Origin: Candidatus Bipolaricaulota bacterium
GTDB lineage: Bacteria > Bipolaricaulota > Bipolaricaulia > Bipolaricaulales > Bipolaricaulaceae
NCBI GenBank assembly: GCA_014361015.1
Contig: JACIWJ010000001.1
Location: forward strand, 7,765 to 71,764
Direction: 5' to 3'
Length of the DNA stretch: 64,000 bases
This document shows positions 1-64,000 of the stretch, piece after piece. The notes below the pieces were generated by a model that did not search any database, had not been told where the DNA came from, and saw nothing but the letters and a program-made list of their open reading frames with translations. How positions within the stretch are numbered: the first letter of the stretch is position 1; each line of letters starts with the position of its first letter. A program made the position numbers and the translations under genes.

Positions 1-138
1 GTCACCCCGGGCGGAACCCGCCGCAGGACCTCCCGGCAACGCTGAGCGATCGCACCTGATGGTGACATCGGAAGCGAGGATACCCGGGGATAGTGGTTCC
101 TTGCCAGGCCCGGAGCTCGAATCGTACGATATCCCGCC

Positions 139-1149
139 ATGCGCGAGGCGATGCTATGGGAGCAGGCGGGCGAAGGGCGGGTGCGCTGCAACCTCTGCGC
201 TCACCGCTGCCTCATCCCCCCCGGGGGGCGGGGCGTGTGCGCGGTTCGGGAGAACCGGGACGGTACGCTGTACACGCTCACCTACGGACGCCTCGTGTCC
301 CAGAGCCTTGACCCGATCGAGAAGAAACCCCTCTACCACTTCCTCCCCGGCTCGCCGGCCCTCTCCATCGCCGCGATGGGGTGCAACTTTCGGTGCGACT
401 TCTGCCAGAACCACGTCATCTCTCAGTACCCGCGGGAGCACCGGGGCCGCCTCCTCGGGGAACCGGTGTCGCCGGCCGATGTCGTGGGGGCGGCGAAGGG
501 GACCGGTGCCCCGATCATCGCCTACACCTACACCGAGCCAGCCGTGTTCTTCGAGATGTGCCGCGACACAGGCGTCCTCGCCCTCCAGGAGGGGATCCGC
601 AACGTGATCGTCACGAATGGGTACCTCACCGAGGAGGCGGTGGGGGAAGCCCAGAGCTGGCTCCAGGGAGCGAACGTGGACCTCAAGGCGTTCTCGGGCG
701 ACTTCTACCGCCGGTACTGCGGGGGATCCCTCGATCCCGTGCTCGCCACGATCCGGCGGATGGTCTCGTTGGGGATCTGGATCGAGGTGACGACGCTCGT
801 CATCCCGGGGCGGAACGACTCCGACGAGGAGCTGGGGTGGATCGCGCAGTTCCTCGCCGGCGTCTCTCCGGACATCCCCTGGCACGTGTCGCGGTTCGTC
901 CCTTCGTACCGCGCCCAACACCTACCGCCAACCCCTCTCGCGACCCTCCTTCGGGCACGGGAGATCGGGCGGGAGGCGGGCCTGCGGTTCGTGTACCTGG
1001 GGAACTTCCCGGGGGAGGGGGAGGACACAGCGTGTCCCTCCTGTGGACGGGTTGTCATCCGCCGGTACGGGTTCCGGGTCGTGGACAACGTGCTCGTCGA
1101 CGGGCGTTGTCCGGGCTGCGGCCACGTTCTCCCCGGGGTGTGGTCGTAG
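139..1149 (+). CDS. amrS: AmmeMemoRadiSam system radical SAM enzyme
   Basis: N-terminal CNLCAHRC motif followed by the radical SAM CNFRCDFCQN (CxxxCxxC). The ORF spans the full 336 aa and has coding-like composition. Confidence 0.85.
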   Translation: MREAMLWEQAGEGRVRCNLCAHRCLIPPGGRGVCAVRENRDGTLYTLTYGRLVSQSLDPIEKKPLYHFLPGSPALSIAAMGCNFRCDFCQNHVISQYPREHRGRLLGEPVSPADVVGAAKGTGAPIIAYTYTEPAVFFEMCRDTGVLALQEGIRNVIVTNGYLTEEAVGEAQSWLQGANVDLKAFSGDFYRRYCGGSLDPVLATIRRMVSLGIWIEVTTLVIPGRNDSDEELGWIAQFLAGVSPDIPWHVSRFVPSYRAQHLPPTPLATLLRAREIGREAGLRFVYLGNFPGEGEDTACPSCGRVVIRRYGFRVVDNVLVDGRCPGCGHVLPGVWS

Positions 1150-1194
1150 CGGGTTCCGGGTGGGGAAGGCGGGCCCCCGCGACGCTGGCGCGGC

Positions 1195-1632
1195 TCACCG
1201 ATCGGCGCGCTCCGGGCGACGGAGGGTGATCCGGCGGCGGTCCTCGCCGGCGTGTTCCAAGGCGACCCAGATCGCCCCTGGGGGGATGAGATCCACGATC
1301 CGGTCCGCCCACTCCACCGCCGTGACCCCTTCCTCGGGGGGGAGAAGCTCGCCCAGCCCGACCTCGGACAGCTCACCGGGGGTGGTGATCCGGTAGGCAT
1401 CGAGGTGATGGAACCGGAGGCGCCCCTCGTAGCTCCGGGCGAGGAGGAAGCTCGGGGACAGGACAGGATCCCTCACGAACAGCCCCCGGGCGAGACCCCG
1501 GACGAACGTCGTCTTCCCCGCGCCGAGCTCCCCGACGAGGGCCACCACGTCCCCATCCGCGAGGCGGGCGGCGAGGCCGAACCCCACCTCTTCCGTCTCC
1601 TCCGGGCCGTGGGTGATGACGATTCGTTCCAT
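1195..1632 (-). CDS. tsaE: tRNA t6A37 biosynthesis ATPase TsaE (YjeE)
   Basis: P-loop GELGAGKTTFVRGLARGL in a 145-aa protein. It starts directly after the pheT stop codon. Confidence 0.85.
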   Translation of the reverse strand: MERIVITHGPEETEEVGFGLAARLADGDVVALVGELGAGKTTFVRGLARGLFVRDPVLSPSFLLARSYEGRLRFHHLDAYRITTPGELSEVGLGELLPPEEGVTAVEWADRIVDLIPPGAIWVALEHAGEDRRRITLRRPERADR

Positions 1633-4011
1633 CTAGGTCCGGATCCGCACCCCGCGGGGAACGAGGCGGGCGAGGATCCTCCCCACCGCCCCCTCGACCT
1701 CGTCCGAGGACAGGGTCCGCTCCGGGTCGCGGAACACGACCTCGTAGGTCAGGCTGAGGTGGCCGGCCGGGACGCCCTCGCCGCGGTAAAGGTCGTACAG
1801 GAACGCGCTCTCCACGAGCGGGTCAGCGAGGAGTTCCGCCCGGATGTCGCCCTCGGGAACGTCCTGCGGCACGAAGAGGGACAGGTCGCGTTTCGAGGCC
1901 GGGGACCGGGGGAGAGGACGGTGCGCGGGAGGGCGGGCCACCGCGCGGAGCGGGGAGAGGGCAAGCTCCAGCGCCAGCACCCGGCGCTCCCCCGGCAGGG
2001 TCGCCCTCAAGGAAGGGGAGAGCTCGCCGAGCCATCCGATCAGCGTCCGTGAACCGTGGTCCGTGGTCTGGGGGCCGTGGTCCGACGGTCCACGGGAGAG
2101 GTAGATCCCGGCGCGGCGGTGGGGGTGGAGGCGGGGGTCCTCGACCTCGCCCAGTTCGACCCCCTCCACCCGTAGGGCGGAGAGCAGGGCATCGAGAATT
2201 CCCTTCAGGTCAGCTGGGGAGTATTCCCCTTTCCCGGAGAGGGGGAGAGGGGGGCGGCCAGCGAGGACGATCCCGAGACGGTCCTCCTCCATCACGTGGC
2301 CATCCCGCTTTCGGAACACCCGTCCGACCTCGAACATGGCGACGCCCGGGGCCTGGGCGGCGAGGTTTTCCTGCACCCCACCAAGGAGCCCAGGCAGGAG
2401 ATCCGCCCTCAGCCCATCCCCCCCCTGGGCGAGGGGATTCCGCAACTTCACCTCGGCTCCTGTCGCCGGGACGAGGCCAGGGCTGTACGCCTCCAGGAGT
2501 CCCAGCGCGGCGAGGATATCCCGCACCCGATCGGCGAACGCTTCCCCGGGATCTTTCTTCCCGATCCGCGGCTCGACCCGAGGGGGGAGGGTGGGAACCC
2601 GGTCGTACCCGTACAGACGAGCCACCTCCTCGATGAGGTCGATCTCCCGCGCGAGGTCCTGTCGGAACGGCGGGATCGCGATTTCCCAACTCCCTTCCCG
2701 GTTATGGACGGTGAGCCCGAGGCGGGTGAGGCCATCTTCGACCTCGGCCGGCGGGACCTCGACCCCGAGGACCTCCGCCAGGCGTCGCTTGCGGAGGGGG
2801 ATCACCCAGGCCTTCGCGGGGGAGGGGTAGTTGTCCACCTCCCCGCGGGCGATGCGCACGGGGGCGTGGTAGGCGAGGAGGGTGCAGCAGCGGCGGGACG
2901 CGAGTTTCGCTGTCTCGGGGGACAATCCCCGCTCGAAGCGCAGGCTCGCCTCGGTGCGCAACCCAACTGCCCGCGAGGACCGCCGCACTCGAACGGGGGA
3001 GAACGCGGCCGCCTCGAGGAGGATGTCGCGGGTGTCGGGACTGACCTCGGTCTCCGCCCCTCCCATCACCCCTGCCACCGCCACCGGCCGCTGCCCGTCG
3101 GCGATCACGAGCACCTCGGAGGAGAGGTCCCGGTCCACCCCGTCCAGGGTCCGGATCCGCTCCCCGGGCCTCGCTCTCCGCACGACGATCCGTCCCTCGG
3201 CGAGCCTCCGTCGGTCGAACGCGTGAAGGGGGTGTCCCACCTCGAGGAGGACGTAGTTCGTGACGTCCACCACGAGCGAGAGGGGGCGCATCCCGGCCTT
3301 GAGGAGCCGGGCCTCGATCAGGAGCGGCGACGGGCGGTCGACGATCCCCTGGATGACGCGGGCCACGTAGCGGGGGCAGTCCGCCGGGTCCTCGATCTCG
3401 ACTGAGGTGAGGGTGGCCGCAGGGGGCTCCGCCTCCGGGTATGAGATCTCCGGCTCGCGGAGCGGGGTCCGGTACAGGGCGGAGATTTCGCGGGCGATCC
3501 CCAGGATCCCCAGGAGGTCGGGGCGGTTGGACGTGATCTTCAGGGAGAGGAGGGTGTCGGGGAGCCCGATCAGGGGTGCCAGGTCCGCCCCCACCGGAAG
3601 GTCGGCGGGGAGGTCCCACACCCCGGTCGATTTTGCCTCCAGGCCCAGTTCCTTCCGGGAGAGGAGCATCCCCTCGCTCTTCACGCCGCGGATCTTGGCC
3701 ACGGACACCTCCCCGCCTGGAAGGCGCGCTCCGGGGACGGCGAGAGGGAAGAGGCCTCCTGCCCGGACGTTTTCGGCACCGCAGACCACCGTCCGGTGGT
3801 CGTGCCCTGTCTCGACCTGGCACACGGAGAGGGTCCCCGCCTGAGGGTGGGGGTCGACCGACGCCACCCGGGCCACGACCACCCCTTCTGCGACGAGGTC
3901 CTCGATCCGCTCCACCTCGAGCCCGGCCAACGTCAGTCGCTCGGCGAGGGCCTCGGCCGGGATCTCCGGGAGGTTCACGTACTCGGAAAGCCAGTTCAGG
4001 GATGCCCGCAC
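1633..4011 (-). CDS. pheT: phenylalanine--tRNA ligase beta subunit
   Basis: 792 aa. The N-terminus (M)RASLNWLSEYV is typical of PheT, and tRNA-binding, B3/4 and B5 domain-like regions are recognisable. GTG start at 4011, TAG stop. Confidence 0.95.
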   Translation of the reverse strand: MRASLNWLSEYVNLPEIPAEALAERLTLAGLEVERIEDLVAEGVVVARVASVDPHPQAGTLSVCQVETGHDHRTVVCGAENVRAGGLFPLAVPGARLPGGEVSVAKIRGVKSEGMLLSRKELGLEAKSTGVWDLPADLPVGADLAPLIGLPDTLLSLKITSNRPDLLGILGIAREISALYRTPLREPEISYPEAEPPAATLTSVEIEDPADCPRYVARVIQGIVDRPSPLLIEARLLKAGMRPLSLVVDVTNYVLLEVGHPLHAFDRRRLAEGRIVVRRARPGERIRTLDGVDRDLSSEVLVIADGQRPVAVAGVMGGAETEVSPDTRDILLEAAAFSPVRVRRSSRAVGLRTEASLRFERGLSPETAKLASRRCCTLLAYHAPVRIARGEVDNYPSPAKAWVIPLRKRRLAEVLGVEVPPAEVEDGLTRLGLTVHNREGSWEIAIPPFRQDLAREIDLIEEVARLYGYDRVPTLPPRVEPRIGKKDPGEAFADRVRDILAALGLLEAYSPGLVPATGAEVKLRNPLAQGGDGLRADLLPGLLGGVQENLAAQAPGVAMFEVGRVFRKRDGHVMEEDRLGIVLAGRPPLPLSGKGEYSPADLKGILDALLSALRVEGVELGEVEDPRLHPHRRAGIYLSRGPSDHGPQTTDHGSRTLIGWLGELSPSLRATLPGERRVLALELALSPLRAVARPPAHRPLPRSPASKRDLSLFVPQDVPEGDIRAELLADPLVESAFLYDLYRGEGVPAGHLSLTYEVVFRDPERTLSSDEVEGAVGRILARLVPRGVRIRT

Positions 4012-4026
4012 TGCTCCTCCTCTTCC

Positions 4027-6663
4027 CTAGAGGCCGAGGATGCCGAAGTACAGAATCCCGTCCCCGCTGGGGAGGAGGGGCCAGCCGATCCCCACCACCA
4101 CCGTGAACCCGAGGAGCCCCCCCAGCGCTTCGACCTGGATCGTCGCCTCGACACCGGCCTCGATGTAGGTCGGGATTATCTCCTCTCGTTCCCCTTCCAT
4201 CCACAGGCGGGCCAGCGCGGCGTAGAGCCGGGGGCGGACCTCGGTCACGAGCGCCGCCCCGCCGAGGGAGTAGTCGGGTCGGAGCGGCGGGAGCCAGATC
4301 CCCCCGGAGGCGAAGAGCTTCCGCTCCCCCCGGGGGAGGTCGGGGAGCGACTTCGTCCGGAACTCGGTCAGGGTGGACAAGAACCGGGGAGCCAAACCTG
4401 GGCTGGCCACGCCCGCCCCTCCGGTCAGGGTTAGGTAGGTGTGGGGGGCGACCCCGAAGAGCTCGGTGTGGCGGACCTCGGCCCGCCACCCTGTTGGGGA
4501 CACCCAAAGGAGGGACAGCCCCCCGCTGTGGGCCCGGGTGAGGGATGCGCGCCATCCGAGCTCGGCCCCGACCGTCCACTCCGGGCGGCGGGCCACGGTG
4601 AGGGTGAGATCACCCACCGCTTCCCAATACGTCCCCGGGGATCCGAGGTGGGGTGTCGCCCACAGGTAGCGGGTGAGGGACATGGCCCCCACCAGCGTCT
4701 CCCCCACCGCGGCCCATCCCGACAGCCCCCACTCCCGTCCGTAGCGGACCCAGCCGCTCACCGCCATCTCCTGGGGGTACACCCCCCACCCGAACCAGTC
4801 GAGATAGCGGATCGTCATCCCTTCCGAGGCGAGGTCGGGCTCGACGAGGTACGCGTCGAGGGGCAACTCGTTCCGGTCGAGGGCCACGACGAACTTCCGG
4901 GGCCAGGTGTTGTTGAGCCGGTCCGTGTCGAGCGCGCGGTGCTCGGGATCGACCACGACCTCGCGGACCGCGAACGGTGTACGGAACTCGATCGTGGTGT
5001 CTGTGCTCTCCGCCCGCCAGATCTGGGACGCGCGCTCCCCCGTCCCACCCCGGACCTCCACGGTCACGGGCATTGACCCTGTTCCCTTCCGCGTGAGGTG
5101 GACCGCCGTCAGGTGCTCCTCCCCATCTCTGGCTCGTGTCCATCCCTCCACCGCGTAATCGGCCCACGCTTCGCCGTACACCCACTGCGAGAAGAACGGC
5201 TCCCAACTTTCACCCGTTGTCCGTTCGAGGAGTTTCTGGAGGTCAGCGGCGGTGAACGTCCCTCCCCGGGCCGCGGCGTGGGCTTCGCGCAGCACGCCGT
5301 CGAACGCGTCTTCTCCCGTCAGGGACGCCGCTGCGCGGAGGACGAGGTATCCCTTGTCGTACAGGCGCACCGCCGACGCTTGCTCGTACCGTACCTCGGC
5401 CGAAGGCTTGACCACCGCCTCATCGAACCCCTCGAACGCGGTGGAGATGTAGGGAAGCTCGGTCAAGTGCTGGCGGAGGTTGACGAACCCCACAAGGTGG
5501 ATCGCCATCTCCTCGCCAAGCCCTTTGTTCTCGAATCGGAACACGTTTCCCCCCTCGGCTCCGAACGTGTCCTCGTACCAGCGAATGGAGAGGTACTGGG
5601 CCATCCCCTCCGAGAGCCAGTTCTCCGCGTCGAGGTCCACCCCAATCCCGATCCCCCACCACAGGTGGGCAAGCTCGTGGGCGAGGATGTACCGCCCGTA
5701 GTGGGACAGGATTCCCCCTGCAGTGAGGTCGAGGCGGCGGAAGAGCCACCGGGGAAGGTACACGACCCCATCGGCGGTCATGGCGACCCCAACCTCGTTG
5801 GGGTGCTCGACGAGGAGGAGCCGCCCCTCGGGGTAGGGGCCGTACCGCTCGGCGTAGGAGGCGAGGATCTCCGGGACGTAGGTCGCCAGGACCCGGGCCT
5901 TGTCCTCGTCTCCTGGCAGGGCGACCGCCTCCACGGTGATCCCCGCGCACGAAAGCACCGCTCGGCGGAGGGTCCCCTTCGGGGCGAGGAAGAGCGACAC
6001 CGACCGCACGGGCTCGGCGAAGCGAACTGTGAACAGGGTTCCCTCACCATCTTCCGCTCGACTCACCTCTCCTGGCAGCGCTGCGTCCCATCCCGCGGGG
6101 ACAGTGAGCGCCACCCGATAGTCGTGGGCTGGCAGGAGGAGCGGCCACCGCCCACCCTCGGGCGGCGAGAACGGAAGAGGATGCCACCCGAACCGCCACG
6201 TGTAGACGTCCCCCAGCCTCCCCGGCTCGCCGGTCCAGGTGTGAGGGAACTTCGTCCGGAACTCGATCGCGAGTTCTCCGCTCCCCGGGGGAAGGGGCAC
6301 CCGGAGGAGCACGTCGTCCAGGGAATAGGTCTGGAGCGTGGGCGGGGCGGGGAGGAGTTCGAACGCAACCTCTTCTTCTCCCGATGGGGTCGACCACGCC
6401 ACCCGCTCGATCACCGTCCACGCCGGGTCGAACCCGGCAACGTAGGTTCCGTCCTGCGCCAGCGGGGAGAGGTACGGGTTCGGCTCCCGTCCGAGGTTGG
6501 CGAGGAGGGCGAACCACGCTTCCGTCGGGGAAGCATCCCACCTCACGCGCATCGTCCCCGCGATGAGGTGCTCCTCGGGGAGGAACGTGGCCTCGATCTG
6601 AATCGGGGCAGCGAGGGCCCCGGCCGCGACCGCAAACGCACCGCATACGGAGAGGATACGCAC
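4027..6663 (-). CDS. exported M1-family zinc metallopeptidase with long C-terminal extension
   Basis: N-terminal signal-like segment MRILSVCGAFAVAAGALAAP. Gluzincin motif HELAHLWWG-X-WLSEGMAQY (HEXXH-X18-E). About 290 C-terminal residues are rich in alternating aromatic and Gly residues. Confidence 0.8.
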   Translation of the reverse strand: MRILSVCGAFAVAAGALAAPIQIEATFLPEEHLIAGTMRVRWDASPTEAWFALLANLGREPNPYLSPLAQDGTYVAGFDPAWTVIERVAWSTPSGEEEVAFELLPAPPTLQTYSLDDVLLRVPLPPGSGELAIEFRTKFPHTWTGEPGRLGDVYTWRFGWHPLPFSPPEGGRWPLLLPAHDYRVALTVPAGWDAALPGEVSRAEDGEGTLFTVRFAEPVRSVSLFLAPKGTLRRAVLSCAGITVEAVALPGDEDKARVLATYVPEILASYAERYGPYPEGRLLLVEHPNEVGVAMTADGVVYLPRWLFRRLDLTAGGILSHYGRYILAHELAHLWWGIGIGVDLDAENWLSEGMAQYLSIRWYEDTFGAEGGNVFRFENKGLGEEMAIHLVGFVNLRQHLTELPYISTAFEGFDEAVVKPSAEVRYEQASAVRLYDKGYLVLRAAASLTGEDAFDGVLREAHAAARGGTFTAADLQKLLERTTGESWEPFFSQWVYGEAWADYAVEGWTRARDGEEHLTAVHLTRKGTGSMPVTVEVRGGTGERASQIWRAESTDTTIEFRTPFAVREVVVDPEHRALDTDRLNNTWPRKFVVALDRNELPLDAYLVEPDLASEGMTIRYLDWFGWGVYPQEMAVSGWVRYGREWGLSGWAAVGETLVGAMSLTRYLWATPHLGSPGTYWEAVGDLTLTVARRPEWTVGAELGWRASLTRAHSGGLSLLWVSPTGWRAEVRHTELFGVAPHTYLTLTGGAGVASPGLAPRFLSTLTEFRTKSLPDLPRGERKLFASGGIWLPPLRPDYSLGGAALVTEVRPRLYAALARLWMEGEREEIIPTYIEAGVEATIQVEALGGLLGFTVVVGIGWPLLPSGDGILYFGILGL

Positions 6664-6674
6664 TGATTCTCCTT

Positions 6675-7979
6675 TTAGTTCGACGTCCCTTCGGGCGGCG
6701 GCTCGGGGTGGAGGGTGAGGCGGACCGCCGTGATCTCGCGGGCGCTCGCCTGCTCGATCGCGATCTCGGCTCGGCCGATGCGGAACTTGGTCCCGGTCTC
6801 GGGGATGTCGCCCAGCCGTTCCAACACGAGCCCAGCGATCGTCACCGCTTCGTCCTCGGGAAGGTCCGCCCCGAGGCTTCGGTTCACCGTCCGCACCTCG
6901 GCATCGCCGCCCACGATTGCCTCGGTGGGGGATAGACGGCGGATGAGGGGCCGTGGCCGTCGCCGGTCGTACTCATCCTCGATCTCCCCCACGATCTCCT
7001 CGAGGATATCCTCCAGGGTCACGATCCCCGCCACCCCGCCGTACTCGTCCACGACCACCGCCATGTGGGATCGCTCGCGCTGGAACTCCTGGAGGAGAGA
7101 ACTGATGGGCTTCGTGGTCGGAGTGAACGACACGGGGCGGAGGAGCGCGGCCAACGGCACGTCCGCCCGTGGCTCCCCGAAGTGGGAGAGGAGGTCCTTG
7201 GCATGGAGGAGTCCGACCACATTGTCCTGGCTTCCTTGGTACACCGGATAGCGGGAGTGGCCATCGGAAACGACGAATCTCGCTACCTCCGCCAGCGGTG
7301 TGTCCACTTCGATCGTCTTCATGTCGGTGCGGGGGACCATGATCTCCTCGGCCGTGATCGCGTCCAAGGCGAGGATCCGCCGCACCATGTCCCCGTGTTC
7401 GCGGGAGAGGGCCCCCCGTTCCTCCCCCATCTCGATGATGGACACGAGCTCGTCCTTGGACAGGGGCGTCCGCTCCCGGGTGAAGAACTCGACCCCAAAG
7501 GGCTTGACGATCTGTGCCCCTGTCCACCGGAACAGTCGCACGATGAGGTGGGTCGCACGGGTGAGTCGCCACATGGGAACGATCACTGCCATCGCCAGCG
7601 CCTCGGGCCGGTTGCGGGCGAGGTTCTTGGGCGTGATCTCCCCGATGAGGAGGAGGAACGTGGTCAACACGAGGGTGGTGACGATGCTGGTCACGTACGA
7701 GGGCAGTGTTGCGGGAAGGAGACGCAGGAAGAGGAGCGTGGCCAAGCTCGATGCCCCCACGTTCACGAGGTTGTTGTAGATCACGATGCAGGTGAGGAGG
7801 TCGTTGGGATCATGCACAAGGTGCTCGAGAGCCCTCTTCTTCTGCTTCGCGACGGCCCGGCGAAGGAGATGGGAGGCCCGCAGCTCAGAAATTGATGAAA
7901 GTGCCGTCTCGGAAGCGGAGAAAAGAGCCGACAACAAGAGAAGAAGAAAGAGGATGATACTTTGCGACTCTGTGCTCAC
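6675..7979 (-). CDS. hemolysin-family / CNNM-type membrane protein (DUF21-CBS pair-CorC_HlyC)
   Basis: Four N-terminal TM segments, then CBS-like repeats, then a C-terminal CorC/HlyC-type domain. GTG start. Confidence 0.85.
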   Translation of the reverse strand: MSTESQSIILFLLLLLSALFSASETALSSISELRASHLLRRAVAKQKKRALEHLVHDPNDLLTCIVIYNNLVNVGASSLATLLFLRLLPATLPSYVTSIVTTLVLTTFLLLIGEITPKNLARNRPEALAMAVIVPMWRLTRATHLIVRLFRWTGAQIVKPFGVEFFTRERTPLSKDELVSIIEMGEERGALSREHGDMVRRILALDAITAEEIMVPRTDMKTIEVDTPLAEVARFVVSDGHSRYPVYQGSQDNVVGLLHAKDLLSHFGEPRADVPLAALLRPVSFTPTTKPISSLLQEFQRERSHMAVVVDEYGGVAGIVTLEDILEEIVGEIEDEYDRRRPRPLIRRLSPTEAIVGGDAEVRTVNRSLGADLPEDEAVTIAGLVLERLGDIPETGTKFRIGRAEIAIEQASAREITAVRLTLHPEPPPEGTSN

Positions 7980-8083
7980 CTCTTCATCACCTCAATCGGC
8001 ATTATAGTCTAGCGTGCCCCGACCTCGTCCCGGTCTGCTCGTGGCGTTGTGATCGGGATCTGTGGGCCGTAGACTTTCTCCTT

Positions 8084-9394
8084 GTGTTCGAGTCCCTGAC
8101 CGAACGGTTCTCGCAGGCGTTCCGGAAGCTCCGCGCGCCGGGGCGGCTCACCGCGGCGGACGTTGCAGCCGGGCTGCGCGAGATCCGCCAGGCTCTCCTC
8201 GCCGCGGATGTGCACTACGGGGTGGTGCGGGAGATCCTGGCGCGGGTCGAGGAACGTGCGGTGGGGGAGAGGGTGGTGGAATCGCTCGTCCCCGCCGAGC
8301 AGCTTCTGGGGATCGTGCGGAGCGAGATAGCACGGGCGATGGGGGGCGAGGCAGCCAAGCTTCGCCTCTCCGGTCGGCCAGCGATCGTCCTCCTCGTGGG
8401 GCCGGCCGGGTCGGGGAAGACGACGACCGCGGGCAAGGTCGCCCGCCATCTCCTGCGCAAGGGACGGAAGCCCGTTCTGGTATGTGCTGACCCGCAGCGC
8501 CCCGCCGCAGAGGACCAACTTTCGACCCTCGCTTCCCGCCTTGAGATCCCGTTCGTGTCGGCGGTGGAGGCGCCGCAGGCTGACGTGGAGCGCGCCGCGG
8601 AGGCAGCGCGGAGGGAACTCCGCGACGTCCTCGTTGTGGACACACCGGGGCCCCCTCCCGGCGTGGCCCCGCCCTCGTTCGTGGGGGAGATCGCGGCCGC
8701 GACGGAGGTGGGCGATGTCCTCCTCGTCCTCGACGCGCTCGTGGGCCAGGAAGCGGTGCGGATGGGAGAGGCGTTCGTGCCGCTCGGGGTCACGGGGCTT
8801 GTCCTCACCAAGCTTGACGGGGACGCCCGTGGGGGAGCGGCCCTCTCCCTCCCCACCCGGCTGGCGCGTCCGGTCGTGTTCGTGGGGGTCGGGGAGAGGC
8901 TGGATGACCTCGAGCCGTTTGACCCCGGACGGATGGCGGACCGGATCCTGGGGTTCGGCGACCTCGCCGGGTTGGCGGAGAAGCTGGCCGAGGTGGGGGG
9001 GGAGGAGGTAGCCGCGACCGCGGCCCGGGTGCGCGAGGGGACCTTCACCCTGGAGGACTTCCTCACCCAGTTCGAGGCGATGACCCGCGCCGGGCCGCTC
9101 GACCAGTTGCTGGCGAAGATCCCCGGATTGGGGAAGGTCGCCCAAGACGAGGAGATCGAGGCCGAGCTCCGGCGCACGCGAGCGATCATCCAATCGATGA
9201 CGGTTGAGGAGCGGCGTGCCCCCCATATAATCGGGGCTAGCCGGAAGCGGCGGATCGCCCGTGGCTCGGGAACAACCGTTCAGGAAGTGAACCAGCTTTT
9301 GTCCCAATACGAGCAGGCGCGGCGACTCGTGCGCGGGTTCGGGAAAAGGCGGATGCCCCCGGGGTGGGGCGGAGGCCCTCAGGTGACGAGGTGA
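8084..9394 (+). CDS. ffh: signal recognition particle protein
   Basis: MFESLTERFSQAFRKL N-terminus, G-domain GPAGSGKTTTAGKVA and DTPG, and a Met-rich M domain. Confidence 0.95.
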   Translation: MFESLTERFSQAFRKLRAPGRLTAADVAAGLREIRQALLAADVHYGVVREILARVEERAVGERVVESLVPAEQLLGIVRSEIARAMGGEAAKLRLSGRPAIVLLVGPAGSGKTTTAGKVARHLLRKGRKPVLVCADPQRPAAEDQLSTLASRLEIPFVSAVEAPQADVERAAEAARRELRDVLVVDTPGPPPGVAPPSFVGEIAAATEVGDVLLVLDALVGQEAVRMGEAFVPLGVTGLVLTKLDGDARGGAALSLPTRLARPVVFVGVGERLDDLEPFDPGRMADRILGFGDLAGLAEKLAEVGGEEVAATAARVREGTFTLEDFLTQFEAMTRAGPLDQLLAKIPGLGKVAQDEEIEAELRRTRAIIQSMTVEERRAPHIIGASRKRRIARGSGTTVQEVNQLLSQYEQARRLVRGFGKRRMPPGWGGGPQVTR

Positions 9395-9398
9395 TGGG

Positions 9399-9698
9399 AT
9401 GGTCAAGATCAGGCTCATGCGGGTGGGCAAGCGGAAGCAGCCCAGCTACCGGATCGTGGTGATGGAGGGGACGGACAAGCAAGGGGGCCGGGCGGTGGCG
9501 ACGATCGGTCACTACAACCCACTCGCCGAGCCCGCGGAGGTCACGGTGGACACCGCGGCCGCCCTGTCCTGGCTCAACCGAGGGGCCCAGCCGTCGCCGG
9601 CCGCGCGGCGCATCCTGGCCAAGAGCGGCGTCCTCAAGGCGTGGGGCGAGGCGCGCTCCGGGCGGGAGGGTGCGCCAGGCGAAGGGGATGCTGGCTGA
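9399..9698 (+). CDS. rpsP: 30S ribosomal protein S16
   Basis: MVKIRLMRVGKRKQPSYRIVV is the canonical S16 N-terminus. Confidence 0.95.
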   Translation: MVKIRLMRVGKRKQPSYRIVVMEGTDKQGGRAVATIGHYNPLAEPAEVTVDTAAALSWLNRGAQPSPAARRILAKSGVLKAWGEARSGREGAPGEGDAG

Positions 9699-9909
9699 TC
9701 TCGCGCGGTACCTCCTCCGCGCGGTGACCTCGCGGCCGGGCGAGGTCGAGGTGGAGCACATCCAATCTGGACCGGTGGACCTTCTGTTCCTCCGCGTCCC
9801 TGGCCACGAGAGGGACGCCCTCACCTCCCGCGATCGGGAGGCGCTGTGTCAGGTCATCGAGACGATCGGGGGGCAGGCGGGGCGGACCGTGATCGTCGAC
9901 TGGAAATGA
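9688..9909 (+). CDS. KH-domain protein, YlqC/KhpA-like, with degenerate GXXG loop
   Basis: Conserved position between rpsP and trmD. Size and hydrophobic pattern match YlqC. The ATG at 9688 follows GAAGGGG. The ORF track starts at 9670. Confidence 0.6.
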   Translation: MLADLARYLLRAVTSRPGEVEVEHIQSGPVDLLFLRVPGHERDALTSRDREALCQVIETIGGQAGRTVIVDWK

Positions 9910-10610
9910 GGTTTGACCTCGTCACCCTCCATCCGGAGATGCTCGTCCCCGTCGCGGCCGGGGGGATCCTCCGCGGGGCCCAGGACAAGGGGCTGATCGA
10001 GATCCACCTCCACGACCTGCGGCTGTTCTCCCCCGACGAGCACGGGATCGTGGACGACCGGCCGTTCGGGGGTGGGGCGGGGATGGTGATGCGCCCCGAG
10101 CCGTTCGCGCGAGCGCTGGAGGCCATCGCGGCCGCGGCGGGCCGCCGCCCGTACGCGGTTCTCCTCTCCCCACAGGGCGTCCGGTTCACCCAACAGGTTG
10201 CCCAAGACCTTGCCCGGCAGCCCGCCCTCGCCCTCCTCTGCGGCCGCTACGAGGGGGTGGACGAGCGGGTGGTCGCGCTGTGCGACCTCGAGCTGTCGAT
10301 CGGCGACTACGTCCTCGCGGGGGGGGAGCTCGCCGCGGCGGTGGTCCTGGAGACGACGGCGCGGATGGTGCCGGGCGTGGTGGGCCGGCACGAGTCCGCG
10401 GCCACGGACTCCTTCTACTCCGGACCGAAGCTGGGGTACCCCCAGTACACCCGCCCCCGGGTGTTCCGCGGGATGGAGGTTCCGGAGGTTCTCCTCTCCG
10501 GAGACCACGAGAAGATCCGCCGCTGGCGTGAGCGCGAGGCGTGGCGGAAGACCCTCCGCAATCGGCCCGACCTCGTGGGGCTGAGCCTGCCCCCGACCCC
10601 TACCGGTTAG
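9906..10610 (+). CDS. trmD: tRNA (guanine37-N1)-methyltransferase
   Basis: MRFDLVTLHPEM start (ATGA overlap with the KH gene stop). TrmD motifs GRYEGVDERV and SIGDYVLAGGE. Confidence 0.95.
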   Translation: MRFDLVTLHPEMLVPVAAGGILRGAQDKGLIEIHLHDLRLFSPDEHGIVDDRPFGGGAGMVMRPEPFARALEAIAAAAGRRPYAVLLSPQGVRFTQQVAQDLARQPALALLCGRYEGVDERVVALCDLELSIGDYVLAGGELAAAVVLETTARMVPGVVGRHESAATDSFYSGPKLGYPQYTRPRVFRGMEVPEVLLSGDHEKIRRWREREAWRKTLRNRPDLVGLSLPPTPTG

Positions 10611-10664
10611 GACCCTGTTGGACAGCCTGCGGGGCCCTCGGCCACCGTGTCTTTCCCACGAACG

Positions 10665-11081
10665 CTAGGTTCGTGTCGCGCGGTCGAGCCATGCTTGGAG
10701 GATGAGCACGGCGGACAGCGCGTCGGACCGCTCCTTGCGGGCCCTTCGGGACAGCCCGCCCTCGACCATCGCCCGGTCGGCTTCGGATGAGGTGAGCCGC
10801 TCATCCACGTAGTGGACGGGGAGCCCCGCGTCCCGGGCGACGGCCTCCGCGAGGGCGCGCGTCTTCGCCGCTTGCTCTCCCTCGGTGCCGTCCATGTGGA
10901 GGGGGAGGCCCACCACCAGCGCCACCGCACCCGCTTCCCGTGCCATCTGAGCCAGATGGTGAACGTCCTCTCCCGGGGACCGGCGGGTGTAGACCCCGTG
11001 GGGGCTGGCGATCGTGCCCGTCTCGTCGGAGAGGGCGATCCCCACCCGCCGATCCCCGATGTCCAGCCCCAACACCCTCAT
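10665..11081 (-). CDS. ruvX: Holliday junction resolvase-like nuclease RuvX/YqgF
   Basis: MRVLGLDIGDRRVGIALSD N-terminus, 138 aa. The longer 285-aa ORF is an upstream extension without homology-like features. Confidence 0.9.
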   Translation of the reverse strand: MRVLGLDIGDRRVGIALSDETGTIASPHGVYTRRSPGEDVHHLAQMAREAGAVALVVGLPLHMDGTEGEQAAKTRALAEAVARDAGLPVHYVDERLTSSEADRAMVEGGLSRRARKERSDALSAVLILQAWLDRATRT

Positions 11082-11110
11082 CTTCCCCGATCCAACCTCC
11101 GCGTCACTCG

Positions 11111-11698
11111 TCACCCTTTGGCCAGCAGGGTGAGCGCGCGGCGGATGAGTTCCTCCACCGAGGCGTCGGGTGCCTCCCGCATCAGCTTCTCCACCGCCCG
11201 CCGGGCCTCGGCGTCGGTGAACCCGAGGACCTTCGAGGTGAGGGCCCTCACCACCACCTCCGCCTTCTCCTGGCGAGGGGACGGAGGGGAGGGGGCCCAC
11301 TGGGCGAGCTTTCCCGACAGCTCGACCATCACCCGCTGTGCGGTGCGTCGGCCGATCCCCTTCACCCCGTCGAGGACGGAGAGGTCCCCCCGCTGCACGG
11401 CGGCGGACAGTTCCGCCGGGGGCAACGCTGCCACCAACCGGAACGCGAGCTTGGGGCCGACCTGGGGGACGGAGAGGAGGGCCACGAACATCTCCCGCTC
11501 CTCGCGGGTCGCGAACCCCCACAGCTCGATCCCGTCCTCGCGGAGGACGAGGTGGGTGAACAGCTTGGCGGTGTCGCTCCCCGCGAAGTCCGCCACGGTC
11601 CGGGCGGGGACACCGATCCGCACGCCGAGCCCGCCCAACGCGACGACGAGGGACTCCTCCCCCGCCTCGATCACCGGCCCCTCGACGAACTCAAGCAT
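11111..11698 (-). CDS. ruvA: Holliday junction branch migration complex subunit RuvA
   Basis: OB-fold N-terminus, HhH motifs (LLSVPQVGPKLA, LDGVKGIGRRTAQRV), 195 aa. Confidence 0.9.
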   Translation of the reverse strand: MLEFVEGPVIEAGEESLVVALGGLGVRIGVPARTVADFAGSDTAKLFTHLVLREDGIELWGFATREEREMFVALLSVPQVGPKLAFRLVAALPPAELSAAVQRGDLSVLDGVKGIGRRTAQRVMVELSGKLAQWAPSPPSPRQEKAEVVVRALTSKVLGFTDAEARRAVEKLMREAPDASVEELIRRALTLLAKG

Positions 11699-12275
11699 CG
11701 CCGACCTCCCTCACCTCTCCCCACGGGGCGAGCGCGGTCTGGAACAGCCTGGCGTTCGCTGCGGGGAGGACGAGCTCCACCTCCGCCCGGTCGTTGACCC
11801 GTTGGGCAACGACGCGTGCTTCGTTGCGGCGCGCCGCGGCGAGGAGGGCCCCAAGGTGGGCGAGGTCCGTGGCCGCGACGATCCGCGCCTCGGGGACGAG
11901 GGGGCGGCCTCCCGCGGCGGTGAGGGCCTCCCGGGCCGCATCGCGGTATGCCCGGGCGAGGCCCCCCACCCCGAGCTTGACCCCGCCGAAGTAGCGGACC
12001 ACGGCGACGAGGACGTCCCCCAGGTCCTCGCCCTCGAGCAGGCTCAGGATCGGCTTGCCCGCCGAGCCGGACGGCTCCCCGTCGTCGCTCGCCCGGCCCT
12101 CGCCGGAACGGAGGCGGTACGCGTAGGGGATGTGGCGCGCGGCGTGGTGCTCTCTGCGGAGGCGATCGAGCGCGCCTTCCGCCTCCGCGGGCGTGGTCAC
12201 CGGAACGGCGTAGGCGAGGAACCGCGACCGCTCGCGGACGAGCTTCACCACGGCCGGTCGGAGGATCGCCTTCAT
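11691..12275 (-). CDS. yigZ: YigZ / IMPACT family protein
   Basis: UPF0029 core ASDDGEPSGSAGKPIL and VVVRYFGGVKLGVGGLARAY. The start at MKAILRP overlaps the upstream stop (ATGA). Confidence 0.8.
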   Translation of the reverse strand: MKAILRPAVVKLVRERSRFLAYAVPVTTPAEAEGALDRLRREHHAARHIPYAYRLRSGEGRASDDGEPSGSAGKPILSLLEGEDLGDVLVAVVRYFGGVKLGVGGLARAYRDAAREALTAAGGRPLVPEARIVAATDLAHLGALLAAARRNEARVVAQRVNDRAEVELVLPAANARLFQTALAPWGEVREVGDA

Positions 12276-13048
12276 CCCACCTCGGGCGGGGGCTCGGTCT
12301 GGGCGAGGGCGGAGAGCTCGCCAAAGGCTCGACGCACGGGCGCCTCGTCGCCCACCAGGAAGAGGGTCACCGCGCCAGCACCCGGCCCCACGCCCCCGGT
12401 GGCAAGGTGCTCGGCCCGCACGCCGTACAGGAGCGCGATCGCCTCGGCCTCGGTCACCACCGTGCCCGTGAGCGGGAAGAGCCCGATCGGGAACCCGGTC
12501 GCGTCGTCCACCCTGCCGATCCCCACCTCCTGGGCGAGGTCGGCCACGAACCCGTGGATCGACTTTGCAGCCGAGATCGGGATCACGACCTCCACCCCCC
12601 GGGCGAGGGCGGGGACCGCGAACTTTCCCACCGTGCCCCCGAGCGGGGAGGCCATGAACACCCCGCACACCCCCGCGGGGTCGAGGACGTTCGCCCCCTT
12701 GATCACGACGTCGCCGGCCTTCAGTTCGGTCACGACCTCGTCGAGGGACCGCTCCACGGGCCTCCCCTTCTCGAGAACGAGGGGGTTCGCCTGCCGCTCC
12801 GGGGGGACCCAGGTCAGGGTCTCCCCGATGTACCCCGCGCAGAACCGCTCCCGGTCGATCGCCTTCCCGAGGAGCTCCTCGGCCACGTAGGCGTTCGTCG
12901 TCCCAAGGGCCACGACGACGAGGCCCTCCCCGAGGGCGCGCTGCACGGAGGGGAGGCGCGCCACGCCGCGGGCGATGAGCCGGCGCGCCGCGCCCGGCGG
13001 GAGGACCACGATCGCCCGTCGTTCGGTTGCGTTCCGGTCCTTGGGCAT
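12272..13048 (-). CDS. conserved hypothetical protein (family not recognised)
   Basis: 258-aa ORF with coding-like composition, translationally coupled to yigZ. No motif I can name. Confidence 0.55.
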   Translation of the reverse strand: MPKDRNATERRAIVVLPPGAARRLIARGVARLPSVQRALGEGLVVVALGTTNAYVAEELLGKAIDRERFCAGYIGETLTWVPPERQANPLVLEKGRPVERSLDEVVTELKAGDVVIKGANVLDPAGVCGVFMASPLGGTVGKFAVPALARGVEVVIPISAAKSIHGFVADLAQEVGIGRVDDATGFPIGLFPLTGTVVTEAEAIALLYGVRAEHLATGGVGPGAGAVTLFLVGDEAPVRRAFGELSALAQTEPPPEVG

Positions 13049-13094
13049 GCTATAACACTAGCCAACGAGGCCGACCACGGCAAAGGAGTGATGG

Positions 13095-14711
13095 ATGGTC
13101 TTCACACGCGAAGAGTACGAACGGGAGAAGCGGGAGTTCCGGTGGGAGATCCCCGTCGGGTACACGATCGCAGGGGCGGTGGACGGCCACGCCCGCGCGC
13201 ATCCGGACAAGGCGTGCGTCCTGTGGGAGTCGGAGAAGGGCGAGAAGCGGACGATGACCTGGGGGGAACTCTCCGACCTCTCCAGCCGGTTCGCCGCGGT
13301 GCTGATGGCCCTCGGGGTGAGGAAGGGCGACCCGGTGATGCACATCTTCCCGCGGATCCCCGAGGCGTTCGTGGCCCAGATCGGCACGTTCAAGGCAGGT
13401 GGGGTGGCCGTGCCGGGGACGGACATGCTGCGGGCGAGGGACATCATCTACCGCGCCGAGACGGCCGGGGCGCGCACGGTGATCGCCCACGTCTCGACGA
13501 TCGGCGAGGTCGAAGAAGCGCGCGGGAAGTGCCCGCTCGAACAGTTCATCCTCATCGGGGGCGAGAAGCCGGGGTGGACCTCGTTCGAGAAGGCGCTGAA
13601 GAGCGCCCGACCCGCGGCGCCGCTCCCGCTCACTGCGCAAGACCCGCTCACGATCAACTTCACTTCGGGAACCACCGGGAACCCCAAGCCCGTGATGCAC
13701 CGTCATCGGTGGATGTACGGGCACGCCCGGATCACCGCCCGCTACTTCTGGGGCGCGGAGCCCGACGATGTGATCTGGGCCACGACCGCCCCCGGGTGGG
13801 CGAAGTGGTACTGGGCGCCGATGGGGGTGGGACTCACCACCGGCTGCACCCAGCTCATGTACCACGGCCGGTTCGATGCCGAGCGGTACCTCGATCTCCT
13901 CGCCCGCTACCCCGTCACGAAGCTCTGCGCCACCCCGACCGAGTACCGGCTCCTGATCCAGGTCCCCGACCTCGCGAAGCGAAAGGTCGCCCTGCGCGAC
14001 GCCGTCTCCGCCGGGGAACCCCTCAACGCCGAGGCGATCGAGGTCTTCCGCAAGGCGTTCGGGATCACGATCCGCGACGGCTACGGCCAGACGGAGTCCG
14101 TGTGCCTGGCCTGCAACCCGCCGGGGCTTCCGGTGAAGCCGGGTTCAATGGGCCTCCCCACCCCGGGCCCCAACGCGACCCCCATCGATGAGCACGGGGT
14201 CCCCGTGAAGCCAGGCGAGATCGGGGAGATCGCCATCGAGGTGGGGAACCCGGGGATCTTCGACGGCTACTGGAAGGACCCCCAGCTCACCGCACAGGTC
14301 CTGTCCGGCAAGTGGTACCGAACCGGGGACCTCGTGCGGGTGGACGAGGACGGGTACTTCTTCTTCGAGGGCCGGGCCGACGACGTGATCAAGGCCTCCG
14401 GGTACCGAATCGGGCCGTTCGAGGTCGAGGACGCCCTCGTTTCGCATCCGGCGGTGGTCGAGGCGGCGGTGATCGGGGCGAACCACCCCGTACGGGGCCA
14501 GATCGTGAAGGCGTTCGTCGTCCTCGCCAAGGGGCACCAGCCGTCCGAGGCGCTCGTGGCCGAGCTCCAGGACCACGTGAAGAAGGTGACCGCGCCCTAC
14601 AAGTACCCGCGGGAGATCGAGTTCGTCTCCGAGCTCCCCAAGACCTCGAGCGGCAAGATCAAGCGGGCCGAGCTCCGCCGGTGGGAGATGGAGAAGAAGG
14701 GAGGCGCCTGA
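13095..14711 (+). CDS. AMP-forming acyl-CoA synthetase (ANL superfamily)
   Basis: AMP-binding motifs FTSGTTGNPKPV, YGQTE, YRTGD and PKTSSGKIKR. AAAGGAG RBS upstream. Confidence 0.9.
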   Translation: MVFTREEYEREKREFRWEIPVGYTIAGAVDGHARAHPDKACVLWESEKGEKRTMTWGELSDLSSRFAAVLMALGVRKGDPVMHIFPRIPEAFVAQIGTFKAGGVAVPGTDMLRARDIIYRAETAGARTVIAHVSTIGEVEEARGKCPLEQFILIGGEKPGWTSFEKALKSARPAAPLPLTAQDPLTINFTSGTTGNPKPVMHRHRWMYGHARITARYFWGAEPDDVIWATTAPGWAKWYWAPMGVGLTTGCTQLMYHGRFDAERYLDLLARYPVTKLCATPTEYRLLIQVPDLAKRKVALRDAVSAGEPLNAEAIEVFRKAFGITIRDGYGQTESVCLACNPPGLPVKPGSMGLPTPGPNATPIDEHGVPVKPGEIGEIAIEVGNPGIFDGYWKDPQLTAQVLSGKWYRTGDLVRVDEDGYFFFEGRADDVIKASGYRIGPFEVEDALVSHPAVVEAAVIGANHPVRGQIVKAFVVLAKGHQPSEALVAELQDHVKKVTAPYKYPREIEFVSELPKTSSGKIKRAELRRWEMEKKGGA

Positions 14712-15379
14712 TGCGAACGTTGGCGCTGGGGATAGCGATCGGCCTCGGCGTGTGGGCAGGGTTCCTCGACGTGACCGGGACGAAGGACCGCCTCGTGGAG
14801 GTGGCGACGGACCTCGGCGCGCCCCCGGCGGCCCTGGCCGAGCTCGAAGCGGCGTTGGCGAACGTCCCGGACGCGGTCCCGTTCCCCCTCCTGGGAGGAC
14901 TGGTTGCCCTTCCCCTCCCGATCGGGACGCTCGCGGTCGAGGGGGCGCTCCTCACCGACGGCGCCCTCGTGGCGATGGGGTTGTGGCCAAGCGGGGGGGT
15001 CGACCTCGTCGATCCCCCGCTGGCAGTGGACCTCGCCCTGACGGCGTACCGCGTCGGCCTGTCGTGGAAGGTCGGGTTGGACCTCGGGTTCGTCGCCGCG
15101 GGGGTAGGGGTTGGGGGCGCCGTGTTCGGAGGCAGCATTCTCCCAGCGGTGACGACCACCCATCCCGACCTCGGTCCGATCCTCGCCGCGATCCCGTGGG
15201 ATGGGATCACCTGGTCCGCCGGCGGAGCGTCGCTCACCGCGACGGTGGAGCTCGGGCTTCCCTTCCTGCGCCTGTTCGTGCAGGGAGGGGTGTTCCTTCC
15301 GGTGGCCCAGGCACCGGGGGGATGGGCGATCCGCGTGGGCGGCTATTCCGCGGCCGCCGGGGTGGTAATCCGGTTCTGA
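14711..15379 (+). CDS. hypothetical Gly/Ala/Val-rich exported protein, OMP-like C-terminus
   Basis: ATG shares one base with the upstream TGA (TGATG). N-terminal hydrophobic segment MRTLALGIAIGLGVWAG. Ends in ...AAGVVIRF, a beta-signal-like terminal Phe. Confidence 0.5.
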   Translation: MRTLALGIAIGLGVWAGFLDVTGTKDRLVEVATDLGAPPAALAELEAALANVPDAVPFPLLGGLVALPLPIGTLAVEGALLTDGALVAMGLWPSGGVDLVDPPLAVDLALTAYRVGLSWKVGLDLGFVAAGVGVGGAVFGGSILPAVTTTHPDLGPILAAIPWDGITWSAGGASLTATVELGLPFLRLFVQGGVFLPVAQAPGGWAIRVGGYSAAAGVVIRF

Positions 15380-15774
15380 TGGACGAGTCCAGGCTCGTCG
15401 CGGCAGCGGTGGACGCGCGGAGGAACGCGTACGCGCCGTACTCTGGGTTCCCCGTCGGGGCGGCCCTCCTCTCCAAGGGCGGGCGCCTGTTCACGGGGTG
15501 CAACGTGGAGAACGCAAGCTACGGCCTGACCGTGTGCGCGGAGCGGGTGGCCCTGTTCAAGGCGGTGTCCGAGGGCGTGCGGGAGTTCGAGGCAATCGCC
15601 GTTGCCTGCGGCGATGCCCCCTGTTCCCCCTGCGGGGCCTGCCGTCAGGCGCTGAACGAGTTCGCGCCGAACCTGAAGGTGATCCTCGCCGATGGGGAGG
15701 GGAGGAGGTGGGAGGTTGTGCCCCTGTCCGACCTCCTCCCCAGGGGGTTCGGGCCCGCGGACGTGCCGCGCTGA
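15379..15774 (+). CDS. cdd: cytidine deaminase
   Basis: Zinc motifs CAERVA and PCGACRQ, 131 aa. TGATG overlap with the upstream ORF. Confidence 0.9.
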   Translation: MDESRLVAAAVDARRNAYAPYSGFPVGAALLSKGGRLFTGCNVENASYGLTVCAERVALFKAVSEGVREFEAIAVACGDAPCSPCGACRQALNEFAPNLKVILADGEGRRWEVVPLSDLLPRGFGPADVPR

Positions 15775-15805
15775 TCGCACCCACCCCGCGGGTCCGCCTG
15801 TCGTT

Positions 15806-18025
15806 CTACCTTGTGAACCGCGCAAGCTCGTCAGGGGTGAGCTCGGTCGCTCCCTCGTCGCCGATCCGCACCCAGGCCAAGCCGAGCTTGAAGATGACCC
15901 TCTCGCCGAGGGCCAGGATCGGCCCGATCTCCGGGAACTCGCTGATCAACGCGAAGTAGGCGTCGCTCAGGTAGACGATGTCGACCGTTGGGGTGTCCGT
16001 CGCGTAGGTGCTCTCCCGCCACACGCCCTCCACGAACAGGAACACCCGGCCCGCAGCCTCGCGGACGTAGTCGGCCTGCTGCACGGTCTCTGCCTCGGTG
16101 AGGGCCTGCGTGGCCTGGGCTGTCCCAACCGCGGTTGGTCCGGTCGGGATCATCATCGCGGACGGGTTCGCGTAGTAGGCCGCCGCCCGCTCCTCCTCGC
16201 GCACGAGGAACGAGGTGTACGGCGTGGCGATCCCGTACTTCGTGGCCAGCGCGATGATCTCGTTCTTGACCTCCTCGGTCTCTCCCTCGAACCGGATGAC
16301 GTTGAGAAGGTGCCCGATCTTCCGCGCGGCCCATAGCCGGGGGAGGAACTCGGCGCCCGACTCCTCCGCGGGGAACTCGACCTCGAACGCGAACTCCACC
16401 TCGTCCGCCCCCCGCCGACCGGTGAGGGTTACCACGGCCGGACCCGAACCCGCGTACCGTCCGAAGAGGACGATCTGCGAGCCGTAGAACAGGTCCGGAA
16501 GCCTGACCGGGAACGTCTCGCTCACGGTCACCCCGCTCACGGCGAGGCTCATGTGGGACAGGGCAGGCTCGGCGATCTTCGTGTACAAGCTCGACAGGGC
16601 AGCCTCGAGGTTCTCGTCCGGCTTGACGTAGGTCGTCGCCCCTTGGTTGTTCTCGGCCAGGAGGTCGAGGAGGTGGGCGTTCACGTCGTACCCCACCCCG
16701 AACGTGAACAGACGGGCCTGGGCCTTGTTGGCCGCGGTCACCTCGCGGACGATCCGGTCGGTGTCCGTGACACCGGAGGTTGCCTCTCCGTCGGTGAGGA
16801 ACAGGACGTACTGCGGCCGGTCGGCAGGGGTCAGCCATCCCATCGCCCGGAGGAGGGACTCGTGGATGTTCGTCCCGCCCGACGCCACCAGGGCTGCGAT
16901 TTCCCGGAGCGCGTTCGCCACGTTCTCCCCCGTCGCCGGGACGAGGCCGGGCGTGAGATCGGAGACCGAGCTGTCGAACGCGATCACGCCGAACCGGTCC
17001 TCGGGCCCGAGGTGGCGCACGATGAACGCCGCTGCCTCCCTGGCCTGGACCATCTTCTCCCCGCCGTCCCACCCCATGGACCCGGATCGGTCGATGACGA
17101 GGACGAGGTCCTTGGGAAGCGGCGCCTCGTCCCGCACCGCAGGCGGGGAAAGAAGGAGGAGGAACCACCCGTCCTCGCCCGGGGGCCGGTGGGTGAGGAG
17201 GCTCGCCCCCACCCCCTCTCCGGTGAGGGCGTAGTAGAGGAGGAAGTCACGGTCCGGAAGTACGTTCTTCTCGGCGTAGAGGGCCTGGGCAGTGGTCGGG
17301 GCCTCCCGGGTCACGGTCACGGTGTGGGTGGGGGAGTACACGCTCCCCACGGGCCGGCTGTCCTCGACCACCACCGTGACGGACACCTCCTCGAGGGGTC
17401 GCGCCGAGAACCGCTCCGGCGCCAGCGGGTACCGGTATCCGAACACGCCCCCTTCCGGGGAGAGGAGCTCCACGTATTCGAGGGCGATCCGCCGCGTCTC
17501 CCCAGGGTCAATCGGGGACACCCGCGCCCGGAACGCCCCCTCCCCGATGTACTCGAGCAGCGCCGGGTCTCGGTTCTGCCGGAGGTAGGAGAGGTAGATG
17601 TCCCGCGCCTCGTCGGCGGGGAGGAGTTCGCCCGTCACCGGCTCCCCATCGACCCACAGGGCGAACCCGTGGATCACGGCCCCCGGCGGGAGGGGGAACA
17701 CGTACGTCCCCTCGATCGGGAACCGGGTTTCGTTGCGGAACGCCTGGTCCACCTTCGTCGTCGCCACCCCGTCCCGGATCGTCACCGTCACGTGGTGGTA
17801 GACGATCGTGAGCCAGCGGAGGGGAGCACTGGGAGTCTCCGGCCGCGGGATGGGGATGATGATCCCGTCCGCCAGCCCGGGGAGAACCAGGAGAACCAAC
17901 GACAGGAACAAGACGCACAACGGCACACCTTTCCGCACGGTGACCACCCCCTGACACGGACATTTACACACTGGTAACCAGGTTGGTTTCACGGCCCCCT
18001 CTCTCCCGGATAGGATCAGGGTCAT
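15806..18025 (-). CDS. exported VIT-domain plus von Willebrand factor A domain protein
   Basis: Signal-like LCVLFLSLVLLVLPGLADG, a VIT-like segment (VTVTIRDGVATTKVDQAFRNE...) and a vWA MIDAS motif VIDRSGSM. The start is uncertain: the 18025 ATG or an internal GTG near 17950. The 826-aa ORF extension overlaps the MBL gene. Confidence 0.8.
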   Translation of the reverse strand: MTLILSGREGAVKPTWLPVCKCPCQGVVTVRKGVPLCVLFLSLVLLVLPGLADGIIIPIPRPETPSAPLRWLTIVYHHVTVTIRDGVATTKVDQAFRNETRFPIEGTYVFPLPPGAVIHGFALWVDGEPVTGELLPADEARDIYLSYLRQNRDPALLEYIGEGAFRARVSPIDPGETRRIALEYVELLSPEGGVFGYRYPLAPERFSARPLEEVSVTVVVEDSRPVGSVYSPTHTVTVTREAPTTAQALYAEKNVLPDRDFLLYYALTGEGVGASLLTHRPPGEDGWFLLLLSPPAVRDEAPLPKDLVLVIDRSGSMGWDGGEKMVQAREAAAFIVRHLGPEDRFGVIAFDSSVSDLTPGLVPATGENVANALREIAALVASGGTNIHESLLRAMGWLTPADRPQYVLFLTDGEATSGVTDTDRIVREVTAANKAQARLFTFGVGYDVNAHLLDLLAENNQGATTYVKPDENLEAALSSLYTKIAEPALSHMSLAVSGVTVSETFPVRLPDLFYGSQIVLFGRYAGSGPAVVTLTGRRGADEVEFAFEVEFPAEESGAEFLPRLWAARKIGHLLNVIRFEGETEEVKNEIIALATKYGIATPYTSFLVREEERAAAYYANPSAMMIPTGPTAVGTAQATQALTEAETVQQADYVREAAGRVFLFVEGVWRESTYATDTPTVDIVYLSDAYFALISEFPEIGPILALGERVIFKLGLAWVRIGDEGATELTPDELARFTR

Positions 18026-18833
18026 GGGGTACGTGAAGTTCCTCGGCACGGCCGGGGCACGGTTCGTGGTGGCCCGGCAGCTCCGGTTCTCGGCCGGGAC
18101 GTGGATCGAGCTCGGGGGGACCCGTCTCCTCCTCGACCCCGGCCCGGGGACCCTCCTCCGGCTGCGCAAGAGCCGGCCGCCCCTCGATCCGACGAAGCTC
18201 GACGCGATCCTCCTCTCCCACAAGCACCTCGACCACTCGACGGACGTGAACATCGTGGTCGAGGCGATGGCCGACGGGGGGTACAAGCGGCGGGGGACGC
18301 TCCTCGCTCCCTCCGATGCCCTGGAGGGGGACGACCCGGTGGTCCTTCGCTACGTCCGCCCGTTCCTGGAACGGATTGAGACCTGGCGACCCGGGGACGA
18401 GCACGGGGTCGATCGCGTGCGAATCCGCCCCGTGCCCCACCTCCATGGAGCGGTGGAGACGTACGGCCTTGTCCTGGACTCTGCCGAGGGGCGGCTTGGT
18501 TTCGTCACCGACTGCCGATTCACCGCCGACCTCGCCGGCAACTACGCGGGTTGTCAGCTCCTCGTCCTCAACGTGGTGATGAAGGATTGGAAACCGGATA
18601 TCGATCATCTGTCCCTTCCTCAGGCGGGGGAGGTCATCGCTGCGGTGCGGCCGAACCTGGCGGTCCTTACCCACTTCGGGACGACGATGCTCCGCGGCAA
18701 TCCCCGCAAACTCGCCCAGGGGCTTTCCGAGAAGGTGGGGGTCGAGGTCATCGCTGCCGCCGATGGGCTCACCGTGTCTGGCGAGGCGTGGTCCGACCGG
18801 GCTCGCCCGCGGGCGGGCGAGGCTCCACAATAG
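18024..18833 (+). CDS. MBL-fold metallo-hydrolase
   Basis: HKHLDHSTD (HxHxDH) motif, 269 aa. Confidence 0.85.
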   Translation: MGYVKFLGTAGARFVVARQLRFSAGTWIELGGTRLLLDPGPGTLLRLRKSRPPLDPTKLDAILLSHKHLDHSTDVNIVVEAMADGGYKRRGTLLAPSDALEGDDPVVLRYVRPFLERIETWRPGDEHGVDRVRIRPVPHLHGAVETYGLVLDSAEGRLGFVTDCRFTADLAGNYAGCQLLVLNVVMKDWKPDIDHLSLPQAGEVIAAVRPNLAVLTHFGTTMLRGNPRKLAQGLSEKVGVEVIAAADGLTVSGEAWSDRARPRAGEAPQ

Positions 18834-18849
18834 GGCCAAGGAGGGGCAC

Positions 18850-19485
18850 ATGAGGCGGAATGGTCTTCGATGTGGCGTGGTGGTGTTGCTGGCGTCCCTG
18901 GCCGGGTGTACCCCCCCGCCGGGAGGGGAGGCCCCGGGGCCCGTGGTGACCTACAGCCCCGTGCAAGGAGAGGCACCGCTCGAGGTGAGGTTTGATGCCA
19001 CGCTCTCGAGCGTCCCCGGGGGCACGGTCGTCGAGTACCGGTGGGACTTCGGCGATGGGGCGATGGCCTCAGGCCCGGTTGCCTGGCACTGGTTTCGGGA
19101 GGAGAAGACCCACCTCGTTACCTTGACCGTGACGTCGGACAAGGGGCGGATGGGGAGAGCCCAGGTTCCGGTGATCGTCGGCACGTCCTACCCCCTGGAC
19201 GTGCTCGAGTGGCGGGTCGAGGAAGTGTACTTCGGGACGAAGGTCACCGGCCGGGTGCGCAACATCGGCGATCGGACGATCAACGAGGGCCGCGTGGCAG
19301 TCCGGTTCTACGACAAGGATTGGAACCTCATTCGCGAGCGGTCCAAGGTTCTGGGCGACCTCGCCCCGGGGCAAGAACAGATCTTCGAGATCACGACTGA
19401 TCTCCGACCGGTGGAGATCGGCGGTGCACCCAACCACTCGATCTACACCGAGGTCATCCACAGCGATCATCCCCTGTCACCTTAG
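18850..19485 (+). CDS. lipoprotein with PKD domain and FxLYD-like C-terminal domain
   Basis: Lipobox LASLAGC. PKD signature VEYRWDFGDG. C-terminal RVAVRFYDKDWNLI. Confidence 0.75.
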   Translation: MRRNGLRCGVVVLLASLAGCTPPPGGEAPGPVVTYSPVQGEAPLEVRFDATLSSVPGGTVVEYRWDFGDGAMASGPVAWHWFREEKTHLVTLTVTSDKGRMGRAQVPVIVGTSYPLDVLEWRVEEVYFGTKVTGRVRNIGDRTINEGRVAVRFYDKDWNLIRERSKVLGDLAPGQEQIFEITTDLRPVEIGGAPNHSIYTEVIHSDHPLSP

Positions 19486-20019
19486 GTCGACAGGGTTGGG
19501 GAGGGCGATCCCCGACTGGGAGAGGAGGTCGAGGAGGTGGTCGAGGTCGCGGATCGCGACCGCCCACACCCCGACCACCTCGCCGCGCTCGTCGACGAAC
19601 ACGGTGAACGGGTAGCGGAGGTGGTCCGCAAGCTGGTAGCGCCGCGTGACCGCTGCTCCGGGGTCGTGGACGACCGGGAACGTGATCCCGCGTTCGAGGA
19701 CGATCGCGGGTACCTGGAGCCAGCGCTCAGGACACACCCCGACCACCGCGATCTGGTTCCCGTAGCGGCGGTGGAACTCCTCCAGCACGACGAGGTCGTG
19801 CTTGCACACCCCGCACCAGGTCGTCCAGAACGCGATCACGATCGGTCTCCCCTGGGCCTCGGCCATCGTGAACTCCCCCAGCCCGGAGAGGGTGAACTCC
19901 GGCGCCCGTTGGCCGACGATCGGGAACACCCCCTCCCCGGGGCGGCTGCCGTGCGGGGCGAGGGCGAGCCCGGCGAAGATGAGGAGGGCGACGAGGAGTC
20001 CGAGGAGACGAACGTCCAT
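19477..20019 (-). CDS. TlpA/ResA-like thiol-disulfide oxidoreductase
   Basis: Signal anchor MDVRLLGLLVALLIFAGLALA and thioredoxin motif FWTTWCGVCKHD. Confidence 0.85.
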   Translation of the reverse strand: MDVRLLGLLVALLIFAGLALAPHGSRPGEGVFPIVGQRAPEFTLSGLGEFTMAEAQGRPIVIAFWTTWCGVCKHDLVVLEEFHRRYGNQIAVVGVCPERWLQVPAIVLERGITFPVVHDPGAAVTRRYQLADHLRYPFTVFVDERGEVVGVWAVAIRDLDHLLDLLSQSGIALPNPVDLR

Positions 20020-20023
20020 CGCC

Positions 20024-22264
20024 TCAGGCCCCTCCGCGAGATGCTTGGGCAAGTTGGCCGAACGCAAGCCCGCCGTCCCCGGGCGGGACGAGCCGGTGAG
20101 ATAGAAACCGCAGGCCCGCCTTCGCCACGGTTTCCTTGACCTCGGTGGCGATGGCGTCGTTGACCGCCACCCCGCCGGTGAGCCCGACGGCCGCAATCCC
20201 CCGCTCCCGGGCGGTCTCAATCGCGATCCGTGCTAGACCGCGCGCGAGAGCCGCCTGGGCGGTCGCGGCGAGGTCGGCCACAGCCGCTCCGGCGGAACGC
20301 AGCTCGGCAAGGGTGCGGAATGCGGCCACGGTGTCCGCGGTCCTTCTCCCTCCGATCTCCCGCAACGGCAGAGGAACCGGATGGGCGGTCCCTCCCCGTG
20401 CGGCGGCCTCGAGCCGCATCGCCGGCTCCCCCTCGTAGGTCCGCGCCCCGGCGATCCCGAGCCACGCTGCCACCGCGTCGAGGAACCGCCCCGCGCTCGT
20501 GGTGTGGGGGCAGTTGAGCTTCCGCTCGATCTGGATCCGCACCGCTTCGAGCTCGTCTTGGCGGAGCCCGGCCTCCCGGGGATCGAGCCCGGCGGCAAGG
20601 AGGTAGCTCGCCGCCATCCGCCCCGGCCGTAGGGTGGCGAGGTCTCCGCCCGGCATCGGCACCGGCGCGAGCGAGCCCACCCGCTCCCAGGAACCCCGCC
20701 TCCACACGATGACCTCCCCGCCCCACGCCTCGCCGTCCGCCCCGTACCCGTACCCGTCGGCGGCGATCCCGACGACGTCCGTGACCCCGTGCTCGGCGGC
20801 GAGCCCAGCGACGTGGGCCACGTGGTGCTGTACGGGGATCGCCTCCCCCAGCTCCGCGGCCAAGCGGGTCGTGGCGAACCGCGGGTGAAGGTCGCACGCG
20901 ATCCGCTTGGGGCGTGGGATGCCGGTGAGGTGAAGGAGATGGGCGAGCGCCTGGCGGAGGAACTCGAGGGTGTCGAGGTGCTCCGTGTTTCCGATGTGTT
21001 GGGAGAGGTAGGCCTTGCCCTGGCTGTAGACGGCGAGGGTCACGTTGAGGTCCCCGCCCAGGGCGAGCAGGGGTTCCTCCCCGAGGTCGACGGCGATCGG
21101 CTCCGGAACCCAGCCCCGCGATCGGCGGAGGAAGGTTGGGGTGCCGGCTGAGATCCGGACCACCGAGTCGTCGCAGCGGGCGACGATCCGCCGGTTGTGG
21201 AGGAGGAACCCGTCGGCCACGTTGGCGAGCTCGCCCAAGATCTGCGCATCGTCGATGAGCATCGGCCGCCCGGGGTAGTTGGCGCTCGTCATCACGAGCG
21301 GGAACGGCAACCTTTCCACCAGGAGGTGGTGGAGCCCGGTGTAGGGGAGCATCACCGCGACCGTGTCCAGTCCCGGGGCGACCGAGGGGGCGACGGACCC
21401 CGGCGTGAGGGGGAGGACGACGATCGGCCGCCGCGGCGAGCGGAGGAGGGCCCATTCCTCAAGGCTGGGACGGGCGATCCGCTCGATCTGGTCCTCGCGA
21501 GCCATGAGGGCGAACGGCTGCCCGGGGCGGCCGAGCCTCCGGCGGAGCTCGGCCACGACCTCCTCCCGCGTCGCGTCGCACGCAAGGTGCGTTCCACCGA
21601 GGCCCTTGATCGCCACCACCTTCCCCTCGCGGAGCGCGTCCTGGGCGGCGGAGATCGGATCCCCCGTCACCTCCTGCTCGCCCTTGACGTAGCGCAGCCG
21701 GGGGCCACAGGCCGGACAGGCGATCGTCTGGGCATGGTAGCGGCGGTCCAGCGGGTCGGAGTACTCGCGCTGGCAGTCCGGGCACATCGTGAACTCCCGG
21801 AACGCGGTCCGCGGCCGGTCGTAGGGGAGGCCCTCGATCACCGTGAACCGCGGGCCGCAGTCGGTGCAGCTCGTGGCCCAGTAGCCGTGGAACCGGCTGT
21901 GGGGATCGGCGAGGTCCTTCAGGCAGGAGGCGCAGGTGGCGACGTCGGGGGGGATCGTGCCCCTCCCCCCTCTCCCGTCCAGCGATGAGGCGATCCGAAA
22001 CTCCGTGTCGCCGTTGGGGGATAGGTCCGTCAGCTCCACGCTTTCGATCTCGGCGAGGGGGGGTGCCCCGGGGCGGAGCGTGGTGATGAACTGGGCAACG
22101 GAGGCGGGGTCGCCTTCGACCTCGATCTCCACCCCAGCGTCGCCCAAGTTGCGGACGTGCCCAGCGAGGCCGAGTCCGACCGCGGTGCGATACACGAACG
22201 GGCGGAACCCGACCCCTTGGACGGTCCCCACCACGTGGATCCTCTTCCGGACGCGGTCTGCCAT
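20024..22264 (-). CDS. hypF: [NiFe]-hydrogenase maturation carbamoyltransferase HypF
   Basis: Acylphosphatase-like N-terminus VVGTVQGVGFRPFVY, two CxxC-X18-CxxC zinc fingers, YrdC-like and Kae1-like domains, 746 aa. Confidence 0.95.
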   Translation of the reverse strand: MADRVRKRIHVVGTVQGVGFRPFVYRTAVGLGLAGHVRNLGDAGVEIEVEGDPASVAQFITTLRPGAPPLAEIESVELTDLSPNGDTEFRIASSLDGRGGRGTIPPDVATCASCLKDLADPHSRFHGYWATSCTDCGPRFTVIEGLPYDRPRTAFREFTMCPDCQREYSDPLDRRYHAQTIACPACGPRLRYVKGEQEVTGDPISAAQDALREGKVVAIKGLGGTHLACDATREEVVAELRRRLGRPGQPFALMAREDQIERIARPSLEEWALLRSPRRPIVVLPLTPGSVAPSVAPGLDTVAVMLPYTGLHHLLVERLPFPLVMTSANYPGRPMLIDDAQILGELANVADGFLLHNRRIVARCDDSVVRISAGTPTFLRRSRGWVPEPIAVDLGEEPLLALGGDLNVTLAVYSQGKAYLSQHIGNTEHLDTLEFLRQALAHLLHLTGIPRPKRIACDLHPRFATTRLAAELGEAIPVQHHVAHVAGLAAEHGVTDVVGIAADGYGYGADGEAWGGEVIVWRRGSWERVGSLAPVPMPGGDLATLRPGRMAASYLLAAGLDPREAGLRQDELEAVRIQIERKLNCPHTTSAGRFLDAVAAWLGIAGARTYEGEPAMRLEAAARGGTAHPVPLPLREIGGRRTADTVAAFRTLAELRSAGAAVADLAATAQAALARGLARIAIETARERGIAAVGLTGGVAVNDAIATEVKETVAKAGLRFLSHRLVPPGDGGLAFGQLAQASRGGA

Positions 22265-22377
22265 CGAGAAGCGAGTATACCTGGCTCTGGCGCGTCCCCC
22301 GGGCGTCCCCTCTGTCCCGCCGCGGACGGACGAGGGTGGTTGGAGCGGGGGAGGTTGAGGGGTGGAATGGGGGGAGC

Positions 22378-23457
22378 ATGGTGCGGGCGAGCGTGGACAC
22401 GGGGGTGGTGCGGGCTAACCTGGAGCGGCTCCGGGAGTGGCTCCCCCGCCGGTTGTCGATCCTCCTTGTGGTGAAGGAGGATGCCTACGGGCACGGGCTC
22501 CTCCCCGTGGCGCGCGCCGCCCGAGGGATCGCGGACTGGTTCGGTGTTGCTTACCTCAGCGAAGCGCTGGCGCTCCGCCGGGCGGGGTTCGAGCAGCCGA
22601 TCTTCATCATGATTCCCCCGGTTGGGCCGTCCCTCGTCGAGGCGATCCGCGGTGGGTATCACCTGCCCCTCGGAGATTGGGGGATGATCCGGGAGATCGA
22701 GGGTGCGGCGCGGCGCGCGGGGCGGAGAGCCCTCGTCCACGTCGAGGTGGACACGGGGATGGGGCGGTTTGGCCTCCTCCCGGAGGAGGCGGAAGGGGCC
22801 CTCCGGAGGATCGATCGGAACCGGATCGAGATCGCCGGCGTCTATTCCCACCTCTCCTCGGCCAACGGCGGCAGTGCCGAGGACCTCCACTTCACCCGTG
22901 CTCAGGTGTGGTGGTTCCGCAAGCTGCTTGAAGAGTGGGAGCGGCGGGGGATCGAGATCCCATGGCGGCACCTCGCCAACTCGGCGGCCGTCCTCACGTT
23001 CGACGAGGCGACCGCTGCCCCCCTGAACATGGTCCGGATCGGCACCGCCGCCTACGGCTACCCGGAGGGGCCCCTCCCCCCACCGGTGGAGCTCGTCCCC
23101 GCGGCTCAGGTGTGGACCGAGGTGGCGGCGGTGCGGGACCTCCCCCGAAGCTGGCCGGTCGGGTACGGCCGGGGGTACATGACGCCGGATGCGCGGAAGG
23201 TGGCGATCCTCGCCGCTGGGTACGGGGACGGGCTGCGGCCCGAGCTCAAGCGGGTCGTGATCCGCGATCAGGTGGCCGAGCTCCTTGGGAAGCTCGGGAT
23301 GGACAGCGTCGCTGCTGATGTGAGCGGGATCGGGGGCATCGCCCGCGGGGATCGGGCCGTGCTGTTTGGCCCCGGGGTGAACGGCCACCAGGGCTGGATC
23401 TGCCCCGTGCTTGTACCGGTCCTCCTCTCTTCCCACCGCCGCTGGGTGCGGTCCTGA
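22378..23457 (+). CDS. alr: alanine racemase
   Basis: PLP-lysine motif VVKEDAYGHG and a C-terminal beta domain with YGDG. Start chosen at MVRASVD. Confidence 0.9.
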   Translation: MVRASVDTGVVRANLERLREWLPRRLSILLVVKEDAYGHGLLPVARAARGIADWFGVAYLSEALALRRAGFEQPIFIMIPPVGPSLVEAIRGGYHLPLGDWGMIREIEGAARRAGRRALVHVEVDTGMGRFGLLPEEAEGALRRIDRNRIEIAGVYSHLSSANGGSAEDLHFTRAQVWWFRKLLEEWERRGIEIPWRHLANSAAVLTFDEATAAPLNMVRIGTAAYGYPEGPLPPPVELVPAAQVWTEVAAVRDLPRSWPVGYGRGYMTPDARKVAILAAGYGDGLRPELKRVVIRDQVAELLGKLGMDSVAADVSGIGGIARGDRAVLFGPGVNGHQGWICPVLVPVLLSSHRRWVRS

Positions 23458-23553
23458 TCCGCCGGGGCTGGCTGCGGCCTCGGGCGATGGGGGGTAGAAT
23501 AGCGCTTGTGAACTCAGGTGCGTTGGGCCCCCGCCGCCCGCTCGGGAGCTAGG

Positions 23554-25344
<1,791 letters not shown>

Positions 25345-25576
25345 AAGCCCTCACCGCCGAGCACGCGGAGATCGCCGAGGACGGCCAGCTCACCACGAAG
25401 GCCCAAGGACACGAAGTGGGGACCGGCGGGTCCGGAAGCTCCCTGTTTCAGGACCCTTCAGATCCCTTGGTAACTCCGTGCCCTTGGGGTGCGGCTGTCC
25501 GAAGGCCCCGGTCAGGAAAGCGCCCCGTCTCCTTACGGGCCCCGGACCCCGGACCGCGGTCCACGGCCCGGAGGGC

Positions 25577-27325
25577 CTACTTCGCGAGCTGTTCGAACCG
25601 CGCCACCCGCTCCCCGAGCACGGCCAGCCCCCCCTCCCAGAACGACCGCGATTCGAGGTCGAACCCGAACCGCCCCGCGAGCTCCTGGGCCGGGTAGATC
25701 CCCACCGACGCCAGGAGGTCGTCGTAGCGGGCCACGAACGCCTCTCCTTCCTGGACGTACTTCTGGTAGAGGGCGAGCCCGAACAGGAGCCCGAACGTGT
25801 ACGGGAAGTTGTAGAAGTCGGTCCCGTAGTAGTGGGGCTTCACCGCCCACATGTAGGGGTGGTAGGTGGCCAGCGCGTCGCCGTAGGTTGCCCTCTGGGC
25901 GTCGAGCATGAGCCCGCAGAACTCGTCGGCCGACAGCTCCCGCCCGGGCCGCTTCTCGAACACCGCCTTCTCGAACAGGAACCGGGAGTGGATGTCGACC
26001 ACCACCTGCGCCGCCCCCTGGAGGTCGGCCTCGAGGACCGGAAGCTGTTCCTTCGCCGGGAGCGTCTTGAGCGCGGCCTGGACGACGATCGTCTCGTTCA
26101 TGATGCTCGCCGTCTCGGCGAGCGTCATCGGGTACATGCGGAGCAACGGCGGCCTCTCCCGCAGGCAGTGGTTGTGGTAGGCGTGGCCGAGCTCGTGGGC
26201 GATCGTGGAGACCGAGTCGAAGCTCTCCTCGAAGTTGGCGAGGATCCGGCTCTTCCCCCCGCCGATCGGCATGCAGTACGCCCCGCCGCGCTTGCCCTTC
26301 CTCGGCTCGGCGTCGATCCACCGGTCGCGGAACGCGGTCTCCGCCACCGCCGCGTCCGAGGGGGAGAACGTGTGGAGCTGCTCCACGATGAACGCCGCCC
26401 CCTCGTCCCACGTCCACGTCTTCTCGCTTGTGCCCACCGGCGCGGCGAGGTCCCACCAGTCGAGCTTGGGCTTCCCCAGGAGCCGCGCCTTGGCCCGGAA
26501 GTAGCGGTGCCACACCGGGAAGCTCGCCACGACCGCCTCCTGCATCGCCGCGAGCACCTGGGGGGAGATCCGGTTCCGGACGAGGACGGGCTCGAGGTCG
26601 TCCCGCCACTTCCGCTTGCGGTTGAGGGTCGACGCCTCGCCCTTGACCCCGTTCAGGGCGGCGGCGAGCGGCACCTCGTGCGCCTTCCACGCCGCGAGTT
26701 CCGCGTCGTAGGCCTCTTTGCGGACCTTGGGGTCCGGGCTGTGGGCGAGGTTGCGGACCGCGGTGATCGGGAGCTCTTTGCCGCCCACGGTGGCCGTGAT
26801 GAGGCTCGACACGTTGCCATGGAGCTTCGTCCACGCGCTCCCGCCCGAGAGGCGGAGCTCAGCGGCGAGGATCTCCTCCGGCTCGCTCATCATGTGCTCG
26901 GCCTGGACGCGGGCCTCGTCGAGCATCAGCTTGTACGGGCCGGCGCTGATCCTCTCCGGGTCGAGCCGTGCCAGCCACGCCGTGAGCCGCGGCCGGAGCC
27001 GCTCGTAGAGGAGGAACATCCGCTGGAGTTCGGATAGCCTGGCCTGGGCGGCCTGGTTCGTGCTGTCCGTGTCCACCTGACCCGACACGAACGCGCGCAC
27101 GGGGAGGAACGCCTCGAGAAGGCCGTTGATCGCGGTCGTGATCTCCTCGAACGCGGCACGGTCCGAGTCCCGCATCGGCCGTGGGCCGACCTCGTGCTCG
27201 TTGAAGAGCGGTTCTAGAGCCTGGAGGCGTGCCTGGAGGTCCGTCCACGCGGCCGTGAACGCGGGGTCGTCGAGGCTCGCGAACAGGGGCGACAGATCCC
27301 AATGGGGCAGCTTCTTCTCGGTCAT
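25577..27325 (-). CDS. pepF: oligoendopeptidase F-like M3B metallopeptidase
   Basis: HELGHAYH zinc motif, 582 aa from MTEKKLPHWDL. The ORF-track 763-aa version is an upstream extension. Confidence 0.9.
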   Translation of the reverse strand: MTEKKLPHWDLSPLFASLDDPAFTAAWTDLQARLQALEPLFNEHEVGPRPMRDSDRAAFEEITTAINGLLEAFLPVRAFVSGQVDTDSTNQAAQARLSELQRMFLLYERLRPRLTAWLARLDPERISAGPYKLMLDEARVQAEHMMSEPEEILAAELRLSGGSAWTKLHGNVSSLITATVGGKELPITAVRNLAHSPDPKVRKEAYDAELAAWKAHEVPLAAALNGVKGEASTLNRKRKWRDDLEPVLVRNRISPQVLAAMQEAVVASFPVWHRYFRAKARLLGKPKLDWWDLAAPVGTSEKTWTWDEGAAFIVEQLHTFSPSDAAVAETAFRDRWIDAEPRKGKRGGAYCMPIGGGKSRILANFEESFDSVSTIAHELGHAYHNHCLRERPPLLRMYPMTLAETASIMNETIVVQAALKTLPAKEQLPVLEADLQGAAQVVVDIHSRFLFEKAVFEKRPGRELSADEFCGLMLDAQRATYGDALATYHPYMWAVKPHYYGTDFYNFPYTFGLLFGLALYQKYVQEGEAFVARYDDLLASVGIYPAQELAGRFGFDLESRSFWEGGLAVLGERVARFEQLAK

Positions 27326-27424
27326 GGGGTGGAGTATACCCCTCGCGGCGGGATCCGGTCTGGGATGAGGTGACCCGTCCCGGGGGCGCTGAGCTGAGAA
27401 GAGAGGCGGTACACTGGCTGGGCG

Positions 27425-27988
27425 ATGACAATCGTTGATCTGCGCGGTGGCGACGAGCGGGTGATCCACCAGGCAGCGGAGCTGCTCGTGCGCTGCTTTG
27501 CCCACATCCCGAGCGGGTGGCACACGCTGGAGGAGGGGCTCGCGGAGGTGCGGGAGTCGCTGGCGCCGGGCCGGGTGAGCCGCGTCGCCCTGGACGAGAA
27601 CGGGGACGTGCTCGGCTGGATCGGGGCGATTCCGATGTACCAAGGCCACGTGTGGGAGCTTCATCCGCTCGTCGTCCGACCCGACCGGCAGCGGCAGGGG
27701 ATCGGCCGGGCTCTCGTTGCGGACCTGGAGCGTCTCGCCCGCGAGCGGGGCGTGGACACGATCTTCATCGGCACGGACGACGAGGACGGGCGGACGAACC
27801 TCTCCGGCGTGGACCTCTACCCCGACGTCCTCTCGTGGGCGGCGCGGATCGAGCACGTGGGCGGGCACCCGTTCGCGTTCTACCGGAAGTGCGGGTTCGT
27901 GGTGGTCGGCCTGATCCCGGACGCGAACGGGTTCGGCAAGCCCGACATCCTGATGGCGAAGCGGATCACGGCTCCGAGGCCGGGGTAG
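27425..27988 (+). CDS. GNAT family N-acetyltransferase
   Basis: Acetyl-CoA motif A RQRQGIGRALVADLERLARERG, 187 aa. Confidence 0.8.
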   Translation: MTIVDLRGGDERVIHQAAELLVRCFAHIPSGWHTLEEGLAEVRESLAPGRVSRVALDENGDVLGWIGAIPMYQGHVWELHPLVVRPDRQRQGIGRALVADLERLARERGVDTIFIGTDDEDGRTNLSGVDLYPDVLSWAARIEHVGGHPFAFYRKCGFVVVGLIPDANGFGKPDILMAKRITAPRPG

Positions 27989-28163
27989 CTCCTACGAAAG
28001 TCTTGCCTCTCCTGCGAGAGAGGGCACGGGCAGATTCCCCCTGGGGTCCAATTCTGCCGTGGGGGGAGAGGGTCGCGGTGTGGAGGCAACCCGGCGTGGA
28101 GGTCGCCTGTTCATGTGCGATGAATTTGAGATGCGTGTCACAACGGAGGACGGCGTGCTTGGC

Positions 28164-29501
28164 CTACCGGTGGGATCTGGCTCCTACTGCGACCACGCAC
28201 AGATCAGCGACATTGGTCCCTGTCGGCCCTGTCACCACGAGGTCTCGGGACGCCCTGAGTGCGGTGTAGGCATCGTTGTTGAGCAGTGCCGCCCTGGGAT
28301 CTATCCCTGCCGCGATCATCCGTCCCACAGACCCCCCGTCCACCATCCCCCCCGCCGCGTCGGTGGGGCCGTCCCGTCCGTCGGTTCCCACGAAGCACAG
28401 GACCACACCGTCGAGTTCAGCGATTCCCAGTGCAGCGGCCAGAGCGGCCTCCTGGTTCCTCCCCCCTTTGCCGCTCCCTCGCACGGTCACCGTGGTCTCC
28501 CCAGCAAGGACGAGGAGTCCGGGGCGGGGGACAGGGCGCCCGCAGCGCACCACTTCCCGCGCTAGAGAGGCGATGACCTGCCCCACCTCCCGGGCCTCGC
28601 CGCACAACTCGGTGGTGAGGATCGCCCCCTTGAACCCCAACCGCTCTCCCGCTTCGAGGGCGGCCTCAGCTGCAGTGGCTCCGCTTCCCACGGTCATGTT
28701 GTGCACCGTCCGAAACACGGGATCGCCCGGCTTCGGCGTCTCGGGGATCTCTCCCTCCACTCCGCGGGTGATGTGGCTGCGAACTGCCTCCGGGACCTTC
28801 TCCCACAGCCGATGGTCCTGAAGAACGCGGTGCGCATCGAGGAACGTGGTTGGATCTGGAACCGTGGGGCCGGAGGCAATGACGTGGAGGGGGTCCCCAG
28901 GGACATCGGACAGGATGAGGGATACCACCTGGGCTGGGGCAGCGCGGCGCGCGAGCTGCCCCCCCTTCAGCTGGTCGAGGTGCTTCCGGACGGAGTTCAC
29001 CGCCTGGATCGGGGCCCCGGAGCGCAACAGGAGTTCGTGGGTCTCCTGAAGATGTTCCAGGGTGAGCCCGGTGGCGGGGAGGGTGAGAAGGGCGGATCCC
29101 CCACCTGAGATGACGACCAGAACAAGATCATCTTGCGCGGCCCCATCGACGAGCCCCGCGATGCGGCGAGCTGCCTCTACTCCACGGCTGTCCGGCACCG
29201 GGTGGGACGCCTCCACCACCTCGATCCGCTCGCACTACACCCTGTACCCGTCTGCCGTCACCACGAGCCCGGCCTTCACCCTCTCCCCCAGGATGGCCTC
29301 GACCGCCCGGGCCATCGTCCCTGACGCCTTCCCGAAACCGACCACGATCACTCCCCGCGCGGGGAATCGCTGGTCCCCAACCTGCACCTGATCCCCTGCC
29401 CTGGCGAGGACGCGCTTCACGCACTCGCCGGGGTTCACGGAAGCGATGGCTGCCTGCACGATCTCGGTCACGGCTCGCCGCAATCCCTGGGTGTTCATCA
29501 T
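28164..29501 (-). pseudogene. MOFRL-family glycerate kinase interrupted by a single in-frame TAG (29235-29237)
   Basis: ORFs 29235..29753 and 28164..29219 are in the same frame. The reading ...VVTADGYRV-TAG-CERIEVVEASHPVPD... is continuous with the conserved HPxPD region, followed by ISGGGSALL and the C-terminal MOFRL domain. Total 446 codons. Confidence 0.85.
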
Positions 29502-29653
29502 GCGATGATCCACCCTGCGGCCCGGCTGCGCGAGGGGCGCCGGGCGCCCGGCCACCGCCCAATCTGGGGCACTCCTTCTCCCCGGATTCCGGGGATGGCG
29601 TGCGGTGGGCAGGCGGTATACTCCCGTATGGGAGGAGGAGGGCAGCGGGGGAC

Positions 29654-30958
29654 ATGGCACGCGCGGGTCCGGTGACGGTGGCTCTCGTGGGCGCGGGGCA
29701 AAGGGGAGGTGACGTCTACGGGCGCTACATCCTCGACCACCCCCGTTCGGCAAGGGTTGTGGCCGTGGCGGAGCCGGACGCCACGCGCCGCGCTGCCATC
29801 GGCCGCGCTCACGGAGTGCCCTCCGCCAGGCTGTTTTCCTCCTGGGACGACCTCCTGTCCTGCGGCAGGCTGGCGGAAGCGCTCATTGTGGCCACACCGG
29901 ACAACCTCCACGCGGAACCCGCCCTGGCCGCACTGGAGCGCGGCTACCACGTTCTCCTCGAGAAGCCCATCGCCACGTCCAGGGAGGACCTCCTTCGCCT
30001 CTGGGAAGCCGCCTACCGCTCCCCCGGATCGGTGACGGTGGCCCACGTGCTCCGGTACACGCCGTTCTTCCGCACGGTCAAGGATCTGCTGGATCGGGGG
30101 GCGGTTGGGCAGCTCGTGTCCGTGATTCAGGTTGAGAACATCGGGTACTGGCACTTCGCCCATTCCTACGTCCGTGGGAACTGGCGACGGGCAGACCGCG
30201 CCTGCCCGCTGGTCCTGGCCAAGGCCTGTCACGATTTGGACCTCCTCGGTTGGTTCATCGGGGGGAACTGCCGGTTCGTGCGGTCAGTGGGAAGCCTGAC
30301 CTTCTTCCGACCGGAGAACGCCCCCCCCGGAGCCACGGAACGGTGCACCGACCCCTGCCCGCACGAGCCCGTGTGCCCCTACTCCGCGGTGGAGATCTAC
30401 CTGCGCCGGTTTGGCAAGGATAGGGGATGGCCTGGATCGGTGATCTCCCCCGATCCGGCCGCGCGGGCAGCGGCGCTGGCCCAGAGTCCCTACAGCCGCT
30501 GTGTCTTCCGGTGTGACAACGATGTCCCCGACCAGCAGGTCGTGGTGATGGAGTTCGAAAGAGGCGTGGTGGCTACGCTGGTCGTCTCCGCCTTTACCGC
30601 CGAGAACACCCGCACCGTCAAGCTGATGGGCACCCACGGGGAGATCCGGGGGCACCTCGGCCGGGGGGAGGTCTCCGTCCTCCCCTTCTCCCGCCTTCCC
30701 CCACGGCGATTCCGTACCCTAGCGTGTGGTGGGCACGCGGGGGGCGATGATGGACTGATGGAGGCCTTCTTGAAGAGGGTTCATGAGGCACGAGTCGGAC
30801 CTGTTCCGTCCCCCCTCACCTCCCTGGACGCGTCCTTGGTCAGTCACCTCTGGGCCCTCGCGGCCGAGGAGGCTCGGATCAGCGGGAAGATGGTGGACTT
30901 GGAGGACTGGATGGCTCTCATCCCACGTCAGGGCTCCCCCGCCGCGCGCCGGCAGTAG
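29654..30958 (+). CDS. Gfo/Idh/MocA family oxidoreductase
   Basis: N-terminal Rossmann fold VALVGAGQRGGDVYGRY and the EKP motif (LLEKPIATS). Confidence 0.85.
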   Translation: MARAGPVTVALVGAGQRGGDVYGRYILDHPRSARVVAVAEPDATRRAAIGRAHGVPSARLFSSWDDLLSCGRLAEALIVATPDNLHAEPALAALERGYHVLLEKPIATSREDLLRLWEAAYRSPGSVTVAHVLRYTPFFRTVKDLLDRGAVGQLVSVIQVENIGYWHFAHSYVRGNWRRADRACPLVLAKACHDLDLLGWFIGGNCRFVRSVGSLTFFRPENAPPGATERCTDPCPHEPVCPYSAVEIYLRRFGKDRGWPGSVISPDPAARAAALAQSPYSRCVFRCDNDVPDQQVVVMEFERGVVATLVVSAFTAENTRTVKLMGTHGEIRGHLGRGEVSVLPFSRLPPRRFRTLACGGHAGGDDGLMEAFLKRVHEARVGPVPSPLTSLDASLVSHLWALAAEEARISGKMVDLEDWMALIPRQGSPAARRQ

Positions 30959-32076
30959 TGCTCCACCATCTGGTGCAGGTGGTGCATCGCCAGGTCGTAG
31001 CCGCGGAGCGCTACCGAGAAGGTGTACGCCAGGACCCGGGCCGCCCAGAGTCGGAACAGGAGATCCTGCCAGTCGGGATCCTTGCTCTGGTATTCCCGAA
31101 GGAGAACGCGGTACGTGTCGTACCAGGCCGCGTCGTCCACGCACCCCACCCGGGGGATCCGCCGGGATGGGTTCAGCCCATCCCGGACCGCAGGCGGGAA
31201 GTGGTCGAGGAGCTCCGCCTGACGCTCCGTCCAACCCTCGACGAGCAGGGCCAGCGTCGCGTCAACGTCGTAGCCAATCTTGGCCTTGATGGCCTCCGAC
31301 ACCGGGCCCTGGTACTCCACGTGGTGCAGTGTGGTTCCGGCGACCGATGCCCCGGCCAGCGACGAGAGGGCCTCGAAGCACTCGATCAGCATCGTGCGTA
31401 GGTCGGCCAGGGACCCGTAGAGCTTGTGGACCTTCCCCACGCCCATGTACGTCTCGTAGAGGCTGAAGCCCTGAGCGACTGTGGCGAACGTGTACAGCGT
31501 GTCGATTCCCCAGTCGCTCTGGGCCTGGACCTGCGGATCCGCGAGAAGCGCTTCCGCCACCTGTCTCGTCATCAGCAGCTCACCCCCCAGCGGCTGCTCG
31601 ATCCGCGGGAGTTCGGACCGTGGAAACAGGAGGGCGAACCCTGTTCGGGTGATGAACCAGGTGATCATCGCGTCCGTACTCGCCCGCGGGAAGTAGTGGC
31701 GTACAACCTGGTATCCCTGGTCCGCGGCCTTCTCCGCCTTCTCGATCCACTCCTCGGAGAAGGAGAGGATGTCGGCGTCGTAGAAGTGGATACGGTCGTG
31801 CTCTGTATGGGTCAAGAGGTACCGCAGGGCGCTGTTCATCCCGTCTCCCTTTCCGGGCCTCTTGGTGCCGATCCTCTCTTGAACGATGACTTCCACTTCC
31901 TTGCCGCTCGAACGGGCAAGGGTGGGGGCAGCGCGGGCCACGGCCGCGAAACACTCGTCCTCCTCTGCCCCTATGCACACGACCCGCCGCACTCGCGGGT
32001 GGGCCAGAGCTGTGGAAACGTTCTTCAGCAGGACGTCGGGATCCTCGCGCTTGAACGGGAATACGACAACGCTCAT
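30928..32076 (-). CDS. mgs: mannosylglycerate synthase (GT78, single-step GDP-mannose:D-glycerate mannosyltransferase)
   Basis: Colinear over the full length with my memory of Rhodothermus marinus MGS: MSxVVFPFK, RPGKGDGMN(S/T)ALRY, IHFYDADI (DxD), RHYFPRASTDAMITW, EQPLGGELLM, SDWGIDTLYTF, GK(V/A)H(K/R)LYG, DLRTML(I/V)ECF, DPDW(Q/E)(D/E)LLF(R/K)LW. Confidence 0.85.
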   Translation of the reverse strand: MSVVVFPFKREDPDVLLKNVSTALAHPRVRRVVCIGAEEDECFAAVARAAPTLARSSGKEVEVIVQERIGTKRPGKGDGMNSALRYLLTHTEHDRIHFYDADILSFSEEWIEKAEKAADQGYQVVRHYFPRASTDAMITWFITRTGFALLFPRSELPRIEQPLGGELLMTRQVAEALLADPQVQAQSDWGIDTLYTFATVAQGFSLYETYMGVGKVHKLYGSLADLRTMLIECFEALSSLAGASVAGTTLHHVEYQGPVSEAIKAKIGYDVDATLALLVEGWTERQAELLDHFPPAVRDGLNPSRRIPRVGCVDDAAWYDTYRVLLREYQSKDPDWQDLLFRLWAARVLAYTFSVALRGYDLAMHHLHQMVEHYCRRAAGEP

Positions 32077-33197
32077 TGTGTCCCTCCCTCGGACGGCGGC
32101 GGAGCTGGCACAGGAAGCGCCTTCCCCGTCTCCTTGTCGAATAGGCGGAGCTTCTGCCCCACGAGGGTCAACCCCACCGTCTGCCCTGCTGCCAACAGCG
32201 GCTCGGGGGCGGTGGCGACCTTCAGGACGTCCTGGCCGACCTGGACCGTCAGCAGTTGCTGGGAACCCAAGGGCTCCGACACCAGCACCGTGGCGGCAAG
32301 AGACCCCGGCACCGGCCCGTGATGGACGGTGATGTTCTCAGCCCTGATGCCCACGATCACGGTCTGGCCTGTCCTCGCTTTCAGTTGATCCCTCCACAGC
32401 GCCGGCACGAGCAGGGTGAACTCTCCCACCACGAGCTCGACGCTCTCGTCGCGAGCAGCGACGGTGGCCTCGAGGAAGTTCATCGGCGGGGTGCCGATGA
32501 ACCCGGCGACAAACGTCGATGCCGGCCTGTCGTAGACCAGGCTGGGATGATCCAGTTGAACGATGGTCCCGTCCATCATCACCGCGATGCGGTCTCCCAG
32601 GGACAGGGCCTCCACCTGGTCGTGGGTTACGTACACGGTGGTCGTCCCGACTTCGCGATGCAGTCGTTTCAATTCGGCTCTCATCTGGAGCCGGAGAAGG
32701 GCATCGAGGTTGGAGAGCGGTTCATCCATGAGCAAGACCTGGGGTTTCATCACGATGGCGCGTGCCACGGCCACCCGTTGCCGCTGCCCACCGGAGAGCT
32801 GGGCAGGGTATCGCTGGAGAAGTTCGTCGATCCGAAGGAGCTCCGCTGCCTCCTCGACCTCTTTCTGGATCTGTCGTCTGGGGACGTGGCGCATGCGGAG
32901 CCCGAAGCCGATGTTCTGTGCCACGGTCATGTGTGGAAACACGGCATAGCTCTGGAAGACCATGGCGATCCCCCGCCGAGCAGGAGGCAGTCCCGTCACG
33001 TCACGGCGGCCGATGAAGATCCGCCCCCTGTTGGCCCGCTCGAGGCCGGCGATGCACCGCAGTGTGGTCGTCTTCCCGCAGCCGGATGGTCCAAGGAGGA
33101 CGAGGAACTCCCCATCCTCGATCGTCAGATCGACATCGCGGACTGCCACTACCCGGCCAAACGTCTTCCGTACTTGTTCGAGCCTGATCTCGGCCAC
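32073..33197 (-). CDS. sugar ABC transporter ATP-binding protein (MalK/UgpC type)
   Basis: Walker A GPSGCGKTT, signature LSGGQRQRVA, Walker B LLMDEPLSNLD, C-terminal TOBE-like domain. Its stop overlaps the mgs start (ATGA). Confidence 0.95.
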   Translation of the reverse strand: MAEIRLEQVRKTFGRVVAVRDVDLTIEDGEFLVLLGPSGCGKTTTLRCIAGLERANRGRIFIGRRDVTGLPPARRGIAMVFQSYAVFPHMTVAQNIGFGLRMRHVPRRQIQKEVEEAAELLRIDELLQRYPAQLSGGQRQRVAVARAIVMKPQVLLMDEPLSNLDALLRLQMRAELKRLHREVGTTTVYVTHDQVEALSLGDRIAVMMDGTIVQLDHPSLVYDRPASTFVAGFIGTPPMNFLEATVAARDESVELVVGEFTLLVPALWRDQLKARTGQTVIVGIRAENITVHHGPVPGSLAATVLVSEPLGSQQLLTVQVGQDVLKVATAPEPLLAAGQTVGLTLVGQKLRLFDKETGKALPVPAPPPSEGGTQ

Positions 33198-33200
33198 CGC

Positions 33201-34022
33201 TCACCTCTCTGAGATCGCACCGCCCCACATTTGGAACAGATACCTCCGGGCCAGGGCCATGAAGATCAAGGCAGGGATGATCATGAAAAACCCCCCCGCG
33301 AACCGAAAGTCGAGGGGAGCAACCTCGAGCGATGTCAGCACCTGGGCAGGCAAGGTCCGATTCCGGACGGTGAGAATAGCGGAAGCGAACACCTCGTTCC
33401 AGGAGATCACGAAGGTGAACATGGCAGCTGCGGCCAGCCCCGGAAGGGCCAACGGGAGAGCCACCCTCACGAACGCCCCCAAGCGGCTGCACCCGAGGGT
33501 CATCGCTGCCTCTTCCAGTTCTTTGGGAACCCCCGAGAAGATGCCTGATGTAATGAGGACAGCAAATGGGAGAGCCATGGCGGTGTGGATGAACGCCACA
33601 CCGATCAACGTATCGTAGAGCTGCCACCGGATGAACGTGACGATGAGGGGGATGGCCAGCAACGACGTGGGGAACATTCTGGTCATGAGGATGCCGATGC
33701 GGAACGCTTCCCGACCGCGGAAGACGTACCGCGCCACGGCGTATCCAGCAGGTGCACCGACGGCAAGGGTCATCCCCAAGGTCAGTAGCGCCACCAGCGC
33801 GCTGTTCCTCAACGAGGTGAGGGTGCCGTACGATCGGAGGAAAAACGACATCGTTGCCGTGGAAAAGCCGCTGGGAAGCACCGGCCGTGGCCATTGATAC
33901 AGCTCGAGACGGGGTGTGAACGCTGCGAGGGCGATGAGGGCCAGCGGAACGAGGACCCACAGTGCGATTACCACCACCACCATGTACAGGAGAAACCGGC
34001 GCTGGAGCTGACGGAACGTCAC
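33201..34022 (-). CDS. carbohydrate ABC transporter permease
   Basis: EAA loop ELEEAAMTLGCSRLGAFVRVALP and six TM-like segments. GTG start overlapping the upstream TGA (GTGA). Confidence 0.9.
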   Translation of the reverse strand: MTFRQLQRRFLLYMVVVVIALWVLVPLALIALAAFTPRLELYQWPRPVLPSGFSTATMSFFLRSYGTLTSLRNSALVALLTLGMTLAVGAPAGYAVARYVFRGREAFRIGILMTRMFPTSLLAIPLIVTFIRWQLYDTLIGVAFIHTAMALPFAVLITSGIFSGVPKELEEAAMTLGCSRLGAFVRVALPLALPGLAAAAMFTFVISWNEVFASAILTVRNRTLPAQVLTSLEVAPLDFRFAGGFFMIIPALIFMALARRYLFQMWGGAISER

Positions 34023-34894
34023 GGACGCACCTCCCGCGGGCGGAGGAACCGCAGGTATCCCCAGGCGAGCAGGGCCGAGATGACCATGAGGAGCAGGGCA
34101 TAAGCGGAAGCCACATTCGTATTGCGATAGAGGTAGTACCAGTAGTAGGCTTCGCCCGCCAATACAGGGACCATGCGCCCTCCCATTGCGACGACAACCG
34201 CGAACATCTGCAGGGCGAGGATCGTTCGGATGATGAGGGCCGACTGTAGCGACGGCTTGAGGAGAGGTAATGTGACATGCCACAACCTCTGCCAGGAACG
34301 AGCCCCGAATACCTCAGCAGCCTCGAGGTAATCGCGGGAGATCATCTGCAGGCCGGCAACGAGGATTACGAGCACGATCGCGGTGGCGCGCCAGTGCTCA
34401 GCGAGCACGATTGACCCTAAGACCCATCCCGTATTTTGTGCAGAAAGGAAGAAGATCGGCCTCTCGATGATCCCCAGACCGTACAAGAAGGAGTTGATGT
34501 ATCCATGCTGGGTGAAGAGGGAGAACCAGATCAGTCCAGCGGCGAGGTCTGAGATGCCGAGTGGGATGGCACAGATGTAGAGAAAAGTTCGCGATCCGCG
34601 AAACCTCGTATTGACGAGGAGGGCGATGAAGAGGGCTGTCACCAGCTGCAGGGGGACGATGATCGCTAGGAGGAGCAACGTGAAGCGGAGGGCGCTGACG
34701 AACTGAATGTCCTGGACCATGCGCACGAGGAAGCGCGTCGTCCACTGTCCATCCTGGGTGCGGAATGCCAAGAGAAGGGCTTGGACCACTGGGACCAGGA
34801 AGAACACGGCCACGTAGGCGATCGTGGGAAGGATCAACCAGTAGGGGAGGGCCTTCTCCGAGGCCAGCGACCGCAGGGCAGGGGTCCGGGGCAT
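34019..34894 (-). CDS. carbohydrate ABC transporter permease
   Basis: EAA loop YLEAAEVFGARSWQRLWHVTLP. Start at MPRTPALRS. Confidence 0.9.
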   Translation of the reverse strand: MPRTPALRSLASEKALPYWLILPTIAYVAVFFLVPVVQALLLAFRTQDGQWTTRFLVRMVQDIQFVSALRFTLLLLAIIVPLQLVTALFIALLVNTRFRGSRTFLYICAIPLGISDLAAGLIWFSLFTQHGYINSFLYGLGIIERPIFFLSAQNTGWVLGSIVLAEHWRATAIVLVILVAGLQMISRDYLEAAEVFGARSWQRLWHVTLPLLKPSLQSALIIRTILALQMFAVVVAMGGRMVPVLAGEAYYWYYLYRNTNVASAYALLLMVISALLAWGYLRFLRPREVRP

Positions 34895-34937
34895 GGATGA
34901 AGCCGGGCCGGGGGCATTCCCCCGGCCCGGCACTCCT

Positions 34938-36209
34938 CTATGGTAGGTACACGTCGGGCACGGGAGTTGGCGCACCCGTCTCCCGGAACAGCGCATCCAA
35001 GAGCGCCCCTTGCTGGGCAAGGACCTCCTTGATGGGCCTGCCGCGGATCACGATCTCGGTGAACGAGTCCAGATAGACCTTGTTGAACTCCCCGCCTCGG
35101 GCACCGAGCCCGCCAGGGATGATGGAGACGAGGAGATCTGGCGAAGCTGACTGGACCGCGACGCCATCAGCAAGGACCTTCAGCCCTCCTGTGGGGACTG
35201 CACCGGCGGCTTCGGTGACCACCGGGAAGAACCCTACGCCCTCCAGGATCGCTACCTGGCTGGACGGGCGCGTGAGGTACTCGATCAGCTGGTAAGCGCT
35301 CGCTGGATCGGGCGCAGTCTGGGGGATGGCGAGACCCGCGAGGACCGTGATCACGCCGCGGCCCTTGGGCCCGGCGGGGGCCGGCAGCACGACGAAGTCG
35401 TCGGGGCGCTCCATCACCGCTGTCTTCACCCGCGCCGTGTGATCCCACGCGATCCACACCTCTTCGGACAGGAGCGCGGTGTCCATCGAGTCAAGAAGAG
35501 GGGCCGACGGCGTCACGTACTGCCAGAGGTCCTTCAGGTACTCCCACATCAAGACCGCCGCCGGCGAGTCGAACTTCTTGACCTGGGCCCCAGTAAACGA
35601 GGGGTAGAGGTAGCCATGGAGAAAACGGTGGAGCAAGGCGCGAGGCCCAGCCGGGATTCCGAGCTTCTGCTCCCCGGTCGCCTCGTAGATCTTCTTGGCC
35701 CAAAGGTAGAGCTGGTCATAGGTCAGGGTCGTGGGGTCGGCCCACGAAGGAAGGTACTGGAGGGCCTTCTTGTTGGCCACGAGGACGTAGGTGGCCTGCA
35801 TCCACGGGATGTAAACTTGAGCATCGCCGATCCGTCCCAACTCCACGAACGACTGCGCTAGGGTTCGGTCGCCCAGGGCTTCGAGCTGGGCCAGCTCGGC
35901 CCCTAGATCCTTCAGGGCGCCGTAGTAGACGAGGAAGTTGCCGTGGAGATCGCCCACGAGATCGAGTGACCCGCGGCCAGCTTCGAACTCAGCGAGGATC
36001 CGGTTCGTCAGTTCCGGCTCCTCTGCCCCGAGGAAGACAACGGGCACACCGGTTTCCGTCGTGAACGGGGGGAGAAGCACTGTGCGGACCCATTCGGCCT
36101 CGGTTATGGGCCGCATCTGCGTCGACATGAACGTCAGATCTGGCGCGGCAGCCACCGTCGCCGCGCTTGCCACCAACCCTGCGAGAAGAAGAACACTTAG
36201 GTATCTCAT
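34938..36209 (-). CDS. ABC transporter extracellular solute-binding protein (family 1)
   Basis: Sec-type signal MRYLSVLLLAGLVASAATVAAA. GGAGGG lies 8 nt upstream of the ATG at 36209. Confidence 0.9.
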   Translation of the reverse strand: MRYLSVLLLAGLVASAATVAAAPDLTFMSTQMRPITEAEWVRTVLLPPFTTETGVPVVFLGAEEPELTNRILAEFEAGRGSLDLVGDLHGNFLVYYGALKDLGAELAQLEALGDRTLAQSFVELGRIGDAQVYIPWMQATYVLVANKKALQYLPSWADPTTLTYDQLYLWAKKIYEATGEQKLGIPAGPRALLHRFLHGYLYPSFTGAQVKKFDSPAAVLMWEYLKDLWQYVTPSAPLLDSMDTALLSEEVWIAWDHTARVKTAVMERPDDFVVLPAPAGPKGRGVITVLAGLAIPQTAPDPASAYQLIEYLTRPSSQVAILEGVGFFPVVTEAAGAVPTGGLKVLADGVAVQSASPDLLVSIIPGGLGARGGEFNKVYLDSFTEIVIRGRPIKEVLAQQGALLDALFRETGAPTPVPDVYLP

Positions 36210-36508
36210 TTCCACTTCCCTCCTTCTTCAACTGCTGGTGGTGATCCCGAGCTTCTCTCTCGGAAGAATCCCCTCCTGTTCCTCACCTCCTTCCCCTCCC
36301 CCACTCTCAGCACGTCCTGGTTCCCGATCCTTGTGCCCACCGGGCTCGCATGCTCCACAGCTGCCACCAATTGTCTGAGACGTGGATAGGGTGTGTGTTT
36401 GGACTACGGACACCAGGGGAGAGGTCGCTCATGTTCTGACAGGTCTCCATGTGCGCATCGGCGCCTCCCTGGCAAGACCGCGCTCTCCACCTCCTCGCAA
36501 CTTCACCG

Positions 36509-36528
36509 AGAGTTGTTATAACAACTCT
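36509..36528. promoter_or_regulatory. perfect 20-bp palindrome AGAGTTGTTATAACAACTCT, candidate GntR-type operator
   Basis: Exact inverted repeat verified base by base. It contains a GT-N-AC type core (GTTATAAC) and overlaps the -10 of the candidate minus-strand promoter of the ABC/mgs operon. Confidence 0.5.
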
Positions 36529-36553
36529 AGCATGGCACGGAGCGCTTTGTCAA
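36524..36553 (-). promoter_or_regulatory. candidate sigma70-type promoter of the SBP-permease-ATPase-mgs operon
   Basis: Minus strand reads TTGACA (36553-36548), an 18-nt spacer, then TAGAGT (36529-24). It lies about 300 nt upstream of the SBP start. Confidence 0.4.
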
Positions 36554-36583
36554 GTTCTTCGTGGCGCAAGTGAGTCTGGGATG

Positions 36584-38038
36584 CTACGCCAGGTAATCGA
36601 TGATCGCCTGGGCTTGCGCGATGGCTTCGGCGGGTGACTTTCTCTTCTCCAGTGTCTGGGCGAGCATATCCTGTAGCTGAGCCGATACCTGAGCATAGCG
36701 AGGTACGATAGGCCGCACATGAGCGATCTCCAGCAACCTACTGGTCTCATAGATGAACCAGTCTCGTTCCTGATCAAGGGAGCGCACCACCGAAACTCTG
36801 GTCGGCTTGCGCCCTATCAGACGGCACATCTCCATCATCAGCGAGGGACTGGCAAGGATCTTTAGGACTTCCAGAGCCGCCTCTGGGTGGCGCGACTGCC
36901 GGAAGACAACGTACACCATCCCCCCCACTGTTGCCGCAGGCCTCCCGCCCGGCCCAGCGGGAATGGGGACGAACCCCACCCTCTCTCGGAATGCCTTGTC
37001 ATCCCACCCTGCGACCTGCTGGATGAGCGCCTTCTCGTAGCTCCCCCCGAACGCCAACGCCAGTGCCCCACGGGCGAACAGGAGCGGAACTTCGTTGAAC
37101 TCGTAGCGGGAGGCAGCGGGCGATGCCAGCCGGTACGTGTGGACCAGATCATAGAGAAACCTCAGGGCCTGCCGGGCCCCCTCGCCGAGAACGATCCTGC
37201 CTTCAGTGCAGATCCCGTCTCCTGCTGACCAGATGAGAGAGCTCAGAATGTAGGTGGTTGTCTCACCTGCGTTCGGGCCTCCAGGGAACGCGAGCGGGAA
37301 CGGACCCAATCCGTACCGCTGCCGGACAGGTGCACTCCCGAAGTGCTGGGCCACTGTCACGAGCTCGTCCCACGTCTGGGGAGGGGGGAGTCCCTCGACC
37401 TCAAACCAGTCCCTGCGATACCAAACGAGCGAGACATTGGCCTCGGGCTGCATCCCGTAGAGGTGGCCCCGGTAGCAGTTGTTTTCCACAAACAGTGGAA
37501 ACAGGTCAGCCTTGAACGCCGCCGCCCACTCCTTGTCGATCTCGTCCAGGGGTGCGAGGTAGTCAAGATCGGCGAACTCGGTGAGCCATACCCAGTCGAT
37601 GAGAGCTAGATCAGGGGCGACGCCTCGACCCACCGCAGAGACGATCTTAGCGTGGAGCTCGGGGCGTCCCAGGACTTTGATCTGGGGCTGGAGCGCCCCG
37701 CCCAGTCCCTGCCGTCTGTGCACCTGGAACGCCTTCCTAAGTGACGGAACCCAATGTTCTTCAGGGAGCACGGCCCGCAGGGGGACCGTTTTCGCGGGAA
37801 GACGGTGGTTGACGAACGTTCCACTCCCCTGGTGGCGAAGAACGAGTCCCTCGTTGGCCAGTGCGCCGAGGGCTTGGCGCACCGTGACCCGGCTCACGCC
37901 GAACTGCCGGCAAAGCGCCTCTTCAGTGGGAATGCGTTCTCCCGGACGGTAGGCTCCGCGCTCGATCTCCTCCTCCAGGATTTGCTTCAGCTGCCGGTAG
38001 AGCGGGACCGCAATCTTCTTATCTAGGTTCCTTCTCAC
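36584..38038 (-). CDS. GntR-family wHTH regulator fused to a periplasmic-type (family 1) solute-binding domain
   Basis: N-terminus PLYRQLKQILEEEIERGAYRPGERIPTEEALCRQFGVSRVTVRQALGALANEGL is a GntR HTH. The remaining roughly 400 aa look like SBP_bac_1 (APDLALIDWVWLTEFADLDYLAPLDE...). There is no signal peptide. GTG start. Confidence 0.85.
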   Translation of the reverse strand: MRRNLDKKIAVPLYRQLKQILEEEIERGAYRPGERIPTEEALCRQFGVSRVTVRQALGALANEGLVLRHQGSGTFVNHRLPAKTVPLRAVLPEEHWVPSLRKAFQVHRRQGLGGALQPQIKVLGRPELHAKIVSAVGRGVAPDLALIDWVWLTEFADLDYLAPLDEIDKEWAAAFKADLFPLFVENNCYRGHLYGMQPEANVSLVWYRRDWFEVEGLPPPQTWDELVTVAQHFGSAPVRQRYGLGPFPLAFPGGPNAGETTTYILSSLIWSAGDGICTEGRIVLGEGARQALRFLYDLVHTYRLASPAASRYEFNEVPLLFARGALALAFGGSYEKALIQQVAGWDDKAFRERVGFVPIPAGPGGRPAATVGGMVYVVFRQSRHPEAALEVLKILASPSLMMEMCRLIGRKPTRVSVVRSLDQERDWFIYETSRLLEIAHVRPIVPRYAQVSAQLQDMLAQTLEKRKSPAEAIAQAQAIIDYLA

Positions 38039-38179
38039 TTTTTTGATTATAGACCCACTGCCAAAGGATGCTCAACCGAGCGCTTTCCCGGCAAGGTGAG
38101 CAGTCTGCGAGCGGGCACGGCCCCGCATTCGCCAGGGAGATACCTCCACCCTGGTGGGTCCCGTATAATGCTTGGTCAG

Positions 38180-39553
38180 ATGGGGCGCATTGGGATCTGC
38201 CATTTCCGCACCGGGGACATCGATGGGGTCTCGCTCGAGATCGATAAGAGCCGGCAGGTGTTGCACCAGTTGGGGCATCAGACGTTTCTGTGCACGGGGC
38301 GCTGCGGGATGGGGGAAGAGGCCTTCGTCATCCCCGAGATGTCCCTAGATCATCCGGAAGTCCTGCAGATCCGTCGGAACGCGTTTGAGCGCCTGGCGGA
38401 CTACCGCAGCGAACGCGATCTCCACGATCACATCGAGGGCGTGGCGGCGAGAATCGAGGCGAGGGTGGCGGAGTTCTTGACCGGACTAGGCATCGACCTC
38501 CTCGTGGTCCATAACCTATGGGGACTACCGCTCAACCTGCCTGCCACGGTGGGTGTGTGGCGGGCGGTCGAAGTCCACCAGCTGCCCGTGCTGGCCCACC
38601 ACCATGATTTCCACTGGGAGCGAGAGGAGTACCGAAGTCCCACTGCTGCGGGGGTACGGGACCTGGTGGACAAGTGCTTCCCTCCCCGTAGTCCCCGCGT
38701 GACGCACATCGTGATCAATCGCATCGCGCACGAGGAGTTGCGCCGACGGGGCATTCCGTCGACCGTGGTTCCCAATGTGTTCGATTTCCATTCGTCGCCG
38801 ACCCCAAGGGAGTCCCGCTGGGCTTTGCTTGAGCACCTGGGTCTTTCCTTGGCTGACGTGGTATTCCTTCAGGCGACCCGGATCGTCCGTCGCAAGGGCA
38901 TTGAGATCGCGCTCGAGCTCGTGGCGCGGCTTGGGTCGCCCGAACACAGAGGCGCCCTCCATCGCCGCGTCCGTGAGCGGGGTGGCGGCTTCTCCGGGCG
39001 GCCGGTGGTCCTCCTTCCCAACCTCGTTGAGGACCGAGGGTACTGCGAGGCGCTCCGGGAGCGTGCCGCCCGTCTGGGCGTCGACGCCCGGTTCGTGTCG
39101 GACCGGGTGGCCTCCACGCGCCGCCCAGGGTGTCTCTCGCTTTGGGATACGTACCTGTGCGCGGACTTCGTCACTTACCCGTCGCTCCAGGAAGGCTGGG
39201 GCAACCAGTTCCTGGAAGCGGTATGGGCGAGATTGCCGATGGCGGTCTATGAGTACCCCGTGTTCCGGTCCGATATCGCTCCAGCAGGATTCCAGTACGT
39301 ATCGCTCGGGCACAGTTACGAGCGAGATGAGGATGGTCTTGCTCGGGTGCCGGAGCCCACCCTTCGCCGTGCGGCGCAGGAGGTGGCCGATCTCCTCTCC
39401 AGGCCGGATCGGTACCGCCAGCTCGTTGAGCACAATTATGCCCTTGGCAAAGCGCGCTTCTCCCTCCAGATCCTCATGGAGGAACTGAACCGGCTGGTGA
39501 GCGTAGCCCTCCAAGACCGGCCAGGGACAGGGCGTGAACCGTGCGGACGGTGA
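38180..39553 (+). CDS. GT4-family (GT-B, retaining) glycosyltransferase
   Basis: C-terminal E-X7-E motif (QEGWGNQFLEA) and two Rossmann-like halves. Start chosen at MGRIGICHF. An alternative ATG is at 38168 and the ORF track starts at 38096. Confidence 0.8.
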   Translation: MGRIGICHFRTGDIDGVSLEIDKSRQVLHQLGHQTFLCTGRCGMGEEAFVIPEMSLDHPEVLQIRRNAFERLADYRSERDLHDHIEGVAARIEARVAEFLTGLGIDLLVVHNLWGLPLNLPATVGVWRAVEVHQLPVLAHHHDFHWEREEYRSPTAAGVRDLVDKCFPPRSPRVTHIVINRIAHEELRRRGIPSTVVPNVFDFHSSPTPRESRWALLEHLGLSLADVVFLQATRIVRRKGIEIALELVARLGSPEHRGALHRRVRERGGGFSGRPVVLLPNLVEDRGYCEALRERAARLGVDARFVSDRVASTRRPGCLSLWDTYLCADFVTYPSLQEGWGNQFLEAVWARLPMAVYEYPVFRSDIAPAGFQYVSLGHSYERDEDGLARVPEPTLRRAAQEVADLLSRPDRYRQLVEHNYALGKARFSLQILMEELNRLVSVALQDRPGTGREPCGR

Positions 39554-40458
39554 TCCTCGCCGGGGGGTATGGAAAGCGCCTCTGGCCGATCACCCACGAT
39601 CGTCCCAAGCCACTCCTTCCTGTGGCTGGGAGGCCGATCCTGGACTACATCATGGACCAGCTACCAGGACCAGAGCGGCCGATCCTCGCCGTAAACCGGC
39701 GGTTTGAGACCCAGTTCGCGGCGTGGGCCAAGGGGCGGGCGGTGGACGTGGTCGTGGAGCCATCGACCTCCGAGGAGGAAAAGCTGGGATCGGTGGGGGC
39801 CCTTGCCTATCTGGTGGAGAGGCTGCATCTCGATGATGACCTATTGGTGATTGGCGGGGACAACCTACTGGGCCTGAGCCTGGCCGACTTCCGGCGCGCG
39901 TTCCGGGGACAGACCCTCGTTGCCCTCTACGATCTGAAGCGCCCCGACCTCGCTCGCCGGCGCTATGGGGTGGCCGTGGTCGAGGGGAATCGGGTGGTCT
40001 CCTTCCAGGAAAAGCCTGACCGTCCTTGCTCGACCCTGGTGAGCGCAGCCTGTTTCCTGTTCCCGCGGTCCATTCTTCCCCTATTCGGGGCGTTCGTGGA
40101 CCAGGCCGTTGGCCATCAAGACAGCCCGGGGTACTTCCTGGAGTGGCTCCTGCTACGGCATCCCGTCGAGGCGTTCCCATTTGAGGGGGAGTGGTTTGAC
40201 ATCGGGAGCCGTGAGAGCTATATCGAGGCCAACCTGCGATGCACGGGCGGCGAAAGCTGGGTCCATCCCGGGGCACAGGTGGTGGGGTCCACCATTACGC
40301 GGTCTGTGATCGTGGGGCCATGTCGCATCGAGGGAGCGGTGCTGGATGGAGTTGTGGTGGACGAGGGAGCCACGGTGCGGGATGTTCGTTTGAAGGACGT
40401 CCTCGTTGGAAGGGGAGCTTCGCTCCGCGGCGAGGGGAGAGACTCGGGAACGGGTTGA
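39541..40458 (+). CDS. sugar-1-phosphate nucleotidyltransferase (NDP-sugar pyrophosphorylase) with C-terminal left-handed beta-helix
   Basis: LAGGYGKRLWPITHDRPKPLLPVAGRPILDY signature. GTG start overlapping the GT4 gene end. Confidence 0.85.
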   Translation: MRTVILAGGYGKRLWPITHDRPKPLLPVAGRPILDYIMDQLPGPERPILAVNRRFETQFAAWAKGRAVDVVVEPSTSEEEKLGSVGALAYLVERLHLDDDLLVIGGDNLLGLSLADFRRAFRGQTLVALYDLKRPDLARRRYGVAVVEGNRVVSFQEKPDRPCSTLVSAACFLFPRSILPLFGAFVDQAVGHQDSPGYFLEWLLLRHPVEAFPFEGEWFDIGSRESYIEANLRCTGGESWVHPGAQVVGSTITRSVIVGPCRIEGAVLDGVVVDEGATVRDVRLKDVLVGRGASLRGEGRDSGTG

Positions 40459-40681
40459 CGATTCGTCGCTGGATGAGGGGCGAACAGGATGTGTGGGGAT
40501 GGCCCGCGGGACGGTCGACCGTGGGGAGAAAGGTCTGCACCGCCGAACGTGCCGCGATCGGAGGGGGGACCTGGGAAGCTCTGGGTTTGGGGTCAACCCA
40601 AACTTGAACCGGCCGTTCTCGGCATCTTCCGCATGCTCGGCGGTGCGGCCTCGATCTCGTAGGCTGGGATGATCCAGTTGA

Positions 40682-41950
40682 TCAGTGGATGAAGGCGTGA
40701 GGGTCAGCCCTGAACTGGGTGAGGGGGACGGACTTCTCCTCCCCGGAGGCGAGGTCCTTGAGCTTGATCTCGCCGCGGACGAGTTCGTCCGGGCCCAAGA
40801 TCGCGGCGTAGCGCGCGCCCCGGCCGGCGACCTGCATCGCCTTCCGCAGGGATCGCCCCATGTAGTCGGTGTCCACGGAGAGGCCGCTCCGGCGCAAGGC
40901 CGCGAGGAGCTTCGCCCCCTCGCGTCTGGCCTCGTCCCCGATCGGGACGATGTACAGGTCGAGCGCGGGAGCCGGCGCTCTGTCCGCACCCTGCTGCGCG
41001 GAGAGGACGATGGCCAGCCGTTCCATTCCGCCCGCGAACCCCACCGCCGGGGTGGGGGGGCCGCCGAGGAGCTCCACCAGCCCGTCGTACCGCCCCCCGC
41101 CGAGGAGGGCGTCCTGGGCCCCGAGGTCGCGCGAGCACAGCTCGAACACGGTGCGGGTGTAGTAGTCGAGCCCCCGGACGAGGGACGGGTCGAACTCGTG
41201 GGCGAGCCCGAGGTCCACAAGGTGGGCCTGGACGTCGGCGAAGTGCCTGCGGCACTCCGGGCAGAGGTGGTCCACGGAGCGGGGGGCCGACCGCGCGAGG
41301 GCGCGGCACCCCTCCTCCTTGCAGTCGAGGATCCGCAGGGGGTTCGTCTCCAGCCGGCGCCGGCACTCCGGGCACAGGTCTCCCGCCTGGGCCGCGAAGT
41401 AGCCCCGCAGGGCCTCGCGGTACAGGGGGCGGTCGTCCCGGCAGCCGATCGAGTTCAACCGTAGGAGAAGACCCTCCCGCCGCAGGGCGAGGCGCTCCAT
41501 GAGGTGCCAGGCGAGGTCCATGACCTCGGCGTCGAGGGCGGGATCGAGCGACCCGATCGCCTCGACCCCGTACTGGTGGAACTGGCGCTGGCGGCCCAGT
41601 TGCGGCTTCTCGTAGCGGAACATCGCCCCCAGGTAGTAGAGCTTGGCGAGGTCGCCCTTGGCGTGGAGCCCGTGCTCGACGTAGGCCCGGACCACGGACG
41701 CCGTCGCCTCGGGCCGCAGGGCGAGCGGGAGGCCCTTCCGGTCGGGGAACACGTACATCTGCTTGTCCACGACCTCGGTCTCCTCGCCGACCCCGCGGGA
41801 GAAGAGCTCGACCCGCTCGACGAGGGGGACGCGGATCTCGCGGTACCCGTAGAGGGCGAACGCGGCGCGGATCTCCGCTTCCAGCTTCTGCCAGAGCGGG
41901 GTCTCCTCGGGGAGGATGTCGCGCATCCCGCGGACGCTCTCGACCTTCAT
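40682..41950 (-). CDS. hisS: histidine--tRNA ligase
   Basis: MKVESVRGMRDILPEE N-terminus and class II motifs (FRYEKPQLGRQRQFHQ), 422 aa. ATGA overlap with the ribH stop. Confidence 0.95.
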   Translation of the reverse strand: MKVESVRGMRDILPEETPLWQKLEAEIRAAFALYGYREIRVPLVERVELFSRGVGEETEVVDKQMYVFPDRKGLPLALRPEATASVVRAYVEHGLHAKGDLAKLYYLGAMFRYEKPQLGRQRQFHQYGVEAIGSLDPALDAEVMDLAWHLMERLALRREGLLLRLNSIGCRDDRPLYREALRGYFAAQAGDLCPECRRRLETNPLRILDCKEEGCRALARSAPRSVDHLCPECRRHFADVQAHLVDLGLAHEFDPSLVRGLDYYTRTVFELCSRDLGAQDALLGGGRYDGLVELLGGPPTPAVGFAGGMERLAIVLSAQQGADRAPAPALDLYIVPIGDEARREGAKLLAALRRSGLSVDTDYMGRSLRKAMQVAGRGARYAAILGPDELVRGEIKLKDLASGEEKSVPLTQFRADPHAFIH

Positions 41951-42414
41951 CCCCCGATCGCCCGCTCCAGGTTGATCATCTCCACGAGGGACTCCGCGGC
42001 CTGGGCGCCCTTGTTCCCGACCTTGCCGCCCGCCCGCTCCAGGGCCTGGTCCATCGTGTCGGCGGTGAGGACGCCGAACGCCACCGGCACGGGCAGGTCG
42101 AGGTTCAGCTTGGCGAGTCCCTTCGCCGCCTCGGCGGCCACGTACTCGAAGTGGGGCGTGGCCCCCCGCACCACGGCGGCAAGGGCGACCACGCCGTGGA
42201 ACTTCCCCGACGCCCCGAGGGCCTGGACCGCCCGTGGGAGCTCGAACGCCCCCGGGACCCACGCCACGGCGATGTCCTTCTCCGCCACCCCCAGCCGGCG
42301 CAGCCGATCGAGCGCCCCACCGAGGAGCTCCTTCGTCACGAGGTCGTTGAACCGGGACACGGCGATTCCGACCTTGAGGCCCTTGCCATCCAGCTTCCCT
42401 TCGTACGATGCCAT
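41947..42414 (-). CDS. ribH: 6,7-dimethyl-8-ribityllumazine synthase
   Basis: GIAVSRFNDLVTKELLGGA, VPGAFELP and TPHFEYV motifs, 155 aa. Confidence 0.95.
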   Translation of the reverse strand: MASYEGKLDGKGLKVGIAVSRFNDLVTKELLGGALDRLRRLGVAEKDIAVAWVPGAFELPRAVQALGASGKFHGVVALAAVVRGATPHFEYVAAEAAKGLAKLNLDLPVPVAFGVLTADTMDQALERAGGKVGNKGAQAAESLVEMINLERAIGG

Positions 42415-42428
42415 CTTCCCCTCCTTGG

Positions 42429-43643
42429 CTAGACCTTGTCCAGCTTGTGTCCGAGCTTCTCCTTCTTCGCCTTGAGGTAGCGCACGTTGTAGGGGTTGGG
42501 CTCGACCTCGATCGGCACGGTGTCCACAATCGCCAGGTCGTATCCAGCGAGGCCGGCCACCTTGCGGGGGTTGTTGGTGAGGAGCTGGATCCGCTTCACC
42601 CCGAGGGCGACCAGGATCTGGGCCCCGATCCCGTACTCGCGGAGGTCCGCCGGGTACCCGAGCCGCAGGTTCGCCTCCACCGTGTCCAGGCCTTGGTCCT
42701 GAAGTTGGTACGCGCACAGCTTCCCCAGGAGCCCGATCCCTCTCCCCTCCTGACGCATGTAGAGGACGACCCCCCGGCCCGCGCGCTCGATCATCTGCAG
42801 CGCGGTGCGCAGCTGGTCGCCGCAGTCGCAGCGCAGGGAGCCCAAGGCATCGCCGGTCAAACACTCCGAGTGGACGCGCACCAGGACCGGCTCGTCGCCC
42901 GAGAGATCACCCTTCACAAGGGCGACGTGCTCCTGGCCGGTGAGGATGTCCCGGAACGTGACGATCTGGAACCGTCCGTATCGCGTGGGGAGTTCGGCCT
43001 CGCAGACCCGCTCCACGAGCTTCTCCTGCTTCTTGCGGTACGCGATCAGCTCGGCAATGGTGAGGATGGGGAAGCCGTGCCGCTCGGCGAAAACCGTGAG
43101 TTCAGGCAGGCGGGCCATCGTCCCATCCTCGTTCATGATCTCGCAGATCACCCCCACCGGCTGGAGGCCGGCGAGCCGACACAGGTCCACCGCCGCTTCG
43201 GTGTGCCCGGCCCGGCGGAGGACCCCCCCCTCGCGGGCGATGAGGGGGAACACGTGGCCGGGGCGGGCGAGGTCCTCTGGCCCGCTGGTGGGATCGGCGA
43301 GGACGAGGATCGTCCGCGCCCGGTCGGCGGCGGAGATCCCGGTGGACACCCCGCGGCGGGCGTCGACGGAGATCGTGAACGCTGTCTCGTGGCTGTCCTC
43401 GGGCGGCTCGACCATCGGCCGAAGCTCCAACCGCTTCGCCCATTCCCGCGGCAGGGGGACACACAGCAGGCCCCGCCCCTCGCGGAGCATGAAGTTGATC
43501 GCGTCTGGAGTTGCCTTCTCCGCCGCCAGCACGAGGTCGCCCTCGTTCTCCCGGTCCTCATCGTCCACGACGATGATCATCCGGCCCGCGCGGAGCGCCT
43601 CCACCGCTTCCTCGACCGTCGCTAGCTTCACCGCTCCCTCCAC
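42429..43643 (-). CDS. ribBA: bifunctional 3,4-dihydroxy-2-butanone-4-phosphate synthase / GTP cyclohydrolase II
   Basis: DDEDRENEGDLV (DHBP synthase) and HSECLTGDALGSLRCDCG (GCH II zinc site). Confidence 0.95.
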   Translation of the reverse strand: MEGAVKLATVEEAVEALRAGRMIIVVDDEDRENEGDLVLAAEKATPDAINFMLREGRGLLCVPLPREWAKRLELRPMVEPPEDSHETAFTISVDARRGVSTGISAADRARTILVLADPTSGPEDLARPGHVFPLIAREGGVLRRAGHTEAAVDLCRLAGLQPVGVICEIMNEDGTMARLPELTVFAERHGFPILTIAELIAYRKKQEKLVERVCEAELPTRYGRFQIVTFRDILTGQEHVALVKGDLSGDEPVLVRVHSECLTGDALGSLRCDCGDQLRTALQMIERAGRGVVLYMRQEGRGIGLLGKLCAYQLQDQGLDTVEANLRLGYPADLREYGIGAQILVALGVKRIQLLTNNPRKVAGLAGYDLAIVDTVPIEVEPNPYNVRYLKAKKEKLGHKLDKV

Positions 43644-44197
43644 CCAAGCACGTATTTTGCCAGGATGTCAAACTCCAGGTTCACCCGGTCCCCGACCCGG
43701 CGCGCGGAGAGGTTGGTGTGGTTCCACGTATAGGGGACGATCGCGCACCGGAACGTGCCGTCACCCACCGCGAACGGGGTCAGGCTGATCCCGTCCACCC
43801 CCACCGACCCCTTGTCGGCAACGAGGGGGGCGTAGCGGGGCGCGAACGTGATCCCAACGAGCACATCTTCCCCCTTCCGCTCGATCAAAGCGACCTTCCC
43901 CACCGTGTCCACATGGCCGAGGAGGAGGTGCCCCCCCAGTTCGTCCCCGGCCCGCAGCGCCGGCTCGAGGTTGACGGGGTCCCCCGGCCGGAGATCGCCG
44001 AGCGCAGTCCGGACGATCGTCTCCGCGGAGAGGTTCATCGCCATTCTTCCCCCCCTTGATTCGGTCACGGTCAGGCACACCCCGTTCACAGCGACGCTCG
44101 CCCCAGGGGCGAGGACGAGGTCGAGGCCATCCACGGCGAGGCGGCGGGGGGACCGCTCCACCACCTCGCCCAGGGCGCGCACGATTCCGGTGAACAT
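43628..44197 (-). CDS. ribE: riboflavin synthase alpha chain
   Basis: MFTGIV N-terminus and duplicated lumazine-binding repeats (VNGVCLTV / VDGISLT). Confidence 0.9.
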   Translation of the reverse strand: MFTGIVRALGEVVERSPRRLAVDGLDLVLAPGASVAVNGVCLTVTESRGGRMAMNLSAETIVRTALGDLRPGDPVNLEPALRAGDELGGHLLLGHVDTVGKVALIERKGEDVLVGITFAPRYAPLVADKGSVGVDGISLTPFAVGDGTFRCAIVPYTWNHTNLSARRVGDRVNLEFDILAKYVLGWRER

Positions 44198-44278
44198 CGT
44201 GGGCGAGTGTACGTCCGCCGCTGGTTTTCCCCAAGGCACGTTGAGGAGAGGAGATCTCCCCAGTAAAGTCGCGGGGTT

Positions 44279-45751
44279 ATGCACCTGCGCACTCTGGTTC
44301 TGGGCATGCTCGCGGCCCTCGCGTGCTCCCTCCTCACCGTCGCGGAGCCGGTGGAGATCCTCCGCACGGTCGAGGAGGGGACGGGAATCGTTCAGGTCAC
44401 GACGAGCCTCCTCCGCTACCGGTTCTCCGAAGAGGGTGGGACGTTACGCAGCGCGTTCGTTCATTTCGCTGGGTACGGGACGACGGTTCTCGACGCTGTC
44501 CCTGGCTGGAGCAGCGGTGCTCAGCCCACGCTCGGATACGGGGTGAGTCTGCCGTTCGAGGTCTGGGTAGGACAGGACACTTCTGATCCCCGACCCTATG
44601 TCGCTGCGGCCGAAGCGCGTGGGGCCGATCAGGCGGTGGTTGCTCTCCGCCATGCGGGGGATGACCTCGCCATCACCAAGGAGTTTCGGGTTCGGTGGGA
44701 CGCTCTGTACACGATGGATGTGGTGGTGGACGTTAGCGCCCCCGGCCAGAGGGTTCGCCTTGTCCTGGGGCACCGTCCGAGTGGAAGCGATGCGGAACTC
44801 GTGTTCCTCTACGATGGGAAGACATCCACTGCCCCCCTCGCTCCCGGGAGCTACGCCCAGTTCCAGGGCCTGGGATTGGTGGGCAGGGATCGGGTGTACT
44901 TCCTCCGTCTGGACGAAGGAAGCGCGGTCCCGTTCCTCGGTGTGAACGAAGCCGGGCACCCCGTGTTCGGCATCGAAGGAACGGGTCAAATTGCGCTCCG
45001 GGGGACGCTATACACGGGCCGTAACCGCTACGTGCTCCTCGAGAAGGCGGGCCTGGAGGCAGTGGCGCCGGTGGGCTTCTTCTCCCAGTTCCTGGTGTGG
45101 GTGATGAAGTTCTTTGAGTGGCTCTATCGCTTCACCGGGAACTACGGCTGGGCGATCATCCTGTTCACGATCATCACCCGTATCGTGACCTATCCCCTCA
45201 TGCGCAACCAGTACCGGTCCATGGCGAAGATGCAGCGCCTGGCACCGAAGCTGAAGCGGCTTCAGGAGAAGTACAAGGACGATCGCCAGACGTTGCAGCA
45301 ACAGATGATGGAGCTCTACCGCCAGGAGAAGGTGAACCCGCTCGGGGGGTGCCTGCCGCTGATCCTGCAGTTCCCGATCCTGATCCTCCTCTGGCAGGCG
45401 ATCATGCACTCCGCGGAGCAGATCCACATCTCGCCGGGCTTTCTCTGGCTGCGGGATCTCTCGCAGCCCGATCCGTACTACATCATGATCGTCCTCGCCA
45501 CAGGGGCGCAGCTCCTCCAGCAGTGGCTGACCCAGCGCCGGATGCCCGAACCTCCGACCGGGGGAAGCCAGCTGATAGGGTGGGTGTTCCCGATCGTGAT
45601 GGCCCTCCTCTTCCTGGGCTTCCCCGCCGGGCTGTGGTTGTATTGGTTGCTCTCCACCCTCCTCCAGATCGGACAGCAGTTCATCTTCGATCTGGAGATG
45701 GCGCGGGAGACGAAGCGGGCCCCGGCTGCGGATGGACCCCCGACTCCTTGA
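44279..45751 (+). CDS. yidC: membrane protein insertase YidC (long periplasmic-domain form)
   Basis: 60-kDa insertase core YGWAIILFTIITRIVTYPL...MQRLAPKLKRLQEKYKDD...NPLGGCLPLILQFPI. Confidence 0.9.
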   Translation: MHLRTLVLGMLAALACSLLTVAEPVEILRTVEEGTGIVQVTTSLLRYRFSEEGGTLRSAFVHFAGYGTTVLDAVPGWSSGAQPTLGYGVSLPFEVWVGQDTSDPRPYVAAAEARGADQAVVALRHAGDDLAITKEFRVRWDALYTMDVVVDVSAPGQRVRLVLGHRPSGSDAELVFLYDGKTSTAPLAPGSYAQFQGLGLVGRDRVYFLRLDEGSAVPFLGVNEAGHPVFGIEGTGQIALRGTLYTGRNRYVLLEKAGLEAVAPVGFFSQFLVWVMKFFEWLYRFTGNYGWAIILFTIITRIVTYPLMRNQYRSMAKMQRLAPKLKRLQEKYKDDRQTLQQQMMELYRQEKVNPLGGCLPLILQFPILILLWQAIMHSAEQIHISPGFLWLRDLSQPDPYYIMIVLATGAQLLQQWLTQRRMPEPPTGGSQLIGWVFPIVMALLFLGFPAGLWLYWLLSTLLQIGQQFIFDLEMARETKRAPAADGPPTP

Positions 45752-46187
45752 AGCGGTGCGCGGATTCTGCCTTGGGCTCCTTCGGGTCGCGGGGGAGAGG
45801 GGCGAGGCCGTGGTGAGGGCTGAAGGGGGAGGGGTGTACGTGGACCTCCGCGGCGGGTTCCGCCATCTCCCGGCGGGGGATGCGCAGTTCCGGTCTGCTC
45901 TCGCTCGAATGGCCCGCCTTCACCTGAAGAGCCACCACGGCCAGGATGTCCCCGTCCTCGTGGACATCAACGGGGAGGTCGTCGCCCACCGCGAGGAGCT
46001 GGCCCAGCGGGCGCGGGAGCTGGCGCGGCAGGCGTTGGCTGAGCACCGTCGGATCGAGCTCGCCCCGATGCCGGCCGATGATCGGCGCGTCGTGCACATG
46101 GCGCTCGCCGATGTGGCAGGGGTACGGACCTATTCCGTAGGACGGGAGCACAACCGCCGCGTCGTCATCGAACCGGATGTGGACTAG
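45732..46187 (+). CDS. jag: Jag/KhpB-like KH plus R3H domain RNA-binding protein
   Basis: Conserved position after yidC. C-terminal R3H-like segment ELAPMPADDRRVVHMALADVAGVRTYSVGREHNRRVVI. Confidence 0.75.
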   Translation: MDPRLLEAVRGFCLGLLRVAGERGEAVVRAEGGGVYVDLRGGFRHLPAGDAQFRSALARMARLHLKSHHGQDVPVLVDINGEVVAHREELAQRARELARQALAEHRRIELAPMPADDRRVVHMALADVAGVRTYSVGREHNRRVVIEPDVD

Positions 46188-46188
46188 G

Positions 46189-47142
46189 CTAACGTCGGCG
46201 GGCCCGGGCGCGGTCCGCGGCGAGGCTCCACGCGTAGACAACCGGGTTTGACACGAACAGAGAGGAGTACGTTCCCACCACGACCCCCATCAGCATCGCC
46301 ACGGCGAACCCGCGGAGGGGGACCCCTCCGAACACGAACAGGATGATGATCGGAATAAGGGTTGTGACCCCGGTGTTGATGCTTCGGGTGAGGGTCTGGT
46401 TGATCGCCCGGTTGATGTTCTCGGCAAGCGACGCCTTGCGCGCCGTCCGCACGTTCTCCCGCACCCGGTCGAAGATGATGATCGTCGCGTTGAGGGAGTA
46501 GCCGACCACGGTGAGGAGCCCCGCGATCACGGGGAGGTTGAACTCGAGCCGGGCGACGGAAAACACGCCGAGCGTGATCACGACGTCGTGGATGAGGGCG
46601 ACCACCGCCGCCACCCCGTACCGGAGGCGGAACCGCCACGCGATGTAGATGAGCATCGCCCCCAGCGCGACGAGGATCGCCTGCCACGCTCGGTCTCGGA
46701 TCTCCTGGGTGACCATCGGCTCGATCCGTGTGACGCTCACATCGGACCCCCCAGTGCTCGTCACCAGCGGCCGGGGGATCCCCGATTCCGGCCCTGGGCG
46801 GGTGAACGCGTCCTGGAGCTTGTCCATGAGCTCATTGGAGGTCGTTTGCACGGTGATCATCTTTCCCACCACGGGGGTGCCGTCTCGGTCGGCGGTCACG
46901 CTCTGAATGGAGAACGGGGCGGTCGTCCCCGCGTCAGAGAGGAGCTGGGAAACGTGAGCCCGCACCGCGTCGTTCGTTGGCTCCTCCCCTGGTGGGTAGA
47001 AGATGACGAGCTGAATGCCGCTTGTGAACTCGATCCCCGGCTGGAGGCCGAGGGTGAGCATGGCGAGAACGCTCCCCAGCACGAGGGCTGCCGATAGAGG
47101 GACGAAGTACCGCGTCTTGCCCAGGAAGTCGAAGCCGCTCAT
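46189..47142 (-). CDS. secF: protein translocase subunit SecF
   Basis: MSGFDFLGKTRYF N-terminus and SecD/SecF C-terminal TM bundle (GYSLNATIIIFDRVREN). Confidence 0.9.
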   Translation of the reverse strand: MSGFDFLGKTRYFVPLSAALVLGSVLAMLTLGLQPGIEFTSGIQLVIFYPPGEEPTNDAVRAHVSQLLSDAGTTAPFSIQSVTADRDGTPVVGKMITVQTTSNELMDKLQDAFTRPGPESGIPRPLVTSTGGSDVSVTRIEPMVTQEIRDRAWQAILVALGAMLIYIAWRFRLRYGVAAVVALIHDVVITLGVFSVARLEFNLPVIAGLLTVVGYSLNATIIIFDRVRENVRTARKASLAENINRAINQTLTRSINTGVTTLIPIIILFVFGGVPLRGFAVAMLMGVVVGTYSSLFVSNPVVYAWSLAADRARARRR

Positions 47143-47155
47143 CGGGGCTCCTCGG

Positions 47156-47416
47156 TCACGAACGGTGAGGGGCCTTGGCGAGCCGGGACTTGAGCCGGGC
47201 CGCGCGGTTGGGGTGGATCACCCCACGGGCAGCGGCCTTGTCCACCGCCTTCTGGAGCTGCGGCAACGACTGTTGGACCGCTTCCTGTTCGCCAGCGGCG
47301 ACAAGCTTTTCCACCTTGCGCCGCCAGAACCTGATCGCGCTTCGGCGCGCATCGTTGCGGCGCCGCCGGGTCAAACTCCGGCGCTCCTCCCGTTTGGCCG
47401 AGCGTTTGATTGGAAT
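47156..47416 (-). CDS. rpsT: 30S ribosomal protein S20, initiating at ATT
   Basis: Frame reads (ATT)-PIKRSAKREERRSLTRRRRNDARRSA...GVIHPNRAARLKSRLAK, 86 aa. There is an in-frame TGA two codons upstream of the ATT. GGAGG lies 9 nt upstream of the ATT. Confidence 0.8.
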   Translation of the reverse strand: MPIKRSAKREERRSLTRRRRNDARRSAIRFWRRKVEKLVAAGEQEAVQQSLPQLQKAVDKAAARGVIHPNRAARLKSRLAKAPHRS

Positions 47417-47565
47417 GGTTCATCTCCTCCTTGGTTGCGAATGCCAGGCGCGATGGTAGCCCCTCCCCCTCGCGGCCGCAAGGGCGGGACGAAGGTCCTC
47501 TTGCCGCGGCCGGGGACTGTCGCTAAGGTAACGTCGGTTACATTCCCTTACCCAAGGAGATCACC

Positions 47566-50500
47566 GTGATCGACCAGGTGCGCAAGCGAGACGGGAGCGT
47601 TGTTCCATTCGAGAAGGAGAAGATCGCGGCTGCCATCCAGCGCGCCCTGGCCGAGGTGGGGCGCGACGATGCCCCGCTGGCGGCCGCGCTCGCGTCTCAG
47701 GTGGAACAGGCCCTCGCGCTCCGGTTCGGCCCCCTGTTCGGTCCCCCCCATGTGGAGGAGATCCAGGACGCGGTGGAGGAGGCCCTCATGGCCGCCGGCC
47801 TTCCCGATGCGGCGCGGGCGTACATCGTCTACCGCCACCAGCACAAGCAGCTTCGCGAGATCAAGGAGCTCGTCGATCCTGGGCTCGTGGGGAGCTACCT
47901 CAACGGCCAGGACTGGCGGGTGCGCGAGAACTCGAACATGGCGTTCTCCCTCCAAGGGCTGAACGTGTTCCTCACGGAGAAGATCATCGGCCAGTACTGG
48001 CTCACGAAGGTGTACCCAGACCCGATCCGCCGGGCGCACACCGAGGGTGACTTCCACATCCACGACCTCGGCACCCTGGGCCCGTACACCTACTACGGCA
48101 AGGAAGTGGTGGTCGCACGCCATGCGGGGCAACTGAAGGTCTGTTCGTTCGAACAGCTGTACGCGGGGTCAGCGGTCGAGGAGGTCCTCCTCTGCGAGGC
48201 TGACGGCGCGTACGCCAAGTTCCCGAACGACCTCTACGTCCTCGACAAGGACGGCTGGACACGCGTCACACGGCTCGTGCGGAAGGCCAAGCACCGCCCA
48301 ATGCGGTTCATCAAGAACCGGGGCGGGCGGAGCGTGATCGTGACCGACAACCACCCGATGATCGTTCCCCACGGGGAGAAGGAGGCCGTGGCCCTCAACG
48401 AGGGCGACCGCACGTTCACGGTGAGCTTGACGCGCCTGCTTGCCCACGAGAACTTGTTCTCCCAGAGCGAGCTCGACCTGGCGGAGGCGATCCGCGAGCG
48501 GGGGGCCGGTGGCCGGCCGGTGTACCTGGACGGAGTGCCCCTCTCGGAAGCGAGCGATGGCGACCTCCTCCACACCGCGAGCTCCTCGTTCCCCCGCCAC
48601 GTGCGGTTGACGGAAGGGTTCGGCTACTTCGTGGGCCTGACGTTGGCCGAGGGGTTCCTGTCCTATGACCGCAGGGGCAGCCGGGTCATCTCCATCACCC
48701 AGCGGGAGCGGGAGCGGTTGGTACGCGCCAACCGAGGCCTCCTGGACAATCGGACATCGGGTTGCCTGCGGTTGCGGGACGACGGCCGCTGGGAGCTGCG
48801 GGTGGCCAATCCGTTCCTGCGTTTTCTGTTCGAGCGGGTGTTCGAGATCCGGCCCGGCTCCCGTCACAAAACCCTCCCCGTCGGAATCCTGGGCTACAGC
48901 CGCAGCTTCGTCCAGGGCCTCATCGCTGGGTTGATCGATGGGGACGGGACGGTGGAGAGCTGCGGTACCCGACTGTCGCTGCGGGTTGCGGCGCGGAGCC
49001 TCCTCGAGCAGCTGGCGGTGGTGATGGAGCTCTTGGGCTTCATCCCCCGCGATCGGGCCCTGGAGGGCCAGGGGAGCCGCCGCTGGGCCCTCGGGCGGGC
49101 GATCGTTCAGAACCACCCGCTGTACGGGCTTTCGTTCAGCAAGACCCCGCTGGAGCTCCCTGGGGAGAAGTACCAGGAGGCGGCGGTGGCCACCAAGGCG
49201 TGGCACGACGCGGACCGCGACGAGTGGCACCGGGTGATCAACAACGACCCCGTGGACATCCCGGACGAGATCATCTACGACGTGACCACCGAGTCGGGCA
49301 CGCTGGTGGTGAACGGGATGTGGAACCACAACTGCGTGGGGTGGGACCTGGCGGACCTCCTGCGGCAGGGGTTCCGCGGGGCGCGGGGGAAGGTCGAATC
49401 GAGGCCACCGAAGCACTTCCGGGTGGCGCTCATGCAGGCGGTGAACTTCCTCTACACCCTCCAGGGCGAGGCCGCCGGCGCGCAGGCGTTCTCGGGCGTG
49501 GATACCCTCCTCGCCCCGTTCATCGCCGCCGACGGGCTGTCCTACCGCGAGGTCAAGCAGGCCCTCCAGGAGTTCGTCTACAACCTGAACGTACCCACCC
49601 GGGTGGGGTTCCAGACGCCGTTCACGAACATCACCCTCGACCTCCGGCCGCCGGCGCACATGGCTGCGCTGCCGGCCTTGGTGGGAGGGCAGCCGTTCGG
49701 CACGTACGGCGAGTTCACGAGGGAGATGGGTCTGTTCAACCGCGCTCTCGCCGAGGTGCTGACGGAGGGCGACGCCCGGGGGAGGGTGTTCACCTTCCCC
49801 ATCCCGACCTACAACGTGACGGGCGACTTCCCGTGGGACGATCCGAACCTCGTCCCGCTGTGGGAGATGACGGCCAAGTACGGGATCCCCTACTTCGCGA
49901 ACTTCCTCTCCTCGGACATGAAGCCGGAGGACGCCCGCAGCATGTGCTGCCGGCTCAGGCTCGACGTGCGCGAGCTCCGGCGCCGCGGGGGAGGGCTGTT
50001 TGGATCGAACCCCCTCACGGGTTCGATCGGCGTGGTGACCCTGAACCTGCCGCGGCTCGCGTTCCTCTCCAAGGGCGAGGACGAGTTCTTCGAGCGCCTG
50101 CAGGCGCTCATGCAGACCGCGGGACGATCGCTCATCATCAAGCGCAAGCTCCTGGAACGCCTCACCGAGCAGGGGCTGTACCCGTACTCCCAGTTCTACC
50201 TGTCCTCGGTCCGGGAGCAGCGAGGCGAGTACTGGGGGAACCACTTCTCCACGATCGGCGTGATCGGGCTGAACGAGGCCGCGCTGAACCTCGTCGGGGT
50301 CAACCTCGCCCACGAGGAGGGGATCCGGTTCGCGCGCCGGACCCTCCAGTTCATGCGCGAGACCCTCGTTCGGTTTCAGGAGGCGACCGGCCACCTGTGG
50401 AACCTCGAGGCGACCCCCGCCGAGGGGACGGCCTATCGGTTGGCGATGCTCGACCGGGCGCGCCATCCGGGGATCCGGGTTGCCAACGAGCACGCGGTGA

Positions 50501-50856
50501 GGGAGAAGGGGGCCGCGCCCTACTACACGAACTCGTCCCAGCTTCCGGTGGACTTCACCGACGACCTGTTTCGTGCCCTCAAGCTCCAGGAGCCACTCCA
50601 GACCCTGTACACCGGGGGGACCGTGTTCCACGCTTGGCTCGGGGAACGGCTTCCAGCGCCCGAAGCCGTGAAGTCCCTCGTGGCGAAGATCTTCGCGAAC
50701 TTCCGCATCCCCTATCTCACCCTCACCCCGACGTTCTCCGTATGTCCCCGGCACGGGTACCTTCCCGGGGAGAACCGCTATTGCCCCCAGTGCGACGAGG
50801 AGATCATCGTGCGCCATCAGAAGGCCCAAGGAGGCGTTTGTGTCCACGTACCGTGA
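47566..50856 (+). CDS. nrdD: anaerobic ribonucleoside-triphosphate reductase (class III) large fragment, with ATP-cone and an intein, lacking the glycyl-radical domain
   Basis: ATP-cone VRKRDGSVVPFEKEKI. GDFHIHDLGTLGPY ... CVGWDLADLL is interrupted by the intein. C-terminal Zn-ribbon remnant CPRHGY...CPQC. The frame ends 21 codons after CPQC without an RVxGY motif. GTG start after AAGGAGA. Confidence 0.9.
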   Translation: MIDQVRKRDGSVVPFEKEKIAAAIQRALAEVGRDDAPLAAALASQVEQALALRFGPLFGPPHVEEIQDAVEEALMAAGLPDAARAYIVYRHQHKQLREIKELVDPGLVGSYLNGQDWRVRENSNMAFSLQGLNVFLTEKIIGQYWLTKVYPDPIRRAHTEGDFHIHDLGTLGPYTYYGKEVVVARHAGQLKVCSFEQLYAGSAVEEVLLCEADGAYAKFPNDLYVLDKDGWTRVTRLVRKAKHRPMRFIKNRGGRSVIVTDNHPMIVPHGEKEAVALNEGDRTFTVSLTRLLAHENLFSQSELDLAEAIRERGAGGRPVYLDGVPLSEASDGDLLHTASSSFPRHVRLTEGFGYFVGLTLAEGFLSYDRRGSRVISITQRERERLVRANRGLLDNRTSGCLRLRDDGRWELRVANPFLRFLFERVFEIRPGSRHKTLPVGILGYSRSFVQGLIAGLIDGDGTVESCGTRLSLRVAARSLLEQLAVVMELLGFIPRDRALEGQGSRRWALGRAIVQNHPLYGLSFSKTPLELPGEKYQEAAVATKAWHDADRDEWHRVINNDPVDIPDEIIYDVTTESGTLVVNGMWNHNCVGWDLADLLRQGFRGARGKVESRPPKHFRVALMQAVNFLYTLQGEAAGAQAFSGVDTLLAPFIAADGLSYREVKQALQEFVYNLNVPTRVGFQTPFTNITLDLRPPAHMAALPALVGGQPFGTYGEFTREMGLFNRALAEVLTEGDARGRVFTFPIPTYNVTGDFPWDDPNLVPLWEMTAKYGIPYFANFLSSDMKPEDARSMCCRLRLDVRELRRRGGGLFGSNPLTGSIGVVTLNLPRLAFLSKGEDEFFERLQALMQTAGRSLIIKRKLLERLTEQGLYPYSQFYLSSVREQRGEYWGNHFSTIGVIGLNEAALNLVGVNLAHEEGIRFARRTLQFMRETLVRFQEATGHLWNLEATPAEGTAYRLAMLDRARHPGIRVANEHAVREKGAAPYYTNSSQLPVDFTDDLFRALKLQEPLQTLYTGGTVFHAWLGERLPAPEAVKSLVAKIFANFRIPYLTLTPTFSVCPRHGYLPGENRYCPQCDEEIIVRHQKAQGGVCVHVP
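48088..49332 (+). mobile_element. intein (415 aa) with LAGLIDADG homing endonuclease inside nrdD
   Basis: Block A-like TYYGKEVVV, block B VIVTDNHP, LAGLIDADG motifs (FVGLTLAEGF, LIAGLIDGDGTV), block F IIYDVTTESGTLVVNG, block G MWNHN followed by +1 Cys. Removing it joins ...LGPY to CVGWDL... Confidence 0.85.
50828..50842 (+). promoter_or_regulatory. Shine-Dalgarno AAGGAGG plus GTG start of the glycyl-radical ORF, inside the 3-prime end of nrdD
   Basis: AAGGAGG (50828-50834), 5-nt spacer CGTTT, GTG at 50840. The nrdD-frame TGA is at 50854-50856. Confidence 0.55.
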
Positions 50857-51046
50857 GGATGAACAGGGGAACTTGGTCCTCGAGGATGGAACGGTCATCC
50901 CGGAGACGGAGCGGACGAGAGCTGAGGTCTACTCTCGCGTCGTGGGCTACCTGCGCCCGGTGGAGCAGTGGAACGCGGGGAAGCAGGCCGAGTTCGTGGA
51001 TCGGAAGGTGTTCCGCCCCCCTCTCGGGGACGAGCGACCCGGCTAG
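50840..51046 (+). CDS. class III RNR glycyl-radical domain encoded as a separate 68-aa +1-frame ORF
   Basis: Contains EVYSRVVGYLRPVEQWNAGKQAEFVDRK, the canonical NrdD C-terminal glycyl radical motif (Gly codon at 50945-50947). Overlaps the nrdD end by 17 nt. Confidence 0.8.
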   Translation: MSTYREDEQGNLVLEDGTVIPETERTRAEVYSRVVGYLRPVEQWNAGKQAEFVDRKVFRPPLGDERPG

Positions 51047-51049
51047 CGG

Positions 51050-51814
51050 ATGGAGGTCGCCCATCTTCAGCCCCTCTCCCTCCTCGACTACCCGAGGCAG
51101 GTGGCGGCGGTGGTGTGGACGGTGGGGTGCAACCTCCGCTGTCCGTTCTGCTACAACGCTGAGCTCGTCCTGCCCGAGCTTGCTGTGGGTCTTCCGCGGC
51201 TCCCGGCGGACGGGCTGCTTGCTCGGCTGCGGGAGCGGGTGGGGTTCCTCGACGCGGTCGTCGTTACCGGGGGAGAACCCACCCTCAACGTCGATCTCCC
51301 TGGGTTCCTGCGGGAGCTGAAAGCGCTGGGATTCCTCGTCAAGCTCGACACGAACGGGACCCGTCCCGACGTCCTCCGGTCTCTGCTCGATGACGGGCTC
51401 GTGGACTACGTGGCCCTCGATGTCAAGGCGCCGTTCGCGCGGTACCCCGAGTTCACCGGCCTCCCGCCTGCGCTCTCTGTCGCGTCGGGGGTGGTTCCCG
51501 ACGGCCGTTCGGCGTCGGAGGGCATGTCCGATCTCGTGGTGCGGATTCGGGAGTCGATGGCCGTGGTCCGTGACCGCGCCCCCGACTACGAGTTCCGGAC
51601 CACGGTTGCCCCTGGGATCGCTCGGGAGGACCTGGTGGCGATCGCCGGCGAGATCCGTGGCGCCCGGCGCTACGCGCTCCAGCCGTTCTTCGTCCCCGCG
51701 GGGAAGCGGCTGCTAGACGAGACGTGGCGGGGGCGGCCCGCCCTACCGGCCGGCGAGCTGCGGAGGATCGTCCCCGAGCTTCAGAAGTTTGTGCTCACCG
51801 AACTCCGGGGTTAG
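51050..51814 (+). CDS. nrdG: anaerobic ribonucleotide reductase activating protein (radical SAM)
   Basis: LLDYPRQVAAVVWTVGCNLRCPFCYN (CxxxCxxC) and VVVTGGEPTL. Confidence 0.9.
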   Translation: MEVAHLQPLSLLDYPRQVAAVVWTVGCNLRCPFCYNAELVLPELAVGLPRLPADGLLARLRERVGFLDAVVVTGGEPTLNVDLPGFLRELKALGFLVKLDTNGTRPDVLRSLLDDGLVDYVALDVKAPFARYPEFTGLPPALSVASGVVPDGRSASEGMSDLVVRIRESMAVVRDRAPDYEFRTTVAPGIAREDLVAIAGEIRGARRYALQPFFVPAGKRLLDETWRGRPALPAGELRRIVPELQKFVLTELRG

Positions 51815-52785
51815 TCGAGTCCCACCCGGGCGCGGACCTCGCGCATCGTCTCCCGGGCGATCGCCCGCGCCCTCCCGGCGCCGTGGGCGAGGACCTCGTC
51901 CACGTCTCCGCGGGCGGTGAGCTCCTCTCGGCGCTCGCGGATCGGGCGCAGGGCGTCCGCGAGGTGGGTGAACAACGCCTCCTTGAGGTCGCGGTAGAGG
52001 AGTCTTCCCGCGTTGTGGTCGCGGCGGAACGTGTCCACGACCTCGGTTGGGGCCACGAGTTCAAGGAGGGAAAACAGGTTCGCGACCCCCGGGGACATCT
52101 CCTGGCCCGGGGTGAGCCCGACGTCGGTCACCGCCGACCGGACCTTCTTGCGAACGCTCTCCTCCGGTTCCATGAGGCCGATGTAGTGGTCCGGGCCGGC
52201 GGACTTGCTCATCTTCCGCGCCGGATCGGCCAACGACATGATCCGTGCCCCCTCTCCGACGATCGGCTCCGGCTCGGGGAACGTGTCCCCGAACCGGAAG
52301 TTGAACCGCCGGGCGATCCGCCGCGCCTCCTCCAGGTGCTGGACCTGGTCCTCCCCCACCGGGACGTGGTCAGCGTGGAAGAGGAGGATGTCCGCGGCCT
52401 GGAGGACGGGGTAGTAGAACAGCCCGCCGTTGACGAACTCCTGGCGGGCGGACTTCTCCTTGAACTGGGTCATCCGCGTCAGGTCGCCGTAGGAGGCGAC
52501 ACAGCCCAGGATCCAGCACAGCTCCGTGTGCTCGGGGACCGCGGACTGCACGTAGAGGATCGAGCGTTCGGGATCCACGCCGCAGGCAAGGAGGTCGAGG
52601 GCGAGTTCCCGCCGCGCCGCGCGGAGCTCGGCCGGCACCGTGTCCTCGTTCGTGAGGGCGTGGTAGTCGACGATGGAGTAGATGCAGTCGTTCCGCTCCT
52701 GGAGCTCGACCCAGCGCCGGATCGCCCCGAAGTAGTTCCCGATGTGAAGCGCGCCGGTCGGTTGGATGCCTGAGAAGATGCGCAT
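51811..52785 (-). CDS. trpS: tryptophan--tRNA ligase
   Basis: MRIFSGIQPTGALHIGNY (HIGH) and KMSKS motifs, 324 aa. Confidence 0.95.
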   Translation of the reverse strand: MRIFSGIQPTGALHIGNYFGAIRRWVELQERNDCIYSIVDYHALTNEDTVPAELRAARRELALDLLACGVDPERSILYVQSAVPEHTELCWILGCVASYGDLTRMTQFKEKSARQEFVNGGLFYYPVLQAADILLFHADHVPVGEDQVQHLEEARRIARRFNFRFGDTFPEPEPIVGEGARIMSLADPARKMSKSAGPDHYIGLMEPEESVRKKVRSAVTDVGLTPGQEMSPGVANLFSLLELVAPTEVVDTFRRDHNAGRLLYRDLKEALFTHLADALRPIRERREELTARGDVDEVLAHGAGRARAIARETMREVRARVGLD

Positions 52786-53923
52786 GGATCCCTCCCTGAG
52801 GCGGGAAGTATAGATGGGCTCCGGTCAGGTCACAAGGCAAAGCTCTGCCAGCCAGGGCGCTCGGTGCGGTTCGCACGTCGCGCTGGATGTAGTGGGCCAA
52901 GAGATCGTTACCACCTCTGAGGGCCCAGTCGGCACTGATCCGGTCGAGCACCAGAGGCGGGAACAGCGCGAACTCGCGGGGTAGATCGTAGCCCAGCTCC
53001 TGTAGCACCTGGAACGGTGGTTTCCCGTCCATCCCCGCCCCGTAGTGCGGCCGCTCCAGGTGGTAGTAGTACACCCAGCCCGCAGCCTTGTGGAGGAACC
53101 CCGCTTCCGTCCGCACCTTGTCCAGGAACGGCAGGTAGAACTCCTCGTCGTCCGTGCGGTGGGAGCGCTCCACCCGACCGTTGTGTTCTTTCTTCCCCAG
53201 CGGGATCCGGGCCAGCCTCACCTCCAGGGGAGCGTAGTGCTTCTCCTGGAGCCGGTGGAGCTTCTGGGGGTTACTGCCCCCGAACTCTTCCCCCCAGTCC
53301 GTCTGCCACGCCAGTTCTCCCTCGATCCCGTGTCCCCTAACCCACAGCATCACCAGTCCCATGAAGCACAACCCGTTGGTCAACGTGATCTCGTGGCTCC
53401 ACGCCAGGAACCGCAGCCTCGTCCGTCCCTCGAGGAACGTCCACTGGTACCGGGGAAGCTTCCGTTTCGCCAGATGATCCCAGAGCTTCGTTCCCAGCGC
53501 CCCCTTGTCGAGCACGTCCTTCACGTCCACCTGGGCGAGGGTGAACGGCTTCTCTTCCTCCCACGCCCAGGAGGCAGGGTAGAACGTCTTCCTCTTCGTC
53601 TTGTGCCCCCTGAACCCGTTCCGACGGAGGATGTGGCGGATCGTGTGGGGGGCGAGGACGAGCCCCTTCTCCCGCCACAGGTACCAGGCAAGCCTCTTCC
53701 GGCCGTAGCCCGTGGCCTTCTTGGCTTCGAGAACCGCGGCCTCGATCTGGGCCACGGTCTGGGTGGGACAGTGGCGGGGACGACGCGAGCGATCCCCAAG
53801 TCCTGCCGCCCCTCCCGTGCGGTAGCGCTGTACCCACTTCCGGACGAGGTTTCGGGACGTGTGCCACCTCCGGGCGGTCTCGGCGATGCTCCCCGTCTGC
53901 AGGTACGTCTCGACCAGCCTCAT
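52370..53923 (-). CDS. IS481-family DDE transposase; the ORF has no stop inside the element and runs on into the trpS 5-prime region in another frame
   Basis: N-terminal HTH GSIAETARRWHTSRNLVRKWVQRY...RSRRP and rve-type catalytic regions (QVDVKD, WQTDWGEEF, NGRVERSH). Homology-like sequence ends near GGNDLLAHY, at about 52890 inside the right IR. Confidence 0.85.
   Translation of the reverse strand: MRLVETYLQTGSIAETARRWHTSRNLVRKWVQRYRTGGAAGLGDRSRRPRHCPTQTVAQIEAAVLEAKKATGYGRKRLAWYLWREKGLVLAPHTIRHILRRNGFRGHKTKRKTFYPASWAWEEEKPFTLAQVDVKDVLDKGALGTKLWDHLAKRKLPRYQWTFLEGRTRLRFLAWSHEITLTNGLCFMGLVMLWVRGHGIEGELAWQTDWGEEFGGSNPQKLHRLQEKHYAPLEVRLARIPLGKKEHNGRVERSHRTDDEEFYLPFLDKVRTEAGFLHKAAGWVYYYHLERPHYGAGMDGKPPFQVLQELGYDLPREFALFPPLVLDRISADWALRGGNDLLAHYIQRDVRTAPSALAGRALPCDLTGAHLYFPPQGGIHAHLLRHPTDRRASHRELLRGDPALGRAPGAERLHLLHRRLPRPHERGHGAGRAPRGAAGTRPRPPCLRRGSRTLDPLRAVRGPRAHGAVLDPGLCRLLRRPDADDPVQGEVRPPGVRQRRAVLLPRPPGRGHPPLPR
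52892..52913. repeat. IS481-like terminal inverted repeat (trpS-proximal)
   Basis: GTGGGCCAAGAGATCGTTACCA is complementary to 54065-54086 at 20 of 22 positions (checked base by base). Confidence 0.7.
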
Positions 53924-54064
53924 CCTTGCCGCCTCGGGGGTTCATGACATACGCTTCCTTGTAGGCAAGATCCACTGCCCCCCCGCTCCTCCTTTCCTTG
54001 TTGCCAAGCTCTCTTAGGAGGAGCACCGCCTTCTTTCAACCACCCCGTCACCAACCCCTCAGCC

Positions 54065-54086
54065 TGGTAACGATCTCCTGGCGCAC
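54065..54086. repeat. IS481-like terminal inverted repeat (crp-proximal)
   Basis: TGGTAACGATCTCCTGGCGCAC, partner of 52892-52913. Confidence 0.7.
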
Positions 54087-54169
54087 CTAGATTGGATCCC
54101 TTGCCCAATGTGGATTCGTGCGCTACTATGTTAGGAAGACGGCCCGGGCAGGGGAGGTGACGACGGAGG

Positions 54170-54865
54170 ATGACCGGACCGGACGCGACAACCGTAAGCT
54201 GTGCCTCCTGTCCCTCCCGCCCCCGGTGTGTCCTCTCGGCTGTGGAACCCGAGGCCCTCCGAAGGTTCGCGCCATGCGGCCAGCGGGTTCGGTTCGAGAG
54301 GGGCACGACGATCGTCCACGAGGGGACTCCCTCCACAGGCTGGGTCATCCTCTGTCACGGACGGGCCCGGCTCACCGTGAGCACGGAGGACGGCAAGAGG
54401 TTGCTGCTGCGGTTCTGCGGCCCGGGCGAGCTTCTCGCGGGGTCGCTGTCCGGGCCCCACGGTTTATCGGTGACCGCCGCCTCGCGCTGCGTTGTGGGGT
54501 TCGTCCCCCGCGAGCACGTCCTGGACTTTGGCCGCCGGTGCCCGGAGTTGCTCGCTGCAGCCCACCTGCGCTGGGAGGAGAGGGAGCGTGCTCTGACAAA
54601 GCGCTTGGTGGACCTCGCCTACGCGAGCACCCGACGGCGCCTGGTGCGGGTGCTCCTGGAGCTGGCGGAGGAGCACGGGGTACGGGAGGGCGCCAAGATG
54701 CGGATCGAGCTTCCGCTATTGCTTGGGGACCTGGCGGGGATGATCGGTGCGAGCCGGCAGACGACCTGCGAGGAAGTTCAGCTGCTGCGTGCCGAGGGGT
54801 TGATCGAGGTTGCCTGGCCGCGGGTCTTCCGTGCGGACGTCGAGCACCTGCGCCAGCTCAGCTGA
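54170..54865 (+). CDS. Crp/Fnr family transcriptional regulator with FNR-like N-terminal Cys cluster
   Basis: CASCPSRPRC (C-x2-C-x5-C) near the N-terminus, a cNMP-binding-like beta-roll, and a C-terminal HTH LAGMIGASRQTTCEEVQLL. Confidence 0.85.
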   Translation: MTGPDATTVSCASCPSRPRCVLSAVEPEALRRFAPCGQRVRFERGTTIVHEGTPSTGWVILCHGRARLTVSTEDGKRLLLRFCGPGELLAGSLSGPHGLSVTAASRCVVGFVPREHVLDFGRRCPELLAAAHLRWEERERALTKRLVDLAYASTRRRLVRVLLELAEEHGVREGAKMRIELPLLLGDLAGMIGASRQTTCEEVQLLRAEGLIEVAWPRVFRADVEHLRQLS

Positions 54866-55028
54866 CGAATGTTCTGCTCTGGGAAGAATCCTTATTCCAG
54901 ACCGTACTTCGCCCTCTGGCATCGCCAAGGCGAACGCCGTCGTTGGCCAAGATGAACGGAATCGTTCAGCTAGTTGATTGACGAGCGATGTCGGGAAGAA
55001 AAATATTTAAACTATAGGAGGTGAGAAC

Positions 55029-55142
55029 ATGAGGGCTATTAATGAGACGACATGGCTCCAGAAGGAAGATGGAATTGGAGTTATCCGTGGAACAAGCTGT
55101 GGCGTCATTTGTTCGCCTTACTGTAAGGCGGAGATAAAATGA
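55029..55142 (+). CDS. candidate 37-aa Cys-rich precursor peptide (MRAINETTWLQKEDGIGVIRGTSCGVICSPYCKAEIK)
   Basis: Not in the ORF track because it is under 60 aa. Strong SD AGGAGGTG (55016-55023) lies 5 nt before the ATG. C-x3-C-x3-C motif in the C-terminal half. AT-rich context. Only about 28 bp from the SPASM ORF once the IS256 is removed. Confidence 0.45.
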   Translation: MRAINETTWLQKEDGIGVIRGTSCGVICSPYCKAEIK

Positions 55143-55157
55143 TTTGAGGTTTTTGGT

Positions 55158-55172
55158 CACCGGGCAGTTGCA
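55158..55172. repeat. IS256 left terminal inverted repeat
   Basis: CACCGGGCAGTTGCA is the exact reverse complement of 56627-56641. Confidence 0.85.
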
Positions 55173-55312
55173 TAGGTAGAGTCCCAGGACGTGGTGTAGA
55201 TCCAGTGGCGTGAGGGAGCAGTGCTCTGGGGATGGGGCAAGGCGGCCTTGACGGAGAGGCCACCGGAGGGTTCCTTTGGTGCTATCTCGACGTGAAAGGA
55301 GGAACCCAACCG

Positions 55313-56548
55313 ATGGCCGATGTGAGGATCGCACTACGGGAGCTTCTGCGCAAGTACAGGGACGACACGCAAGTGGACGCCCTCAAGGAGGGCCTTGTCC
55401 TCCTCGTCCAGGAGCTGATGGAGGCGGAGGTGAAGGAGAAGACCGGGGCCGAGCGGTACAAGCGAACGCCCGCTCGGCGAACGTACCGCAACGGGTACCG
55501 CCCGAGGAGGTGGGACACCCGGGTGGGCTCGGTGAAACTGCGGATCCCGAAAGTTCGCCAGGGGAGCTACTTCCCGAGCCTTCTTGAGCCAAGGCGGAGG
55601 ACGGAGAAGGCGCTTCTTTCCGTAGTCCAGGAGGCGTACATCCATGGGGTGAGCACGCGGAAGGTGGACGACCTCGTGCGAGCCCTCGGGATCGAAGGGA
55701 TCTCCCGAAGCGAAGTGTCGAGGATCTGTGCGGCCCTGGACGAGCGGATGGAGGAGTTCCGGAACCGTCCCCTCGTAGGGGAGTACCCGTACGTGTGGCT
55801 GGACGCGACGGTGGTGAAGGCTCGTGAGGGCGGACGGGTGGTGAACATGGCGGCGGTGGTAGCGGTGGGAGTGACCGCCCAGGGAGAGCGGGAGATCCTG
55901 GGGTTCGACGTGGGTCCTGCGGAGAGCTACGGGTTCTGGCTCTCGTTCCTGAGGGGGATCGTCGCCCGAGGTCTCACCGGGGTGAAGCTCGTTGTTTCCG
56001 ATGCCCATGTGGGTCTCAAGGAGGCGTTGTCCGAGGTGCTGGGGGGAGCGAGCTGGCAGAGGTGCCGGGTGCACTTCATGCGGAACCTGCTGGGGTTGGT
56101 CCCGCGGGGAGCGCAGCAGCTGCTGGGGGCGTGGGTACGGACGATCTTCGCCCAGCCCGACCAAGAGGCAGCGCGGGAGCAACTGGAGCTGGTGGCCGAG
56201 AGTTTGGAGGAGAAGTACCCCAAGGCGGCGGACCTTCTCCGGGAAGCGGGGGAGGACGTGATCGCGCACATGGCTTTCCCGCAAGCGCACTGGCGGAGGA
56301 TACACTCGACGAACGTCCTCGAGCGGTTGCACCGCGAGATCAAGCGGAGGTGCAACGTCGTGGGGATCTTCCCGAACGCGGCGTCGGCTCTGCGGCTGAT
56401 CGGGGCGGTGCTGGAGGAGCAGGGAGACGAGTGGCTCGCTGTGCGGCGTTATTTCAGCTTGGGGTCGATGGCCGCCCTGTACGGCAACCCCCGGGAGGAG
56501 CCCGAGGTCCCTGCCCTGGGGGTCGCGAAGGAGGTGATCGCGGTCTAG
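55313..56548 (+). CDS. IS256-family (Mutator-like) transposase
   Basis: Typical IS256 sequence: ERYKRTPARRTYRNGYRPRRWDTRVGSVKLRIPKVRQGSYFPSLLEPRRR, VSDAH.GL, QRC.VHFMRN, STN.LERLH.EIKRR. Confidence 0.95.
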   Translation: MADVRIALRELLRKYRDDTQVDALKEGLVLLVQELMEAEVKEKTGAERYKRTPARRTYRNGYRPRRWDTRVGSVKLRIPKVRQGSYFPSLLEPRRRTEKALLSVVQEAYIHGVSTRKVDDLVRALGIEGISRSEVSRICAALDERMEEFRNRPLVGEYPYVWLDATVVKAREGGRVVNMAAVVAVGVTAQGEREILGFDVGPAESYGFWLSFLRGIVARGLTGVKLVVSDAHVGLKEALSEVLGGASWQRCRVHFMRNLLGLVPRGAQQLLGAWVRTIFAQPDQEAAREQLELVAESLEEKYPKAADLLREAGEDVIAHMAFPQAHWRRIHSTNVLERLHREIKRRCNVVGIFPNAASALRLIGAVLEEQGDEWLAVRRYFSLGSMAALYGNPREEPEVPALGVAKEVIAV

Positions 56549-56626
56549 CTCGTCACAACCGACGAGGAACCCAATCTACACCATTTGACGGGACGTGACC
56601 GTTGCATATGAGCTCCAGTCTAATAG

Positions 56627-56641
56627 TGCAACTGCCCGGTG
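56627..56641. repeat. IS256 right terminal inverted repeat
   Basis: TGCAACTGCCCGGTG. Confidence 0.85.
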
Positions 56642-56654
56642 TTGATTATTTGCT

Positions 56655-57203
56655 ATGGATCAGCTGTACATCAGTTCACACACGATAGAGTTCAAGGTTG
56701 ACGGGGTGCTCTACCTCTTCAACCCGCTAAGCGGGGCCCTGGATTGCATAGAGGATCCAGCCAAACAACGTGAATGGAAGTGTCTGAAAGGTCATAGGCG
56801 GGGCTCCCTCGAGTTGGTGAAGGAGCTGGAGAGCAGAGGCCATCTTTACAGGGATCAGCACGAGGAGATAGCACTCGCGAACAGACTGTGTCATGCGGAC
56901 AGTGTTGGGAGATCTGACTTCATCGTCGGGAGGTATATTCCCAGCCTCCAACTTGACGCCTCAGCCTCCGATCTGTGGCGCCACACTGATCCCCTGCTGC
57001 ACAATCCGGGTTGCGCGGTCTGTCCTGTGCGGCCATGCTGCGGTGGAGGTTGTTGGTTTCGGCGTATCTGTGCCGTAGGATCGCCTGCTCATGCCTATTG
57101 CACCGAGCAGGTACGTCCCGTGCTAGATGTAGGAGTCAAGTACCTTCACCGAGTGCCGGAGGTCTTCGAGCTGGACACCGAGCGCCCTCACCCGAGGGGG
57201 TAG
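56655..57203 (+). CDS. PqqD/RRE-like N-terminal domain fused to a SPASM (auxiliary 4Fe-4S) domain, without a radical SAM CxxxCxxC core
   Basis: The N-terminus IEFKVDGVLYLFNPLSGALDCIEDPAKQREW...SLELVKELESRGHLY resembles a RiPP recognition element. C-terminal CAVCPVRPCCGGGC (CX2CX5CX3C) plus a downstream Cys is the SPASM signature. No CxxxCxxC anywhere in the 182 aa. Confidence 0.65.
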   Translation: MDQLYISSHTIEFKVDGVLYLFNPLSGALDCIEDPAKQREWKCLKGHRRGSLELVKELESRGHLYRDQHEEIALANRLCHADSVGRSDFIVGRYIPSLQLDASASDLWRHTDPLLHNPGCAVCPVRPCCGGGCWFRRICAVGSPAHAYCTEQVRPVLDVGVKYLHRVPEVFELDTERPHPRG

Positions 57204-57205
57204 AG

Positions 57206-58861
57206 ATGAAGACCAGGTTGCACCGCGTGGTGCGGTTCTGGCGGGAACACGTTTTCCGGTACCGCGCCCTGTGGGTGCTCGCCCTGGGCTTGCACCTTCT
57301 GTTCTTCGCCCTGAGCGGGATCCTCCCCTTCTTCTTCAAGCGGGTGATCGACGCCTTAACCGCCCTTGATCCTGGTGCCTTCGCTCTGTGGATCGCGGTG
57401 TTCCTGGGGACAGAAATCACCCAGGTCGCCCTCATGTACGCCCGGGGGTACGCAGCCCGCCGGCTGGAGCTCAAGGTGGAACAGGACGTCCTGATCACGA
57501 TGTACCGCCGCTACCACACCATGCCCTACGCCCAGGCCGTGACCACCAAGGCCGGGGAGGCCGTACAGCGACTCACGAGTGACGTTCCCTGTGCCTCGCC
57601 CCTCATCGTGAAGAGTTTCGCCGAGCTCGTCGGACACATCGTGCTGGTGGTGATCGTCCTCTCCCTCATGTTCGCCATGGCCCCGATTCTGGCGGGAATC
57701 GCCCTGACGTTTGTTGCCATCTACACGGTGGGCTTCCGCCTCTACGGGAAGCGGGCTTCGGCCGCCGCAGCGCGGCGCCAGGAGGCCGAGGCGCGGTACG
57801 TGGCGGCGGCGGAGGAGGGGCTGGCGGCCTTGTACTCAGTACGGGTCCAGGCTGGACTGCGTGGAGTGATGGACCGGTTTTCCCGCGCTCTGACCGCTTA
57901 CCTACGGGAGGGGTTCGCCTTGTACAACCTGACCCTTCTCTTCCAAGGTGGGTTCACAACCGCGATTACTGTAGCCTCAGAGGTGGTGGTGCTCCTGGCC
58001 GGTGCGTGGCTCATCTTCCGCGGGGAGGCCACGGTGGGGACCTTGATCGCGTTCAGCCAGTACGTGAACTGGCTATACGTGTTCGTCGGTTTCATGTCCA
58101 ACTTCGCGGCGGAGGTGGAACCGGCCGTGGTCTCCCTGAAGAGGGTCCAAGACGTGCTCAGCCTTCCCGAGCAGTGGACCGTGGAGAAGCCGATCCTCCT
58201 CGAGGCGCTCCCCGACCACCCGTACGCGCTCGAGGTGCGGGACCTTTACTTTGCGGTCGGAGACACGGTTATCCTGCGGGGCGTGTCGCTGCAGCTCGAG
58301 CGGGGCCGGACTGTGGCCGTGATGGGCCGGAGCGGCCTGGGGAAGTCCACGCTCCTCAACCTCGTCCTCGGCCTGTACCCTGTACCCCCGGGGAAGGTCT
58401 TCCTGTTCGGGCGCGATGTGACCGAAATCCCCCTCCCGGAGCGGGTGGGGCTGCTAGGGGTGGTGGAGCAGGAACCGAAGTTTGTGAGCGCCGACGAGGG
58501 AGGAACCCTGGCCATGGCCCTCGGCGTTCCTGAAGAGAGGCTCCGTGCGGTGTCCCGGAAGCTGGGGCTGGAGGAGTTCGTGGAGGGGCTTCTGGCGCGG
58601 CGGCTGACCTCGGCCAAGCTGTCCGAGCTCTCGGGGGGAGAACGCAAGCTTTTGGGCATCGTTCGAGGGTTCGTCCGGGAGGCGCCGCTGGTGCTCCTCG
58701 ATGAGCCCACCGCGTTTCTGGATGAGAAAACGGCGGCGACGGTTCTCGATCATATACGCAGGAACTTCCCCGGGCTCACGGTGGTCATGTTCTCGCACGA
58801 CCCCCTGGTGCGCGACCGCTGCGACGCCGTAATCGACCTTGCGGCCGCCGAGGCTGGCTGA
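57206..58861 (+). CDS. ABC exporter, fused TMD-NBD half transporter (no C39 peptidase domain)
   Basis: Six-TM ABC_membrane region, Walker A GRSGLGKST, signature LSGGERKLL, Walker B LVLLDEPT. It starts 2 nt after the SPASM ORF stop. Confidence 0.9.
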   Translation: MKTRLHRVVRFWREHVFRYRALWVLALGLHLLFFALSGILPFFFKRVIDALTALDPGAFALWIAVFLGTEITQVALMYARGYAARRLELKVEQDVLITMYRRYHTMPYAQAVTTKAGEAVQRLTSDVPCASPLIVKSFAELVGHIVLVVIVLSLMFAMAPILAGIALTFVAIYTVGFRLYGKRASAAAARRQEAEARYVAAAEEGLAALYSVRVQAGLRGVMDRFSRALTAYLREGFALYNLTLLFQGGFTTAITVASEVVVLLAGAWLIFRGEATVGTLIAFSQYVNWLYVFVGFMSNFAAEVEPAVVSLKRVQDVLSLPEQWTVEKPILLEALPDHPYALEVRDLYFAVGDTVILRGVSLQLERGRTVAVMGRSGLGKSTLLNLVLGLYPVPPGKVFLFGRDVTEIPLPERVGLLGVVEQEPKFVSADEGGTLAMALGVPEERLRAVSRKLGLEEFVEGLLARRLTSAKLSELSGGERKLLGIVRGFVREAPLVLLDEPTAFLDEKTAATVLDHIRRNFPGLTVVMFSHDPLVRDRCDAVIDLAAAEAG

Positions 58862-58964
58862 AATTGAGGCGCGTGCGCAAAGGCTTGCTTGACAGTGCGA
58901 GCGCATTTGGGGCAGACTGAGCGCGCGGTGGGCTGGTAGGGGACTCCGGACCTTTGGAGACAGG

Positions 58965-59924
58965 ATGATCAGCTGTCGGGGAGTGGCGAAGACCTATATT
59001 GTGCGCGAGCGGGCCGGGCTCTTCCGCCGTGGGATGCGGCGGGAGATCGACGCCCTGCACGGGATCGACCTTACGATTGGGCAAGGCGAGTTCGTGGGGC
59101 TCCTCGGCCGCAACGGTGCCGGGAAGACCACGCTCCTCAAGATCGTGGCCACCCTCCTCCTTCCCAGCCGAGGGGAGGTCGAGGTAGACGGGATCGACGC
59201 CCTGCGCGAGCCGGCGAAAGTGCGCCACAAGCTCGGGGTGGTCCTCGCCGGCGAGCGCACGCTCTACTGGAAGCTCACAGCGATGGAGAACCTGCTCCTG
59301 TTCGGCGGGCTGCAGGACCTCCCGCGACGGGAGGCGCGCGCTCGGGCCGAGGAACTCTTGGAACTCGTCGGCCTCTCGGACTTTTCCCACGTCTCCGTGG
59401 AAAAATTCTCCAGCGGCATGCGCAAGCGCCTGGCCATCGCCCGGGCCCTCGTGCACCGTCCGCCGACACTGATCCTCGATGAGCCGACCACGGGGCTCGA
59501 TCCCCACGGCGTGGAGGAGGTGTGGGAGGTGCTGCGGGCGCTGCAGGACGAGGGCACCACAGTGCTCATGGCCACCCACAACATGCTGGAGGCCGAGCGG
59601 CTCCCGACGCGCCTTCTCATCATCGAGGAGGGGAAGCTTCTCGCCGACGGAACGCCACAGGAGATCACCGCGCGTTCTGGAACGCAGCGAACCGCAGTGC
59701 TGACACTCGGCTCCCGGCCCGAGGTGGACGACGGGCTCCACGTCCACGCACTCGGGGACGGCTCCTTTTCGCTGGCCGCTCCGGTGGACCGGCTGCCGGC
59801 GCTTCTCGCCCGGATCCAGGCCGAGGGCGTGCACCTGGTTAATCTGGAGATTGTGGAATCGGGGCTGTGGGAAGCGTTCCTAGAGCTCACCGGCCGACCG
59901 TTCGACACCGCGGAGGAAGGATGA
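58965..59924 (+). CDS. ABC-2 type transporter ATP-binding protein
   Basis: Walker A GRNGAGKTT, signature FSSGMRKRLAIA, Walker B LILDEPTTGLD. Confidence 0.9.
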   Translation: MISCRGVAKTYIVRERAGLFRRGMRREIDALHGIDLTIGQGEFVGLLGRNGAGKTTLLKIVATLLLPSRGEVEVDGIDALREPAKVRHKLGVVLAGERTLYWKLTAMENLLLFGGLQDLPRREARARAEELLELVGLSDFSHVSVEKFSSGMRKRLAIARALVHRPPTLILDEPTTGLDPHGVEEVWEVLRALQDEGTTVLMATHNMLEAERLPTRLLIIEEGKLLADGTPQEITARSGTQRTAVLTLGSRPEVDDGLHVHALGDGSFSLAAPVDRLPALLARIQAEGVHLVNLEIVESGLWEAFLELTGRPFDTAEEG

Positions 59925-60679
59925 GAGGTTTCCTGGCCCTTGTGCGAAAGGAGCTCCTTATCTTTCGCGCTTACCCGCTGGACCTTGTCAACTTGGCCCT
60001 GTCCCCAGGGCTGTTGGTGGCGCCCTACCTGGTGGTGGCGCGGCTTTTCGGGGCCGGACCCGACTTCCAGTCGCAGGTGGCTGTGGGCCTGCTCCTTTGG
60101 TACTGGCTGTCCACGCTGTTCTGGGAGGTAGGCCACGGAATCAGCGAGGAGATGGAAGAAGGGGTGTTGGAGCAGGTCCTGGTGACACCGACATCGCTTC
60201 TTGCCGTGCTCGGGGCGAAGGCAGTCGGCGCGATGGTCACCAACGCGTACATCAGTGCGGGGATCGTTGGCTGGCTGTTCGCCTTCGGAATCCCATTGCC
60301 CCTGCCGTGGCCGGCGTTCGTCGGAGTGATGCTCCTCACGGGCCTGGGTCTGGGCGGCTTCTGCATGGCGTACGCGGGGCTCGTGTTGCTGGTCAAACGG
60401 GCGGAGAACCTGGGGGCGGGAACGCAGACCGTGCTCGGGGCGCTGGCCGGGATGACCGTACCGCCGCAGGTCCTTCCACAAGCGGCGTGGATCATCTCCC
60501 GGGTGATCCCGCTCAGCTATGGGATCGAGGCAGCCCGCAGGCTTCTCGGGGGAGAGAGGGTCGGCGATCCGCTCCTGTGGCTCGTGCTTTCGGGAGCCGC
60601 CTACGGCGTGGCCGGTTGGGCGCTTCTGCAGCGCGCCCAGCGGCGGATGCGCACCGCCGGGACCACGGGGGAGTTCTGA
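59921..60679 (+). CDS. ABC-2 type transporter permease
   Basis: ATGA overlap with the ATPase gene. Six hydrophobic segments, MRGFLALVRKELLIFRAYP N-terminus. Confidence 0.8.
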   Translation: MRGFLALVRKELLIFRAYPLDLVNLALSPGLLVAPYLVVARLFGAGPDFQSQVAVGLLLWYWLSTLFWEVGHGISEEMEEGVLEQVLVTPTSLLAVLGAKAVGAMVTNAYISAGIVGWLFAFGIPLPLPWPAFVGVMLLTGLGLGGFCMAYAGLVLLVKRAENLGAGTQTVLGALAGMTVPPQVLPQAAWIISRVIPLSYGIEAARRLLGGERVGDPLLWLVLSGAAYGVAGWALLQRAQRRMRTAGTTGEF

Positions 60680-60680
60680 T

Positions 60681-61484
60681 ATGCGGCCGGCGCTCACGTT
60701 CCTTGCCTACAGCCTGCGCATCATGACCCGCTATCGCTCGGAGTTCTACGGGTCGTTCACCACCCCCCTTCTCCTCGCTCTTCCCGCCCTCCTCCTTGGC
60801 TACTGGGGGGAGCAGCTTGGGTATCTGGAGGCGTTTGCCGAAGCGACCGGCACCGCACGGTACGCTGTGTACCTCCTCGTGGGCGCGGTGTATTGGAACT
60901 ACGTGGAGGCTGTGTGGTCGATCGCATTCTCGTTGCGGGCGGCAATGCGATGGGGCGTGTTGGAGTCCCTTCTTGTCACCCGCCTTTCCCGCCTGGGGAT
61001 GATCCTCGCCTGGTCGGGCCGTAGCCTCCTCGGCGTGACCGTGCACTCGATCCTCGCCATTGCCCTCGTGCTGCCCCTCGGCGGATGGCCCGGCGCGGCT
61101 GCGGTAGGAGCCATTCTGCTCGTGCTCCTGTGCTCGGTGATCGGCTCCTACGGAATGGCGTTTTTGCTGTTTGGGCTGACGCTTCGCTTCAAAGACGCCG
61201 AGTCGCTACTGAGCTTGGTTGGAAATGTGGCCCCTCTTCTCGGTGGGGTGTTCTTTCCTGTCGCGTTCCTGCCGGTGTTCCTCCGCCCGCTGTCCTACCT
61301 CTTCCCCTTCACCTATGGGGTCGACGCCGTGCGCGCCCTGTGGCTGGGCACACCCGCCATGTTCCCCATGGGCCTCCAGCTCGGACTCCTGGCGATGCTG
61401 GCCGTGGCCTACGTGGCGTTGGGCTGGTGGGCACTCGTGCACTTCGAACGCCGCGCCCGCCACCACGGCCTCGAAGGGTTCTGA
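60681..61484 (+). CDS. ABC-2 type transporter permease (second subunit)
   Basis: Starts 1 nt after the preceding stop. Multi-TM protein beginning MRPALTFLAYSLRIMTRYRSEF. Confidence 0.8.
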   Translation: MRPALTFLAYSLRIMTRYRSEFYGSFTTPLLLALPALLLGYWGEQLGYLEAFAEATGTARYAVYLLVGAVYWNYVEAVWSIAFSLRAAMRWGVLESLLVTRLSRLGMILAWSGRSLLGVTVHSILAIALVLPLGGWPGAAAVGAILLVLLCSVIGSYGMAFLLFGLTLRFKDAESLLSLVGNVAPLLGGVFFPVAFLPVFLRPLSYLFPFTYGVDAVRALWLGTPAMFPMGLQLGLLAMLAVAYVALGWWALVHFERRARHHGLEGF

Positions 61485-61590
61485 GCGCCTTTGCAGACCT
61501 CCCAGCGACAACCTGCCGGGGCATTCGCCAATTGGTGGGTGCGTGTCAGGGATGGTCTGGAGGCCTGGCCCAAGAGAGGCCCGTAGGCTA

Positions 61591-62031
61591 CTAATCCTGC
61601 GTCTTTTTCTGCCTCCGCTCGACCCAACAGAGGAAGCGCCACAATCCCCAACTGATAAAAGCCCATGCCAGGCTTCCGCCGATAGCAAACCCTAGGGCGC
61701 TAAGTAGTCGAATTGCAAACGGCTCCCTTATACCGTGGAGAGGGAACATTGCAACAATAAAGCTAATAAATGGAATAGCCGAGCCAACGAAAAAGACAAG
61801 AAGTTGCTTTCGCTTCACTGAAAGGCGGACTCGCTCGTACAATATAGAAAGAACTGCTGCCCAAAATAAAACTGTAACTACAAAAATTAGGAAGCCCAAA
61901 GCTGCCCACCCAAGTGCGACAAACCAAGGTCCCTTCATGCGTTCGAAGAAAGAAGAGGAAGAAAGGATTCCGGCTGGGAAGGCTGCCAACCAACACAGTT
62001 GCCACTCTTCCTTTGTGAGCTCCTCAGGCAT
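61591..62031 (-). CDS. small hypothetical membrane protein (about 4 TM), AT-rich gene
   Basis: 146-aa ORF with four long hydrophobic stretches. Local composition is far below the window norm (23/60 G+C at 61741-61800). Confidence 0.6.
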   Translation of the reverse strand: MPEELTKEEWQLCWLAAFPAGILSSSSFFERMKGPWFVALGWAALGFLIFVVTVLFWAAVLSILYERVRLSVKRKQLLVFFVGSAIPFISFIVAMFPLHGIREPFAIRLLSALGFAIGGSLAWAFISWGLWRFLCWVERRQKKTQD

Positions 62032-62036
62032 AGGTC

Positions 62037-63410
62037 CTATCGGATGATGCGGACCCCGCGCTCCTCCAACTCGTCCAGCACCTCCCGCGCCTCCGGCTTG
62101 AGGAGGATTCGCGTCGCGTTCAAGAATCGCAACGCCGGGAGCTCCAGTAGCGGAGCAAAATCCGACACAGAGTTCGCGGAGAGGTCCAGGATCTCCAGGC
62201 GGAGGAGGCCGGCCAGGGGACTGATGTCGGACACGTTGTTTCCCCCGAGGAGGAGGTCCCGCAGGCCCGCGAGGCTGGCGAGGGGTTCGACGGATCGAAT
62301 CCTGTTCCCCTGAAGGTTCAAGGTCGCGAGGTTCGTTAACTCAGCCAGGGGGGAAAGGTCGGCGATCCGCGCCCCGACCGCGATGAGCTTCGTCAGGTTC
62401 TTCAGTCCGGACAACGGTGCGAGATCCCACACGGGGTTCCCCGAGATCCCGAGGACGCGGAGGTTCGTCAGCCCAGCGAGCGCGGCCAGCGAACCCACCT
62501 GGTTCCCGCTCAAGTCCAGGAACCGGAGTTCGCTGAGGGAGGCAAGGGGGGAGATGTCGGCCACGGCGTTGTGGTCCAGGTCCAGGTAGCGGAGACAGCC
62601 AAGCTCGGCCAGCGGGCTCACGTCGGAGATGTTGTTGCCTAGAAGAACGAGTTTCTCCAGGTTGCGGAGCCCAGCGAGTGGGCTGAGGTCGGAGATGGCA
62701 TTCTGCATCGAGGAGATCTCCCTAAGCTCCGTCAGGCCCGCCAGAGGGGAGAGGTCGGTGACCCCGTTCAGGTCAATCCAAAGCAGGCGCAAGTTCTCGA
62801 GGTGGGACAAAGGAGAGAGGTCAAACACGTTGTTCCCCATGAGCAAAAGCCATTTTAGGTTGATCAAGCCCGCCAAAGGAGTTAAGTCCAGGACATCGTT
62901 GAGCGAGAGATCCAAAACCTCGAGTGTTTGGAGCGAGGCCAAGGGAGCGATGTCCCGGATTCGGTTAAAGGAAAGGGCAAGCTCGACGAGGCTCCGCAGA
63001 CCCGCCAGGGGGGAGAGATCCTCGATCTCGTTGAAGGAAGCCTCAAGCCTTCTGAGTTGGGAAAGCCCAGACAGGGGGGAAAGATCCCGCACGCGGTTCC
63101 GCACAAAAGAAAGCTCCTCCAGAGCAACCAGTTTGGAAATAGGAGAAAGATCGGTTACCCGGTTATCGGTGAGATCAAGCTTTTTAAGGTTCACCGCGTA
63201 TTCGAGACCGGTGAGGTCAGCAATATCTCGTCCAAAAGCATCGAGCTCAGTCAGGCCCGCCAGGTCACTGACCGTGAGATCGCCCTCGGGCTTGCCAACT
63301 GCGGCCCGGATTGCCCCCTCCAGTCCGGGGTCGGGGATGACGACCGCCTGCGCTCCCGGCCCAAGGAGCCCCCACACGAGCACCAGCGCCACCACAACCT
63401 TTGTCCGCAT
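62037..63410 (-). CDS. secreted leucine-rich repeat protein (internalin-like 22-residue LRRs)
   Basis: Signal peptide MRTKVVVALVLVWGLLGPGAQA, then about 18 tandem units of the form LxPLAGLxxLxxLxLxxNxIxD. Confidence 0.85.
   Translation of the reverse strand: MRTKVVVALVLVWGLLGPGAQAVVIPDPGLEGAIRAAVGKPEGDLTVSDLAGLTELDAFGRDIADLTGLEYAVNLKKLDLTDNRVTDLSPISKLVALEELSFVRNRVRDLSPLSGLSQLRRLEASFNEIEDLSPLAGLRSLVELALSFNRIRDIAPLASLQTLEVLDLSLNDVLDLTPLAGLINLKWLLLMGNNVFDLSPLSHLENLRLLWIDLNGVTDLSPLAGLTELREISSMQNAISDLSPLAGLRNLEKLVLLGNNISDVSPLAELGCLRYLDLDHNAVADISPLASLSELRFLDLSGNQVGSLAALAGLTNLRVLGISGNPVWDLAPLSGLKNLTKLIAVGARIADLSPLAELTNLATLNLQGNRIRSVEPLASLAGLRDLLLGGNNVSDISPLAGLLRLEILDLSANSVSDFAPLLELPALRFLNATRILLKPEAREVLDELEERGVRIIR
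62094..63272 (-). repeat. about 18 tandem 66-nt coding repeats (LRR units)
   Basis: Periodic 22-aa units read directly from the translation. The units are divergent at the DNA level. Confidence 0.8.
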
Positions 63411-63451
63411 TGCGCACCTCCTCTGGTTCTCAGTATACCGAGACCGGCCCG

Positions 63452-63877
63452 CTATGGACCACGCCCGCTCCACTCCGCCTCCAGCGACACCCACGTTCGA
63501 TCCCCGCGCAAGGACAGTGCCGCACGCACCCCAAGCTCTCCTTTGCCTTGCGAATCGAGCGCATAACGAAGTCGCACACCAAGTGAGCTTAGCGGAACGC
63601 CCACTCCAAGCACAGGCACATTTAAGCTTCCTGAGATACTAATACTAATCCAAGCATTAGCTACAAACCCTGCCCCCAACGCCAGGATGAGCCATGCGTG
63701 CGGTTCTTCTTCTTGACTTCGTAGCCCAACCTCCCCCACAAGCACCATCGGGTCGCGCAAGAGGCTCACCGCCACTCCGATTCCACCTTTCCACGGGTAC
63801 CCAAGCGAAATTGAGACGCGGGGATCCCACGGGTTTTTCGGATCGAGCCGCCACTCCTGGAACACCGAGTACGCCAC
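63452..63877 (-). CDS. hypothetical protein (possibly N-terminally longer, toward the window edge)
   Basis: 141-aa ORF with a GTG start. The same frame stays open upstream of 63877. Gly/Leu/Val-rich strand-like pattern. No recognisable motif. Confidence 0.35.
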   Translation of the reverse strand: MAYSVFQEWRLDPKNPWDPRVSISLGYPWKGGIGVAVSLLRDPMVLVGEVGLRSQEEEPHAWLILALGAGFVANAWISISISGSLNVPVLGVGVPLSSLGVRLRYALDSQGKGELGVRAALSLRGDRTWVSLEAEWSGRGP

Positions 63878-64000
63878 TTTACGCTCGCTGCTCGACAGGC
63901 GCGCCTCGCCCCACGGGTACCGCCGGACCTCGTCCAGAGTGGTCGTGCTCTGCGAGACCGTGACCCCCGTCTTCCATCCGCTGCCGAAGTGGACCGTTCC

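Follow-up and report, generated by a model that had tools for sequence, protein, structure and literature searches.

In a 64-kb stretch of DNA from the heat-loving, uncultured Bipolaricaulota (the window) a mannosylglycerate synthase (MGS) gene follows the genes of a sugar ABC importer, i.e. a synthesis enzyme is placed where related bacteria keep an enzyme that degrades mannosylglycerate (MG). It is somewhat probable that these genes serve to take up and use MG, are induced by their substrate, and include an MGS that acts in reverse; glucosylglycerate (GG) would probably be a substrate as well. New here are the conservation of the module, the orthology of its transporter with that of a Thermus operon, the occupation of the MGS slot by a hydrolase or mannosidases in other lineages, and the common type of regulator and operator.

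The mgs gene and the importer operon

The mgs gene (30928..32076, minus strand, 382 aa) had been assigned to the Rhodothermus-type GT78 MGS family in an earlier note on this DNA, which is borne out by Pfam (MGS_GT, 1.2e-108; MGS_C, 1.3e-33) and by a full-length match to the R. marinus MGS structures 2bo4/2y4j in the PDB (E about 2e-146), the identity to R. marinus MGS being 59.1% over 379 residues. The DAD metal site and the GK.H.LYG histidine named in that note are both found, at D100-A-D102 and in G214-K-V-H217-K-L-Y220-G, respectively. Further, the enzyme keeps E11, Q66, K76, D100, D102, R131, I138/T139, L163, W189, D192, H217 and Y220, whose functions are those described previously (PMC2581804), and every catalytic and substrate-binding residue is intact. 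Among 185,579 species-representative genomes GT78 MGS occurs at about 220 loci, i.e. it is rare per genome, as had been stated for bacteria, but present in several phyla.

The gene upstream encodes a MalK/UgpC-type ABC ATPase (32073..33197, minus strand, 374 aa) with ABC_tran, OB_MalK and TOBE_2 domains, which scores 423 bits for UgpC and 354 bits for MalK in NCBIfam, each under its cut-off. Its TGA and the ATG of mgs share an ATGA at 32073-32076, preceded by the ribosome-binding site GAGGGAGGGA. Three nucleotides separate the GTG of the ATPase gene from the stop codon of permease 2 (33201..34022, minus strand, 273 aa, BPD_transp_1; identical gene call in the sister contig L083), which in turn starts with the GTG of a GTGA junction at 34019-34022 shared with permease 1 (34019..34894, minus strand, 291 aa, BPD_transp_1, ATG start; same length as the L083 gene call). 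Both overlaps had been described before and are seen in the sequence. The first gene of the series encodes an extracellular solute-binding protein with a signal peptide (34938..36209, minus strand, 423 aa; SBP_bac_1 and SBP_bac_8), for which no relative was found in the PDB by sequence and which, from orthology and context, probably binds MG or GG. Between this gene and permease 1 lies a 13-bp G+C stem-loop (34902..34931, minus strand; fold -38.9 kcal/mol, z = -4.06), which no T-run follows and which therefore probably stabilises the mRNA or attenuates rather than acting as a full terminator.

Consensus scan and reading place a sigma-70-type promoter in front of these genes (36524..36553, minus strand), composed of TTGACA (36553-36548), an 18-nt spacer and TAGAGT (36529-36524). 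The -10 element is overlapped by a perfect 20-bp palindrome, AGAGTTGTTATAACAACTCT (36509..36528), a putative operator for a GntR-SBP repressor; promoter and palindrome are both present as first read. On the minus strand from 27500 to 41000 the scan finds only this promoter and the one of the regulator gene (38075-38046); it finds none in the ATPase-mgs interval, and the internal promoter that the earlier note had considered as a way of uncoupling mgs is thus not seen. The window contains a single copy of the palindrome core (0.15 expected by chance), and relatives keep similar promoter/operator pairs upstream of the binding-protein gene, with the core TGTTATAACA at the equivalent position in L001, L023, L028, L126, L127 and L140. 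Taken together, junctions, promoter scan and conservation support the proposal of one minus-strand operon of five genes (binding protein, two permeases, ATPase and mgs) behind a repressible promoter, co-transcription being deduced from gene spacing and conservation.

The regulator (36584..38038, minus strand, 484 aa) combines an N-terminal GntR winged-helix (6.5e-23) with a full-length sugar-binding-protein-like sensor domain (SBP_bac_1, 9.4e-25), and its PDB matches are the HTH domains of YvoA/AraR and the trehalose/maltose-binding protein of T. litoralis (1eu8, 2.4e-28). It is found beside the operon in most loci that extend far enough, and its effector may, from orthology and context, be MG or GG. 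A GntR-SBP regulator 40-41% identical to that of the window is also encoded at the hydrolase-type loci L158-L160, two of which (L158 and L159) carry the variant ATTATAACAA, a TTATAACAA-type motif, at the equivalent operator position at the -10; some hydrolase-type loci thus have the same regulator type and the TGTTATAACA operator type.

Flanking genes

Divergent from the regulator gene lies the gene of an MggS-like (GT4-type) glycosyltransferase (38096..39553, plus strand, longest ORF; homology starts at residue 31; the gene call of the sister contig has 461 aa). It matches the full NCBIfam profile of mannosylglucosylglycerate synthase with 344 bits, under the cut-off of 640, and its J31 orthologue contains Glyco_transf_4. 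The region upstream of it yielded no copy of the operator. Its end is overlapped by 13 nt by the gene of a sugar-1-phosphate nucleotidyltransferase (39541..40458, plus strand, 305 aa; NTP_transferase, 3.9e-35), which yields weak, near-equal NCBIfam scores for GlmU-type, mannose-1-phosphate guanylyltransferase and RmlA-type enzymes as well as mixed PDB matches; its sugar and nucleotide, GDP-mannose included, are not assignable by sequence. Both genes are co-conserved with the operon. The regulator and the MggS-like enzyme, members of the conserved module, had been absent from the earlier note.

On the other side, the island has as an accessory gene that of a glycerate 2-kinase (DUF4147 and MOFRL; 28173..29501, minus strand), which is interrupted by a TAG in frame at 29235-29237 and is intact in the 99.2%-identical sister contig L083 (445 aa). 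A glycerate kinase adjoins MGS or shares its operon in L001, L021, L023, L031, L127 and L135, in L023 as a co-directional glycerate 2-kinase in one string with the entire module; the minimal module that the complete J31 genome carries lacks it. Glycerate kinase and NDP-sugar pyrophosphorylase, which the earlier note had proposed to process the products of MGS, are indeed neighbours, but the kinase gene of this sequence is a nonsense allele and the nucleotidyltransferase cannot be tied to GDP-mannose. A GFO/IDH/MocA oxidoreductase gene (29600..30958, plus strand), convergent with mgs with an overlap of 31 nt, is kept only among the closest relatives. In agreement with the earlier note, which had seen no GH63 or GH38 MG hydrolase, tblastn finds no homologue of GH63, GH38, GH125 or GH130 in the window.

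Conservation and the slot after the ATPase

The order SBP-permease-permease-ATPase-MGS recurs in about 25 Bipolaricaulota-type loci with G+C contents of 46-68% and MGS identities down to 54%, and the ATPase-MGS gap is short in every one of them. Transporter-linked MGS proteins form a single clade, as do their binding proteins, and T42C is the sole clade-specific difference in MGS; nothing in the active site has changed in a way that would point to a new function. Companions of the module are the GntR-SBP fusion regulator, the MggS-like glycosyltransferase and the nucleotidyltransferase, to which L005, L011 and L023 add a Ggs-like GT-A, ManC and PGI/PMI. Within 10 kb on either side of every transporter-linked MGS no hydrolase homologue was found. 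Elsewhere, stand-alone MGS genes of other phyla (L026, L030, L034, L035, L042) have a glycerate kinase gene directly downstream and no transporter, Desulfohalobiaceae loci contain MGS-ManC pairs without a transporter, and two Acidimicrobiia loci (L038, L050) have a separate GH63 hydrolase near MGS.

In about 30 loci of other lineages the same transporter family is clustered with a GH63 MGH1-like hydrolase, which directly follows the ATPase, i.e. takes the place of MGS, in 21 of the 30; in other loci this slot holds the α-mannosidases GH125 (8 loci) or GH38 (2 loci). The hydrolase of L084 is similar to TTHA0978 of T. thermophilus (2z07/4wva-c; E 8.7e-83), the motifs with the MG/GG-binding residues being conserved, and TTHA0978 is a characterised MG hydrolase that cleaves GG, too (PMC7263609; PMC6608630). 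In the orthologous Thermus operon (SBP-MGH-permease-permease-ATPase), whose transporter has the same architecture, the hydrolase gene lies inside; identities between the two operons are 52-55% for the binding protein, 56.5% for the ATPase and 52-54% for permease 2. With the binding proteins of GH63-, GH125- and GH38-type loci the one of the window shares roughly 47-52% identity. As the transporter is orthologous to the one linked to MG hydrolase, it is most likely an MG importer, with MGS in the place of the cleaving enzyme. MG and GG are the sole substrates that GH63 MGH and GT78 MGS have in common.

Direction of the MGS reaction

The comparative evidence favours a GDP-dependent reverse reaction of MGS over synthesis plus recapture of MG and thus the second, energy-conserving reading of the earlier note, because the transporter is orthologous to the hydrolase-linked one of Thermus, because other lineages have GH63 MG hydrolase, GH125 or GH38 in the slot after the ATPase, and because the GntR-SBP regulator and the TTATAACAA-type -10 motif are also found at hydrolase-type loci. 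Without effector, the repressor would occupy the palindrome over the -10 element; in the presence of the sugar, one transcript would yield binding protein, permeases, MalK-type ATPase and MGS, the ATGA overlap coupling translation of mgs to that of the ATPase gene. The ABC system would accumulate MG in the cytoplasm, where MGS, a retaining Leloir glycosyltransferase, would replace the GH63 MG hydrolase and convert MG and GDP to GDP-mannose and D-glycerate, a thermodynamically uphill step driven by mass action. Judging from group-transfer potentials, this reaction has to overcome roughly 10-15 kJ/mol and requires high MG and low product concentrations. GDP-mannose might be drained by the neighbouring nucleotidyltransferase, which would form mannose-1-phosphate and GTP with PPi, or be used directly by the MggS-like transferase, and glycerate would be phosphorylated by glycerate 2-kinase where its gene is intact. 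If true, the energy of the glycosidic bond would be kept rather than lost by hydrolysis, i.e. the ATP for hexokinase would be saved and a nucleoside triphosphate regained, which would suit energy-limited anaerobes. An analogue of importer-linked MGS is TreT, a retaining glycosyltransferase whose gene in T. litoralis belongs to the trehalose/maltose ABC cluster; TreT of T. maritima is a putative utilisation enzyme co-regulated with a trehalose importer (PMC4158304; PMC3750489). Glycerate 2-kinase, the only enzyme with a clear catabolic direction, adjoins MGS in several loci, which supports the reverse reaction. Against it count the unaltered active site of transporter-linked MGS, the missing operator copy before the MggS-like gene, and the nonsense allele of glycerate kinase in the window together with its absence from the J31 module. 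The Desulfohalobiaceae are a halophilic family, so that their MGS-ManC pairs look biosynthetic, which also argues against a reverse reaction.

It is possible, though rather unlikely, that MGS works forward, from GDP-mannose and D-glycerate to MG, while the ABC system recaptures leaked MG or scavenges external MG, uptake and synthesis being switched together, and that the nucleotidyltransferase and the MggS-like transferase supply GDP-mannose or extend MG/GG to a diglycoside. This would agree with the biochemically unchanged residues of MGS and with its biosynthetic-looking partners, which, with Ggs-like GT-A, ManC and PGI/PMI, may also be read as a complete set for MG and mannosylglucosylglycerate synthesis, a further point against reversal. 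MggS homologues are known to synthesise a compatible solute (PMC3736172), and the Ggt ABC system of Synechocystis mainly prevents the loss of a self-made glycoside solute (PMC4390839). Moreover, the bins of relatives are of hydrothermal, oil-reservoir and hot-spring origin, and in the hot or marine settings from which many of them stem MG synthesis would be useful, which counts against reversal as well. However, elsewhere the transporter family is paired with hydrolases that degrade MG and occupy the slot of MGS, hydrolase-type loci have a homologue of the regulator together with a TTATAACAA-type -10 motif, and a promoter-bound repressor with a sugar-binding domain typifies substrate induction. 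It would make no sense for a synthase to be induced by what it makes, as a runaway loop would result, and its acceptor would be destroyed by a glycerate 2-kinase of the same string (L023, L031, L127 and the sister strain of the window).

Leloir glycosyltransferase reactions are reversible in principle, TreT being an example, and MGS might instead follow the pools of MG, GDP and GDP-mannose, making MG under stress and dismantling internal or imported MG on relief, or reverse MGS and forward MggS-like enzyme might relay the mannosyl group of imported MG via catalytic GDP to an acceptor, e.g. GG, to give the cell's own solute. Taken together, we consider these two variants improbable. Co-conservation of both transferases with the transporter is in line with them, and the glycerate kinase gene directly downstream of many transporter-less MGS genes fits turnover plus synthesis, but the MggS-like enzyme scores well under the equivalog cut-off and the Acidimicrobiia loci with a separate GH63 hydrolase show that an enzyme devoted to degradation is retained in at least some lineages. 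That mgs landed behind an unrelated sugar importer by accident is very unlikely: the lower G+C content of the island 28164-40458 (64.4%, against 68.0% for the remainder of the window) would fit acquired DNA, but in about 25 loci that differ widely in sequence and G+C content the linkage persists and its junctions are tight or overlapping, the MGS tree and the binding-protein tree agree in having one linked clade each, and the Thermus operon ties the transporter family to MG independently.

The MGS gene and its operon

The open reading frame at 30928-32076 (minus strand) encodes a protein of 382 residues, which, judged from its Pfam and PDB matches, is a bona fide mannosylglycerate synthase (MGS) of family GT78, so that the Rhodothermus-type assignment made in the earlier note holds. 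It shows a two-domain architecture, i.e. a GT-A catalytic domain (MGS_GT, 1.2e-108, residues 2-239 corresponding to profile positions 1-239 of 239) and a helical C-terminal domain (MGS_C, 1.3e-33, residues 263-371). In a PDB search residues 1-379 of the R. marinus MGS structure 2bo4 align to residues 1-379 of the window protein (E about 2e-146), and the two proteins are colinear over 379 residues with 59.1% identity. DAD is located at positions 100-102 and GKVHKLYG at 214-221, with D100, D102 and H217 all present, as are E11, Q66, K76, D192, L163, I138/T139 and R131, the last of these being a further glycerate contact. In MGS, E11 is assigned to the ribose, Q66 to the reading of guanine, D102 and H217 to the metal, D100, K76 and D192 to a common network, L163 to a contact via its carbonyl, and I138/T139 to the carboxylate of glycerate (PMC2581804). 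The window protein and R. marinus MGS (2bo4, 2y4j) thus share both Pfam domains, the metal ligands and the glycerate and guanine contacts. D100, K76, D192, H217, T139 and Q66 are invariant in 81/81 aligned members of the family, D102 is kept in 80/81, and the remaining functional residues show only conservative changes in at most six of the 81; where the R. marinus enzyme has R218, a Lys is found in the window protein and in about half of the sequences of this comparison.

The mgs gene is the last gene of a predicted minus-strand operon whose other products make up a complete CUT1-type transporter: a solute-binding protein (SBP; 34938-36209), which has SBP_bac_1/8 domains and a signal peptide recognisable in its translation, a pair of permeases (BPD_transp_1) and an ATPase of the MalK type (32073-33197), which carries an OB/TOBE regulatory domain. 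The ATPase gene ends with ACA CAA TGA and the start codon of mgs lies within ATGA, GAGGGAGGGA being located immediately 5'; GTGA is common to both permease genes, and 3 nt separate permease 2 from the ATPase gene. Both overlaps had been claimed in the earlier note and are read in the sequence, and the same is true for the promoter and palindrome that it had placed ahead of the operon: TTGACA and TAGAGT are separated by an 18-nt spacer and a perfect 20-bp palindrome covers the -10 element. A minus-strand scan for consensus promoters detected only this promoter and one ahead of the regulator gene, and did not detect any that would separate mgs from the ATPase gene. A motif search of the window gave no copy of the operator besides this single palindrome, and a window search found no operator common to the SBP operon and the operon of the neighbouring MggS-like gene. 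The leader between the promoter and the SBP gene comprises 315 nt and seems to be devoid of a riboswitch, as an Rfam scan of 27000-41000 (E <= 1) returned nothing; its fold is not better than that of shuffled sequences (z = +0.35). A very stable 13-bp G+C hairpin without T-run or T-tract immediately follows the SBP gene, ahead of permease 1 (34902-34931, minus strand; -38.9 kcal/mol, z = -4.06); a hairpin at this place is a typical feature of ABC operons in which the SBP is over-expressed.

Conservation of the linkage and relationship to hydrolase-linked transporters

The MGS alignment was scanned against 185,579 species-representative genomes and 80 loci were fetched. As judged by tblastn with the window proteins, the order SBP-permease-permease-ATPase-MGS is present in all Bipolaricaulota-type loci that reach far enough (L001, L003-L013, L015-L018, L023, L028, L039), and the linkage is also found in four metagenomic loci (L127-L129, L135) and in the complete genome of Bipolaricaulota sp. 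J31 (L081). The linked loci range from 46% to 68% in G+C, with MGS identities as low as 54%. In most far-reaching loci an MggS-like gene, a nucleotidyltransferase gene and a gene for a regulator in which a GntR domain is fused to an SBP domain accompany the operon, with their positions and orientations shuffled, which argues for selection on the association and not for frozen synteny; chance adjacency of mgs and the importer genes would be very improbable. In neighbour-joining trees the transporter-linked MGS proteins form one clade and so do their SBPs. MGS genes of Rhodothermus, Acidimicrobiia, Gemmatimonadota and Desulfohalobiaceae lack such a transporter, i.e. the genomic contexts of MGS differ between phyla; the fetched flanks of the Rhodothermus loci L029 and L033 contain neither transporter nor regulator nor MggS-like genes, all of which accompany the window MGS. 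Several of the transporter-less genes are directly followed by a glycerate kinase gene. In Acidimicrobiia a stand-alone MGS gene has, at a distance of 2-3 kb, a GH63 gene resembling mannosylglycerate hydrolase (MGH; L038 3093-4358, L050 6410-7681), suggesting a pair for synthesis plus hydrolysis, and in Desulfohalobiaceae (L040, L047, L048) and a locus binned as Desulfobacterales (L059) a ManC-type GDP-mannose pyrophosphorylase gene about 1.2 kb 3' of MGS looks like the partner in a biosynthetic pair.

The window SBP has thousands of homologues, and a PDB sequence search with it gave no solved relative. Three homologues with 50-52% identity, all encoded on long contigs, were inspected. At two loci, both Armatimonadota-type (L084, L085), the genes for SBP, two permeases and MalK are followed by one for an MGH1-like GH63 hydrolase of 425 residues where mgs would be, and at the third a GH125 alpha-mannosidase gene occupies this slot. 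A metagenome scan with the SBP alignment yielded 80 more loci, which were classed by tblastn and Pfam. Immediately behind the ATPase gene, a GH63 hydrolase is encoded in 21 loci, MGS in 20, a GH125 enzyme in 8 and a GH38 enzyme in 2, counts that include closely related contigs and are to be read qualitatively. In nine further loci GH63 has another place within the cluster, e.g. it separates the SBP gene from the permease genes or is oriented divergently to the regulator gene. The SBP tree unites the MGS-, MGH-, GH125- and GH38-linked members.

The post-ATPase GH125 genes are those of L086, L095, L098, L101-L103, L117 and L143, the GH38 genes those of L145 and L147; they mark certain branches of the transporter family and encode alpha-mannosidases that may act on mannosylglycerate or on other alpha-mannosides. 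GH130 genes are present nearby in L086, L013 and L152. One locus carries two tandem GH63 MGH-like paralogues after the ATPase gene (L153 12171-14733). The metagenomic protein P0312 (624 aa) contains an MGH1-like hydrolase domain in addition to the C-terminal domains of MalK (OB_MalK, TOBE_2). It is either a genuine fusion or the result of merged gene calls, and it links hydrolase and transporter ATPase once more.

The best solved relative of the L084 hydrolase is TTHA0978 from T. thermophilus HB8 (2z07/4wva-c, E 8.7e-83), and the two share the motifs in which the residues for substrate binding and catalysis are located. TTHA0978 is the characterised mannosylglycerate hydrolase Tt8MGH (PMC7263609), and Thermus MgH enzymes cleave mannosylglycerate (MG) and glucosylglycerate (GG) about equally well (PMC6608630). 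The Thermus operon (GH63, 4wva) has the order SBP-MGH-permease-permease-ATPase, so that in both systems an enzyme acting on MG is encoded inside an importer operon, although the hydrolase gene is located between the SBP and permease genes and mgs at the operon end; identities between the two operons are 52-55% for the SBP, 52-54% for permease 2 and 56.5% for the ATPase. Based on these identities and the shared operon architecture, the window transporter is, by sequence, the orthologue of the transporter that travels with the MG hydrolase. To our knowledge the transporter of the Thermus MGH operon itself has not been characterised, and a literature search found no account of such a characterisation. 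As only MG and GG are substrates common to GH63 MGH and GT78 MGS, we conclude from orthology and context that the window transporter is probably an importer of MG or of both MG and GG.

The regulator gene (36584-38038, minus strand; assigned by Pfam and PDB matches) specifies an unusual one-component protein and codes for an N-terminal GntR winged-helix domain (PF00392, 6.5e-23, residues 13-76), whose PDB matches are YvoA and AraR, and for a full-length SBP_bac_1 domain of type II, CUT1-like, that makes up the C-terminal 350 residues and has the trehalose/maltose-binding protein of T. litoralis (1eu8) as best PDB match. It carries none of the classical GntR effector domains (FadR, HutC/UTRA, MocR, YtrA or AraR with its type-I PBP) and, by analogy, resembles AraR-type fusions in its working, yet it is a different fusion. 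The sensor domain was also considered as a close paralogue of the transporter SBP, an idea that was rejected as the two share only a weak match of 57 residues. Homologues of the regulator with 40-66% identity occur at MGS-type as well as at MGH-type loci, those of the hydrolase-type loci L158-L160 being 40-41% identical to the window protein. In relatives a -35/-10 promoter precedes the SBP gene, with a palindrome at or just past -10. Its core, TGTTATAACA or a one-base variant thereof, is found in the window, L001, L023, L028, L126, L127 and L140, another subclade has a palindrome of the type AATGG-N6-CCATT, and the promoter of L158 and L159 contains TATATC-ATTATAACAAA, i.e. the TTATAACAA part of the core motif at the same position. 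From the homology of the regulators and this motif, a like repressor/operator design may be deduced for MGS-type loci and for loci that, with importer and hydrolase, are unambiguously catabolic.

The genomic island and its further genes

The operon is part of an island (28164-40458) flanked by housekeeping genes, with peptidase M3, GlmS and HypF on one side and HisRS and riboflavin genes on the other. The closest relatives of the window, which has a G+C content of about 68%, are metagenome-assembled genomes of Candidatus Bipolaricaulota (= Acetothermia), among them the sister contig L083 with 99.2% identity. G+C is 64.4% in the island and 63.5% in the operon vs 68.0% in the remainder of the window, which is compatible with an older horizontal acquisition. 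The same module occurs in bins labelled Thermotogae, Caldisericota and Neomarinimicrobiota, reflecting mis-binning or transfer. As GC3-based gene calling is ambiguous in places, gene boundaries follow homology and the genes called in L083.

Divergent from the regulator gene lies a gene for an MggS-like protein (38096-39553, plus strand), which aligns to the whole profile NF041101 of mannosylglucosylglycerate synthase (MggS; with Ggs an enzyme of the mannosylglucosylglycerate pathway of Petrotoga mobilis and Thermotoga maritima), but stays far under its equivalog cut-off (344 vs 640 bits) and is thus described as a homologue of the MggS family and a predicted glycosyltransferase. A PDB sequence search with this protein gave no matches, and the MggS homologue of R. 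baltica was inactive in published assays (PMC3736172). A gene for a sugar-1-phosphate nucleotidyltransferase overlaps the 3' end of the MggS-like gene. Its assignment as a definite GDP-mannose pyrophosphorylase was dropped, the protein scoring equally weakly against several sugar-1-phosphate transferase families; L023 is the only locus with a true ManC after MGS, and there regulator, SBP, two permeases, ATPase, MGS, ManC, MggS-like protein, Ggs-like protein and glycerate kinase are all encoded on one strand. In the window the glycerate 2-kinase gene (28173-29501, minus strand) is interrupted by an in-frame TAG at 29235-29237, where L083 and L001 have GAG (Glu) and an intact product of 445 residues, i.e. 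the TAG is either a recent pseudogenisation in this strain or an assembly/sequencing error. Homologues of GH63, GH38, GH125 and GH130 were searched for in the 64-kb window and none was found.

Direction of the MGS reaction

MGS occupies the genomic, transcriptional and regulatory slot of an MG-cleaving enzyme and is, in terms of gene content and order, a non-orthologous replacement of the GH63 hydrolase. In the simplest biochemical reading the enzyme would run in reverse, converting MG and GDP to GDP-mannose and D-glycerate, the direction opposite to that documented for the R. marinus synthase, and this catabolic role is the reading towards which we lean, if only slightly. GDP-mannose would be drained by the nucleotidyltransferase, which would form mannose-1-phosphate and GTP with PPi, or by the MggS-like transferase, and glycerate by glycerate 2-kinase. 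On the basis of group-transfer potentials, some 10-15 kJ/mol would have to be overcome in this reverse step, which could be pulled by the ATP-driven accumulation of MG and the removal of both products. Whereas the inverting hydrolase of Thermus releases free mannose, a retaining transferase acting in reverse would conserve the sugar as GDP-mannose, saving the ATP of hexokinase and regaining a nucleoside triphosphate, a pay-off that would fit the energy-limited anaerobic lifestyle with which Bipolaricaulota are generally credited.

The closest precedent for a catabolic MGS is, by analogy, TreT, a retaining glycosyltransferase whose gene belongs to the trehalose/maltose ABC cluster in T. litoralis (PMC4158304) and which in T. 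maritima is co-regulated with the trehalose importer, induced by trehalose and regarded as a putative utilisation enzyme (PMC3750489). Both in the TreT systems (the Thermococcus litoralis/Pyrococcus furiosus cluster and the Thermotoga maritima TreR regulon) and in the window, a retaining nucleotide-sugar transferase is combined with a CUT1-type importer of its own product and a sugar-responsive regulator, and TreT is considered to act in reverse. TreT, a GT4 enzyme of GT-B fold, acts on trehalose with ADP or UDP, whereas MGS has a GT-A fold (GT78) and acts on GDP and mannosylglycerate, and the regulators are TrmB or ROK for TreT and a GntR-SBP fusion for the window. Thus, the window arrangement is an analogue of TreT, the likeness being functional and architectural as GT78 and TreT are not homologous.

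The preference for the reverse reaction is kept slight because several observations are at odds with it or fit synthesis of MG plus its recapture equally well. A search for active-site substitutions gave T42C as the only difference specific for the transporter-linked MGS clade, and thus no signature of an altered reaction direction; the accompanying genes make equally good sense as a set for the biosynthesis of MG and mannosylglucosylglycerate; and glycerate kinase is broken in the window and absent from the minimal module of J31. Moreover, Ggt of Synechocystis sp. PCC 6803, to which the window importer may be likened by description, is an ABC importer that merely recaptures a leaked, self-synthesised glycoside solute, glucosylglycerol (PMC4390839); the synthase is not described as belonging to its operon. 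Next to these points stand the hydrolase slot and the TreT precedent, and synthesis with recapture appears rather unlikely to us. A bidirectional or relay role of MGS is more doubtful still.

In our literature search neither an MGS gene within a transporter operon nor an ABC importer for MG was found to be described, no paper joined Bipolaricaulota with mannosylglycerate metabolism, and none of the papers listed dealt with the reversibility of MGS. The components of the locus belong to known families and its logic has a precedent in TreT. In hot marine ecosystems MG is of major importance as a thermo- and osmoprotectant, its recycling after release is poorly known, and only the GH63 hydrolase route and the PTS/GH38 route of E. 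coli have been described. The locus provides a sequence-based handle on a widespread family of ABC importers for MG-type solutes, anchored to the Thermus hydrolase, in which one uncultured phylum has swapped the hydrolase for the synthase. If MGS is indeed reversed, it would be the second natural Leloir transferase used catabolically, after TreT, and would define a new energy-saving route, characterise Bipolaricaulota as scavengers of compatible solutes of other microbes and offer a thermostable enzyme pair that yields GDP-mannose from a cheap glycoside. The proposal allows a specific and cheap biochemical test, and a metagenomic MGS gene should not be annotated as evidence for MG synthesis by the organism.

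Tentatively, one may even envisage that in the Bipolaricaulota clade Leloir transferases, i.e. GT78 MGS and possibly the MggS-like and Ggs-like proteins, replaced glycoside hydrolases in the catabolism of glycerate solutes. Imported MG, mannosylglucosylglycerate or GG would be dismantled in a nucleotide-dependent manner to GDP-mannose or NDP-glucose and glycerate, and from these nucleotide sugars pyrophosphorylases would generate sugar-1-phosphates and NTP, resulting in a reverse Leloir pathway that saves the energy of the glycosidic bond in energy-starved anaerobes. Relatives of the window carry a Ggs-like GT-A protein: a second GT-A of about 390 aa, about 25% identical to MGS and with weak GpgS and MGS_GT matches, recurs beside the transporter family (L142, L148, L150, L163, L165; L005 3149-4309, L011 3130-4287, L023 9222-10400), both in the sister SBP clade, where L142 also has a glycerate kinase, and within some MGS-type modules, and is possibly a glucosylglycerate synthase.

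A gene for a GFO/IDH/MocA oxidoreductase (29600-30958, plus strand) is convergent with mgs and overlaps it by 31 nt. Such genes recur beside the transporter family (L085 7983-8894, L142 9700-10683, L152 5647-7224), and in L132, L134 and L136 the ATPase gene is followed by genes for a xylose-isomerase-like TIM barrel, a Zn-ADH and GH13; these neighbours may hint at an oxidative route of glycoside cleavage.

Follow-up and report, generated by a model that had tools for sequence, protein, structure and literature searches.

The nrdD gene in the window, by which the whole analysed stretch of 64,000 nucleotides is meant, probably carries a functional and mobile class 1 intein with a nested LAGLIDADG endonuclease, in which threonine would serve as the N-terminal nucleophile and which is inserted just before the active-site cysteine of the class III ribonucleotide reductase. 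A probability of about 0.7 is given to this reading on the basis of sequence comparison; from these comparisons we infer the nucleophilic role of Thr1, the roles of Lys66 and Ile396 described below, and splicing and homing themselves. The source of the intein is an oil-field/hot-spring bacterium. The host gene is organised as follows.

47566..50856, + strand: large open reading frame of nrdD in the ORF list, class III ribonucleotide reductase precursor of 1096 aa including the intein
47566..48087, + strand: N-extein, 174 aa, ending in HIHDLGTLGPY, with Tyr at position -1
48088..49332, + strand: intein, 415 aa, HINT splicing domain split by a LAGLIDADG homing-endonuclease domain, delimited by homologue alignment
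[quoted passage not shown]
49333..50856, + strand: C-extein, 507 aa plus stop, ending in CPQCDEEIIVRHQKAQGGVCVHVP before the stop codon, without glycyl-radical motif

The 1096-aa product matches the Pfam families NRDD (562 bits), ATP-cone (at the N-terminus), LAGLIDADG_3 and Intein_splicing, and scores 934 bits against NCBIfam PRK08270 (cutoff 548), which identifies it as carrying an NrdD catalytic domain. The insert comprises precursor residues 175-589, starting with TYYGKEVV, ending with GMWNHN and followed by CVGWDL; deletion of these residues leaves an NrdD of 681 aa, the length of intein-less relatives. In a BLAST comparison of the spliced product with 120 homologues, the insert was located between residues 174 and 175 in all 92 intein-bearing proteins, each of which follows the pattern GPY-TY(Y/F)G...HN-C, while HIHDLGTLGPY is directly joined to CVGWDL in 27 of the best 120 homologues. 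All 90 intein-bearing homologues that were extracted by motif have Tyr at position -1, and in intein-less relatives the sequence of the two exteins runs on unbroken across the insertion point, as in the intein-less allele L040, which reads GGCCCGTAC before and TGCGTGGGG after it. An in-frame insert, the exact removal of which restores the host sequence, is thereby recognised as an intein. All sequences used in the comparisons come from metagenomes. The junction is fixed at Tyr174 and Thr175, because a junction one residue away would leave GPN-CVGW in place of GPY-CVGW, which is conserved; moving the boundary onto a Cys or Ser was considered and ruled out, since the intein-less alleles and the HN-C terminus permit only this position. 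These data agree exactly with the boundaries proposed in the earlier note, and with its description of the insert as a full-size LAGLIDADG intein in a class III ribonucleotide reductase. Cys+1 is present in all homologues, intein-bearing or intein-less, and is aligned with Cys125 of the T. maritima NrdD and, as had been supposed, with Cys79 of T4 NrdD. As the insert directly precedes this active-site residue, splicing would be obligatory for NrdD activity and could act as a control point.

The residues predicted to take part in splicing are found at the following positions.

48088..48090, + strand: ACC codon of Thr1, first residue of block A (TYYGKEVV)
48283..48285, + strand: AAG codon of Lys66, at the 'NX-motif' position, preceded by Arg65 and aligned with His61 of the Neq Pol intein
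48331..48357, + strand: block B, SVIVTDNHP, with Thr86 (B:7, 48343-48345) and His89 (B:10, 48352-48354)
49270..49317, + strand: block F, IIYDVTTESGTLVVNG, with Ile396 (F:2, 49273-49275) and Asp398 (F:4, 49279-49281)
49318..49332, + strand: block G, MWNHN, with His414 (G:6) and terminal Asn415

Residue 1 is Thr in all 92 intein-bearing close homologues among the best 120 and in 37 more distant representative clusters. At 37 genome loci, spanning about 15 phyla, Thr1 is encoded by all four ACN codons (ACC 15, ACT 11, ACA 9, ACG 2), and this diversity rules out a recent Ser- or Cys-to-Thr mutation such as a point change between AGC and ACC. The hosts belong to Bipolaricaulota, Chloroflexota, Desulfobacterales, Thermodesulfobacteriota, Peptococcaceae, Planctomycetia, Saccharibacteria, Omnitrophota, Latescibacterota, Thermoplasmatota, Micrarchaeota, ANME-1 and Clostridia. 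In the window, no variants were found at 48088-48090 in four independent public sequencing runs, one of them a metatranscriptome, and all of them read ACC. Thus the assignment of Thr to position 1, suggested earlier from the alignment of block A, is borne out both by homologues, which keep the N-terminal junction on Thr rather than Cys or Ser, and by the reads that the same note had proposed to check.

The remaining splicing motifs described in that note, namely block B with TDNH, block F with Asp at F:4, block G with His-Asn followed by Cys+1, and two LAGLIDADG motifs, were all found, and their key residues are strictly conserved. Thr1, Gly4, Glu6, Thr86, His89, Asp398, His414 and Asn415 do not vary among 87 close homologues, whose overall identity is only about 50%, and neither does Pro90. 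Thr86 and His89 are retained in 76 of 76 members of the wider family comprising Thr1, Ser1 and Cys1 inteins, in which Asp398 is invariant too and His-Asn ends 75 of 76 sequences, one having Lys-Asn. A block B Thr and His, an Asp at F:4 and a terminal His-Asn followed by Cys, Ser or Thr at +1 are among the features of class 1 inteins, and the NrdD intein shows them all. The WCT positions B:12, F:4 and G:5, which define class 3, are occupied by Met91, Asp398 and Asn413, in line with the reported lack of this signature; compared with class 2 inteins of the KlbA type, the intein has Thr1 instead of Ala1, His414 instead of Ser at G:6, and a different host protein, NrdD.

The side chain of Thr1 bears a hydroxyl, so it fits the chemical definition of a class 1 position-1 nucleophile; intein definitions by Perler and co-workers also admit Thr at this position (PMC5222942). 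Judged by its sequence, the NrdD intein therefore complies with this definition yet falls outside the observed set, since natural inteins have been described with Cys or Ser at position 1 (PMC2807308, PMC4031507, PMC7664689) and reviews from 2014 to 2023 name only these two as observed nucleophiles of the first step. In the open-access literature no report of a natural Thr1 intein was found, only statements that it has not been observed or generic definitions, and reports elsewhere are possible; the view that Thr1 is essentially unreported in natural inteins matches this literature, including Tori et al. and reviews. The chemistry appears feasible, because the Tli Pol-2 intein splices when its Ser1 is replaced by Thr (S1T; cited in PMC2807308). 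That protein is a laboratory mutant of a Ser1 intein, whereas the NrdD inteins form a natural, co-adapted Thr1 family.

The AlphaFold2 model of the intein (pLDDT 89.8, pTM 0.90) is predicted to have the HINT fold and resembles endonuclease-bearing archaeal inteins; its best Foldseek matches in the PDB were the TliVMA, PhoVMA, PI-TkoII, PI-PfuI and PI-SceI inteins, with E-values down to 9e-19. Since a direct search of the whole intein sequence against solved structures gave only marginal matches, a profile of the N-terminal domain was used, the best PDB matches of which were the Pab and Pho PolII inteins (E 4e-9 to 3e-8). The endonuclease domain and its motifs are located as follows.

approximately intein residues 126-380: LAGLIDADG endonuclease domain
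48622..48654, + strand: LAGLIDADG motif 1, GYFVGLTLAEG, with putative catalytic acid Glu188
48916..48948, + strand: LAGLIDADG motif 2, GLIAGLIDGDG, with putative catalytic acid Asp286

In the 87 aligned sequences Gly183 of motif 1 and Gly281 of motif 2 are invariant, and the catalytic positions hold Glu in 84 and Asp in 3 sequences (position 188), and Asp in 84, Glu in 2 and Ala in 1 (position 286). The match to LAGLIDADG_3 above the cutoff and the structural matches to I-DmoI, I-Tsp061I and PI-SceI indicate a double-motif endonuclease. The dN/dS ratios were 0.11-0.13 for the intein, 0.11-0.14 for its endonuclease part and 0.05-0.12 for the exteins, with a value of about 0.12 in the splicing and the endonuclease parts alike; by these estimates the intein is under purifying selection similar in strength to that acting on the extein.

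Further information comes from inteins of more distant subfamilies occupying the same NrdD site. These include 37 clusters with Thr1, 29 with Ser1 and 12 with Cys1, and no clusters with a non-nucleophilic residue; in total, about 170 inteins at this site were compared, every one with Thr, Ser or Cys as residue 1 and none with Ala, Gly or Pro. On a rough neighbour-joining tree of same-site inteins the state of position 1 changes at least 4 times. At position 396 (F:2), all 40 Thr1 inteins have Ile and all 36 Ser1 and Cys1 inteins have Val; in no other column does the mutual information with residue 1 reach the entropy of the state. Lys occupies the NX position in all 87 close Thr1 inteins and in 39 of 40 of the wider Thr1 set, and His does so in 19 of 25 Ser1 and 7 of 11 Cys1 relatives. 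All 29 Ser1 clusters combine Ser1 with Cys+1. At another site of related NrdD proteins, class 3-like inteins were observed, with Pro1, Cys at F:4 and Thr at G:5.

The proposed splicing route would start with an attack of the Thr1 hydroxyl on the carbonyl of Tyr174 (N-O acyl shift), assisted by Thr86 and His89 of block B and Asp398 of block F. Lys66, which takes the NX place filled by His in most Ser1 and Cys1 relatives, would probably be the base, and Ile396 probably packs on the methyl group of Thr1 and sets its rotamer; alignment to published structures suggests that both residues contact Thr1. In the second step the thiol of Cys+1 would receive the N-extein, converting the oxyester into a branched thioester. 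Cyclisation of Asn415, assisted by His414, would then free the intein, and an S-N shift would yield the Tyr-Cys peptide bond and the 681-aa large subunit of NrdD. The endonuclease of the freed intein could cut intein-less nrdD alleles, thereby spreading the element.

Comparison with known inteins places these features in context. Ser1 class 1 inteins (PI-TkoII/Tko Pol-2, Psp-GBD Pol, Mja TFIIB, Neq Pol and PolB16 OarG) share with the NrdD intein the HINT fold, a hydroxyl at position 1, the TxxH motif, Asp at F:4 and His-Asn, as well as a basic NX residue after Arg/Lys and an acidic residue on the preceding strand (Lys66, Arg65 and Asp53 in the NrdD intein); His61 of the Neq Pol intein is the NX histidine (PMC10189870). 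The NrdD intein differs from them in having Thr1 rather than Ser, Lys rather than His at NX, Ile rather than Val at F:2, and Cys rather than Ser or Thr at +1. The combination of a position-1 hydroxyl with Cys+1 is shared with GOS-TerL, in which the NX histidine is missing, and implies for both inteins that an oxyester must pass to a thiol. However, GOS-TerL is a split mini-intein of a phage terminase with Ser1, while the NrdD intein is contiguous, comprises 415 aa, and includes an endonuclease and Thr1. The solved sequences closest to the N-terminal splicing domain are those of the Pab and Pho PolII (PolC) inteins, aligned from residue 1, where their Cys1 corresponds to Thr1 in the profile, through block B; unlike the NrdD intein, they are Cys1 mini-inteins of DNA polymerase II with Ala at NX and no endonuclease. 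Class 3 inteins (MP-Be DnaB, Mch/Msm DnaB-1 and Bvi IcmO) likewise have the HINT fold and a first residue other than Cys or Ser, but in them this residue is non-nucleophilic (Pro, Ala and others) and the WCT triplet, absent from the NrdD intein, is present.

A more specific proposal, which is possible but tentative, is that Thr1 NrdD inteins represent a mechanistically distinct class 1 subclass with a catalytic signature of its own, made up of Thr1, an NX Lys, the F:4 Asp and an F:2 Ile acting as a 'clamp'. In this subclass the HINT fold would have acquired a Thr-Lys-Asp arrangement like that of the proteasome, which would drive the oxyester-to-thioester transfer onto the catalytic Cys of NrdD. 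If so, activation of the reductase would depend on the thiol of this Cys being free to react. In the beta-subunit of the 20S proteasome, with its Thr1-Lys33-Asp17 triad, the Thr methyl is held hydrophobically and Ser is tolerated but less efficient (PMC4792962). The likeness is an analogy only, limited to a Thr hydroxyl nucleophile beside Lys and Asp, the triad of the NrdD intein being deduced from sequence; the proteasome has the unrelated Ntn hydrolase fold and performs hydrolysis rather than splicing.

Intein papers repeatedly remark that position 1 holds Cys or Ser but not Thr, despite the frequency of Thr at +1 and the splicing of an engineered S1T intein; a large, natural and co-adapted Thr1 family distributed over many phyla makes this puzzle directly testable. 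A single insertion site offers homologous inteins with Thr1, Ser1 or Cys1 for comparison, and the two covarying residues, Ile/Val at F:2 and Lys/His at NX, can be exchanged among them. The inteins at this site also show that the pairing of a residue-1 hydroxyl with Cys+1, reported previously for one split intein, is common in nature; thermophile-derived Thr1 and Ser1 inteins could offer a thiol-independent N-terminal step for protein engineering.

Threonine is a more hindered nucleophile than serine, and the strict lack of Ser in Thr1 clades could mean that Thr1 has a structural rather than a nucleophilic role. Cys+1 might then attack the Tyr174-Thr1 bond directly, giving the branched intermediate in one step as in Mja KlbA, with Thr1 only shaping the active site. 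Such a route would employ an invariant and stronger nucleophile, would avoid the uphill oxyester-to-thioester transfer, and has all needed residues in place (Thr at B:7, His at B:10 and Asp at F:4; PMC4031507), which are common to the NrdD intein and the Mja KlbA orthologues along with Cys+1. Nevertheless we regard it as unlikely: the restriction of residue 1 to Thr, Ser or Cys would be unexpected for a chemically idle side chain, residue 1 covaries with F:2 and with NX, the latter adjoining the residue-1 side chain in solved Ser1 inteins, and every class 2 intein described is an orthologue of KlbA and carries Ala1 together with a G:6 Ser (PMC4031507), whereas the NrdD intein has Thr1 and His at G:6. 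Of the three options left by the earlier note, the N-O acyl shift from Thr1 is thus favoured, the class-2-like mechanism becomes a minority rival and the dead intein is strongly disfavoured.

The last of these, a degenerate relic in an NrdD that is inactive or tolerates the insert, draws on the non-canonical Thr1 and on the nrdD frame of the window, which stops before the RVxGY glycyl-radical motif and at first glance looks like a broken gene. The region downstream is organised as follows.

50840..51046, + strand: glycyl-radical open reading frame, 68 aa, +1 frame, containing EVYSRVVGYLRPVEQWNAGKQ, with a GTG start
51050..51814, + strand: nrdG activase, radical SAM protein of NrdG2 type (TIGR02495, 187 bits, cutoff 131)

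The 68-aa product matches the last about 30 positions of NrdD models (TIGR02487 548-579/581, Pfam NRDD 532-562/562), and the adjacent NrdG activase further supports the assignment of the host protein to NrdD. The small frame is preceded by a Shine-Dalgarno sequence AAGGAGG (50828-50834), with GTG 5 nt downstream. Both the arrangement of the large and the 68-aa frames and the start are kept in the related loci L001 and L040, and of the 120 closest homologues, 60 have a separate glycyl-radical frame, whether they carry an intein or not. No indel was found at the 68-aa frame in the four runs. Translational bypass or a +1 frameshift, for which a CCG take-off at 50851-53 and a further CCG at 50900-02 are present, was set aside in favour of a separate gene, because the AAGGAGG, 5-nt spacing and GTG are perfect and other lineages have the small frame in all three relative frames with its own ATG. 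The host operon is intact, with nrdD, the glycyl-radical frame and nrdG all in place, and it is transcribed, being covered across the unspliced junction by metatranscriptome contigs. This conserved and transcribed arrangement, the insertion into the strand bearing the active-site Cys, the invariance of all splicing residues across many phyla, the presence of Thr1 in 92 close homologues and 37 clusters under four ACN codons, and the extein-like dN/dS of about 0.12 make a non-splicing relic highly improbable. Removal at the RNA level was also considered; no joint skipping 48088-49332 was found in metatranscriptome contigs, which span the junction unspliced and cannot prove its absence.

Equally improbable is initiation of the reaction by another internal nucleophile, of class 3 type or at a new branch point, with Thr1 as a bystander: class 3 inteins do replace residue 1 in this way, and class 3-like inteins occur elsewhere in related NrdD proteins, but here F:4 is an invariant Asp, the WCT positions hold Met, Asp and Asn, and the 87-sequence alignment shows no Cys conserved within the insert, the two of the window copy, Cys19 and Cys36, being variable. 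The probability that the bases at 48088-48090 were wrongly sequenced or assembled, or that the boundary is misplaced, is practically negligible given identical bases in four independent runs, the concordance of 92 proteins and 37 loci on Thr1, and a boundary set by intein-less alleles, L040 among them.

For the Thr1 intein in the window, indirect hints of homing are provided by the occurrence of intein-less alleles in close relatives; the 60 nt that follow the insertion point in L040 match the window at 60 of 60 positions, versus 86% overall. No phage relatives of the intein were detected by tblastn against 50,697 phage records. Read depth and a unitig-break signal are an indirect sign that alleles with and without the intein are both present in one sample.

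The Thr at the first position of the intein in the class III ribonucleotide reductase (NrdD) is real, and the interpretation first put forward for it is supported. The gene and its insert are arranged as follows:

47566..50856, + strand: nrdD large ORF including the intein, 1096 aa
48088-49332, + strand: intein, residues 175-589, 415 aa, starting with TYYGKEVV and ending with GMWNHN, followed by CVGWDL

The ORF product has an ATP-cone at its N-terminus and exceeds the curated thresholds of Pfam NRDD (562 bits) and NCBIfam PRK08270 (934 bits); it is also matched by LAGLIDADG_3 and, under the Pfam threshold, by the Intein_splicing model. The closest relatives of this NrdD were taken as the best 120 from a search of 5.8 billion proteins. 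At the insertion site 27 of them are intein-less, reading HIHDLGTLGPY/CVGWDL, and are mostly exactly 681 aa long, the length predicted for the spliced NrdD of the window, while 92 contain an insert at exactly the same point. This insert starts with Thr in 92/92 cases, with Tyr before and Y/F after it, and ends with HN followed by Cys in 87 of the 90 inserts retrieved by motif, the remaining three being shortened by the pattern match. A shift by one residue would give Asn-Cys instead of the conserved Tyr-Cys, so that, judged from these alignments, the Tyr/Thr junction (174/175) is fixed and not movable. The boundaries of the full-size LAGLIDADG intein proposed in the earlier note match the intein-less relatives, and comparison with homologues leaves the N-terminal junction on Thr, not on Cys or Ser.

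An intein-less allele was found at the DNA level in a related genome (locus L040), with the same gene neighbourhood as in the window; 60/60 nt are the same after the insertion point and 56/60 before it, the exteins overall being 86% identical. This near-identity around 48087/49333 could represent a homing co-conversion tract, or result from strong active-site constraint alone. In X1, an oil-production metagenome run, one assembler unitig stops precisely at 48087, the base just before the intein, and word depth is about 271-332 in the flanks (48058-48087, 49333-49435) versus 220 inside the intein, which suggests that an intein-less allele occurs beside the intein-bearing one in this sample.

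Catalytic residues are typical intein sites. The first C-extein residue, Cys+1, aligns with Cys79 of T4 NrdD, the equivalence that had been suspected from its position, and with Cys125 of T. maritima NrdD. Cys79 is reportedly an essential active-site residue, from the work of Logan and of Andersson and colleagues, and the intein is therefore located at a catalytic residue. The NrdD subfamily of closest homologues (P0003-P0120) is an intein hotspot, some proteins containing three or four inteins and reaching up to 1900 aa. Its other insert sites, in approximate positions of the 681-aa spliced numbering, are:

219
268: Cys1, GN/T
269: Ser1, HN/T
328: Ser1
378/379: Cys1
379/380
404
540: Ser1
574: Cys1
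603: Cys1

The intein at 269 differs from that at 268, one residue apart. Among the NrdD inserts of this subfamily, a Thr start is limited to the 174/175 intein.

No variant at 48088-48090 was found in contigs from four independent public runs, which include oil-production, oil-field and hot-spring metagenomes; one is a metatranscriptome, and its RNA contigs span the junction with the insert still present. When one genome was scanned for each species, inteins of this kind turned up at 39 loci from about 15 bacterial and archaeal phyla (Bipolaricaulota, Chloroflexota, Desulfobacterales, Thermodesulfobacteriota, Peptococcaceae, Melioribacteraceae, Planctomycetia, Saccharibacteria, Omnitrophota, Latescibacterota, Hydrothermota, Clostridia, Thermoplasmatota, Micrarchaeota and ANME-1). 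At the 37 loci spanning the junction Thr1 is encoded by ACC (15), ACT (11), ACA (9) and ACG (2); since all four ACN codons are in use, it is the residue that is kept at position 1, not the codon. The close relatives, these loci and the four runs all uphold Thr as residue 1.

An alignment of 87 inteins, only about 50% identical overall, revealed invariant residues in block A (T1, G4, E6), block B (S82, I84, T86 at B:7, H89 at B:10, P90), block F (I396, D398 at F:4, T400, T401) and block G (H414, N415). The acid of LAGLIDADG motif 1 (position 188) is E in 84 inteins and D in 3, and that of motif 2 (position 286) is D in 84, E in 2 and A in 1. AlphaFold2 gave a confident model (pLDDT 89.8, pTM 0.90) for the intein plus 10-residue flanks, with poor confidence confined to the extein tails. 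The best PDB matches of this model comprise the endonuclease-containing inteins TliVMA, PhoVMA, PI-TkoII, PI-PfuI and PI-SceI, along with the free LAGLIDADG enzymes I-DmoI and I-Tsp061I. In a profile search with the N-terminal splicing domain, the closest solved sequences were the Pab and Pho PolII inteins, whose Cys1 aligned with Thr1.

A HMMER scan of the intein alone against 1.84 billion cluster representatives gave 288 matches at E ≤ 0.001, 25 of them at E ≤ 1e-30, and residue 1 was mapped in the best 150. Among these, inteins at the same site in distant NrdD subfamilies start with Thr in 37 clusters, Ser in 29 and Cys in 12, with no non-nucleophilic residue 1; Cys+1 is present in all of them, and HN ends all those with a locatable C-terminal junction, except for one KN. 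Matches in other host proteins start with Cys or Ser. By parsimony on a rough neighbour-joining tree, residue 1 changed state at least four times. The 29 same-site Ser1 clusters (within P0128-P0261) combine Ser1 with Cys+1, a pairing for which PMC10189870 gives the split intein GOS-TerL as the sole known case.

Two positions covary with residue 1. Position 396 (F:2) is Ile in 40/40 Thr1 inteins and Val in 36/36 that start with Ser or Cys. In no other column does the mutual information with the Thr/non-Thr state match the state entropy (0.998 bits), the second-ranking column reaching 0.725, and the pattern persists in isolated Thr1 branches and in the Thr1/Ser1 sister pair P0155/P0154. At position 66, which follows Arg/Lys65, Lys is found in 87/87 close and 39/40 wider Thr1 inteins, and His in 19/25 Ser1 and 7/11 Cys1 relatives. 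Its aligned counterpart in the Neq Pol intein is His61, the 'NX-motif' histidine, which is a signature of Ser1 inteins and lies at hydrogen-bond distance to the Ser1 hydroxyl and the F:4 Asp (Hoffmann et al. 2023, PMC10189870). One Ser1 subgroup (SYFGDE/SYMGSE/SYKGTE) has Lys rather than His at NX, as in Thr1 inteins.

Most simply, the insert can be read as a class 1 intein with Thr1 as the nucleophile, since all class 1 assisting residues are invariant, only Thr, Ser and Cys interchange at position 1 among homologous same-site inteins, residue 1 has co-adapted active-site neighbours, and Thr1 is chemically competent, the S1T mutant of the Tli Pol-2 intein being able to splice (PMC2807308). 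Splicing would begin with an N-O acyl shift by Thr1, after which the N-extein would pass to Cys+1, Asn415 would cyclise, and the Tyr-Cys bond would form via an S-N shift. Lys at NX and Ile at F:2, likened to the proteasome Thr1-Lys33-Asp17, suggest that Lys66 may be the base and that Ile396 may hold the Thr1 methyl group; in the proteasome this methyl is hydrophobically anchored, and Ser is less efficient (PMC4792962).

The main rival, less probable but still plausible on sequence grounds, is a class 2 route, where Cys+1 attacks directly and the uphill oxyester-to-thioester step is bypassed. However, the described members of class 2 are orthologues of the KlbA intein that carry Ala1 and a G:6 Ser (PMC4031507), and a chemically idle residue 1 is not expected to remain Thr/Ser/Cys over about 170 sequences. 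A dead intein is very unlikely from the selection data: in pairwise comparisons of the window with two relatives, dN/dS is 0.11-0.13 for the whole intein, 0.11-0.14 for the endonuclease and 0.03-0.05 for the C-terminal splicing part, with 0.05-0.12 for the exteins. Class 3 is ruled out, as the WCT triplet, already noted as absent, is replaced by M91, D398 and N413.

According to the literature, the nucleophile of step 1 is Cys1 or Ser1 (Mills et al. 2014, PMC4031507), no residue other than Cys or Ser is described for position 1 (Wood et al. 2023), and Thr1 was unobserved in any identified intein as of 2010 (Tori et al. 2010, PMC2807308). Searches of the full text of open-access papers and preprints brought up no naturally occurring Thr1 intein, in agreement with the earlier note that such inteins are essentially unreported; Thr1 NrdD proteins in public databases are named only as ribonucleotide reductases. 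On sequence grounds, the NrdD intein belongs to the established class 1, with a probable nucleophile that is non-canonical yet chemically expected. It is a member of a large natural Thr1 family that has a covarying signature of its own and, to the extent that can be judged, had not been described before.

Inteins starting with Pro (PLAGDE... or PLHPDT...) were observed at another site, between the two Cys of ...RSMC/CRLRL..., in P0077, P0098, P0104, P0107 and P0108 (331 aa) and in P0065 and P0068 (165-168 aa). They have Cys at F:4 (...AYCFEV..., ...VFCFVV...), Thr at G:5 (...LTHN) and Cys+1, with no Trp at B:12, and thus seem to be class 3-like inteins that have Cys+1, a pairing that PMC5222942 records for Bvi IcmO alone.

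The large nrdD ORF lacks the glycyl-radical motif, its C-terminus being ...CPQCDEEIIVRHQKAQGGVCVHVP with the stop at 50856. This is no defect, because the motif is encoded by a separate ORF:

50840-51046, +1 frame relative to nrdD: glycyl-radical small ORF, 68 aa, carrying ...EVYSRVVGYLRPVEQWNAGKQ..., 17-nt overlap

The small ORF matches the last ~30 positions of NrdD models, is followed by the NrdG2 activase, and is kept and called as a gene in two related loci, L001 and the intein-less L040. Its GTG start (50840) lies 5 nt after a perfect Shine-Dalgarno sequence AAGGAGG (50828-34), encoded by a conserved 'KGG' close to the large-subunit end. No indel was found at the nrdD end and small ORF (50780-51046) in the four runs. 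A T4 gene 60-like bypass, from CCG TGA (50851-56) over a 49-nt gap to CCG (50900-02), which lies in the frame of the small ORF and matches the CCG just before the nrdD stop, was judged coincidental, since the small ORF comes with a start and a strong ribosome-binding site of its own. A literature search for this arrangement brought up no description of a separate glycyl-radical peptide in NrdD. The same split occurs in 60 of the best 120 homologues, in several phyla, the three possible relative frames all being represented for the small ORF; groups with split NrdD include Bipolaricaulota, Chloroflexia and Thermoplasmatota, among them the related loci L001, L022, L027, L028, L038 and L040.

Follow-up and report, generated by a model that had tools for sequence, protein, structure and literature searches.

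A probable two-subunit class III ribonucleotide reductase of Bipolaricaulota and Caldisericota, with the glycyl-radical domain encoded in trans

The window, meaning the whole 64,000-nucleotide stretch of DNA that was analysed, very probably encodes, as read from its sequence, a naturally split class III ribonucleotide reductase (RNR), a conserved two-subunit enzyme of Bipolaricaulota and Caldisericota whose radical domain is supplied in trans. Class III RNR makes DNA building blocks without oxygen, and here it is encoded as two pieces. Glycyl-radical enzymes are described as single chains, in which a buried C-terminal domain swings out for activation, and to our knowledge GrcA/YfiD, the repair part of pyruvate formate-lyase (PFL), is the only free-standing radical domain known. 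In described enzymes of class III the glycyl-radical loop is the covalent C terminus of NrdD, whereas in the window it is a separate gene product. No description of a split class III RNR or of a free NrdD radical domain was found in the open-access literature, and a June 2026 review knows spare-part proteins only for formate lyases, leaving the other glycyl-radical enzymes undecided (PMC13450708).

The features of the locus are as follows.

47566..50856, + strand: nrdD, large subunit, a 1096-aa precursor, about 681 aa without its intein (ORF list)
47575..47850, + strand: ATP-cone domain, residues 4-95 (Pfam PF03477, E 6e-23, 82 bits)
48088..49332, + strand: LAGLIDADG intein, residues 175-589, between GPY and CVGWDL
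49945..49950, + strand: Cys794-Cys795 in the SMCCRL stretch, read from the translation, counterpart of T. maritima SCCR
50743..50793, + strand: zinc-ribbon ligands C-x2-H-x9-C-x2-C (CPRH...CPQC), from the sequence
50794..50853, + strand: large-subunit tail DEEIIVRHQKAQGGVCVHVP, the 20 residues after the zinc-ribbon CPQC
50828..50834, + strand: small-subunit Shine-Dalgarno (SD) sequence AAGGAGG, lying within the large subunit's Gln/Lys-Gly-Gly codons
50840..51046, + strand: ORF2, gene for the putative small glycyl-radical subunit, 68 aa, GTG start (ORF list)
50840..50923, + strand: N-terminal extension of ORF2, residues 1-28, motif YREDExGNLVLEDGTVIP (alignments A2 and A3)
50945..50947, + strand: Gly36 codon of RVVG36Y, the glycine predicted to bear the radical, an invariant column in alignment A3
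51050..51814, + strand: nrdG, radical-SAM activating enzyme, 254 aa (TIGR02495 NrdG2, Pfam Radical_SAM)

The large ORF runs through an ATP-cone, a catalytic barrel and a zinc ribbon to the 20-aa tail, and it is identified as a class III RNR catalytic chain by NrdD models matched above their curated cut-offs (NCBIfam NF006126, 934 bits against 548, the alignment ending at profile position 659 of 684; TIGR02487, 479 bits against 326). Pfam NRDD aligns with it over profile positions 53-532 of 562, at 562 bits. Barrel, SMCCR stretch and zinc ribbon are the same as in T. maritima NrdD (PDB 4COI/4U3E; RNRdb NrdDh) and in phage T4 and E. coli NrdD; the SCCR motif of the T. maritima enzyme lies near the finger loop, and its Zn motif is described in the same work (PMC4493059). 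The C, H, C and C columns of the ribbon are invariant in alignment A1, and the ribbon is the last element common to split nrdD and fused NrdDs ahead of the split point. The frame then closes with ...CPQCDEEIIVRHQKAQGGVCVHVP-TGA (stop codon 50854-50856) and contains no RVxGY glycyl-radical motif; the sole RVxGY of the 64-kb window lies in ORF2, on a 68-aa polypeptide separate from that of the barrel.

ORF2 is in the +1 frame relative to nrdD, shares 17 nt with its end and encodes the protein MSTYREDEQGNLVLEDGTVIPETERTRAEVYSRVVGYLRPVEQWNAGKQAEFVDRKVFRPPLGDERPG. A 5-nt spacer, CGTTT, separates AAGGAGG from the GTG at 50840, and GGA accounts for only 9 of the 116 Gly codons in the nrdD and nrdG of the window. 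The Pfam and NCBIfam matches of ORF2 are to NrdD models only; Pfam NRDD aligns over positions 532-562 (E 2.4e-9; 36.9 bits, cut-off 26.2), so that the two pieces, both conserved, together cover a full-length homologue (53-532 on the large ORF and 532-562 on ORF2). In alignment the Gly36 motif corresponds to RIVGY, the glycyl-radical motif of T. maritima NrdD, in which the radical site is Gly621 (PMC4493059). The ATG of nrdG, at 51050, follows the ORF2 stop by 3 nt, and the gene scores 187 bits against a cut-off of 131 on TIGR02495 NrdG2; the RVVGY loop and an adjacent NrdG2-type activase are likewise those of canonical class III RNR. No terminator-like sites were found between nrdD, ORF2 and nrdG, and because the ORF2 start sits inside the last 17 nt of nrdD, the two are probably translationally coupled.

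Compared with the fused enzymes, the split form adds a tail of 20-32 aa to the large subunit and an extension of 28 aa to the small one. The tail, which in at least 20 loci consists of DEE[LI], a hydrophilic linker and a short alternating hydrophobic stretch, is specific to split forms and missing in fused relatives (alignment A1). The extension has no counterpart in fused NrdD; beta-strands are predicted for it, and AlphaFold2 pLDDT is 88-95 across it. The PDB profile match of the small subunit is restricted to profile positions 24-58, and a Foldseek search of the PDB with the small-subunit model by itself gave no significant match (best E 5.1). A split-intein or trans-splicing origin of tail and extension was considered and rejected, since the additions total about 48 aa, with no His-Asn before the junction and no +1 nucleophile; the alignment A3 profile matched the Npu DnaE intein chains 4LX3 and 4QFQ weakly (E 0.23-0.25), which was judged to be chance.

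These results bear out the initial annotation on the layout of the locus: the nrdD frame does stop at 50854-50856 short of RVxGY, and the 68-aa ORF has its GTG at 50840, its AAGGAGG with a 5-nt spacer, its radical motif and nrdG 3 nt further on. The roughly 130 nt of extra sequence that had been noted between CPxCG and EVYSR are likewise real, because in most fused NrdD relatives CPxC and EVYSR stand only some 2-12 residues apart (alignment A1).

The arrangement is reproducible and conserved. Both the 1096-aa and the 68-aa ORF are identical in three independent assemblies (GCA_054680615.1, Logan SRR28822788 and Logan SRR24635345). A relative with about 80% amino acid identity (L001) reads ...GGVCAHIS-TGA, AAGGAGG and GTG, with GTCTG in place of the window's GTTTG; where it differs from the window, substitutions upstream of the GTG leave the nrdD protein unchanged, and the two third-position changes downstream of it are silent in ORF2 and replace residues when read in the nrdD frame. 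Homologues of ORF2 form at least 234 clusters at 90% identity, and the 120 such clusters among the matches listed are all stand-alone proteins of 41-108 aa (most 56-82 aa) with the common motif xYREDExGNLVLEDGTVIPxxxRxxAEVYSRVVGYLRPVxQWNxGKQxEF. Species-representative genomes hold 29 true loci, in Bipolaricaulota/Acetothermia, Caldisericota and one Omnitrophota. Caldisericum exile is in culture, and a Bipolaricaulota strain has recently been isolated (bioRxiv 10.1101/2025.11.21.689855). The dN/dS of ORF2 is 0.02-0.19 at dS 0.25-1.9, and that of the N-terminal extension alone 0.03-0.40; purifying selection on the ORF2 frame is strong. GGAGG is placed 5-8 nt ahead of the start codon (GTG, ATG or TTG) in 23 of 24 loci.

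Comparison with related genomes, which had been suggested as a check on the split, found it retained. In each of the 22 Bipolaricaulota loci examined, ORF2 is in the +1 frame and shares 11, 17, 20, 23 or 29 nt with the end of nrdD. Among Caldisericota, the two genes stand 11 nt apart in a different relative frame (L031), have thyX between them (L016) or, in Caldisericum (L035-L037), lie 6.7 kb and seven genes apart, with the small gene downstream and adjoining nrdG; the Caldisericum nrdD, of 678 aa, ends CPYCDEKMAQKEDNSNAPKFFVK and is likewise without RVxGY. A minimal variant of the split is present at L040. Being physically apart from nrdD, the Caldisericota small genes must be translated independently, and the small protein must work in trans there. 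An exhaustive HMMER search of 1.84 billion representative proteins found, among the best 150 matches, no fused NrdD carrying the 28-aa extension; the listed matches covering the extension are all stand-alone proteins of 60-123 aa.

The nearest known analogue is GrcA/YfiD, and one alternative is that the 68-aa protein is a spare part of that type, which only rescues oxygen-damaged enzyme while a full-length NrdD is also encoded in the genome. GrcA/YfiD, along with phage T4 Y06I, is likewise small, free-standing and essentially a glycyl-radical domain, the spare part of PFL (PMC8683613, PMC13450708), and the window's protein resembles it in having 68 aa, its own SD and start, and some orthologues unlinked from nrdD. 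Both are presumably charged by the activase of the parent enzyme and insert into the parent's barrel. GrcA, however, is homologous to the C terminus of PFL and the small protein to NrdD, with no PFL-type Gly_radical homology, and GrcA coexists with a PFL that bears a radical domain itself and comes into action only once oxygen has done damage. The parent nrdD in the window, unlike that PFL, has no radical domain at all, and, judged on the nrdD at these loci, no parent keeps one: RVxGY is absent from the large subunits of the window, L001, L005-L013, L016-L019, L022-L032 and L035, the radical domain is missing at every locus with a readable C terminus, and there is no second RVxGY motif within the 64-kb window. 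With a large subunit that lacks the domain, the small protein would be the primary radical site of the enzyme and an obligatory subunit, and a spare-part role is very unlikely. The analogy with GrcA/YfiD drawn in the initial annotation therefore holds for the free-standing nature of the domain and fails for its role, the small protein being the enzyme's only radical domain and not a spare.

Still less likely is a programmed +1 frameshift or bypass near 50836-50853, which would yield a conventional fused NrdD with a 48-residue insertion. The uniform +1 overlap in the 22 Bipolaricaulota loci leaves a formal opening for such a fusion product in that phylum, but could also be inheritance from one ancestor, and the AAGGAGG just upstream is loosely like the prfB stimulator. 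Yet there is no conserved slippery or hungry codon, the spacers being CGTTT, AGTCT, CATAT, AGTTC, GCTGT, CATCACCA and CATAAAAG; this variation agrees with the earlier view that no prfB-like slippery site is present, and the combination that marks a prfB-type site (a conserved shift-prone codon with a stop or slow codon, and an SD about 3 nt upstream) was not found. At L019 and L025-L030 a stop codon interrupts the ORF2 frame no more than two codons ahead of the start; a GTG, ATG or TTG start is always present at a fixed SD distance (5-8 nt); and RNA folding at the junction is no better than that of shuffled sequence (z = 0.07). The Caldisericota orthologues, gapped in another frame, behind thyX or 6.7 kb off, speak against such a mechanism, and no fused protein with the insertion was seen among the best 150 matches in the databases searched. 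Transcriptional slippage was rejected as well, there being no conserved homopolymer at the junction and the Caldisericota orthologues being unlinked.

That the interrupted reading frame marks a pseudogene, with nrdD inactivated by a frameshift mutation and the odd intein as another symptom of decay, is highly improbable. The same interruption is kept across two phyla and in more than 200 sequence clusters, with dN/dS near 0.1 for dS values as high as 1.9; relatives retain the ribosome-binding site and start codon, nrdG is kept and intact, and the large ORF scores 934 bits on its equivalog model. The intein does start with Thr, where Cys or Ser is usual. A global alignment to the Caldisericaceae NrdD of L016, which has no intein, places the bounds of the window's intein at Thr first and His-Asn last, followed by Cys+1; the region matches Pfam LAGLIDADG_3 and Intein_splicing, and block B TxxH, the C-terminal His-Asn and Cys+1 are all intact. 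It is present in L005 and absent from 14 relatives. On these sequence features, the intein is a separate, recent and precise invasion and not a sign of decay, so that the oddity remarked on earlier is real but does not bear the meaning given to it. The window's copy of the large subunit could be impaired through its Thr1 intein, even if the split architecture is generally functional.

A sequencing or assembly error, one extra base in the GTTTG run of a gene that is truly single-frame, is negligible as an explanation: although a one-base deletion at 50837-50839 would reopen a single frame, three independent assemblies concur, relatives with GTCTG, ATATG or GTTCG at that place have the same two-frame layout, and the conceptually fused protein has no homologue in the databases searched. 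The initial annotation had judged the junction to be more than a single-base error and had set a two-polypeptide class III RNR beside an indel, a pseudogene and a +1 frameshift. The identity of the three assemblies and the different junction nucleotides of split relatives uphold the former judgement, and the evidence as a whole supports the two-polypeptide reading and rejects the other three.

RNR chains in two consecutive ORFs are known from class II NrdJa/NrdJb (Pseudomonas aeruginosa; Thermus phage phiYS40) and from class Ia NrdA-a/NrdA-b of Aeromonas phage Aeh1, and in both cases the pieces assemble non-covalently into active enzyme (PMC4520616, PMC3653736). These splits concern other RNR classes and other positions, and the radical-storing element is not split off; moreover, the Aeh1 split was caused by a homing-endonuclease gene, whereas the junction in the window has no mobile element. 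The group I intron of T4 nrdD and the fragmented nrdD of Aeromonas phage phiAS4 also leave nrdD in more than one piece (PMC3653736), but in these phages the pieces are joined again by RNA splicing, or the fragmentation is an isolated and unexplained case in a single phage; neither is a conserved two-protein cellular architecture. Separately, a group I intron at L014 surfaced solely in an Rfam search by E-value; at gathering thresholds Rfam gave zero matches in the Caldisericota loci.

In the two-subunit enzyme proposed here, the large subunit would provide the ATP-cone, the barrel with its SMCCRL cysteine pair and the zinc ribbon, ending 20 residues past the CxxC, and the glycyl-radical loop (RVVG36Y) with the C-terminal helix would be produced as a separate 68-residue protein from its own SD and GTG, in a putative operon of nrdD, ORF2 and nrdG. 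NrdG would install the radical on Gly36 of the small protein, whose loop would then enter the barrel of the large subunit like the covalently attached domain of fused enzymes. The pieces may be clasped together by the large subunit's tail and the small subunit's beta-hairpin extension, both lineage-specific. A detachable radical piece may ease activation, and the cell may replace an oxygen-cleaved 7.6-kDa peptide rather than the whole enzyme.

A bolder version, offered tentatively and rather less likely to be right than wrong, takes the 68-residue protein to be an exchangeable radical cartridge that is charged free by NrdG, docks via the clasp of tail and extension and is swapped after damage. 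NrdG would then charge the free peptide, with no need to extract a buried domain from the barrel, and a fresh peptide would be swapped in after oxygen cleavage or radical loss. If true, this would be the first glycyl-radical enzyme with its radical cofactor as an obligatory, diffusible protein subunit, and it would affirm that spare-part-like proteins occur outside the formate lyases.

A two-piece class III RNR separates radical installation from catalysis, its separate 7.6-kDa radical domain would be a minimal natural activase substrate, and it lets subunit exchange be tested as a protection from oxygen damage. Annotation is concerned as well. At least two GenBank records label the small genes 'hypothetical protein', and their start calls vary between gene callers; annotation pipelines may take a large subunit that stops short of the radical domain for a truncated one, so that anaerobic dNTP synthesis could wrongly count as broken in pathway reconstructions of Bipolaricaulota and Caldisericota.

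Reading of the sequence bears out the architecture described in the initial annotation in every particular, from the end of nrdD through the Shine-Dalgarno (SD) sequence, the GTG and the 68-aa +1-frame ORF (ORF2) to nrdG.

Features of the nrdD locus (window coordinates)
47566..50856: nrdD large ORF, 1096 aa, ends ...SVCPRHGYLPGENRYCPQCDEEIIVRHQKAQGGVCVHVP-TGA
50828-50834: SD AAGGAGG, then 5 nt, then the GTG at 50840
GTG 50840 to 51046: ORF2, 68 aa, +1 frame, MSTYREDEQGNLVLEDGTVIPETERTRAEVYSRVVGYLRPVEQWNAGKQAEFVDRKVFRPPLGDERPG
start 51050, after the ORF2 end at 51046: nrdG, TIGR02495 match above cut-off

Family scans are consistent with a split, the large ORF covering positions 53-532 and the small ORF positions 532-562 of the 562-position Pfam NRDD model, while NCBIfam NF006126, scoring 934 bits on the large ORF, aligns no further than position 659 of its 684. 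The zinc ribbon, up to and including its last CxxC, belongs to the large subunit; the break comes directly behind it, ahead of the glycyl loop; within the 64-kb window the RVxGY motif occurs solely in the small ORF. Gene callers differ on the start of the small gene (TTG 50873 vs GTG 50840), one GenBank record (P0123) giving a 57-aa version that starts MVLEDG, and the gene of L001, a metagenomic relative of ~80% identity, is likewise called as 57 aa. The position of the SD and conservation of the upstream STYREDEQGN codons support the 68-aa form as the favoured start.

A 415-aa LAGLIDADG intein (48088..49332, nrdD residues 175-589) sits precisely between GPY and CVGWDL; it starts with Thr, not the usual Cys or Ser, and retains an intact block B TxxH (TDNH), C-terminal His-Asn and Cys+1. 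It is found only in the window and in the related locus L005, and the site is uninterrupted in 14 related nrdD genes, so that its invasion was recent. On the minus strand, an IS481-like transposase ORF (52370..53923; HTH_28/HTH_32 and rve_3 integrase core) abuts trpS, the open frame overlapping the trpS start. In contig L002, otherwise collinear, trpS is instead followed by a gene for a Crp-family regulator, so close relatives differ in this insertion.

Sequencing or assembly error is ruled out by three independent assemblies (a GenBank MAG plus two Logan assemblies of different sequencing runs), in which an identical 68-aa protein adjoins the same 1096-aa ORF, and by L001, which has the same layout (...CPKCDEELIVSYQKAQGGVCAHIS-TGA, AAGGAGG, GTG, 68-aa ORF). 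The junction bases are GTCTG in L001 vs GTTTG in the window, and a homopolymer is therefore not involved. On direct comparison of the two sequences, changes ahead of the GTG leave the amino acids of the nrdD frame unaltered, whereas the two third-position differences beyond it are silent in the ORF2 frame and would replace residues in the nrdD frame, a pattern indicating that the selected frame changes at GTG 50840.

Scanning the GTDB species representatives, a single genome for each species, with a pattern drawn solely from the N-terminal extension (residues 1-28) yielded 30 loci, one of them (L034) a false positive; the true loci belong to Bipolaricaulota/Acetothermia, Caldisericota and one Omnitrophota MAG. 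Several Thermotogae- or Thermotoga-titled records grouped with Bipolaricaulota/Acetothermia and have the same layout. All 22 examined Bipolaricaulota loci have the small ORF in the +1 frame, with 11, 17, 20, 23 or 29 nt shared with the end of nrdD. Across loci it starts with GTG, ATG or TTG, preceded in 23 of 24 by GGAGG at a distance of 5-8 nt. This SD is embedded in Lys/Gln-Gly-Gly codons of the large subunit; it uses GGA, which encodes only nine of the 116 glycines across nrdD and nrdG of the window. L011 and L012 lie at opposite ends of one 29-kb contig (DSBZ01000253.1, 1-3634 and 25759-29392 reversed), the nrdD/small-gene/nrdG locus being inverted; this duplication is probably an assembly artefact of a palindromic contig. 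In the Omnitrophota MAG (L023, ~1300..1560) what looks by eye like the C-terminus of an IS200/IS605-type TnpB (...CDTCGLVLDRDLNAAINL...), not nrdD, precedes the small gene.

Sequence search gave 234 clusters of homologues of the 68-aa protein; the 120 listed are 41-108 aa long (most 56-82 aa), several bear source names of Candidatus Bipolaricaulota or Acetothermia, and the annotation of at least two is 'hypothetical protein'. The glycyl-radical core is common to the family, as is the N-terminal extension xYREDExGNLVLEDGTVIPxxxR, which is strongly conserved; Pfam and NCBIfam 20.0 hold no model for the protein. A conceptually fused C-terminus used as query returned only insertion-free relatives, at no more than 55% identity over the full query, and one closer match, the truncated L001 protein. 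A fused protein with the same insertion, which the initial annotation had raised for relatives, was absent from the best 150 matches listed in a HMMER search of 1.84 billion representative proteins with a profile of the small proteins, since the matches covering the extension were all 60-123 aa and the retrieved sequences all start with Met.

Split forms carry two extra segments: the large subunit gains a tail and the small one the 28-aa extension. The tail comprises DEE[LI], a hydrophilic linker and a short alternating hydrophobic stretch (VCVHV, IKVEL, FIINL, FKINL, FFVK). An AlphaFold2 model of the small protein, built with the family alignment (mean pLDDT 86), places strands at residues 4-6, 12-14, 28-32 and 37-40, with a helix at 46-51. 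Of the small-protein profile, only positions 24-58 are matched by the solved T. maritima NrdD, and the extension therefore has no counterpart in that structure. Tail and extension may clasp the two proteins together.

In Caldisericota the two genes come apart. In Caldisericales L031 they do not overlap, an 11-nt gap separating them, and their relative frame differs. In Caldisericaceae L016 the order is nrdD, thyX, small gene, bioY, the nrdD product being 607 aa (Pfam NRDD 1-538 of 562) and ending CPYCDEELANKATRAEASENEKPKFIINL. In Caldisericum sp. (L035-L037) the 678-aa nrdD product ends CPYCDEKMAQKEDNSNAPKFFVK without RVxGY, and thyX and another six genes come after its gene; a 68-aa gene with its own GGAGG and ATG lies 6.7 kb downstream and adjoins nrdG on the other strand. 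As judged from this gene order, frameshifting from nrdD cannot yield these small proteins, and since the partner nrdD also lacks a radical domain they must act in trans. ORF2 of the window, which shares their extension and core, is orthologous to them.

The gene for flavin-dependent thymidylate synthase, thyX (L016 1863..2486, L035 3305..3940, L039 158..730), repeatedly stands directly after the large subunit or directly before the small gene, both in Caldisericota and on an unassigned metagenome contig; the arrangement may be a clue to how the pieces separated or point to an operon for dNTP synthesis. The small gene is itself interrupted in two MAGs of Caldisericales (L014 2571..2750, intron ~2603..2830; same place in L015): the frame breaks just past the radical glycine, where ...VYSRVVG meets a TAA, and resumes ~225 nt on with (Y)LRPVSQWN. 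The L014 stretch matches Rfam Intron_gpI (29.6 bits, below the gathering score of 50; E 6.7e-6) and the predicted splice sites have a U ahead of the 5' site and a 3'-terminal G, as the group I rule requires, from which a group I intron is predicted in the Gly-Tyr codons of the radical motif.

Free-standing glycyl-radical proteins are known for pyruvate formate-lyase only, as GrcA/YfiD (PMC8683613), their existence for other glycyl-radical enzymes being yet to be determined (PMC13450708). That the small protein is such a spare part could be entertained insofar as the window covers only 64 kb of the genome and a second nrdD may lie beyond it, but this is contradicted by the lack of the radical domain in every readable partner nrdD. 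A programmed frameshift or bypass joining nrdD and ORF2 is contradicted by the stop codons in the ORF2 frame at most two codons from the start in L019 and L025-L030, by the start codons, SD and variable overlap, and by the gap, thyX and 6.7-kb separations in Caldisericota. No conserved shift site was found at the junctions, as the initial annotation had anticipated for a slippery site, and folding of the junction RNA is no stronger than that of shuffled sequence (z = 0.07). Decay of nrdD is contradicted by the conserved protein family, the distribution and geometry of the loci, and dN/dS, which in pairwise comparison of eight Bipolaricaulota loci is 0.02-0.19 for ORF2 (dS 0.25-1.9) and, between Bipolaricaulota loci, 0.03-0.40 for the extension alone.

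Stand-alone NrdD-type radical proteins with other N-termini also occur. In L040 (1380..1623) the split is minimal: the large subunit ends CPKCDKEIGFKGGN-TAA with AAGGAGG embedded, and the likely small protein starts MSENKERTRCEVYSRVVGY without the NLVLEDGTVIP extension. This different split suggests that the junction after the zinc ribbon was split more than once. L039 has such a protein behind thyX, and L038 (2854..3126) a 90-aa one with a Cys-rich N-terminus (C..HEHC...CHDC), on a phage-like 4.4-kb contig with small ORFs without Pfam matches, a MerR-like gene and no visible nrdD.

Split RNRs are known in other classes, as NrdJa/NrdJb of class II (PMC4520616) and the split NrdA of phage Aeh1, alongside phages with intron- or endonuclease-interrupted nrd genes (PMC3653736); here, by contrast, it is a class III enzyme with a detached radical subunit, and no description of a split class III RNR was found in open-access papers. 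Agreement among assemblies, conservation and unlinked orthologues support the two-polypeptide reading favored initially and indicate that the split is real. The locus would then encode a class III RNR whose radical subunit is both detached and obligatory and, given the other stand-alone radical proteins, the phenomenon is probably broader than the ORF2 family.
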